Shown: positions 1-32,000, counted from the first letter of the stretch. The stretch: DNA of 32,000 bases from an uncultured Chloroflexia bacterium (GCA_963718915.1 CAVRAI010000004.1:240001-272000); one strand, 5' to 3'. Numbers and translations: made by a program. Notes: generated by a model not told the origin, from the sequence alone.

Positions 1-367
1 AGCGCATTGGCCCCCACACAAAGTGGTAGGTGATATACCACGGCTCGTCAGAATTATGTATATCCATGCCTCATACCTACACAATTATATCGCGCCAATG
101 CCATGATGTCCAGCGAAGCGGTCATCAAATTTGTAGATTGGCGGAATTTATCTACAGGTTTATTGTATCGCATCGCGGGTAAAATCGCCAGCCTCCATAC
201 TGGCGCGATAAGAAAAAACGGCTTCGCGGTATGCATGCCGCGGCTAATCCTGACCTTACCGAATCGGCTTCCATCATGGATAAAGCAGAGCGAGAGCCAA
301 CAAGCTTTCTGTTCGTCCGTTCCTCACCGATATGTACGCGCGAGACCGTCCAAGGTTTATTAGCCCC

Positions 368-396
368 TTGACAGACAGTCATCTTGCCGCTATTAT
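368..396 (+). promoter_or_regulatory. Candidate sigma70-type promoter for the TetR-family gene
   Basis: TTGACA at 368-373, 17-nt spacer, TATTAT at 391-396, about 40 nt upstream of the ATG at 438. Sequence match only. Confidence 0.4.
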
Positions 397-410
397 TTGA
401 TTGACCGAAC

Positions 411-422
411 AATTAATTAATT
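411..422. promoter_or_regulatory. Perfect 12-bp palindrome AATTAATTAATT between the -10 box and the RBS, a candidate TetR operator
   Basis: The sequence is self-complementary and sits in the 5' leader of the TetR gene. TetR regulators commonly autoregulate through palindromic operators. AT-rich palindromes also arise easily by chance. Confidence 0.2.
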
Positions 423-437
423 CGTGAGGATACACCG

Positions 438-1094
438 ATGGCCCGACCCGCGACCAACCACGAAGCCCGCAAGGCCGCGATTATCGAGGCCGCGCTGGAT
501 TGCTTCACCCGATACGGCTATGACGGTGCGACCAATAAGCTCATTGCCGAGGCCGCCGGGATGAAGAGCGCCGGGATCATCTATCACTACTTTCCCAGCA
601 AAGAAGACCTCTTCCAGGCGTGCCTGGAGCGGGTGAGCGCCTTCGACACCATGCGCGATACCGTCGCCGCCAATCAGAATGATCCGCCAGATATCTTTCT
701 ACGCAAGGTTGGCATCGCCTATCTGACCATGATGCGCAACGATCAGCGGCTGGTCAGGCTCTTCCTGCTTGTGATGTCTTCGGTTCACAGCCATCCAGAA
801 CTGCCACCGCTGGCGCTACGACGTATCGTGCCCGCGTTCATTCAGCCATTGTTCGCCTACCTGCAACGTCAGACGGAGTTGGGGGCGCTACGACCGCTGC
901 CGCCGATCAGCGCCGGACTGCAATTCTTCGGGCCGCTGGCGATTCGGGCGATCACAAGTAATCTGCCGCCGAAGACTCTACCTGTGCCACAGATTGATGA
1001 CGGCGCCTTTGTGGATAACCTGGTTCAGACATTTCTCGATGGCGCTCGCGCGCGTGACGGCGCCATGACGCCGGAGGGAGGTCATCCGCACTAG
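438..1094 (+). CDS. TetR/AcrR-family transcriptional regulator
   Basis: N-terminal HTH signature ...IIEAALDCFTRYGYDGATNKLIAEAAGMKSAGIIYHYFPSKEDLF. RBS GAGGA lies upstream. Length is 218 aa. Confidence 0.9.
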   Translation: MARPATNHEARKAAIIEAALDCFTRYGYDGATNKLIAEAAGMKSAGIIYHYFPSKEDLFQACLERVSAFDTMRDTVAANQNDPPDIFLRKVGIAYLTMMRNDQRLVRLFLLVMSSVHSHPELPPLALRRIVPAFIQPLFAYLQRQTELGALRPLPPISAGLQFFGPLAIRAITSNLPPKTLPVPQIDDGAFVDNLVQTFLDGARARDGAMTPEGGHPH

Positions 1095-1157
1095 CCGCTC
1101 ACCCTGCCACTCGCGGGTTCGATGTCGGATCCAATTGGCTTACTACGGGAGGAGACC

Positions 1158-1928
1158 ATGTCATCCGCGTCATCGCCATCATCCGACCCCATCGTCGTCA
1201 GCGATGTGGTCAAACGCTTCAACGACGTGACCGCGCTCGACCATGTGACGCTTGCCGTCGCGCGGGGCGAGACGTTTGGCCTGATCGGCCCGAACGGCTC
1301 TGGTAAGACCACGCTGATACGTCTGCTGCTCGGTCTGGGACGACCAACCGAGGGGCGCATCGCCGTGCTGGGTCATACGATGCCCAATCGCCAGGTCGCG
1401 CCGCATATCGGCTATATGACCCAGTCCAGCGCGCTCTATAACGAACTGAGCATCCGGGAGAATCTGGCGTTCTTCGGCACGCTCTACGGGCTGCGGGGCA
1501 AGCGCCTGAAAGAGCGGATCGCCGCCACGCTGGAGCTGGTTGATCTGGCCGAGCGCGCCGATTCGCCGATTCAGACACTTTCGGGCGGCATGCGCCAGCG
1601 CGTCTCGTTGGGCTGCGCGCTGATCCACGAGCCTGAGTTGATCTTCCTCGACGAGCCGACGGTGGGGATTGATCCTGAGCTGCGCGTCGCCTTCTGGGAC
1701 TACTTCGCACAACTCAATCAGCGCGGAGTCACACTGATCGTTTCGACGCACAATCTCGACGAAGCGATCCGCTGCCACCGGCTCGGATTGCTCCGTTTCG
1801 GCAAGCTGCTTGCCGCCGATACACCAGCTTCTATTCGGCAGCAGTCCGGCAAGGACGACTTCGAGCAGGCGTTTCTATACTTCGCCCAGCGCGCCGAGCA
1901 TGCGGAACATGCAGAGAGGGAGGCGTAG
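1158..1928 (+). CDS. ABC transporter ATP-binding protein (ABC-2/DrrA-like exporter ATPase)
   Basis: Walker A GPNGSGKTT, signature LSGGMRQR, Walker B LIFLDEP. The track ORF starts at 1122, but the ATG at 1158 follows GGGAGGAG with 5-nt spacing, so it is preferred. Confidence 0.9.
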   Translation: MSSASSPSSDPIVVSDVVKRFNDVTALDHVTLAVARGETFGLIGPNGSGKTTLIRLLLGLGRPTEGRIAVLGHTMPNRQVAPHIGYMTQSSALYNELSIRENLAFFGTLYGLRGKRLKERIAATLELVDLAERADSPIQTLSGGMRQRVSLGCALIHEPELIFLDEPTVGIDPELRVAFWDYFAQLNQRGVTLIVSTHNLDEAIRCHRLGLLRFGKLLAADTPASIRQQSGKDDFEQAFLYFAQRAEHAEHAEREA

Positions 1929-1930
1929 CC

Positions 1931-3034
1931 ATGTCTTTCATCCGCGTGATGTCCCTCGCCGGGCGCATCGTCAGGCAATTCGTGCGCGACCGCCGGACGC
2001 TCGCGCTGCTGTTTCTCGCGCCGCTGCTCGTTATGACGTTGCTACAAATCGTCCTCAACTCCAGCGACGCCAGCGTGACCCTCGCGATTGTGCCGCCGTC
2101 AGGCCCAATCGGTGCGACGATAGTGAGCAACATCAAGCCACCTGACTCGATCTCGATCAAAGTTATCACCGCCGACCAGGTGGAATCGGGGCTGAAGAAC
2201 GGCGACTATGATGGTGTGCTGATCTTCCCGGACAACTTTGTGGCGCAGGCGCAGTTGGGGCAGCGTCCTGAGCTAGAGCTACGGCTGGAAGGGTCGAATC
2301 CGAATGTCGCCAAGCAGCTGAGCAGCATCGTCACGCTGCTCATCAACTCGCTGGCAACCGCGCAACCATCCTCCGCGCAGGCTATAGTGACGCCGACGCT
2401 GACGACAACATATCTTTACGGCGGACCGCAGTTCACGCAGACCGACGCCTTCGCGCCGTTGCTGATTGGTGTCTTCTCGTTCTTCTTCGTCTTCCTGCTG
2501 ACCTCCGTCGCGTTCCTGCGTGAGCGCTCGCAGGGGACCATCGAGCGGCTGCTCGTCGCGCCACTGACACGCACCGAGCTGGTGCTGGGCTACGTCTGCG
2601 GCTTCACACTCTTCGCGCTCGCGCAGTCAGCCGTCATCCTGCTCTACGTGATCTTTGTGCTGCGTGTCCACTATGCGGGCAATCCATTCGTCATCTTCCT
2701 GGTGACGGCGCTCCTGACCATTGGCGGCGTGAACCTGGGCATCTTTATCTCGGCGTTCGCGCGCAACGAGCTGCAGATTGTGCAGTTCATCCCGCTGGTG
2801 ATCGTGCCGCAGATTCTGCTCGGTGGCCTGTTCTTCCCGGTGAAGACGCTGCCGGTGGTGCTCTATCAGTTGGCCCATGTGATGCCGCTGACCTACGCCA
2901 ACTTCGCCTTGCAGGACGTGATGCTCAAGGGATTCGGGGCAAGCGACATTGTCGGCGATCTCATCTTCCTTGTCGGCTTTGCGCTGGTGATGGTCATGCT
3001 GGCGGCGTTCTCGCTCCGCCAGGAGAAGGTGTGA
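1931..3034 (+). CDS. ABC-2 type transporter permease
   Basis: It starts 2 nt after the ATPase stop. It has an N-terminal TM, a large extracytoplasmic loop and a C-terminal cluster of about 5 hydrophobic helices, typical of ABC-2 permeases. Confidence 0.85.
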   Translation: MSFIRVMSLAGRIVRQFVRDRRTLALLFLAPLLVMTLLQIVLNSSDASVTLAIVPPSGPIGATIVSNIKPPDSISIKVITADQVESGLKNGDYDGVLIFPDNFVAQAQLGQRPELELRLEGSNPNVAKQLSSIVTLLINSLATAQPSSAQAIVTPTLTTTYLYGGPQFTQTDAFAPLLIGVFSFFFVFLLTSVAFLRERSQGTIERLLVAPLTRTELVLGYVCGFTLFALAQSAVILLYVIFVLRVHYAGNPFVIFLVTALLTIGGVNLGIFISAFARNELQIVQFIPLVIVPQILLGGLFFPVKTLPVVLYQLAHVMPLTYANFALQDVMLKGFGASDIVGDLIFLVGFALVMVMLAAFSLRQEKV

Positions 3035-3190
3035 TTCGGGCTGACACCCGCTGAGTTGCGTTGGTTTTGAAACAGCGTCTTGCGCGGATCCATGGCATGT
3101 TGCTAGAGTCTGATGCGCCCACGTCTGGCTGGCGTATTTACGGCGCTCAGCGCCCTGCCAGACGTGACGCGCGAGATGCTGGAGGAGTCG

Positions 3191-3753
3191 ATGCGATTTA
3201 TCTATCCGTTAGGAGCGAGTGCGCGGCTGCGGTCGCGCGCTGTCAGTCTGCTGCTTGGCGTGCTCCTGCTGGCGCTTGCCGCCTGCTCAACCTCAACGGC
3301 AACGAAGAGCGGCGCTCCAGCGGCAACTCCGACAGCCGTGGTGAGCGGGCCACTGGCGAGCGTCGTTGGCCCCGCGGCGCGCCCGCTGGCTCAGCGAATC
3401 GTCACGGAGTATGACGCCAGCGCGCAACAGGCGAAGATCACGCTGACGGTTGGCGCGGCTCCCGATGTCGCCACGGCGCAGGCGCGAGTCATGACGCTCA
3501 GCTTCCAGGTGCAGAGGCGGTCTGGGCGAGCAATCCCGCGCTGCATGAGGTGAAGGTGATCGTGCTCGGCCCGATTCGCGATGACTATGCCAACATCATC
3601 GACGATGCCTATGGCGTCTCCGATGTCTTCGCCCCCACCGCCGCGAAGCTATCATGGAGCGCCCTCACGCCTGTGAGCGCCTGGAGCCGCTACGATAGCA
3701 CCTGGCTGCGCCCCAGCTACTCCCCGAACTGGCTCTACGGCAAGAACAACTAG
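3191..3753 (+). pseudogene. Putative lipoprotein gene with an apparent 1-nt frame disruption near 3514
   Basis: RBS GGAGGAG at 3181-3187 and ATG at 3191. Signal peptide plus lipobox: LLLALAAC. Frame 2 ends at 3553. Frame 1 is open across the junction and reads ...EAVWASNPALHEVKVIVLGPIRDDY... through to 3753. Confidence 0.55.
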
Positions 3754-3924
3754 CAAACGATATAAGCGTCTTTGTTCGCGTCGCGCGCTTCCATGCCGCG
3801 GGCTAAAGACCTGCAGCTAAATTGTTCAATACGCCTCCGACCACGACTCGCTCCCCTGTTCCTGATCGCATGATGCCAGACTTTGTGGAATCCAGCGAAC
3901 AACCAAAGCCGTTCATCTCCTATC

Positions 3925-3953
3925 TTGTATAGGTTGCTAGCAAGTGCTATACT
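3925..3953 (+). promoter_or_regulatory. Candidate promoter of the TIR-domain gene
   Basis: TTGTAT (3925-3930), 17-nt spacer containing the palindrome TTGCTAGCAA, then TATACT (3948-3953). GAGG RBS at 3981-3984 and ATG at 3993. Confidence 0.3.
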
Positions 3954-3992
3954 TCGCGCCAAGGTTGCATTCGGTATTCTGAGGATAGCGCT

Positions 3993-4391
3993 ATGGCAAA
4001 TGCTTCTCCTCGTATCTCGCGCATTTTCGTAAGCCATTCCCACTACGATGATGGTTTCTGTCATCCGCTGGTCAACCGTATTCGGACTGCGCTTGGCATA
4101 GCGGATTCAGATACGATGTTCTATGATGTGGAGTCACTACGTGCTGGCGATGACTTTCTGCCCCGATTGCAGGAAGAAGTCGTATCGCGTCCGGTTTTCA
4201 TCGTCATCTTAACACCTCATTCAGTTGCGGCGAACTATGTCAAGCACGAGACAAATCTGGCGCTCCGCCTCACTATTGAACATCCAGAACGCCGTTTGAT
4301 TCCCGTGCTGGCGGAAGAGTGTGACCCGAATATGCTGGCCCCATCATTGATGGGCTACCAGATGGTGGATTTCGCCCATACAGAGCTATGA
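3993..4391 (+). CDS. TIR-domain protein, probably the N-terminal part of a TIR-TPR protein
   Basis: Bacterial TIR pattern: RIFVSHSHYDD...LRAGDDF...VFIVILTPHSVAANYVKHETNLA (conserved Glu in HE)...LIPVL...YQMVDF. The stop at 4389-4391 overlaps an open downstream frame. Confidence 0.8.
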   Translation: MANASPRISRIFVSHSHYDDGFCHPLVNRIRTALGIADSDTMFYDVESLRAGDDFLPRLQEEVVSRPVFIVILTPHSVAANYVKHETNLALRLTIEHPERRLIPVLAEECDPNMLAPSLMGYQMVDFAHTEL

Positions 4392-4416
4392 AGAGGCGCT
4401 GGGTCGACTTGTCACC

Positions 4417-5565
4417 GTGCTGGGTTCGCTGGGAAATAGCCTGGATACCAGTAAGAGTTTGTCCTCGTTCCACTCATCACCTCATGCGCTACAGACGCTT
4501 CAACTGGCTGCGCAAGCGCATGCCGCTGCTGAGGCAGGTGATTGGGATGAAACGATCTTGCAGGGTGAATTTGCTATATCATTCGCCGAGAATCAGTCAG
4601 ACGCTAATCTCTGGGCTGATCTTGCGAGCGCATACATCCATCGCGAGAAGTGGATACCGGCCAGCGAGGCGGCCCGACGGTCACTGGACCTTGATCCGTT
4701 TCGAGGTGATGTCTGGTCCACGTTGGCGGACTCACTCATGGCACAAGGCGACCTTGATAATGCGTTTGTAGCTATTGATCGAGCGCGCGCGATCACGTTG
4801 CCAACCCAGCCTGAACTCAGACAGGCGTTGCTCAAACAGCGAAGATACCTGCTCATCCGCCTGCAACGGTGGGATCTGGCGCTGGATAATATCAGGCAGG
4901 AACTTGCAGCCAACTCAACTGACCCAGTCGCAATTGCGACGCGAGATCAAATTCTGCAACGATTGGGGCAAGCAGGAGCCGTCATGCAGCATGGGAATCC
5001 GCACTCTGGCTCATTGCAAAGGCTGCCAGCTCTTGTCGCAAACAGGCAGTGGCCAACGCTTGATATTGCAGGTGCTGAGGCTCTTTCCAGCGAATCAAAT
5101 CCAGCTTCCCAGGGAGTGATATTTGATATGCAGCGCCGAATCAAACAGGCTAATCGAATATTTGGCTCATTGGTAGATGATAATTCAGCAGGATCTAATA
5201 GAGGAGGATCTAATGTTCGACGATCTCGGGGCGTCAGCGAAAGTGGCCAGTTTATCTATTGCTCGACTGCTCCGCATCCATGCAAGGAGAGCCTATCATC
5301 GCTGCTAAATGAAGGTCTAGAAATGCTTTACAGGGAGCTTATGAGCGATCCTCAGGCGAGGGACACGTTCTGGATTTCTCTGATTAGATTTGCAAACACA
5401 GCCACTCAAGTCCCATTTGTGCAAATCGATAGGTTTGTACCCCCCACCTTATCCACTGACTCATCCGGCAAGGATTCAGAGCAAGCAGCCAGAAGTTCAT
5501 TGTGGAGGCGACCTGCTTCGACCCCAAGCACCAAAGCCGAAATCCTCAGTAAGCAGATTAGATAG
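4417..5565 (+). CDS. TPR-repeat ORF, probably the continuation of the TIR ORF; 3' end unreliable
   Basis: This frame is open from 4351 and reads QSYEEALGRLVTVLGSL..., a natural TIR C-terminal continuation. TPR-like units follow (ANLWADLASAYIHREKWIPASEAARRSLDLDPFRGDVWSTLADSLMAQGDLDNAFVAIDRA). Beyond about 5213 the same frame runs into the vWA pseudogene. Confidence 0.6.
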   Translation: MLGSLGNSLDTSKSLSSFHSSPHALQTLQLAAQAHAAAEAGDWDETILQGEFAISFAENQSDANLWADLASAYIHREKWIPASEAARRSLDLDPFRGDVWSTLADSLMAQGDLDNAFVAIDRARAITLPTQPELRQALLKQRRYLLIRLQRWDLALDNIRQELAANSTDPVAIATRDQILQRLGQAGAVMQHGNPHSGSLQRLPALVANRQWPTLDIAGAEALSSESNPASQGVIFDMQRRIKQANRIFGSLVDDNSAGSNRGGSNVRRSRGVSESGQFIYCSTAPHPCKESLSSLLNEGLEMLYRELMSDPQARDTFWISLIRFANTATQVPFVQIDRFVPPTLSTDSSGKDSEQAARSSLWRRPASTPSTKAEILSKQIR

Positions 5566-5900
5566 CGCACTGCAGATACTTGAACATTCCATTAAACATG
5601 ATGTGAGGCCGAAAACGAGCAAGTAGCGTGGCGACTATCGCCCATTGGTATTTCTCTTTTCCAACGGACGGGCTACAAATGAACTTGGCGCGCCAAGTAA
5701 TTCCTATCAGACTGTGCTCATACGTATAAAAAACTTCACAGGTAACCAAAAACCTACCATCGTTGCACTTGGCTGTGGCCCGCAGGTTGATATGCGTCTC
5801 CTTCAATGAAGTCACATCGGAGGTCTATCTTATGCAAAATGTGACTCGCGACCAACTTCGTGCTTTCTTCCGCGACATGAGCGGATCCGCCATTGTGTGA
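5213..5900 (+). pseudogene. TerY-like von Willebrand factor A (vWA) gene, multiply frameshifted and carrying an in-frame TAG
   Basis: RBS GAGGAGG at 5201-5207 and ATG at 5213. The vWA sequence is spread over three frames: RKWPVYLLLDCSASMQGEPIIAAK (5217-5309), NEGLEMLYRELMSDPQARDTFWISLIRFANTATQVPFVQIDRFVPPTL (frame 1), LDSALQILEHSIKHDVRPKTSK-TAG(5624-5626)-RGDYRPLVFLFSNGRATNE...KPTIVALGCGPQVD (frame 2), and EVTSEVYLMQNVTRDQLRAFFRDMSGSAIV ending at 5898-5900 (frame 0). Confidence 0.7.
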
Positions 5901-6070
5901 CGCGCGTGCGAGAGGCCATCCGGACTTCTCATCTGACGCCAGCATGGAAGCGTCCAGAAGCGATTCCTGGCATCATCAAGTACGAACCTGAAGACTAGGC
6001 TGTTGTCGCGCACGATGTTGATTTAAGCCTGGGACCTACGCTAAGCAGTCGGGTGCAATACAAGCGTCGA

Positions 6071-7439
6071 TCACCACTTGAGGGATAGCCTGACGCCATC
6101 AGAGGCTATCGAAAGCCGTATGCCGTCATGAAGGCGAACCGCGTCCCCTACGCCAATTTGGTTGAATCCTCCTCCACCTGGAAGCGAAATATGTAACCCG
6201 ACAATGCCTTCGTTTCTGAGGTACCAGCCACGGTCGCCCACGCTATATTCAACGGTTGCATACTGACGCGCGGTGTTATCGTCTCCTGGAATGGGAGATT
6301 CACCACGAAAATGCCACGGATATAGCGCACGTCCTGGCCAGCCAACAACTTGACTGTCAGCTTCCGCAGTAGTAGTATCTTGTCCACTGTCTCCCTGGTC
6401 GCTCGCCTGGAATCGGAAATAGGGCAACTCTTCGGGGAAGAGCAACGGTGTCTCACACAATGAGCAGTGATATCCATCTCTATAAACAGCAGCAAAGTGG
6501 CGCTGGTCGCATGATGGGTTGGGACACGGTATTGTGGAATCGAAGAGTTCGATGAGCGCTCGTTCCCACTCCGTAGCGGTCGGTCGTAGAAGTGGCTGAT
6601 GTAAGCCATCGACAAAGGCTCGCCGGAATAGTGTCTGCATGCGAGGCGTAAGCGTCTCAGCGCTGATCCGCAGATTTTCTGGCCGATTTGAGCGATCCAC
6701 CGGATGCTCGATATAGAGCGCCTTCGCACCGAGCGCAAGCTGATCATCAAGGTCAGGATCCATATCATGATGTTTAGGACCAATAAGTGGATGACGATAG
6801 AGTAGCCAGCGGTAGAGTGTGACCGCGAGCGCATGGCGGTCAGTTAGTGGCGATGGACGGCGAGCTACCCCCATCACCAGTTCTGGGGCCAAGAACTCGC
6901 GTGACCCGAGGATATTCGTCGGCGCGCTATTTTGAATGACGATTCCATCACAATCCAGCAACACCATTCCGCCCTGGGCAGGATCGGCCATGATGTTTCG
7001 CGGGCATATATCGCCATGGCACATACCGGATGCATCGAGGAGCGCTATGGCACGCGCCAGCTTGATCGAGGTTGCCACACGGCCGAGCCAGGAGCCACGC
7101 CTGGCAGGCGGCAAGTCCTCAAATGACGTGCGGTAGAGGAAGTGATCCATGCGTACGCCATCGGAGATATTCCTCAACCGTATTCCAAGTCTGGGCGACT
7201 CAACTATGTTATCTGGCCAGGCATATAGCTCCGCCCATGGCTGAATCACCCGAGAACGCATCTCGCCGCTGATTAAGCGCTCTCAGCCGCTCAACGCGAT
7301 TCGCGTCGGCAGCATGAGGATAATACAGTTTGACCACATGTAAGCCATCAACAGAGCGAAAAACGTCTCCTTCCGCGCCACTCGCCAATGATTCATCTTC
7401 ATAGAGTTCCGACGAGCCATCGGTGAATCGTACTTCCAT
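6071..7439 (-). pseudogene. Ser/Thr protein kinase (YegI/TerY-P-type) with C-terminal Zn-ribbon and FHA-like region, with one frameshift near 7262-7275
   Basis: The N-lobe ORF (7439..7209) has SGAEGDVF...HVVKLYY...RVERLRAL, with GGAGG RBS upstream. The body ORF (7261..6071) has AWP, HGDICPRNIM (HRD-like), DCDG (DFG-like), REFLAPE (APE) and the Zn-ribbon CPNPSC...CSLC. The tail is FHA-like (GR...WYLRNEG...GDAVRLHDGIRLSI). The body frame is open upstream only to a TGA at about 7285. Confidence 0.8.
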
Positions 7440-7606
7440 TGCAGTCCTCCGTAAGTTTCGAATGATTGCTTGAAATCAAATAGGTAGAAGGTTTCGTCAT
7501 CAGGATACGTTAGGTTAATCAGTCACGATGCAATTTGCTCCCTTGGCAATGTGTCACAAGTATAAACTGCAATATGTATCTCGCACAATCCCCTAGGCTC
7601 ATTCGA

Positions 7607-9412
7607 TCAGCGGCGTCTGCCGAGACGCTCGCGCACGATGCCGCCGAGCAGACGCAATTCTTCGAGGTCGAGCAGCCGCGCCAGCGCAAAGTAGACCGCC
7701 ACGCCCGCGCCACCCGCTACCAGCAACAACAGCGCTGTGGCGAGCGTGCCTGAGCTATTGAGCGCCGGGATGAGCCGGGGCAGCAGCGAGAGCAGGCCGA
7801 AGCTCACGATGGCCATTGCCAGCGCCGCCAGCGCGATACGCCCCGCGCCATCCAATAGCTCGCGCATGCCCAGGTTGCCGATGGTCAGCGTCAGCAGCAC
7901 GAAGAGGATGAGCGCGTGGCTCACATTGAGCGCGGTATTGGCGAAGGCAATGGCGGGCATGCCAATGGTCGGGCCGAATGGAACGGCGATGGCGAGATAG
8001 AAGAGAATCGCGACGACACCGATGGCCGCTGGAGTGAGGGTGTTCTTGCGGGCATAAAACGCCGCGATCAGTAACTGATCGAGCGCGAGGAAGGGAAGCT
8101 GGTAGCTATAGTTGAGTAGCGCCAGCGCGTTGCGATACGAACAGCCGTTGGCCGCCTGGCAGGTTCCATGCTGGAAGAGCAACTCGACAATGGGATCGCG
8201 CAGGACGATCAGCCCCACCATCGCCGGAACCATCAGCAGCAGCCCCAGCCGGAATCCCAGAACCAGGATGCGCTTGAACTCGGGCGTCTCGCCATGATTG
8301 GCCGCGGCGGTCAGCGCGGGCAGCACGGCGAAGGTGAGCGCGGCGGCCACCAGCCCAACTGGAAACTGGATGAGCGTCGTGGCGCTCTGGAGCGCGGTCG
8401 CGTTGGCCAGCGGATTGCCAGGCGTGCGGCCAATGAGAAAGAGGTCGAGGTTCTGCTGGGCGAAGATGATGAGCAGAAAGCCCACGATGGGGGCATAGAG
8501 CCGCACTATTTGACGCACCGCTGGATGGCGCAGATCGAGGATCGGTCGCCAGGAAATGCCTGTCTTGCGCAGGCCGGGCAGCAGAAACAAGAATTCGCCC
8601 AGCGCGCCCACCACCGCTCCGACCGCCAGCCCGCGCGCGCCCAGCAGATGCGCCTGCTCCACGACTGGCGATCCGCTGTTCTGAAAGAGTTCGCTGAGCG
8701 GTAGGTGAAGCTGCGCCGCGACGAGCAGCAGCCCAATCACGCCGCCGACGACGATGCCGACGTGAAAGATGCCCGTGGCAAACGCCGGAAGAATGACCTC
8801 TTTGAGTGCGTAGAGCAGCGCCGAGGTGACGGCGTAGAGTCCCAGCCCGAACAGCGCGAAGGCGGCGATGCGCACCAGCTCGATGGCGAGCGCCTCGCTG
8901 GTGGGATCGACAAGGTTGGGGTCGATCCAGAATGGGACAAGCGATGGCGCGGCCAGCAGCAAGATCAGCGCGGCGATAGCAAGCGCGATGACGACCAGAT
9001 TGAGAATGGTGCTGTAGGCGCGGCGCAGGCGCTCGCGGTGGGCGGGATCGCCATAGTCGACGAAGGTGGGGATCAGCGCGCCACTGACCGAGCCAGCCAC
9101 GACAAGATCGCTCACCTGCTGGATCGGCCGGAGCGCGATGATGAATGCGCCGCTGGCCGCGCCATAGAACAGCACGTTGAGCGTCTCGATACGTACGAGG
9201 CCCAGCACGCTGCTGAGAAGCTGCCCGACCATGATGATCGCCGCCGCCGCGACGATGCGTCCGCGCGCGCCGCTGGCGCCGGTTGGGCTGGCCGTTGGCG
9301 AGGTCAGCGCGCTGGCGATTGCTGTTTCGTCGTCGGCGATGTTCGTGGGTAAGGGCGCGTCATCATGGTCGGGCATCGGCGTCAGGCCCATAACGCGCGA
9401 CGATGAGGTCAA
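7607..9412 (-). CDS. murJ: Lipid II flippase MurJ/MviN with a low-complexity N-terminal extension
   Basis: About 14 predicted hydrophobic helices. MurJ-like N-terminal core IIMVGQLLSSVLGLVRIETLNVLFYGAASGAFIIALRPIQ...GALIPTF. The start is uncertain (9412, 9391 or 9376), and all candidates overlap the hldC 3' end. Confidence 0.85.
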   Translation of the reverse strand: MTSSSRVMGLTPMPDHDDAPLPTNIADDETAIASALTSPTASPTGASGARGRIVAAAAIIMVGQLLSSVLGLVRIETLNVLFYGAASGAFIIALRPIQQVSDLVVAGSVSGALIPTFVDYGDPAHRERLRRAYSTILNLVVIALAIAALILLLAAPSLVPFWIDPNLVDPTSEALAIELVRIAAFALFGLGLYAVTSALLYALKEVILPAFATGIFHVGIVVGGVIGLLLVAAQLHLPLSELFQNSGSPVVEQAHLLGARGLAVGAVVGALGEFLFLLPGLRKTGISWRPILDLRHPAVRQIVRLYAPIVGFLLIIFAQQNLDLFLIGRTPGNPLANATALQSATTLIQFPVGLVAAALTFAVLPALTAAANHGETPEFKRILVLGFRLGLLLMVPAMVGLIVLRDPIVELLFQHGTCQAANGCSYRNALALLNYSYQLPFLALDQLLIAAFYARKNTLTPAAIGVVAILFYLAIAVPFGPTIGMPAIAFANTALNVSHALILFVLLTLTIGNLGMRELLDGAGRIALAALAMAIVSFGLLSLLPRLIPALNSSGTLATALLLLVAGGAGVAVYFALARLLDLEELRLLGGIVRERLGRRR

Positions 9413-9938
9413 TCAGGTCGCTGGTGGAATGGCCCGGCAGGTAGGCCAGCAGCGCCAGCGAACCACCATAGTCGGCGACGATGCGCGCCTCAGGCAGCCG
9501 CTCCGCCAGGCCAGCGTCATCGGCGAGCGCGCGGCGTAGCTCCTCCGCGTCGGCCAGCGTATCCTGCTGTCGGTTCGCGCTTTCGGCGTAGTCTGCGCCT
9601 TTGACGTAGACCTCCGGCTGGAGCAGAGTGAGTGTCGCCTCGGCGGTTCGCTCGCCGAAGATCGTCACGTAGTCCACGCAATCGAGCGCCGCCAGCAACT
9701 CGGCGCGCTCGGCATCGGGAACCAGCGGACGCCGTGGCCCCTTCAACTGGCGGGTGGACTCGTCGCTGTTGACGCCGACCACCAGCAGATCGCCCAGACT
9801 GCGCGCCTGTCGAAGATAGCGCAGGTGGCCCAGGTGCAGCAGATCGAAGACGCCGTTGGTGAAGACGATACGTACCCCACGTGCGCGAAGGGGCGCTAGC
9901 AGCGCATGCAACTGCTCGCGTGGGATGACCGCGCCCAC
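9363..9938 (-). CDS. hldC: D-glycero-beta-D-manno-heptose 1-phosphate adenylyltransferase (RfaE domain II-like cytidylyltransferase fold)
   Basis: IVFTNGVFDLLHLGHLRYL (HxGH nucleotidyltransferase motif), VVGVNSDES, KGADY and GHSTS motifs. The GTG start lies 1 nt after the hldA stop. Confidence 0.8.
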   Translation of the reverse strand: MGAVIPREQLHALLAPLRARGVRIVFTNGVFDLLHLGHLRYLRQARSLGDLLVVGVNSDESTRQLKGPRRPLVPDAERAELLAALDCVDYVTIFGERTAEATLTLLQPEVYVKGADYAESANRQQDTLADAEELRRALADDAGLAERLPEARIVADYGGSLALLAYLPGHSTSDLIDLIVARYGPDADARP

Positions 9939-9939
9939 C

Positions 9940-10992
9940 TTACGCCTCCACCTGAGCGCGCACCGCCGCCATCAACTCTTCGGGTGTGTTGGTGGCGTTG
10001 CCCAGCCGCTGGATCACCAGACCCGCCGCGATATTCGCCAGCGTCGCCGCCTCGGTCTGCGTCCCGCCTGCGGTCAGCGCCAGCGTAAACGTCGCCGCGA
10101 CGGTATCGCCCGCGCCGGTAGGGTCGGCAACCTCGCCGTGATAAAAGGCGGGCAGGTGCAGTGGTGGTTGGTTGCGCTCGAAGAGGCTCATCCCCTCGCT
10201 GCCTCGGGTAATCAGCAATCCCTGGGTGTTGGTCCGCGCCAGCAGTTCGCGCCCCGCGGCCTCCAGGCTCTCGCGGTCATGGATACGCCTTCCCAGCGTC
10301 GCCTCGGCTTCCGGCTGATTGGGCGTCAGTGCGGTCACACCCTGAAAGCGGTCGAGGTCGCCGTGCGCATCCACGATAATAATCTTGCCAGCGTCGCGCG
10401 CAAGGGGGATCGCGGTCTCGATGATTTCGGGGCTGATGACACCCGTCTCATAGTCCGAGAGAATCAGCGCGTCCACGCTCGGGATGGTCGCGCGCAGATA
10501 GCTGAGCATCTTTTCCTTGCAAACATCGCTCAAATCAGAGTCGTCGATGACATCCACACGCACGATTTGCTGGCGTACCAGCTGGCTATCGCCCGCGAAG
10601 ATGCGCGACTTGGTGGTGGTTGGGCGTCCCTCCTCGCTGAAGACGCCATCGAGCGCGATGTGATTTTCCGCGAGTCGTCTTCGCAGTCGTTTGCCCGAAG
10701 CGTCGTCGCCGATCACGCCGCAGATGAAGACCTCCGCGCCGAGCGTGCGGGCGTTGACGCCAGGATTCGTCGCGCCTCCGGGAACGGTGTAGTGCTCGCG
10801 CTGGCCAAGGATAAGAACCGGCGCCTCGCGCGAGACACGGAGTGGCGCGCCGATGATATATTCGTCCGCCACCAGATCGCCCACTACCAGGATGCGTTTC
10901 CCGGCAAAGGCGCGTACCAGGCATAAGAGGTGGTCGCGATCCAATCCGTTCTTCACCGTCGTGAACAGCCCTTTCGCCGCATTGTATGTCAT
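9940..10992 (-). CDS. hldA: D-glycero-beta-D-manno-heptose-7-phosphate kinase (RfaE domain I-like, PfkB family)
   Basis: ILVVGDLVADEYIIG...VPGGATNPGVNARTLGAEV...GDD and a C-terminal DPTGAGDTV PfkB signature. Adjacent to and coupled with hldC. Confidence 0.85.
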   Translation of the reverse strand: MTYNAAKGLFTTVKNGLDRDHLLCLVRAFAGKRILVVGDLVADEYIIGAPLRVSREAPVLILGQREHYTVPGGATNPGVNARTLGAEVFICGVIGDDASGKRLRRRLAENHIALDGVFSEEGRPTTTKSRIFAGDSQLVRQQIVRVDVIDDSDLSDVCKEKMLSYLRATIPSVDALILSDYETGVISPEIIETAIPLARDAGKIIIVDAHGDLDRFQGVTALTPNQPEAEATLGRRIHDRESLEAAGRELLARTNTQGLLITRGSEGMSLFERNQPPLHLPAFYHGEVADPTGAGDTVAATFTLALTAGGTQTEAATLANIAAGLVIQRLGNATNTPEELMAAVRAQVEA

Positions 10993-11064
10993 CCGCCGAC
11001 ACTATAGCACGCCTGTCACGCTGGGCGCATGCACCTGAGTGCGACAAATCACTGGAAGCACCGG

Positions 11065-11090
11065 AATGACAATGACGTAAATGACGTAAA
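11065..11090. repeat. Short tandem repeat: AATGAC, then AATGACGTA x2, then AATG
   Basis: Read directly from the sequence: ggAATGACAATGACGTAAATGACGTAAATGtc, 75-100 nt upstream of the hldA start on the minus strand. Confidence 0.5.
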
Positions 11091-11258
11091 TGTCGGGTAC
11101 GAAGCAAGTGGACGGGCCTGGCTCGAAATATGCAAATAGGCGTCAGCCATGGCGAGGTGGACTGCCTGTGGTAGAAAGACGGGGGATGTAGCCTTGCGAT
11201 GATTGGACTGCTGTGTTACTCTTGTGAACCTAGATGAGTCTCTTGCGTAGTAGTAGTA

Positions 11259-11699
11259 TTAGAGTAGTGGATGTGGAAGCTGTCGGAGCATGTGGCTATC
11301 CATGAGGGAGACGGCCAGCTCGACACTCTCATGGGAGAGCGCTTCCACGATGTTCGGCGGACTCGGCGCTGTGGCCAGGCTCGCCAGGCTTTCCAACAGA
11401 ACAGGGTACTCGTAGACACACCGGATTTCAGAGGGGCCGCTCACTGCGTTGATGTTGGTTTTGATTGCGCATTCTTGATCGGCTTTTCTGTAGGTCACCT
11501 GGAGACTCCGCCTGAGGGCGGAGAAACGTCCGCTCGCCTGTAATACACGGCATAGCCACGCCAGCGAGCCCACGTGCTCTTTACCGCTTCCGAGCGTCGC
11601 GCATCCGGGCATCTTTGCGGAGACTGTTAATGGCAAAGGTGCGTCAGGCGTGCGCGTCCGGTCGAGGCAACGACTCCCGCAGGGGGAGCACGCGATCAT
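11259..11699 (-). CDS. Hypothetical ORF, possibly a gene remnant
   Basis: This is the only sizeable ORF in the 1.1-kb hldA-prkA gap. The C-terminal half (…IKTNINAVSGPSEIRCVYEYPVLLESLASLA…IVEALSHESVELAVSLMDSHMLRQL) looks protein-like. No recognisable family and no clear RBS. Confidence 0.2.
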   Translation of the reverse strand: MIACSPCGSRCLDRTRTPDAPLPLTVSAKMPGCATLGSGKEHVGSLAWLCRVLQASGRFSALRRSLQVTYRKADQECAIKTNINAVSGPSEIRCVYEYPVLLESLASLATAPSPPNIVEALSHESVELAVSLMDSHMLRQLPHPLL

Positions 11700-12128
11700 C
11701 CTGCGCTCGCCGATGAGCAGCCATCAGATTTCTCCGCGCATGAGCGTCGCATACCGAAATCATTGCGACGCGCGCCCACCGAACTCATGGCGTATATGGA
11801 ATAATCCGCACGCGGCTCTCTCCGAGTCTCTCGTGGAACGATAACGGTACTGCCTGTCGCCTCTGGAAAGCACTCATCGGTTGCTGTTAGGCCGATGCGC
11901 TAGCTGTTTGCCATTTCGAGAATGTCCGACAGCAGTGGATGTGTGAAGAACAGTCTTTTGTCATGAGCGGAAAGCCTGCGCATACCTGTCACCAGGTAAA
12001 ACGCGCGTTATCGGCAACTACGAGCCGGGCTGCACACTGCGCATGACGCAATCTGAACCACTAGCAGGCGGTTGACCGCTAACGCGCCGTTCCAGACAAC
12101 ATATGCGGCCAGAAACGAGGGGTAAGGC

Positions 12129-14024
12129 ATGGACCTTGTCAAACGACTGGAAGAGTACCGCGAACGCGAACGCTCATTGTCGTGGGAGGGAACCTTCGCG
12201 CAGTACTTCGAGATTGCGACGCGCCAGCCATCGGTGGCGCAGCTCTCGCACGAGCGAATCTATTCGATGATAATGGCCGACGGCACGGAAACGAACCGCC
12301 TCGGCGAGTCACAGTATAAGTTCTTCGATCAGGAAATCTTTGGTATCGAAAAGTCGCTGCAGCAGATTGTGGAATATTTCCGATCGGCGGCGCAGCGGCT
12401 GGAGGTGCGTAAGCGCATCTTGCTGCTCATGGGCCCGGTTGGCGGCGGGAAGTCTACCATCGTCAGTCTGCTCAAGCGCGGGCTGGAAGAGTATACGCGC
12501 GCCGAGGCGGGTGCGGTCTATGCCATCAGAGACTGCCCGATGCATGAAGAACCGCTCCACTTGATCCCACAGGAGCTCCGCGCCGACGTCGAGAAAGAAT
12601 TTGGCCTTTACATCGAAGGCGAACTCTGCCCGAAATGTCGCTGGATGCTCGAAAGTACCTACGACAACAAAATCGAGTCGGTGCCCGTGGTGCGCATTCC
12701 CTTCAGCGAGAAGCACCGCACCGGCATCGGCACCTTCACGCCGTCTGATCCAAAGAGCCAGGATATCGCCGAATTGGTCGGAGGCATAGATCTTTCTACT
12801 ATTGGTGAGATTGGGACCGAAAGCGATCCACGCGCCTATCGCTTTGATGGCGAACTCAACATTTCCAACCGCGGCATGATGGAATTTGTTGAGCTGTTGA
12901 AAGTGGATGAGAAATTCCTGTACGTCCTGCTGACCCTCTCGCAGGAGCAGAACATCAAGACAGGCCGCTTCTCGATGATCTATGCGGACGAGGTGGTCGT
13001 CTCGCATACCAACGAGACGGAATATCGCGCCTTCGCTGGCAATCGTAAGTCCGAAGCGCTGCAGGATCGCATTATTCTGGTGCGGGTGCCGTATAACCTG
13101 CGCGTCTCCGATGAAGTGAAGATCTACGATAAGCTACTCGGGCAGAGTGCGCTCACGAACGTGCATATTGCGCCGCATACGTTGCGCGTTGCCAGTATGT
13201 TTGCCATTCTTACCCGGCTGGAACAGTCGAACAAAGTGGGCATGAGCCTGATGAAGAAGCTCAAGCTCTACGATGGTGAAGACCAGGAAGAGTTCAAGCA
13301 GAAGGACATCCGCGAGCTTCAGGAGGAGGCCGAGCGCGAAGGCATGGAGGGCATCTCGCCCCGCTATGTCATCAACCGGCTCTCCAGCGCCCTGGTGCGC
13401 GATGGCGTCACGTGCATCAACGCGATTGACGCGCTCCGGGCGTTGCGTGATGGGCTGGATCAGCATACCAGCATCAACCGCGAGCAGCGCGAGCAATACC
13501 TCAATTTCATCAGTGAGGCGCGCAAAGAGTACGACGAGATGGCCAAGAAGGAAGTGCAGCGGGCATTCGTCTATTCCTTTGAGGAGTCGGCGCGTACCCT
13601 GCTCAACAACTACCTGGATAACGTCGAGGCGTACTGCAACCGCACCAAGGTGCGCGATCCCATCACCGACGAAGATATGGAGCCAGACGAGCAGTTGATG
13701 CGCTCGATTGAGGAGCAGATTGGCATCACGGAGAACGCGAAGAAGACCTTCCGCGAGGAGATTCTGATTCGTATCTCGTCGCTGGCCCGGCGCGGACAGA
13801 CGTTTGACTATAACAGTCACGAACGCCTGAAAGAGGCCATCGAAAAGAAGCTCTTCGCCGACCTGCGTGATGTGGTCAAAATTACGACGTCGTCGCGGAC
13901 GCCCGACCCCGAGCAGCTCAAGAAGTCGAACGAGGTGGTCGCTCGGTTGATCGCCGACTTCGGCTACTGTACTGTCTGCGCGAACGAACTGTTGAAGTAT
14001 GTCGGCTCGCTGCTGAACCGCTAG
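12129..14024 (+). CDS. prkA: PrkA-family serine protein kinase / AAA+ ATPase
   Basis: 631 aa. Walker A LLLMGPVGGGKST. The sequence looks PrkA/YeaG-like end to end (MDLVKRLEEYRERE...). RBS GAGGGG upstream. Confidence 0.95.
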   Translation: MDLVKRLEEYRERERSLSWEGTFAQYFEIATRQPSVAQLSHERIYSMIMADGTETNRLGESQYKFFDQEIFGIEKSLQQIVEYFRSAAQRLEVRKRILLLMGPVGGGKSTIVSLLKRGLEEYTRAEAGAVYAIRDCPMHEEPLHLIPQELRADVEKEFGLYIEGELCPKCRWMLESTYDNKIESVPVVRIPFSEKHRTGIGTFTPSDPKSQDIAELVGGIDLSTIGEIGTESDPRAYRFDGELNISNRGMMEFVELLKVDEKFLYVLLTLSQEQNIKTGRFSMIYADEVVVSHTNETEYRAFAGNRKSEALQDRIILVRVPYNLRVSDEVKIYDKLLGQSALTNVHIAPHTLRVASMFAILTRLEQSNKVGMSLMKKLKLYDGEDQEEFKQKDIRELQEEAEREGMEGISPRYVINRLSSALVRDGVTCINAIDALRALRDGLDQHTSINREQREQYLNFISEARKEYDEMAKKEVQRAFVYSFEESARTLLNNYLDNVEAYCNRTKVRDPITDEDMEPDEQLMRSIEEQIGITENAKKTFREEILIRISSLARRGQTFDYNSHERLKEAIEKKLFADLRDVVKITTSSRTPDPEQLKKSNEVVARLIADFGYCTVCANELLKYVGSLLNR

Positions 14025-14165
14025 TCCCACGGCCCGGAAGCGTCGTCACCCCTTGTGGCGAAATACTCCGGGCTGTCACCCCGACCCTGGCAATCTGGCA
14101 GTCGGCGCGGTATGGCTGGCCGACCGGGATCACGCTATCCGGGTGGAATCGCGGGAGAAATGGGC

Positions 14166-15326
14166 ATGAAAAACTATACATCCAGCATCTCGCGGCATGA
14201 CTGGTCGTTGCACCGTAAGGGCGCGATTGACCAGGAGCGCCACAAACAGAAGATTCGCGAGGCAATCAAGAAGAACCTCGCCGATATCGTGAGCGAAGAA
14301 GCCATCATCCTCTCTGATGGCAAGAAGATCGTGCGCGTGCCGATTCGCTCACTGGAGGAGTATCGGTTCCGCTACGATCCCGGTCGCGAGCAGCATAGCG
14401 GGCAGGGTAACGGCAAGAGCAAAGTGGGCGATGTCGTGGCAGCCGATCCGCAGCGCGGACGCGGCAAGCGTGGCGACGCGGGCGACGAGCCGGGCGTTGA
14501 CTACTACGAGGCGGACGTCACGGTGGACGAGCTGGCCGCGCTCATTTTCGAGGATCTGGGGCTGCCCTTCCTCGAAGAGAAGAAACTAGCGGAGATGGAG
14601 ACGGAGGCTGTCCGCTTCACCGACGTGCGCAAAGTGGGGCCACTGGCCAATCTCGACAAGCGCCGCACGATCATGGAGAATATCAAGCGCAACGCGGCCA
14701 AGGGTGATCCGCATCTCAAGAACCTCAAGAATGAGGATCTGCGGTTCAAGGTCTGGGAGCCGACGATCAAATATCAGTCGAACGCGGTCGTGCTGGCCAT
14801 GATGGACATCAGTGGTTCGATGGGCGAGTTCGAGAAGTACATCGCGCGCAGCTTCTACTTCTGGATGGTGCGCTTCCTGCGGACCAAATATAACAACGTA
14901 CATATCGTCTTCATCAGCCACCACACTGAGGCTCAGGAGGTGACCGAGGAAGAGTTCTTCACCCACGGCGAGAGTGGAGGCACGCAGGTATCCTCCGCCT
15001 ATGAGTTGGCGCTACAGATTATTGGCGAACGCTACAATCCCGACGACTGGAATATCTATCCCTTCCACTTCTCTGATGGCGATAACCTTCCCTGGGATAA
15101 CGAGCGGTGCGTCCAGCTGGTTCAGCAACTGATGGGCATCTGCAATATCTTCGGCTACGGCGAGATTCGCGAGGGACACTATCGTTCACCCAGCACGCTG
15201 ATGTCGGCCTATAGCAAGATTCAGGAGGAGAAGTTCATCGCGGTGACGATTTCCGATAAGTCGGAGGTTTACCCGGCGTTGCGCCACTTCTTCGCCACCC
15301 GCGATCCCGCGACGGCGCTCCCCTGA
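14166..15326 (+). CDS. yhbH: YhbH/YeaH (DUF444) family protein with a vWA-like MIDAS motif
   Basis: The N-terminus ...RHDWSLHRKGAIDQERHKQKIREAIKKNLADIV matches the YhbH family. MIDAS-like MMDISGSM. The track ORF starts at 14055, but GGGAG at 14153-14157 favours the ATG at 14166 (or 14160). Confidence 0.9.
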   Translation: MKNYTSSISRHDWSLHRKGAIDQERHKQKIREAIKKNLADIVSEEAIILSDGKKIVRVPIRSLEEYRFRYDPGREQHSGQGNGKSKVGDVVAADPQRGRGKRGDAGDEPGVDYYEADVTVDELAALIFEDLGLPFLEEKKLAEMETEAVRFTDVRKVGPLANLDKRRTIMENIKRNAAKGDPHLKNLKNEDLRFKVWEPTIKYQSNAVVLAMMDISGSMGEFEKYIARSFYFWMVRFLRTKYNNVHIVFISHHTEAQEVTEEEFFTHGESGGTQVSSAYELALQIIGERYNPDDWNIYPFHFSDGDNLPWDNERCVQLVQQLMGICNIFGYGEIREGHYRSPSTLMSAYSKIQEEKFIAVTISDKSEVYPALRHFFATRDPATALP

Positions 15327-15377
15327 CGCACACGCTCGTCGCCCTGGCGCACTTCGCCGTGAAAGGAAGGCACGAGG

Positions 15378-16841
15378 ATGCCTGAAGCAATCACCAACGA
15401 GCAGTATGTCGCCGAGTTGGGCGACGCTATCGAAAAGATATGGGAAATTGCGCTCCGCATGGGCCTGGATCCGTTCCCGGTCAACTTCGAGCTGGTGCCA
15501 GCCACCATCATGTACGAATTTGGCTCGTATGGGCTGCCCGGTCGGTTCAGCCACTGGTCGCGCGGCAAAGCCTACTACCGCATGAAGACCGACTATGACT
15601 ATGGCCTGAGCAAGATTTACGAGCTGGTCGTCAATACCAATCCGTCCTACGCCTTTCTGATGGAGCAGAACGACTTGCTGCAAAACAAGGTGGTGGTGGC
15701 GCATGTGCTCGGCCATACCGATATGTTCAAGCACAACACCTACTTCAACCGCACACCGCCCAACATGATCGATAAGGTCAGTGTGAACGCTGACCGTATC
15801 CGCAAATATGAATATGAGCATGGCGCGATTCAAGTCGAGCGCTTTCTTGATGCGGTTCTGGCCATTGAAGAGCATATCGACCCCAACTTCCGCATTCGCC
15901 GGTTGAATGACGCCGAGGCCGAAGAGCAGCAGCGCAAAGGGAAGACTCCCCGCACGACAGAGTATGATGATCTATGGACCCTAGACGAGCGCGCCGCTGA
16001 CCGCAAGCGCAATGGAGACGACGCGCGGTTCCGCGCCAAGACGCGTCGCTTCCCGGCGCAGCCACAGAAAGATGTGCTGCTCTTCCTGGCGGAGCATGCG
16101 CCCGACCTCGAGCTGTGGCAGCGCGATATCCTGCTCATCGTTCGAGAAGAAATGCAATACTTCGTCCCACAAATGCAAACAAAAGTACTTAACGAGGGAT
16201 GGGCATCTTACTGGCATGCGCATATCATACGTGAACTGGAATTGACCGACGGCGAGTATGCGTCATTCGCCCAGATGCACGCAGGCGTGCTGGCGCCGAA
16301 TCGTATGCGCATCAACCCATATCACGTCGGCTATCACATCCTCGAAGATATCGAGCGACGCTGGGATAACCCGACCGAAGAGGAGCAAGCGAAACTGGGC
16401 CGTGTTCCTGGGCAGGGGCGCGCGAAGATATTCGAGGTACGCGAGACCGAAAGCGACGTCTCGTTGCTCCGCAATTACCTCACCGAAGAGTTGGTGAAAG
16501 AGCTGGACCTCTACCTGTATCGCAAAGAGGGCGACCAGTGGGTGATCGTTGAGAAGAACTGGGAGAAGGTGCGCGACGGCATCGTCAGTAGTATGACGAA
16601 CTTTGGCTATCCGTATCTGACCGTCAACGACGCCGACTACAACCGTAACACCGAGCTATTGCTGCGCCACCATGTCGAAGGCAGTCGCGATCTGGATATC
16701 CCCTATGCTGAGAAGACGCTGGAGCACGTCTACCGCATCTGGGGGCGGCCGGTGCATCTGGAAACCATTTCCGATGAGCGGCCGGTGCGGATGACCTACA
16801 ACGGCGAGAAGCATACCCAGGCGTTGCTCGACGACGATTGA
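15378..16841 (+). CDS. spoVR: SpoVR/YcgB family protein
   Basis: FELVPATIMYEFGSYGLPGRFSHWSRGKAYY...YELVVNTNPSYAFLMEQN...HVLGH, typical of SpoVR. It is the third gene of the conserved prkA-yhbH-spoVR triad. Confidence 0.95.
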   Translation: MPEAITNEQYVAELGDAIEKIWEIALRMGLDPFPVNFELVPATIMYEFGSYGLPGRFSHWSRGKAYYRMKTDYDYGLSKIYELVVNTNPSYAFLMEQNDLLQNKVVVAHVLGHTDMFKHNTYFNRTPPNMIDKVSVNADRIRKYEYEHGAIQVERFLDAVLAIEEHIDPNFRIRRLNDAEAEEQQRKGKTPRTTEYDDLWTLDERAADRKRNGDDARFRAKTRRFPAQPQKDVLLFLAEHAPDLELWQRDILLIVREEMQYFVPQMQTKVLNEGWASYWHAHIIRELELTDGEYASFAQMHAGVLAPNRMRINPYHVGYHILEDIERRWDNPTEEEQAKLGRVPGQGRAKIFEVRETESDVSLLRNYLTEELVKELDLYLYRKEGDQWVIVEKNWEKVRDGIVSSMTNFGYPYLTVNDADYNRNTELLLRHHVEGSRDLDIPYAEKTLEHVYRIWGRPVHLETISDERPVRMTYNGEKHTQALLDDD

Positions 16842-16874
16842 GTAGATGCTCTGCGCATCGAAGTATATTCTCAA

Positions 16875-17600
16875 TCATCCCTTGAAGCGGTAGCCGACAC
16901 CGCGAACGGTCAGGATAAGCTGGGGATTGGCGGGATCAACCTCCAGCTTTTCGCGCAGCCAGCGCACGTAGACGTCCACCGTCCGGTTGTCGCCATCGTA
17001 TTCGTACCCCCAGACATGCTCTAGCAGCCGGTCGCGCGTCAAAACCGTGCCGCGATTGCGCACCATGTATGTGAGCAGATCGAAGAGGCGGGCGGGTAGC
17101 TCGATGGGCTGGTCATTCCGGAAGACCTCACGCCGATCTTCGTCGATGCGGATGTCGCCCGCCGCCATGATGTGTGAGCCGGGCTGGCCTGGCTCCGGAT
17201 CGTCATGTTGCCCGGAGAGGGGCAGTTCGCCGCGTCGCAGCAGCGCCCGCACGCGCGCCCGTAACTCGTTCCAGCTAAATGGCTTGGTCACGTAGTCGTC
17301 AGCGCCCATCTCCAGCCCAACGACGATATCGCTCTCCTCGCCGCGCGCCGTCAGCATCAGAATCGGCACGCTCGCCGTCTCTGGGCGGCTGCGCAGCTGG
17401 CGACACACGTCCAGCCCATCGAGGCGTGGCAGCATCAGGTCCAGCAATACCAGCGATGGCGGCTGCTGGCGGGCCACTTCGAGCGCGGTCACACCATCCG
17501 GCGCCGAGAGCACCAGATAGCCCTCGCGACGGAGGTTATACACAATCGTCTCCCGCAGTGCGGCATCATCCTCTACCACAAGCAGCGTGCGTTGGCTCAC
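16875..17600 (-). CDS. OmpR/PhoB-family response regulator, the Pho regulator by context
   Basis: Receiver domain LLVVEDD...LLDLMLPRLDG...LTARG. C-terminal winged helix ...LTVRGVGYRFKG. It is the last gene of the pst-phoU string. Confidence 0.9.
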   Translation of the reverse strand: MSQRTLLVVEDDAALRETIVYNLRREGYLVLSAPDGVTALEVARQQPPSLVLLDLMLPRLDGLDVCRQLRSRPETASVPILMLTARGEESDIVVGLEMGADDYVTKPFSWNELRARVRALLRRGELPLSGQHDDPEPGQPGSHIMAAGDIRIDEDRREVFRNDQPIELPARLFDLLTYMVRNRGTVLTRDRLLEHVWGYEYDGDNRTVDVYVRWLREKLEVDPANPQLILTVRGVGYRFKG

Positions 17601-17626
17601 GGTGGTGTCCCCCCGTCTGGACTCGC

Positions 17627-18280
17627 CTAGTTGAGTTCCTCGATAAGCCCCGACACCATGTAGATAACATCCTCGCAGATGTTGGTAACGCGGTCGCCAA
17701 TGCGCTCCAGATCGTGCGCGATGAACAGCAGACTGGTGGCCAATGGCACGGATGCTGAATCACGGGTCATCAGATTCAGCACCTCGTTGAAGATCAGCCG
17801 ATACTGCTGGTCTATCTCATCGTCCTTCACGCAAATCTCACGCGCCTGTTGCACATTGACATCCACAAACGCCTCGATGCAGGCACGTACCTGCTGGCGG
17901 ACGAGTTTGGCCAGTTCGCTCAGCTCATAGGCGATGGGCGAGGGTTCGTAGTCGCGGACGCGCAACGCCTGTTTTGCGATGCCCACCGCATGGTCAGCCA
18001 TGCGCTCAAGCTCGTTGATGGCCAGTTGAACAGTAATCAACTCGCGTAGATCGCGAGCAACTGGCGCCTGAAGCGCGATCACGTTGGTGCAGCGGCTGCG
18101 GATGGTGCGCTGCATCTCATTGACTTCGCCGTCGCTGGCAATGACCAATTCAGCCAGGTCGGCATCGCGTTGCGTCAGCGCCTGCATCGCTCGCGCAATC
18201 GCACTCTCCACTAACGTTGCCATTGTAATCACAGATTCTTCGATTTCGCGCAGTTCCTGATGAAATGTGTCTCTTGGCAT
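17627..18280 (-). CDS. phoU: Phosphate signalling regulator PhoU
   Basis: 217 aa, two PhoU repeats (…DDEIDQQY…, …ERIGDRVTNICE…), immediately downstream of pstB. Confidence 0.9.
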   Translation of the reverse strand: MPRDTFHQELREIEESVITMATLVESAIARAMQALTQRDADLAELVIASDGEVNEMQRTIRSRCTNVIALQAPVARDLRELITVQLAINELERMADHAVGIAKQALRVRDYEPSPIAYELSELAKLVRQQVRACIEAFVDVNVQQAREICVKDDEIDQQYRLIFNEVLNLMTRDSASVPLATSLLFIAHDLERIGDRVTNICEDVIYMVSGLIEELN

Positions 18281-18345
18281 AGTAACCTGACGATCCCTTT
18301 CACACGTATGCGGCTGTCATATGCCACCCGCACCTCTCAACCGCA

Positions 18346-19251
18346 TCACCCAAAGCGACCCGTGATGAAATCCTCCGTCTGTCGTTTCTGCGGACGTGAA
18401 AATAGCTGCCCGGTCGGCGCATATTCCACCATATTGCCGGTGAGAAAGAACCCGGTATACTGTGAGACGCGCGCCGCTTGCTGCAGATTGTGGGTGACGA
18501 TGGCAATAGTGTAGCGTTGCCGAAGCTGCTCGATCAGTTCCTCAATCTTGAGCGTCGCGATGGGGTCGAGCGCCGAGCATGGCTCGTCCATCAGGATCAC
18601 TTCGGGTTCTACCGCCAGCGCCCGCGCGATGCAGAGACGCTGCTGCTGGCCACCAGACAGGCTGAGCGCGCTCTGGTTGAGCCGATCCTTCACCTCATCC
18701 CACAGCGCCGCGCCGCGCAGACTCCGCTCCACCACCCCCTTCAGTTCGTTCGATTTGTGCCCCCCCTGAACCCGCAAACCATAAGCGACATTTTCAAATA
18801 TGGATTTCGGGAAAGGATTAGGGCGCTGAAAGACCATGCCCACCCGCTGACGCAGATGCACCACGTCGGCGTCTGACGCATAGATGTCCTCACCGTCAAG
18901 CAGGATCGTGCCCGTTATCCGAGCGGAAGGCGTCAGATCGTGCATGCGGTTGAGCGCCCGTAAGAAGGTAGATTTGCCGCAGCCAGACGGTCCCATTAGC
19001 GCCGTCACCTGGCCCTCGGGGATGTCTACGGAAATGTCTTTGATCGCATGCGTCTGGCCATAGTAGATGTTCAAATCATTGATACGAATCTTGACAGGAT
19101 CGGTGAGTTTTGCGATGGCGGGCTCGTCACCAGCAGACGTGCTAGTCCCGTTCGCTGCCCCTTCCGAGTTGTCTGATGTATCTGCTGGTCGAAGCTCCAT
19201 CGCCTGATTCTGCCTCTCAGCTACTATATATTGAAAAGTAGTTGGGTTCAT
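18346..19251 (-). CDS. pstB: Phosphate ABC transporter ATP-binding protein, second paralog, with an N-terminal extension of about 45 aa
   Basis: [29 protein letters not shown] and the C-terminal ...[10 protein letters not shown] typical of PstB. The ATGA start/stop overlap with the upstream pstB supports the start at 19251. Confidence 0.9.
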
Positions 19252-20000
19252 CCGAATCGTCCTGTCACATAGTCCTCGGTTTCTTTACGCTCTGGTTGAG
19301 AGAAAATGGTTGCGGTAGCGCCAATCTCGATGAGACGCCCCTGGAGAAAGAACGCTGTCCGATCAGCGACACGGGCAGCTTGTTGCATGTTGTGTGTCAC
19401 CACTACGATGGTGTATTGCTGCTTGAGCCGATGCATGAGATCTTCGATTTGTTGTGTTGCGATGGGATCGAGCGCGGATGCGGGCTCATCCATCAGCAGA
19501 ACATGCGGCTCGACCGCCAGCGCTCGCGCGACACAGAGCCGCTGTTGTTGCCCACCGGAAAGCTGCGCGGCTGAGGTATGTAAGCGATCTTTTACCTCAT
19601 CCCAAATCGCCGCATGTCGAAGGCTCCGTTCCACAATTTCGCCTACTTCCCGCCTGGGAGCCAGTCCGTTGAGTCGAACACCAACCGCCACATTCTCGAA
19701 AATGCTGCGAGTAGGAAGCACGTTCGGCTGTTGAAAGACCATGCCAATCTGACGGCGTACGTAGATCGGGCGAATGGTTCGATCATAGATATCTGTGCCT
19801 TCGACAAGCACGGTTCCGGCTATTCGGGTTCCTGGCGCCTCCTCGTGCATGCGGTTGAGGCAACGTACAAATGTGGATTTACCGCATCCCGAGGGGCCGA
19901 TCAGGGCCGTGACCGAATGAGGCTGAATTGTTAGATTAATATCATGCAACGCCTGAGTTTTTCCGTACCATGCGTTTAGTTGTTTTACCTCAACCGTCAT
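19248..20000 (-). CDS. pstB: Phosphate ABC transporter ATP-binding protein PstB
   Basis: 250 aa canonical PstB: [29 protein letters not shown], ...[10 protein letters not shown]. Confidence 0.95.
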
Positions 20001-20051
20001 TGATCATTTCTCTCCTGTCACTGGTATCCGGTAGGAAAACCCGATTCACGA

Positions 20052-20951
20052 TTAACGGCGAGTCTTGAAGCCGCCAGTTGCCCAGCGCACCGCCAGTGAC
20101 GTGATGATGACCAACATCATCAGCACAAATGATCCTGCATACGCCTGGTTGATCTGCACATCGTACGGACTGCGAGTGTAGTAAAAAACCTGTAGTGGTA
20201 GCGTCGCTATTGGCCGAAAAATATCCACATTGAAGAACTGGCTCCCAAACGCCGTCATCAGGAGAGGCGCAGTCTCTCCCGCAACGCGCGCAATGGCCAG
20301 CATAATACCTGTGATGATTCCGCTGATGGCGGCAGGCACCACAACCCGGAAGATCGTGCGTGACTCTGTCGCGCCAAGCGCTACCGAGGCTTCACGCAGC
20401 TCTTTCGGTACCAATCGAAGCACTTCTTCAGTTGTGCGTGCGACGGTTGGAATCATGATGATTGCCAGCGCCAGGCCGCCCGACAGCCCCGAAAATGAGT
20501 GCGACGGCACCACAATCAGCACCCAGATGAATAACCCGAAAATGATGGTAGGGAGACCGGTCAGCATATCTACCAGAAATCGTACTACAGTTGCCAGCCA
20601 GCCCCGGCCGAATTCCGCAAGATAGATGCCCGTAAACAGACCCAGCGGAATCCCGAAAAGCGCGGCTAATCCGACAACGAGCAGAGAGCCAACAATTGCA
20701 GGCTGCACGCCACCTCCCGACTCACCGAGGGGAGCTGGAGGCTGAGTGAAGAACGCAATGTTGAGGAAACGAAGCCCTTGTCGGGCAACGAAGACAATGA
20801 AATATGTCAGAAAGGCAATGGTGGCGACAGCGAATGCCGTTACGAGTGCCGCCGCTATGATAGCAATTACCCGGCGCCGAAGGTGCAATGAGCCTTTGGG
20901 CGGCGCAAACAAGCCAGATCGTTGCGCCTCGTTTTGCACGGTTATACTCAT
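20052..20951 (-). CDS. pstA: Phosphate ABC transporter permease PstA
   Basis: Multi-TM permease with an EAA-like loop (EASVALGATESRTIFRVVVP). It is the second permease in pstSCAB order and overlaps pstC by 4 nt. Confidence 0.9.
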   Translation of the reverse strand: MSITVQNEAQRSGLFAPPKGSLHLRRRVIAIIAAALVTAFAVATIAFLTYFIVFVARQGLRFLNIAFFTQPPAPLGESGGGVQPAIVGSLLVVGLAALFGIPLGLFTGIYLAEFGRGWLATVVRFLVDMLTGLPTIIFGLFIWVLIVVPSHSFSGLSGGLALAIIMIPTVARTTEEVLRLVPKELREASVALGATESRTIFRVVVPAAISGIITGIMLAIARVAGETAPLLMTAFGSQFFNVDIFRPIATLPLQVFYYTRSPYDVQINQAYAGSFVLMMLVIITSLAVRWATGGFKTRR

Positions 20952-21964
20952 TTCGAGACTCCCTCGGCGCGGAGTCGCCCCAACCGTGTGACTAGCACAC
21001 GCGCCAGGATATTCGTGATCAAGGTAATAATCAGCAGAAGCAGCCCAGCCTCCAGCACAGCCGAGACGAAAATTCCAGGTGTTGCTTCACCAAACTGGTT
21101 GGCAATGACACTGGCAAGTGTGTACCCCGTGTTGAACAAACTGAGGCTAGGCGGCGACGCCTGGTTGCCAATGACGCTTGTCACGACAATGGTCTCACCC
21201 AGGGCGCGCCCCAACCCCAAGAGCGCCGCGCCAGCGATACCAACACGCGAGAACGGGAGAACAGCGTAGCGGATAACTTCCCATCGCGTCGCTCCGAGCG
21301 CTAGCAACGCTTCCCGCTGTGACGTTGGAACATTGAGCATCACCTCGCGCGAAATTGCTGTAATGATGGGAATGATCATCACAGTAAGGAGCATGCCTGC
21401 CGCGAGCAGCCCTAAGCCGTGCGGCGTCCCCTGAAAAAATGGGAGAAAGCCGAAGTGCTGCTGTAACCAGGGTTCTCCTTTGAGTTGGAGCCACGGAACC
21501 ATGACCAGAAATCCCCATAGCCCAAGCACCACGCTCGGTATCGCTGCCAGCAAATCTAGCAAAAAGGCGAATGGCGCTCGTATGCGCCGTGGGCAATAGT
21601 CCACCAGAAAGATAGCTGTACCTACGCCAATCGGTAGTCCAAAGAGCAGCGCGAAGAGTGACGTGACAAAGGTGCCAAAGATAGCGGGTGCTACACCATA
21701 TTTGTTGTGAACGGGATCAAAGGCGTCATAGGTAAGATAACTCAGTCCATTGGTCGTGATTGATTGCCATGAAGTACTTACTAGCACCCAGGTTAAACCA
21801 AGAACAATTAGGATGACCACGGACACAAAGAATATCAAGGCCCCGCGAAATATGAGGTTGCCCGGTCGTCGTGCCTCGATGCGCAATCGTGTTCTCGCCT
21901 GTGCTATCCATTCACGCGTGCGTGCTCGGATGTCATTCAAAGATGCTTCTACGGGAATCTGCAC
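20948..21964 (-). CDS. pstC: Phosphate ABC transporter permease PstC
   Basis: Multi-TM permease with an EAA-like loop (REALLALGATRWEVIRYAVLP). It is the first permease after pstS. Confidence 0.9.
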   Translation of the reverse strand: MQIPVEASLNDIRARTREWIAQARTRLRIEARRPGNLIFRGALIFFVSVVILIVLGLTWVLVSTSWQSITTNGLSYLTYDAFDPVHNKYGVAPAIFGTFVTSLFALLFGLPIGVGTAIFLVDYCPRRIRAPFAFLLDLLAAIPSVVLGLWGFLVMVPWLQLKGEPWLQQHFGFLPFFQGTPHGLGLLAAGMLLTVMIIPIITAISREVMLNVPTSQREALLALGATRWEVIRYAVLPFSRVGIAGAALLGLGRALGETIVVTSVIGNQASPPSLSLFNTGYTLASVIANQFGEATPGIFVSAVLEAGLLLLIITLITNILARVLVTRLGRLRAEGVSK

Positions 21965-22146
21965 GTTGTATCACCACCCTCGCTATCGGTTGCGATCGGC
22001 TGTGTCTCTATTCGCTGCAAAGGGTTCCTTTTGCACATTGTGGCAGCCCTCCAGAGTATCGAGCCTGAGGAGACTCGTTGGAGGACTGCCCAATTTCTAG
22101 AGGGTAGCGGGCGATTTACCGCTATAGCCTCTTCACCAAAGTTAAA

Positions 22147-23265
22147 CTACCCTTTGTAGCAGGCGCTGCTACCGCATGTCATGGACTTGATCTGTGCCTC
22201 ATCCTTCTGGACGATGTTGGCAGGCAACGCGACGTAGCTGAGAGCCGCTGCATATTGCTGTCCGTCGTGCGTCATCCACCACAAGGTGTTTGCGAGTGCC
22301 TGGCCTTTGTCAGCATCGTTCTGCTTCTGGTAGACAATCACCCACGAGTAGCCGCTGATCGGATACGAACCAGCCCCTGGAGCATTTACAATGTAGAAGC
22401 GGAGGTCGGCGGGAATATCCGTGAAATTCGCAGCCGCTGTCTTGGTGCTGTCAAGTGATGGGGCAACGAAATCGCCATTCATGTTTTGCACCTGGGCATA
22501 TTGAATGGTGTTCGTCAGCACGTACGCTAGTTCGTTGTAGCCGATCGACCCGGCTGTGTTTTTGACCGCCGAGGCGACACCTGCGTTACCACTCGCGCCG
22601 ACGCCTGTTGGCCAGTTCAGGGTGTTGCCAGAGCCAACTTTGGTTGACCAGTCAGGGCTTACGGCTGCGAGATAGTGGCTGAAGATACCCGTCGTCCCGC
22701 TGCCATCGGACCGGTGAACTACCGTAATTGCTACGTGCGGCAGCGTCGTGCCGGAGTTCAACTGAGCAATTGAGGGATCGTCCCAAAACTTGATATTGCC
22801 CAGGAAGATGTTAGCCAGCACAGGTCCGGTCAACTTCAAGTGTGTGGAGGCATCAACCTGTGACAGATTGTACGAAATGGCGACTGCGCCAATCGTCACT
22901 GGAATGTGAATGATTGCACCGTTGGTGCTCTTTGCGAGATCAGAATCTTTCATTGGCGCATCGGTCGCACCGAAGTCTACCGTCTGCTGAAGTAGTTGCG
23001 TGATGCCAGCGCCGCTACCTACCGCTTGGTAGTTCACCTGAACCTTACAGTCGATTCCGGCATAAACAGTGAACTGCTTCGAGAAGAGTGGTGCGTCGAA
23101 CGTCGAGCCAGCGCCAGAAAGCGACGTGGTTGACGGACATGTGGCGCCAGCAGCCGTTGGCGTGGATGAAGTGCCACAGGCTGCAACAGCAAGACTGGCC
23201 ACAATCATGGCGCCTAGCGCCACCTTCGATCCAAGAGAACGAATCGCAGAGATGCGACCGAACAT
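22147..23265 (-). CDS. pstS: Phosphate-binding lipoprotein PstS
   Basis: Signal peptide plus lipobox LAVAAC. PstS motifs GAGSTF, YQAVGSGAG and SDGSGTT. Strong RBS GAGGAGG 5 nt upstream. Confidence 0.9.
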   Translation of the reverse strand: MFGRISAIRSLGSKVALGAMIVASLAVAACGTSSTPTAAGATCPSTTSLSGAGSTFDAPLFSKQFTVYAGIDCKVQVNYQAVGSGAGITQLLQQTVDFGATDAPMKDSDLAKSTNGAIIHIPVTIGAVAISYNLSQVDASTHLKLTGPVLANIFLGNIKFWDDPSIAQLNSGTTLPHVAITVVHRSDGSGTTGIFSHYLAAVSPDWSTKVGSGNTLNWPTGVGASGNAGVASAVKNTAGSIGYNELAYVLTNTIQYAQVQNMNGDFVAPSLDSTKTAAANFTDIPADLRFYIVNAPGAGSYPISGYSWVIVYQKQNDADKGQALANTLWWMTHDGQQYAAALSYVALPANIVQKDEAQIKSMTCGSSACYKG

Positions 23266-23378
23266 GATTCCTCCTCAAATCCCTCAACTGTTAAGAGCGT
23301 CGTTCGATAGCGAGCGGGTGTGGAGCGAGCATGCTTCGTCCAGTTCCTCAACTCGTCCATTGAGAACGTAGGATGTGT

Positions 23379-23422
23379 CTGTTAATGGTCCTTTGAACTT
23401 CTGTTAAGGTTCTGTTAAACCA
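23379..23422. promoter_or_regulatory. Pho-box array: four 11-bp units (CTGTTAAtggt / cCTTTGAActt / CTGTTAAggtt / CTGTTAAacca)
   Basis: CTGTTAA occurs at 23379, 23401 and 23412, with a degenerate copy at about 23390, so the period is exactly 11 bp. It resembles the E. coli Pho box (CTGTCAT repeats with 4-bp spacers). On the minus strand it reads TTAACA, the B. subtilis PhoP half-site. It lies in the divergent pstS/phoR intergenic region. Confidence 0.65.
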
Positions 23423-23532
23423 GACCCGAGGGCTTTCATGTACCCTGACTGAATGCGATACACTACGATCAGGTAGTGCGAGGCAGGGCATGGCATGCGC
23501 CAGGATGCCGCGAAGAACAGGGAAGAGTGAGG

Positions 23533-24933
23533 ATGAGCACGAGCGGTGAGATTCTGTTGCTGCTAGAGGCGTTCCTCGCGGGCATGATTGTCGTCGGTGC
23601 GGTCGCATGGCTGCAGCGGCGGATCGATGAGCGCAAACGGCAGGTTGCCGAGGAGCGGCGCTACACAGCGGAGCGGCAACTCGATAGTCGTCTGCATGAG
23701 ATCGCGCGCCTGCACGACATGACTGGCGTGCTGCTCGAAGCCTATCCGCGGCCGGTGCTCGTCACCGATCAGGACCGCGTCGTATTGTTCGCCAATAGCG
23801 CCGCGCTGGGACTCATCCAGCTCTCGCGCGAACAGGTGATTGGGCGCGTCGCCGCCAGCGTCATCCAGGACTATGAGACGATGCGCGTGCTGCTTGAAGC
23901 AGGGCAGAGCCAATCTCCGGTAGAGACGACCTTCCGTCGCGCTACGACGGGCCAGACCTGGCGCGTCTCGGTGACGCCGATCACAACACCCCGCCAGCCA
24001 TCCCCAGGCACACCTGAACTCGATCCCGCGCCCGATGTGCAGCGCATGATCGTCGTCATCGAAGATTTGACCGAACTGCGACGACTGGAGATCATGCGGC
24101 GCGATTTTGTAGCGCATGTCTCGCATGAGTTGCGCACACCGCTGGCGGCCGTCAAGCTGCTGACCGACACGTTGGCGGAGACTGTCGAAAGCGATCCGAT
24201 GGCGGCGCGTGGCTTCGCACGGCGCATCAGTGCCGAGATCGATCATCTGACGCAGATGGTCGCCGAGTTGCTGGAACTTTCGCGCATCGAGTCGGGCAAG
24301 ATCAAGCTGCGGACAGAAGCGGTGGAGATGGCCGGACTGATCGAGGCAAGCATTGATCGGATGAGTCCGCTTGCCGACGAGCGTAACATCCGCCTGGTGT
24401 TGGCGGTACCAGATGGTTTGCCCGATGCATGGGCGGATGCGAGCCGCGCGGGCGAGGTGCTGATCAATCTGATTCACAACGGCATCAAATACACGCTGCC
24501 AGGTGGCTCGGTTACGATTTCGGCGGAGGTGATGGAGACAAACACGACAGGTGAGCCGCTCAGCGCGGAACAGCATGCCCAGGTCGACGTAGTGTCTCGG
24601 CTCATGCTGGCGATTCATGTGGCGGATACGGGCGTTGGCATTCACGAGGACGATCTCCCACGAGTCTTCGAGCGCTTCTTCAAGGTGGACCGCGCCCGCA
24701 CACGCGAGATGGACGAGGCGGCGTTGCCGGAGACGCGCGCCGCGGCAGGCACCGGGCTGGGTCTCGCCATCGCGCGGCACCTGGTGGAGTTACATGGCGG
24801 GCGAGTCTGGGCGGAGAGTCGTGTGGGCCGGGGTAGTGTCTTCTCCTTCAGCCTGCCACTCGCCAGCGCGTCCGAACAAACGGCCGCCGTCGATCTGCCT
24901 GCCCCAGATGTCAATGCGCCCGCGCACCCGTAA
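23533..24933 (+). CDS. phoR: PhoR-like sensor histidine kinase
   Basis: N-terminal TM, PAS-like segment, HisKA FVAHVSHELRTPL, and HATPase N/G boxes (NLIHNGIKYT, DTGVGI, GTGLGLAI). The track ORF starts at 23476; the ATG at 23533 after GGAAGAGTGAGG is preferred. Confidence 0.85.
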   Translation: MSTSGEILLLLEAFLAGMIVVGAVAWLQRRIDERKRQVAEERRYTAERQLDSRLHEIARLHDMTGVLLEAYPRPVLVTDQDRVVLFANSAALGLIQLSREQVIGRVAASVIQDYETMRVLLEAGQSQSPVETTFRRATTGQTWRVSVTPITTPRQPSPGTPELDPAPDVQRMIVVIEDLTELRRLEIMRRDFVAHVSHELRTPLAAVKLLTDTLAETVESDPMAARGFARRISAEIDHLTQMVAELLELSRIESGKIKLRTEAVEMAGLIEASIDRMSPLADERNIRLVLAVPDGLPDAWADASRAGEVLINLIHNGIKYTLPGGSVTISAEVMETNTTGEPLSAEQHAQVDVVSRLMLAIHVADTGVGIHEDDLPRVFERFFKVDRARTREMDEAALPETRAAAGTGLGLAIARHLVELHGGRVWAESRVGRGSVFSFSLPLASASEQTAAVDLPAPDVNAPAHP

Positions 24934-24948
24934 CCCGCACGTTCACGC

Positions 24949-25470
24949 TTAATCGAGCGTGCGGTAGAAGAAGACCGAGGCGTCGAGGCTGCCGCTGGAG
25001 CTGCGGGCGTAGGCTGGGATAACGCCAGCTTCGATATATCCGAGCTTGCGGTATAACGCCTCAGCGACATCGCCCTGGCGGGTGTCGAGTACCAGTAGCG
25101 TGCGCCTTTGAGCGCGAGCAGCTTCTTCAACCGCCAGCATCAGTTGTCTGCCGATACCCTGACCACGTGCGGAACGCAAGACGCAAACCTTCTGCACCTC
25201 GGCGCGGTGCGATCCATTGGGCAGTGTCGCCAGGTCGAGTTGTGCGCTGCCAACCACAGCTTCATCCTCCGCGCGGGCGACGAGCAACACTCGGCTGCCC
25301 TGCTCCACTCTTGCGATCACATCTCGCCAGTAGTTACGCGCGACTGCGTCTTCGAGCGGGGCCAGGAAGCCAAGCGACGCGCCACCCGCGACGGCATCCT
25401 GCAGCAGCCGCGTCAGATCATCCAGATTATCTTGAGCCTCGTCTGCCGTCAGAGTTTCGATTCGAGCCAC
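24949..25470 (-). CDS. GNAT-family N-acetyltransferase
   Basis: Motif A VLRSARGQGIGRQLM. GTG start at 25470 preceded by GAGGAGA with a 6-nt spacer. The track ORF (to 26088) is an artefactual 5' extension that runs antisense into the PucR gene. Confidence 0.8.
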   Translation of the reverse strand: MARIETLTADEAQDNLDDLTRLLQDAVAGGASLGFLAPLEDAVARNYWRDVIARVEQGSRVLLVARAEDEAVVGSAQLDLATLPNGSHRAEVQKVCVLRSARGQGIGRQLMLAVEEAARAQRRTLLVLDTRQGDVAEALYRKLGYIEAGVIPAYARSSSGSLDASVFFYRTLD

Positions 25471-25668
25471 CAGTTGTCTCCTCTGCGCTATGTGGTTGAT
25501 TGCCTTCCATGATACGCTATGTCCCCGTTGCTGTGTGGGAGGTGATAGCTTGACCGATGGAAGAGGTATGCGAGCGCGCCTTGCGGCAGGTGAGGCGCGC
25601 ATGATATCCTGCATTTTAAGCGGGTTCGCCAATGGCGGCGAATATCCTCGACCGGCAAGGCAAACGGT

Positions 25669-27399
25669 ATGCTGACGGTGCGCCAGGCGCTGGCAATGGA
25701 AGTCTTCGCGGGAAGCCGCGTCGTCGCCGGGAAGGATGGCCTCGACCGCGAGATACGCTGGGCGCATCCTGTGGATATCCCCCATGCCAGCGAGTGGGTG
25801 CGCGGCGGCGAGTTGCTGCTCACGACGTTTTATGGCCTGCGTGATGACCCGGAGGCGCAGATCCACCTGTGCGCCGAGCTTGCCGAGAAAGGACTGGCGG
25901 GCATGGTGGTCGCCATTGGCGGCTATCTGGATGCCGTGCCGGACGCCATTCGCAGCGCTGCCGACGCCGTGCAATTCCCCATCATCGAGATGCCCTGGGA
26001 TGTCCCGTTCGAGGACGTGGTCCGCGCCATCTCCGAGCAGATCATCAACGAGCAGTACCAGCTCTACAAGCAATCGCTCTCGATCCACGGCTCGCTGACG
26101 CGCCTGGTGCTGGATGGCGGTTCGTTGCAGGATGTTGCTCAGGAGCTATGCAAGCTGCTGCAACGCCCCGTCGAGATCGACGACCTCTCGTTCTCCGTGC
26201 TGGCCGCCGCAGGCTCCGAGACCGAGATTGACGACAGCCGCCGGACCGCTTTGCGCGAAGGGCGCAGCGCGCCGATGCTGCTGGAACACCTGCGACGCTC
26301 GGGTGTGCTTTCGCGAATGCGAACCAGTTTCGCCCCAGAGCGCATCGACGCGGACGAGAGCACCAGCGCGTATGGCATGACGATGGCGCGCATCCTGGCG
26401 CCGATTGTCGTCGCGCGCAAAATCTATGGCTACGTCTGGATCATCGCGGGCAGGCGCGAGTTGGAGCCGCTCGATTTCCACGCCATCGAACATGGCGCCA
26501 CCGTCGCCGCGCTAATCCTCTTCCGCGACCAGACGGGCCGACAGGCTGAGGAGCGCGCCGAGAGCCGCATCTTCAGCCGGTTGTTGGCCGAAGACGCGCG
26601 GCTCGATAATACTCTGCGCGAGGAGGTGGCTCGTTTCCGTCTGCGCCTGGAGGCGCCCCACGCCATCCTCGTGATCGATGCGGGAAGCAACGAGGCGCGC
26701 GCTGTCGAACTGGCCGCGCGTAACGCCGTCCGTCGCGCCGGGCTGGCCGCTGCAATGGGTGAGCGCGCCGGGCGGGTCGTTGTGCTGGTCGAAGGCTCGC
26801 GGTCAGAGGCAATCGTCGAGCTGAGCCAGCGCATCATCACCGAGGCGCAGCCACTCGAAGATACCATCAGGATTGGCGCTAGCCCGCTGCATGAAGACGC
26901 CGCTACGCTCCAGCGCGCTTATGAGCATGCCCTGGAGGCGCTGGCGTTGCTTCCGGCGCTTGGCGAAGACCGCAGGGTTGCCCAGTTCGATGAGCTTGGC
27001 ATCCTGCACTGGCTGCACGCCGTTCCGCAGGATCTGCTGGCGGAGAATGCGTTCGCCCGCAGCATCCAGCGGCTGGCGGAGCATGATCGCGCGCGGGGGG
27101 CTGAGCTACTCCATACACTGGAGGTCTTTCTGGAGTGCGACGGCAATAGCGTGCGCGCGGCGGAGAGGCTGATCGTCCACCGCCACACCCTGAAGTATCG
27201 TCTACAGCGTATCGAAGAGTTGTGCGACGTGAACCTGAGTGACCCGCTCTGCAAACTCAATCTGCGGGCGGCGCTGCTCTCGCGCCGCATGCGCAACGCT
27301 CATGTGAGAGCGACATTGACGGTTTCTCGCAGGAGGGTGGAAGAGGTTCGCCACAATGGCCAAAGAACCTCGGCCAACGTCCAGATCGCTGGCCCTTGA
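25669..27399 (+). CDS. PucR/CdaR-family transcriptional regulator
   Basis: N-terminal PucR-type domain (MLTVRQALAMEVFAGSRVVAGKDGLDREIRWAH...GGELLLTT). C-terminal PucR HTH (LHTLEVFLECDGNSVRAAERLIVHRHTLKYRLQRIEEL). Confidence 0.85.
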   Translation: MLTVRQALAMEVFAGSRVVAGKDGLDREIRWAHPVDIPHASEWVRGGELLLTTFYGLRDDPEAQIHLCAELAEKGLAGMVVAIGGYLDAVPDAIRSAADAVQFPIIEMPWDVPFEDVVRAISEQIINEQYQLYKQSLSIHGSLTRLVLDGGSLQDVAQELCKLLQRPVEIDDLSFSVLAAAGSETEIDDSRRTALREGRSAPMLLEHLRRSGVLSRMRTSFAPERIDADESTSAYGMTMARILAPIVVARKIYGYVWIIAGRRELEPLDFHAIEHGATVAALILFRDQTGRQAEERAESRIFSRLLAEDARLDNTLREEVARFRLRLEAPHAILVIDAGSNEARAVELAARNAVRRAGLAAAMGERAGRVVVLVEGSRSEAIVELSQRIITEAQPLEDTIRIGASPLHEDAATLQRAYEHALEALALLPALGEDRRVAQFDELGILHWLHAVPQDLLAENAFARSIQRLAEHDRARGAELLHTLEVFLECDGNSVRAAERLIVHRHTLKYRLQRIEELCDVNLSDPLCKLNLRAALLSRRMRNAHVRATLTVSRRRVEEVRHNGQRTSANVQIAGP

Positions 27400-27500
27400 G
27401 CCTGGTTCGGCTGGCCGATATACTGCCCACAACCGAGGATGCGCGGCTAATCAGACACATCGCTGTTAGGGGCGGGCATCATCACACGAGGAGGTACGGA

Positions 27501-29004
27501 ATGGCTCTCAAAACGCTGACGACTGATCGGCTGCTGATTGATGGACAGCGTGTCGCGACTGCCAGGACACAGACGCTGGTAAATCCCGCCACGGGCGCGC
27601 CCGCGGATACTGTGCCGGAGGGCAGCGTCGAAGATGTGCAGCGCGCGGTGAAAGCGGCGAAGACGGCGTTCGACGATGGGCGCTGGTCGCGTATCGGGCC
27701 GAGCGCCCGTTCCGCCGTGTTGTACAAACTGGCCGACCTGATCGAAGAGCACCTGGATGAGCTGGCCGCGCTGGAGTCGCGCAACGTCGGCAAGCCGATC
27801 AAGCTGGCGCACGATAGCGACCTGCCGTTTGCGGTGGATTGTCTGCGCTTCTTCGCGGGCGCGGCGCGCAATCTGGATGGGCGCGCGTCGAGCGAGTACA
27901 TGCCGGGGTACGCCAGCATGATTCGCCGCGAACCTATCGGCGTGGTGGGCCAGCTTGCGCCGTGGAACTATCCGCTGATGATGGCGATCTGGAAGATTGG
28001 TCCCGCGCTGGCGGCTGGCAATACGGTTGTGCTCAAGCCCGCGCCAGAAACGCCGCTTACCTCGCTGGCGCTGGGACAGCTGGCGCTTGAGGCTGGGTTG
28101 CCCGCGGGCGTCTTGAATGTGGTGACGGGCGGCGACGACGTTGGCGTGGCGCTGGTGGCGCATCCCGACGTCCGGCTGATCTCGCTGACCGGCGCGAGCG
28201 AGACGGGCAAGGCGGTCATGCGCGCGGCATCCGATACACTCAAGCGTGTACATATGGAGCTTGGGCGGCAAGGCGCCCTTCATCGTCTTCGACGACGCCG
28301 ACCTTGAGGCCGCGGCGCATGGGGCGGTGGTTGGTGGCTTCGTCAACACCGGCCAGGACTGCACTGCCGCCACGCGCATCTACGTGCAGCGCGGCTCGTT
28401 CGACGCCTTCGTGAAGCGCTATCTCGAACTGGTGGGCGAGGTGCGCGTCGGCGATCCGTCGTCACAGCAGACCGATATGGGGCCGCTGGTCTCCGAGGCG
28501 CAGTTGCGGCGTGTCGAGGCGCTGGTGGCGACCGCGAAGGGGACGGCGCGCTTCCTGGCGGGCGGCGAGCGGGCCAGCGTGGCTGGGATGGAGAACGGCT
28601 TCTTCTTCCAGCCGACGGTCATTACCGATGTGACCGACGATGCGAAGGTGGTGACCGACGAAATCTTTGGCCCGGTGACGGTGGTGCTGCCGTTCGACGA
28701 CGAGGCCGAGGTTATCGGCCGGGCGAACGCGGTACGCTACGCGCTTGCTGGCTCCGTCTGGACGGGCAACGTGCAGCGGGCGATGCGGGTGAGCGGCGCG
28801 CTGGAATTCGGCACCGTCTGGGTCAACGATCACCTGCCGCTGACGCCGGAGATGCCGCATGGTGGCTTCAAGCAGAGCGGCTTCGGCAAAGATATGTCGA
28901 TCTACGCGCTGGACGACTACACCCAGATCAAGCATGTGATGCTCGATACGTCGGGCGATCAGCGCAAGGGCTGGCACTACACCATCTTCGGCGACGCCGA
29001 ATAG
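27501..29004 (+). pseudogene. NAD(P)+-dependent aldehyde dehydrogenase (aminobutyraldehyde/betaine-aldehyde DH-like) with a 1-nt insertion at about 28273
   Basis: RBS GAGGAGG at 27488-27494 and ATG at 27501. ALDH motifs APWNYPL and [10 protein letters not shown] are present. The catalytic-Glu motif is split: frame A reads [10 protein letters not shown]..., frame B reads [15 protein letters not shown]. The catalytic Cys motif GQDCTAATR lies in frame B. The combined length of about 500 aa is normal for an ALDH. Confidence 0.85.
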
Positions 29005-29168
29005 CTCAGGCGAGAGGTTCGCTGGCTGGCTGTTCTCTGGAATGTCGGGGAGCAGCCAGTTGTCGTCTGGCGAGGGGTTAATTATCAGATCGAATGCCAG
29101 CTATATTCGACACCAGATAGTGATTGACCCATATGACGGTTTCTATTGTAACCGTCACACGATAGCCG

Positions 29169-29585
29169 TTATGAATGCCCGAGAGATGCGTGGTTTGTAT
29201 GCCCGGAACCACATACTCGTGTTGCCCCATCGACCTGAATGGTGTAGTGTATGCCGTTACGGCTCAAGGTAAAGCTATTAGCGCCTGGTATGCCAAGCAC
29301 CGTACCGTGGAGAAGACTGCCAACGCCAAGCGGGGTGGCTGTTGGCCTGGGAGCTGTCGTCGCCGTGGGTTGCGGTGTCGCGGTTGCCTCAGGCGTCTCG
29401 GTTGCCACGGGCGTCTCTGTGCTCTCCGCCGTCGCCGTTGCTGATGAGCCACCGTTCGCCAGCGCACCGTCCAGTAATGATGAGTTAAGCGCGAGGGTGC
29501 TAGCGCCAACGACCGCGGCTATGCAACCGATAACGATCGCTCCAATAATTGCGAGGCCCACCCGACTGCGAATCCACGCGCCCAT
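29169..29585 (-). CDS. Membrane-anchored Thr/Pro-rich protein with a small C-terminal beta domain (DUF5666-like from memory), possibly frameshifted near 29210
   Basis: N-terminal TM VGLAIIGAIVIGCIAAVVGA, linker ATAESTETPVATETPEATATPQPTATTAPRPTATP, then GTVLGIPGANSFTLSRNGIHYTIQVDGATRV. Another frame continues as YVVPGIQTTHLSGIHNGYRVTVTIETVIWVNHYLVSNIAGIRSDN to 29078. Confidence 0.55.
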   Translation of the reverse strand: MGAWIRSRVGLAIIGAIVIGCIAAVVGASTLALNSSLLDGALANGGSSATATAESTETPVATETPEATATPQPTATTAPRPTATPLGVGSLLHGTVLGIPGANSFTLSRNGIHYTIQVDGATRVCGSGHTNHASLGHS

Positions 29586-30085
29586 CTCGTCTTGACCCTC
29601 CCGATGATGATCGCTGTATTACCTAACGATCAAGCCTATTATGCCCTAACTGCCACCCTGACGCAGTACTTTGTTCTCGAACATGACAAATGGCTACTGC
29701 CCGTAATGAAAGTCGCTGCGCTGGCGACTTCGTTATAACAATGTGCGCGTGACGCCAGTAGCGCTAGCCAATAAGTCCTGAAAAGCTATACGGTCACGTC
29801 TCCTCCTTGCAGCCTTGTAGCGAGGACAAGGACGACAAGAAGGATGACAAGCTGGCCAGGTGAAGCGTGCTGAGCATGTGCTGCATTGTGCATATGCGAG
29901 GCGTAGAGCAGTGGCGACGGCTCAGCGGAGTGACGCCCGCGCATGGGGCATTTGGTGAGGCGGGATAACGTGGAGCGAGGGAGTGCAAGCGTATGAGGCG
30001 AATCACGAGTGCTTTTTCACGATCATCGCAGGTTATCATGCCGCGAACACCGCAAGATAGCAACGTACGGGCGCCGCAAGACACT

Positions 30086-31622
30086 ATGACACGCGCATTG
30101 CCGCTGGCCGCGCCAACCAATATGCTGCCAGTCCAGGTGATCGAGCGCCAGGTCATCGCGCCTGATGTGGTATCGATTCAGATCGTGCTGCCAGGGACGA
30201 GCCAGGCTCCCGCGCCCTATCTATCCGGACAGTTTGTCACCCTGGCGCTGCCCACCCCCCGCGAGACGCTCTATCGGTCATACTCGCTGTGCGGCGATGG
30301 CGATCCTTCGCGCCCGTGGGAACTCACCATCAAGCGCATGCAGATGGGCGCCGTTTCCAATTACTTCTATCAGTCCGTGCAGCAAGGCACGCTTCTGTAT
30401 GCCAGCCTGCCGCGTGGAACCTTTACCCTGCCGGGCCGCCTCACCCCAGAGATGGCATTCGTATTTGTCGCGACTGGCAGCGGAATCACGCCGATTATGG
30501 GTATGTTGCGCGCCATCCGGCGGCTTCCAGCGCAGGAACGCCCGCTGGTGCAGCTTCATTATGCGTCGCGCACCCCAGACGACATCATCTACGGCGATGA
30601 ACTGAACGAGATGGATCCAGATCGTATCTGGCTGCGGCAACTTCACTATGTCTCATCTGAGGGTTATCGGATGACCGTCGATGACATTCTTGACTATGCT
30701 GGGCCAGCGGCGGTTCGCGCCCACTGGTATATGTGCGGCGCCGATAATTTCAAGCGAGAGTTGCAGACCGAACTGGAGGCGATGGGCGTCTCGGTGCGGC
30801 AGATTCACACGGAGGTCTTTGGCTCACAGCATGGCCCAGCCTATCGGGTTGGCCAGTCAGTGGCCTCTACTGAGCCAACCGACCTGTTCATTGCGGATAC
30901 GGGCGATGCGCTCAATGTCGAGCCGGGCGAGACACTGCTCGCGGCGTTGGAGCGCAATGGCTATCATCCCGAATTCAGTTGCCGCGCGGGCATCTGTGGC
31001 TCGTGCAAGTTGCGCGATGCTCGAAGGCGAGGTCGATCAGCCGGGCGAAATCCTCTCGCCAGCCGAGAAGGCCAACGGCTATGTGCTCAGCTGTATTGCC
31101 CATCCGCAGGGGCAGGTGACGCTTGCCTCTGGGGGGCGCGCTCCGGCGGGGATGGTGCGCCGCAAGGTGACTGGCGTCAGCGGTGGGCGCTCGCGCACAT
31201 CGGTCACAGGCGTGCGGGCGGCGGCGCTGGTTGGGATGAGCGCCCTGGCAATTGGATCGTGGTCATTGACGAACCATCAGCCGGGTAGCTGGACCGCAGC
31301 TGCGGCGGCGGCCAACCCGCAGCCAACAGCGCCCGCCAATACCAGCCCTGGAGCGATATCCACCACAGCGGGTGGGACAACTCCCATCGCCGGCGGAAAG
31401 ACACCTGGCTCCGGTGGCAACGGTGGTGGCGGCGCTGGCGGAAGCACGCCCACCACGGGTAGCGGTAGTGGTGGTGGAGGTGGCGGCGCCGCGCCAACGG
31501 CCACCTCGGGCGGGAGTGGCGGAGGAACGGGTGGGTCGTCGCCGACCGCGACACCGAAAGCTGCTCCCACGGCGACGCCAAAGCCCCAACCAACGGCTAC
31601 CACGTGTTCGTCGAAGTGCTGA
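30086..31622 (+). pseudogene. FNR-like FAD/NAD(P)H oxidoreductase fused to a plant-type 2Fe-2S ferredoxin domain, TM helix and Gly/Thr/Pro-rich tail, with a 1-nt frame disruption at about 31016
   Basis: RSYSL (RxYS FAD motif), VATGSGITP (NAD motif), CRAGICGSCKLR in frame A, then MLEGEVDQPGEILSPAEKANGYVLSCIAHPQGQVTL in frame B (the fourth Cys). TM AAALVGMSALAIGSW, tail ...PTATPKAAPTATPKPQPTATTCSSKC. The start is uncertain (30038, 30086 or 30122). Confidence 0.8.
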
Positions 31623-31634
31623 GAATAGTCAGTG

Positions 31635-32000
31635 ATGAGTCCCAGTCAAGAGTTGGTGGTAATCGAACAAAGTCGGCGTATCATGGCAACGCCGATGAGT
31701 ATCCATATCGCCGTTCCGCCAGATGAGGCGGGCATGGCGAACGCAGCGATTATGCGGGGAATGGCCTGGCTCGATGGCCTGAGTGACCGGCTGACACGTT
31801 TCTCGCAGGAAAGCGAGTTGTCGCGACTCAACGCTTCGGCGGGCGTATGGTGCGCGGTCTCGGGTACGCTCTTCGCCGTCGTCGCCGAGAGTCTCGCGGC
31901 GGCGCGGGTCACTGATGGCCTGTTCGATCCGGCCCTGTTGCCGCTCCTCGAAGCCATTGGCTACGACCGCGACTATGGCGAGATCAAGCATCGCGAGATA
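31635..32000 (+). CDS. apbE: ApbE-family FAD:protein FMN transferase, 5' partial, running off the window
   Basis: My own translation (the ORF is open to the window edge): MSPSQELVVIEQSRRIMATPMSIHIAV...LDGLSDRLTRFSQESELSRLNASAG...VTDGLFDPALLPLLEAIGYDRDY. This matches the ApbE N-terminal pattern (R-MGT, SELSRLN, G-FDP). No signal peptide or lipobox is visible. Confidence 0.8.
   Translation, partial: MSPSQELVVIEQSRRIMATPMSIHIAVPPDEAGMANAAIMRGMAWLDGLSDRLTRFSQESELSRLNASAGVWCAVSGTLFAVVAESLAAARVTDGLFDPALLPLLEAIGYDRDYGEIKHREI

What the first reader, a model, noticed from the sequence alone, without database searches (positions are those of the whole stretch)
3760..7606. Lower-GC accessory island with a TIR-TPR / TerY-like vWA / kinase-ZnR-FHA-like gene set, every member disrupted
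Between the lipoprotein gene and murJ the composition drops visibly; 60-nt samples I counted give about 47-53% GC against roughly 57% and up in the flanks. The coding potential is of the biological-conflict or signalling type. It comprises a TIR domain with the conserved Glu followed by TPR repeats, a TerY-like vWA gene with its own strong RBS, and a convergent YegI-like Ser/Thr kinase with a CxxxxC...CxxC ribbon and an FHA-like tail. vWA plus S/T kinase plus PP2C is the known TerY-phosphorylation triad (E. coli yegI/yegK/yegL type), reported as phage-defence associated. Here no PP2C is present, the kinase is convergent rather than co-operonic, and a TIR-TPR gene sits directly upstream of the vWA gene. 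That combination is not a described system as far as I know. All three genes are broken, so the locus looks like a decaying, horizontally acquired module. Intact homologues elsewhere could define a new TIR-linked variant of the vWA/kinase systems.
Basis: partly seen in the sequence, partly recalled or inferred. Interest (0 to 1): 0.7.

Follow-up and report, generated by a model that had tools for sequence, protein, structure and literature searches.

The report
Degraded TIR-linked vWA–kinase defence-like island
A 3.9-kb low-GC insert between a lipoprotein gene and murJ carries a damaged copy of a rare three-gene module (a TIR-TPR protein, a TerY/YegL-like vWA protein and a YegI-like kinase), which is an offshoot of the known vWA–phosphatase–kinase "TerY-P" triad that has lost the phosphatase and gained a TIR protein; intact copies exist in other soil bacteria and could be tested.

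Summary
GC falls from 0.60-0.69 to 0.48-0.56 across about 3754-7606, and GC3 falls from 0.71-0.85 to 0.44-0.54. The island encodes three genes. TIR-TPR lies on the + strand at 3993-5184. A TerY/YegL-like vWA lies on the + strand at 5213-5989. A convergent kinase with a Zn ribbon and an FHA-like tail lies on the - strand at 7439-6071. There is no PP2C anywhere in the window.

The kinase family sits in co-directional vWA-PP2C-kinase triads in 63 of 73 instances examined, never with a TIR. The window's closest relatives (55-67% identity) form one clade with the same TIR-TPR > vWA > < kinase layout, intact, on two metagenome populations. A sister locus pairs a TIR-TPR-FGE-sulfatase protein with a kinase-vWA fusion plus a vWA. 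TIR-kinase and vWA-TIR fusion proteins also exist. The adjacency is therefore conserved and not fortuitous. I found no description of it in the literature I could search.

One caveat matters. The vWA gene is clearly dead, with five indels and one nonsense codon. The single frameshifts in TIR-TPR and the kinase may be assembly errors, because three unrelated genes in the window are also frameshifted.

Verdict: a new variant of a known kind. Function is inferred: a kinase/vWA switch controlling a TIR NADase.

The parts
3754..7606 (.). Low-GC island, inserted between the 3' ends of two convergent host genes (lipoprotein gene and murJ)
   Evidence: GC is 0.48-0.56 against 0.60-0.69 in the flanks. 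GC3 is 0.44-0.54 against 0.71-0.85. Related modules elsewhere have GC 0.52-0.58.
3993..5184 (+). TIR-TPR gene. The TIR domain spans about 4023-4382 and the TPR region 4384-5184. There is one frameshift at about 4383-4386. The stop position reads TCA, so the frame stays open to 5565.
   Evidence: Pfam TIR_2 E=6.5e-17, plus TPR_2/TPR_14. It is 60% identical over its full length to the intact 398-aa P0121.
4248..4250 (+). Codon for Glu86 of the TIR domain. This position is the catalytic Glu in TIR NADases.
   Evidence: The Glu is conserved in all seven aligned TIRs of this group, including the TIR-kinase and vWA-TIR fusions. Its catalytic role is inferred from established knowledge of TIR NADases.
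5199..5204 (+). Ribosome-binding site (AGGAGG), 6 nt upstream of the vWA start codon
   Evidence: Read from the sequence. Equivalent sites are GAGGAGG in L003 and GGGAGGG in L007.
5213..5989 (+). TerY/YegL-like vWA pseudogene. It has five indels (about 5230, 5304, 5507, 5800, 5898) and an in-frame TAG at 5624-5626. It carries the subfamily's 24-28 aa insertion at the MIDAS Thr loop, and SNG in place of TDG.
   Evidence: tblastn of intact L003/L007/L005 vWA proteins gives HSPs in three frames, E=1e-40. Alignment, junction sequences. The L003 vWA matches E. coli YegL at E=6e-15.
6071..7439 (-). YegI-like Ser/Thr kinase with a Zn ribbon and an FHA-like tail, convergent with the vWA gene. There is one frameshift at about 7237-7245; it is otherwise intact.
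   Evidence: Pkinase E=3e-7. It is 55-60% identical to the intact P0002 and P0003. Catalytic K37, D143, N148, D162/D164 and APE are conserved. The AF2 model and Foldseek indicate a eukaryote-like kinase fold. E. coli YegI aligns through the kinase domain and Zn ribbon, E=2e-5.
6455..6526 (-). Zn ribbon (CxxxxC ... CxxC)
   Evidence: The four Cys are invariant or at least 90% conserved across 33-47 family members.
6074..6424 (-). FHA-like beta-sandwich tail of the kinase
   Evidence: The AF2 model of window:6074-6541 has pLDDT 84. Nearly all top PDB matches by Foldseek are FHA domains (APLF, aprataxin, PNKP, Rad53, Rv1747), with E 0.03-0.5 and prob up to 0.99. Pfam FHA gives no hit.
3113..3753 (+). 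Left flank: a lipoprotein gene (host composition), itself split by a frameshift at about 3490-3510
   Evidence: Three-frame translation shows a lipobox, LLALAAC, and a C-terminal part in another frame. GC3 is 0.73-0.85.
7607..9412 (-). Right flank: a 601-aa polytopic membrane-protein ORF, intact. Its 3' end abuts the island.
   Evidence: A 601-aa ORF. GC3 is 0.81.

Best explanation
The island is a horizontally acquired, now non-functional copy of a rare three-gene module. The module descends from the TerY-P triad (TerY-like vWA + PP2C phosphatase + Ser/Thr kinase with a Zn ribbon).

In this offshoot the phosphatase gene is gone and the kinase gene is inverted, so that it converges on the vWA gene. 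A TIR-TPR gene sits immediately upstream of the vWA gene and is probably co-transcribed with it: the gap is 21-28 nt and the vWA has its own RBS.

Shown:
- the domain content;
- the descent of the kinase and vWA from triad-type relatives;
- conservation of the layout in intact form in divergent relatives;
- the degenerate MIDAS site and the 24-28 aa insertion shared by the variant vWA proteins;
- the death of the vWA gene in this window.

Inferred:
- In the intact module, the kinase (whose FHA-like tail could bind phospho-threonine) and the vWA protein form a phosphorylation-dependent sensor switch, as proposed for TerY-P.
- The TIR-TPR protein is the output. Its TPR part would dock onto the vWA/kinase pair or a foreign protein. 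Its TIR domain (conserved Glu86) would cleave NAD+, either to stop growth of an infected cell or to make a signal.
- Without a phosphatase the switch would be one-way.

In this genome the module cannot work, because the vWA gene carries six lesions.
For: Composition. The island's GC and GC3 are far below the flanks and close to the GC of related modules elsewhere.

Family context. Of 73 kinase instances with context, 63 have a PP2C gene nearby and none of those has a TIR. TIR occurs only where PP2C is absent.

Clade. The window, P0002 (L003) and P0003 (L005) group together in a neighbour-joining tree, nested among Chloroflexota triad kinases.

Conserved layout. L003 reads kinase > < vWA < TPR C-terminus. 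L007 reads TIR-TPR (398 aa, intact) > vWA. L005 reads kinase > < vWA C-terminus.

Shared derived vWA features. The variant vWA proteins share the insertion and the T->S and TDG->TAG/SNG changes. The nearest canonical vWAs (P0130-P0134) lack these features, and the one whose genomic context was retrieved (P0130) sits with PP2C and a kinase.

Independent TIR links. L079 has a divergent TIR-TPR-FGE-sulfatase protein whose TIR-TPR part is homologous to the window's (E=2e-22). It lies next to a kinase-vWA fusion and a vWA, with no PP2C. P0063 is a TIR-kinase fusion and P0179 is a vWA-TIR fusion.

Active-site residues. Kinase catalytic residues and the TIR Glu are conserved.

Decay. vWA lesions were mapped against intact homologues and include a nonsense substitution, which consensus indel error would not produce.

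Definition of the triad. PMC11090510 (citing Anantharaman 2012 and Gao 2020) defines TerY-P as vWA + PP2C + STK-ZnR, proposes it to be a phosphorylation switch, and notes that a related form with an OB fold is anti-phage.
Against: No experiment exists on any member, and defence function is inferred from domain content alone.

PADLOC models do not recognise the vWA, the kinase (beyond generic kinase similarity) or the module.

Only two independent intact populations of the exact layout were found, all on contigs of 3 kb or less. Other genes of the module could therefore lie off-contig, and a PP2C gene could sit further away.

The family is rare. Scans of JGI metagenome contigs and of 185,579 species genomes found no further example.

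A 34%-identical TIR-TPR (L008) and a 230-aa TIR relative (L009) are not next to vWA or kinase genes.

Horizontal origin rests on composition alone. No integrase, tRNA or flanking repeats were found here.

The frameshifts in TIR-TPR and the kinase may be assembly errors.
Confidence: 0.6

Rival explanations
1. The module is intact and working in the organism, and the disruptions are artefacts of an indel-prone (probably long-read) metagenome assembly.
For: Three unrelated genes in the window are also split by single indels. The lipoprotein gene is split at about 3500. The aldehyde dehydrogenase has an extra G in the ELGGK motif at about 28262. The 2Fe-2S oxidoreductase is split at about 31005. 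Some island indels lie in short runs: GGGG at 5228 and TT at about 7240. The contig is 1.05 Mb, and related MAG contigs carry names typical of long-read assemblies.
Against: The background rate is about one indel per 9 kb, which predicts about 0.08 indels in the 0.78-kb vWA gene. Five are seen, plus a TAG nonsense substitution and a stop-position substitution in TIR-TPR, and these are not indel-type errors. Several indels are not in homopolymers.
Confidence: 0.15
2. The adjacency is fortuitous. TIR-TPR is a stand-alone conflict gene that happens to lie beside a PP2C-less vWA/kinase pair, as defence genes often cluster in islands.
For: TIR-TPR relatives occur without vWA or kinase genes (L008, L009, L077). 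PP2C-less vWA-kinase pairs occur without TIR (L030, L043, and the second pairs in L010 and L014).
Against: The same order and tight spacing are kept across 55-67% protein identity in three populations. A rearranged version occurs in a sister lineage (L079). Direct TIR-kinase and vWA-TIR fusions exist. TIR never co-occurs with PP2C in 73 instances.
Confidence: 0.12
3. It is a cellular signalling module rather than a defence module. It could be a stress, metal or developmental phospho-switch of filamentous Chloroflexota, in which the TIR-TPR protein acts as a scaffold or adaptor and not as an NADase.
For: TerY-P was first proposed as a metal-sensing phosphorylation switch linked to tellurite resistance (Anantharaman 2012, as cited in PMC11090510). 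TIR domains can act as adaptors. PADLOC gives no defence-system match.
Against: The TIR Glu is conserved. The distribution is patchy and island-like, with foreign composition, and one relative has an integrase neighbour. Loss in this genome looks more like accessory conflict genes than core signalling. The association with FGE-sulfatase-type variable binding domains is a theme of conflict systems (PMC7159879).
Confidence: 0.13

Closest known systems
TerY-P triad (TerY-like vWA + PP2C phosphatase + Ser/Thr kinase fused to a Zn ribbon; Anantharaman, Iyer and Aravind 2012, as summarised in PMC11090510 and PMC7159879). The E. coli example is yegL-pphC ... yegI.
   Same: The vWA is homologous to YegL (E=6e-15) and the kinase to YegI through the kinase domain and Zn ribbon (E=2e-5). 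The kinase has the Zn ribbon plus beta-rich tail that PMC7159879 describes for triad kinases. Relatives at 29-47% identity sit in canonical triads.
   Different: There is no PP2C gene. The kinase is convergent rather than co-operonic. A TIR-TPR gene lies directly upstream of the vWA. The vWA has an inserted loop and has lost the MIDAS Asp.
TerY-P anti-phage system of Gao et al. 2020 (kinase fused to an OB fold)
   Same: It has the same three-part logic and is the only version with experimental anti-phage evidence (PMC11090510).
   Different: The kinase tail here is a Zn ribbon plus an FHA-like domain, not an OB fold. The PADLOC STK_OB model matches only marginally (E=0.003) over the kinase core, and there is no PADLOC hit for the vWA.
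vWA-MoxR (VMAP / iSTAND) ternary conflict systems with TIR or FGE-sulfatase effector domains fused to the vWA component (Kaur et al. 2020, PMC7159879)
   Same: Both share the theme of a vWA protein coupled to a TIR effector and, in L079/P0125, to an FGE-sulfatase domain. Both occur in multicellular or filamentous bacteria, including Chloroflexota.
   Different: There is no MoxR AAA+ ATPase here. The vWA is of the small TerY/YegL type, and the partner is a kinase.
Bacterial TIR-domain NADase defence proteins (Thoeris ThsB, short-pAgo-associated TIR, SAVED-TIR)
   Same: The TIR_2 domain has the conserved Glu. It gives weak PADLOC similarity to Aga_TIR models, and the fusion proteins are similar to ThsB and SAVED-TIR models.
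   Different: There is no ThsA, Argonaute or CBASS partner. The TIR is fused to TPR repeats and linked to vWA and kinase genes.

Membership tests
TerY-P triad (Anantharaman 2012) | TerY/YegL-like stand-alone vWA protein | tested here: met
   The remnant aligns to an intact 254-aa vWA (E=1e-40). That protein's homologues are named YegL by JGI and carry PF00092, and it matches E. coli YegL at E=6e-15. In the window it is a pseudogene.
TerY-P triad (Anantharaman 2012) | Ser/Thr kinase fused at the C-terminus to a Zn ribbon | tested here: met
   Kinase motifs and four conserved Cys are present. The fold is eukaryote-like kinase. YegI aligns through the ribbon.
TerY-P triad (Anantharaman 2012) | PP2C-family phosphatase gene in the same neighbourhood | tested here: not met
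   tblastn with three triad PP2C proteins finds nothing in 32 kb (best E=0.02, at an unrelated site). PP2C is also absent from L003, L005, L007 and L079 within their contigs.
TerY-P triad (Anantharaman 2012) | Co-directional operon vWA-PP2C-kinase | tested here: not met
   The kinase is on the opposite strand and converges on the vWA, both in the window and in L003/L004/L005.
TerY-P defence system (Gao 2020; PADLOC) | Kinase with a C-terminal OB fold; match to PADLOC TerY-P/STK_OB models | tested here: not met
   STK_OB scores E=0.003 over the kinase core only. There are no PADLOC hits for the vWA. The tail is FHA-like.
TIR domain (Pfam TIR_2), NADase type | Match to TIR_2 above the gathering score | tested here: met
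   62.6 bits against a cutoff of 28, E=6.5e-17.
TIR domain (Pfam TIR_2), NADase type | Conserved catalytic glutamate | tested here: met
   Glu86 aligns with a Glu in all seven related TIRs. Equating it with the catalytic Glu of known NADases rests on the motif position ([YW]V..E), not on a structural superposition.
TIR domain (Pfam TIR_2), NADase type | NAD+ cleavage activity | not testable with these tools
   This needs a biochemical assay.
FHA domain | FHA beta-sandwich fold | tested here: inconclusive
   Nearly all of the top 30 Foldseek PDB matches are FHA domains, but E is 0.03-0.5 and TM (target-normalised) is 0.60 or less.
FHA domain | Sequence match to Pfam FHA and the phospho-Thr-binding residues (GR, SxxH, N) | tested here: inconclusive
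   Pfam FHA gives no hit. The invariant GWPxR, WH and N residues sit in the expected order, but the Ser of SxxH is not conserved.
vWA-MoxR ternary systems (Kaur 2020) | MoxR-type AAA+ ATPase partner | tested here: not met
   All coding capacity of the island is accounted for by three genes, and there is no AAA+ match.
Pseudogene (real decay rather than assembly error) | Lesion density far above the background of the same contig, including errors that are not indels | tested here: met
   This is met for the vWA only, which has five indels and a TAG in 0.78 kb, against three indels in about 28 kb of flank. For TIR-TPR and the kinase (one indel each) the test is inconclusive.

The most novel reading that the evidence does not exclude
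The intact relatives of this island define a previously undescribed TIR-armed, phosphatase-less branch of the TerY-P family. In this branch a YegI-like kinase with an FHA-like tail and a MIDAS-degenerate TerY-like vWA protein would act as a one-way phospho-switch that triggers a TIR-TPR NADase. TIR has been joined to TerY-P parts in several apparently separate configurations: the neighbouring TIR-TPR gene in the window clade, the rearranged TIR-TPR-FGE-sulfatase neighbour in the sister lineage L079, a TIR-kinase fusion and a vWA-TIR fusion (at least two of them independent acquisitions). This would give the first concrete output for a signalling triad whose mechanism is still unknown.
Probability: 0.35. 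Interest if true: 0.7.

Novelty: new variant of a known kind. Interest (0 to 1): 0.5.

Why it matters
TerY-P triads are widespread. They include E. coli yegL-pphC-yegI, occur inside many McrBC/CoCoNuT loci, and in one form are anti-phage. What the vWA/kinase/phosphatase switch actually controls is unknown.

This branch replaces the phosphatase with a TIR protein, and relatives fuse TIR directly to the kinase or to the vWA. That points to NAD+ cleavage as one possible output. It also offers small three-gene constructs (L003; L005+L007) that can be synthesised and tested.

For this genome the result is more modest. The island is a foreign insert whose vWA gene is dead. The window also shows that single frameshifts in this assembly should not be read as pseudogenes without read-level support.

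Tried and rejected
- PADLOC scans of the reconstructed and intact proteins gave no TerY-P or other system-level match, only generic kinase and TIR similarity.
- NCBIfam gave nothing informative.
- I looked up the window's own kinase ORF (P0001) to identify the source record. It is not on record, and the cluster look-up gave no names or accessions. The organism is therefore inferred only from relatives (Ktedonobacteria/Chloroflexia MAGs).
- A metagenome-contig scan with the TIR-TPR alignment returned one locus (L077), with two other TIR proteins and no vWA or kinase.
- Viral-contig scans with the kinase and TIR-TPR alignments returned nothing.
- I searched for remnants of PP2C, of the L005 integrase, and of extra triad-neighbour genes in the window. 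None were found.
- No tRNA genes were found. No flanking direct or inverted repeats mark the island ends.
- The promoter and terminator scan found no more sites than in shuffled sequence.
- My first reconstruction of the kinase frameshift, at about 7277, was wrong. tblastn with intact homologues places it at about 7237-7245.
- I considered a natural TIR-TPR-vWA fusion, because the TIR-TPR frame runs into the vWA gene. I rejected it because the vWA N-terminus with the DxSxS motif lies in another frame, and L003 and L007 have a stop plus an RBS at that position.
- A sequence search of the PDB with the TIR-TPR protein matched only TPR proteins, so no solved TIR was available for a residue-level check.

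Full report
**1. What is in the sequence**

GC in 400-nt windows drops to 0.48-0.56 between about 3800 and 7600. It is 0.60-0.67 to the left and 0.61-0.69 to the right. The contrast is sharper at third codon positions. GC3 is 0.44-0.54 for the island's reading frames and 0.71-0.85 for 13 of the 14 flanking ORF segments measured (12 genes, with the lipoprotein gene measured as two pieces); a pstS-like gene is 0.63. The island (about 3754-7606) lies between the 3' ends of two convergent host genes.

Three-frame translation and tblastn with intact homologues resolve three genes.

- TIR-TPR, + strand, 3993-5184. Pfam TIR_2 scores E=6.5e-17 and TPR_2/TPR_14 match. It is 60% identical over the whole length to an intact 398-aa protein, P0121.
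- A TerY/YegL-like vWA, + strand, 5213-5989, preceded by AGGAGG.
- A Ser/Thr kinase, - strand, 7439-6071, convergent with the vWA. It has conserved K37, D143, N148, D162/D164 and APE, and four conserved Cys forming CxxxxC...CxxC.

An AlphaFold2 model of the closest intact kinase (P0002, pLDDT 91.8) matches eukaryote-like protein kinases. I also modelled the window's own C-terminal 156 residues (pLDDT 84). That model retrieves almost only FHA domains from the PDB (APLF, aprataxin, PNKP, MEK1, Rad53, Chk2, M. tuberculosis Rv1747). The scores are modest, with E 0.03-0.5 and target-normalised TM up to 0.60. Pfam FHA does not match.

No PP2C remnant exists anywhere in the 32 kb.

**2. Are the genes really broken?**

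Measured against intact homologues, the lesions are as follows.

| Gene | Lesions |
|---|---|
| TIR-TPR | One frameshift (about 4383-4386). The codon that is the stop in L003 and L007 reads TCA, so the frame runs on to 5565. |
| vWA | Five indels (about 5230, 5304, 5507, 5800, 5898) and an in-frame TAG (5624-5626). |
| Kinase | One frameshift (about 7237-7245). |

The window's other genes are not clean either.

- The lipoprotein gene changes frame at about 3490-3510.
- An aldehyde dehydrogenase (27396-29004) is split exactly at its ELGGK motif by an extra G (Pfam Aldedh positions 7-238 and 235-461 fall on two ORFs).
- A FAD/NAD/2Fe-2S oxidoreductase has its Fer2 domain split at about 31005.

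That makes three indels in about 28 kb of ordinary genes, or one per 9 kb or so. This is typical of an indel-prone assembly. The contig is 1.05 Mb, and relatives come from MAGs with contig names in the style of long-read assemblies.

At that rate, two indels in the 2.6 kb of TIR-TPR plus kinase are only mildly unexpected (about 0.28 expected). Five indels plus a nonsense substitution in the 0.78-kb vWA gene are not (about 0.08 expected). I therefore accept decay for the vWA gene and leave the other two open.

**3. What family is it?**

The kinase has about 120 homologues of about 470 aa, several named by JGI with the COG4248 (YegI) description. E. coli YegI aligns with P0002 through the kinase domain and the Zn ribbon (22% identity, E=2e-5). 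E. coli YegL aligns with the variant vWA at E=6e-15.

I fetched 62 loci from one genome per species with a kinase alignment and annotated them with HMMs built from the session's own sequences. This is the TerY-P triad as defined in the literature: TerY-like vWA, PP2C, and STK fused to a Zn ribbon (PMC11090510). PMC7159879 also notes the Zn ribbon plus 'beta-strand-rich domain' on the kinase. None of those 63 has a TIR protein nearby.

**4. The variant is conserved**

The window's three closest kinases behave differently. P0002 (58% identity; contigs L003/L004 from two Logan runs) is followed by a convergent 254-aa vWA. Upstream of that vWA lies the C-terminal 175 aa of a TPR protein that is 55% identical to P0121 and aligns well with the window's TPR region. 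P0003 (55%; L005, JGI sample 3300067034) is followed by a convergent vWA C-terminus. From the same sample, L007 carries the intact TIR-TPR P0121 followed 21 nt later by a vWA N-terminus.

In a neighbour-joining tree, the window, L003 and L005 form one clade, with P0004 and P0007 as the next branches. The clade is nested among Chloroflexota triad kinases.

The variant vWA proteins share derived characters:

- a 24-28 aa insertion at the MIDAS Thr loop;
- Thr replaced by Ser;
- the TDG Asp replaced (TAG in L003, SNG in the window).

The nearest canonical vWAs (P0130-P0134, about 50% identity) keep T and TDG. The one whose context I retrieved (P0130, L073-L076) sits with PP2C and a kinase.

P0007, on a branch adjacent to the variant clade, is a kinase fused to a degenerate vWA. 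Its locus (L079) also holds a separate vWA (TGG in place of TDG) and a divergently transcribed 718-aa TIR-TPR-FGE-sulfatase protein. The TIR-TPR part of that protein is homologous to the window's (E=2e-22). L079 again has no PP2C.

Two further proteins fuse the parts directly. P0063 is a TIR-kinase fusion (L006) and P0179 is a vWA-TIR fusion (L072); both come from one JGI sample.

The TIR link has therefore survived a rearrangement and also appears as separate fusion proteins, and it is mutually exclusive with PP2C in the sample examined. Phylogenetic non-independence means the effective number of events is about three or four, not the raw count.

**5. Rarity and limits**

A word-indexed search found only eight TIR-TPR relatives. 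Exhaustive HMMER over 1.84 billion representatives found 28 at E<=1e-30, many of them 600-720 aa (probably with FGE-sulfatase), and two more full-length TIR-TPR proteins, P0249 and P0252.

Scans of JGI metagenome contigs and of viral contigs added nothing. All intact examples of the exact layout lie on contigs of 3 kb or less, so further partner genes, or a distant PP2C, cannot be excluded. More distant TIR-TPR or TIR relatives (L008, L009, L077) are not linked to vWA or kinase genes.

**6. How it most likely works (inference)**

TerY-P is proposed to be a phosphorylation-dependent switch, and a form with an OB fold is a stand-alone anti-phage system (PMC11090510). In the variant, the kinase keeps its catalytic residues and its FHA-like tail, and the vWA keeps DxSxS but has a remodelled MIDAS. 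The reset enzyme, PP2C, is replaced by a protein whose TIR domain keeps the Glu used by TIR NADases (Glu86) and whose TPR array can dock proteins.

The simplest model is that the kinase and vWA sense a trigger, phosphorylation recruits or releases TIR-TPR, and the TIR domain consumes NAD+ or makes an ADPR-derived signal. Without a phosphatase the response would be irreversible. I put about 0.35 on this mechanism. I put about 0.8 on the three genes being one functional unit in the intact relatives.

In the window the vWA gene is dead, so the module is a relic whatever the state of the other two genes.

**7. Known or new?**

The parts and the parent triad are known. TIR-vWA coupling is a known theme in the unrelated vWA-MoxR ternary systems (PMC7159879). 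I found no paper linking TIR to TerY-P components. Only general defence surveys mention both terms. PADLOC does not detect the module.

It fails two defining features of the TerY-P triad (PP2C and the co-directional operon), so I do not file it as a member. I file it as a new variant derived from the triad.

Interest is moderate. The window's copy is degraded and sits in an error-prone MAG, but the intact relatives offer a testable output for a poorly understood signalling triad.

Noticed in passing
window 27396-29004 (junction about 28262): An aldehyde dehydrogenase gene is split into two ORFs by one extra G inside the conserved ELGGK motif (GAGCTTGGGCGGCAAG). Pfam Aldedh positions 7-238 and 235-461 fall on separate ORFs. 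This is probably an assembly indel.
   Followed up: yes
window 3113-3753 (junction about 3490-3510): The lipoprotein gene flanking the island (lipobox LLALAAC) changes frame near its middle. It has host-like GC3, so the frameshift is not a feature of the island.
   Followed up: partly
window 29993-31288 (junction about 31005): In a FAD/NAD-binding oxidoreductase, the C-terminal 2Fe-2S ferredoxin domain is split between two frames (CRAGICGSCKLR in one, MLEGEVDQ...GYVLSCIAHP in another). This is the third frameshift in a non-island gene.
   Followed up: partly
window 12129-16841: An intact prkA - DUF444 (yeaH-like) - spoVR operon. This is a conserved stress or sporulation-associated trio of poorly understood function.
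   Followed up: no
window 18346-23265: A phosphate-type ABC transporter cluster on the - strand: two ABC ATPase genes, two BPD_transp_1 permease genes and a PBP_like_2 binding-protein gene. A PAS histidine kinase gene follows at 23476-24933.
   Followed up: no
L079 146-5074 (ENA ERZ1761212): A divergently transcribed TIR-TPR-FGE-sulfatase protein (718 aa) lies next to a kinase-ZnR-FHA-like protein fused to a degenerate vWA (P0007, 699 aa). A separate vWA with TGG in place of TDG follows. No PP2C is on the 5.3-kb contig.
   Followed up: partly
L006 392-2305 and L072 627-1682 (both JGI sample 3300085371): One metagenome holds both a TIR-kinase fusion (P0063, 637 aa) and a vWA-TIR fusion (P0179, 351 aa, canonical TDG) at separate loci with unrelated neighbours. 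If they come from one organism, TIR-TIR contacts could bring the kinase and the vWA together.
   Followed up: partly
L010 3273-9416 and L014 1953-9413: Two Chloroflexota MAGs each carry a canonical vWA-PP2C-kinase triad directly beside a second vWA-kinase pair that has no PP2C of its own.
   Followed up: no
L005 185-1012: A tyrosine recombinase (Phage_integrase) gene lies directly upstream of the kinase of an intact variant module. This hints that the module travels on a mobile element. No such gene or remnant is present in the window.
   Followed up: partly
L077 7533-9630: Two adjacent TIR proteins of the same TIR subfamily, one with an N-terminal extra domain and one TIR-FGE-sulfatase, with no vWA or kinase nearby. 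The TIR subfamily is therefore used in several other architectures.
   Followed up: no
window 5181-5210: A tandem pair of 15-nt units (TAATTCAGCAGGATC / TAATAGAGGAGGATC, 80% identical) spans the lost TIR-TPR stop region and the vWA RBS. It may be a small duplication associated with the stop loss.
   Followed up: no
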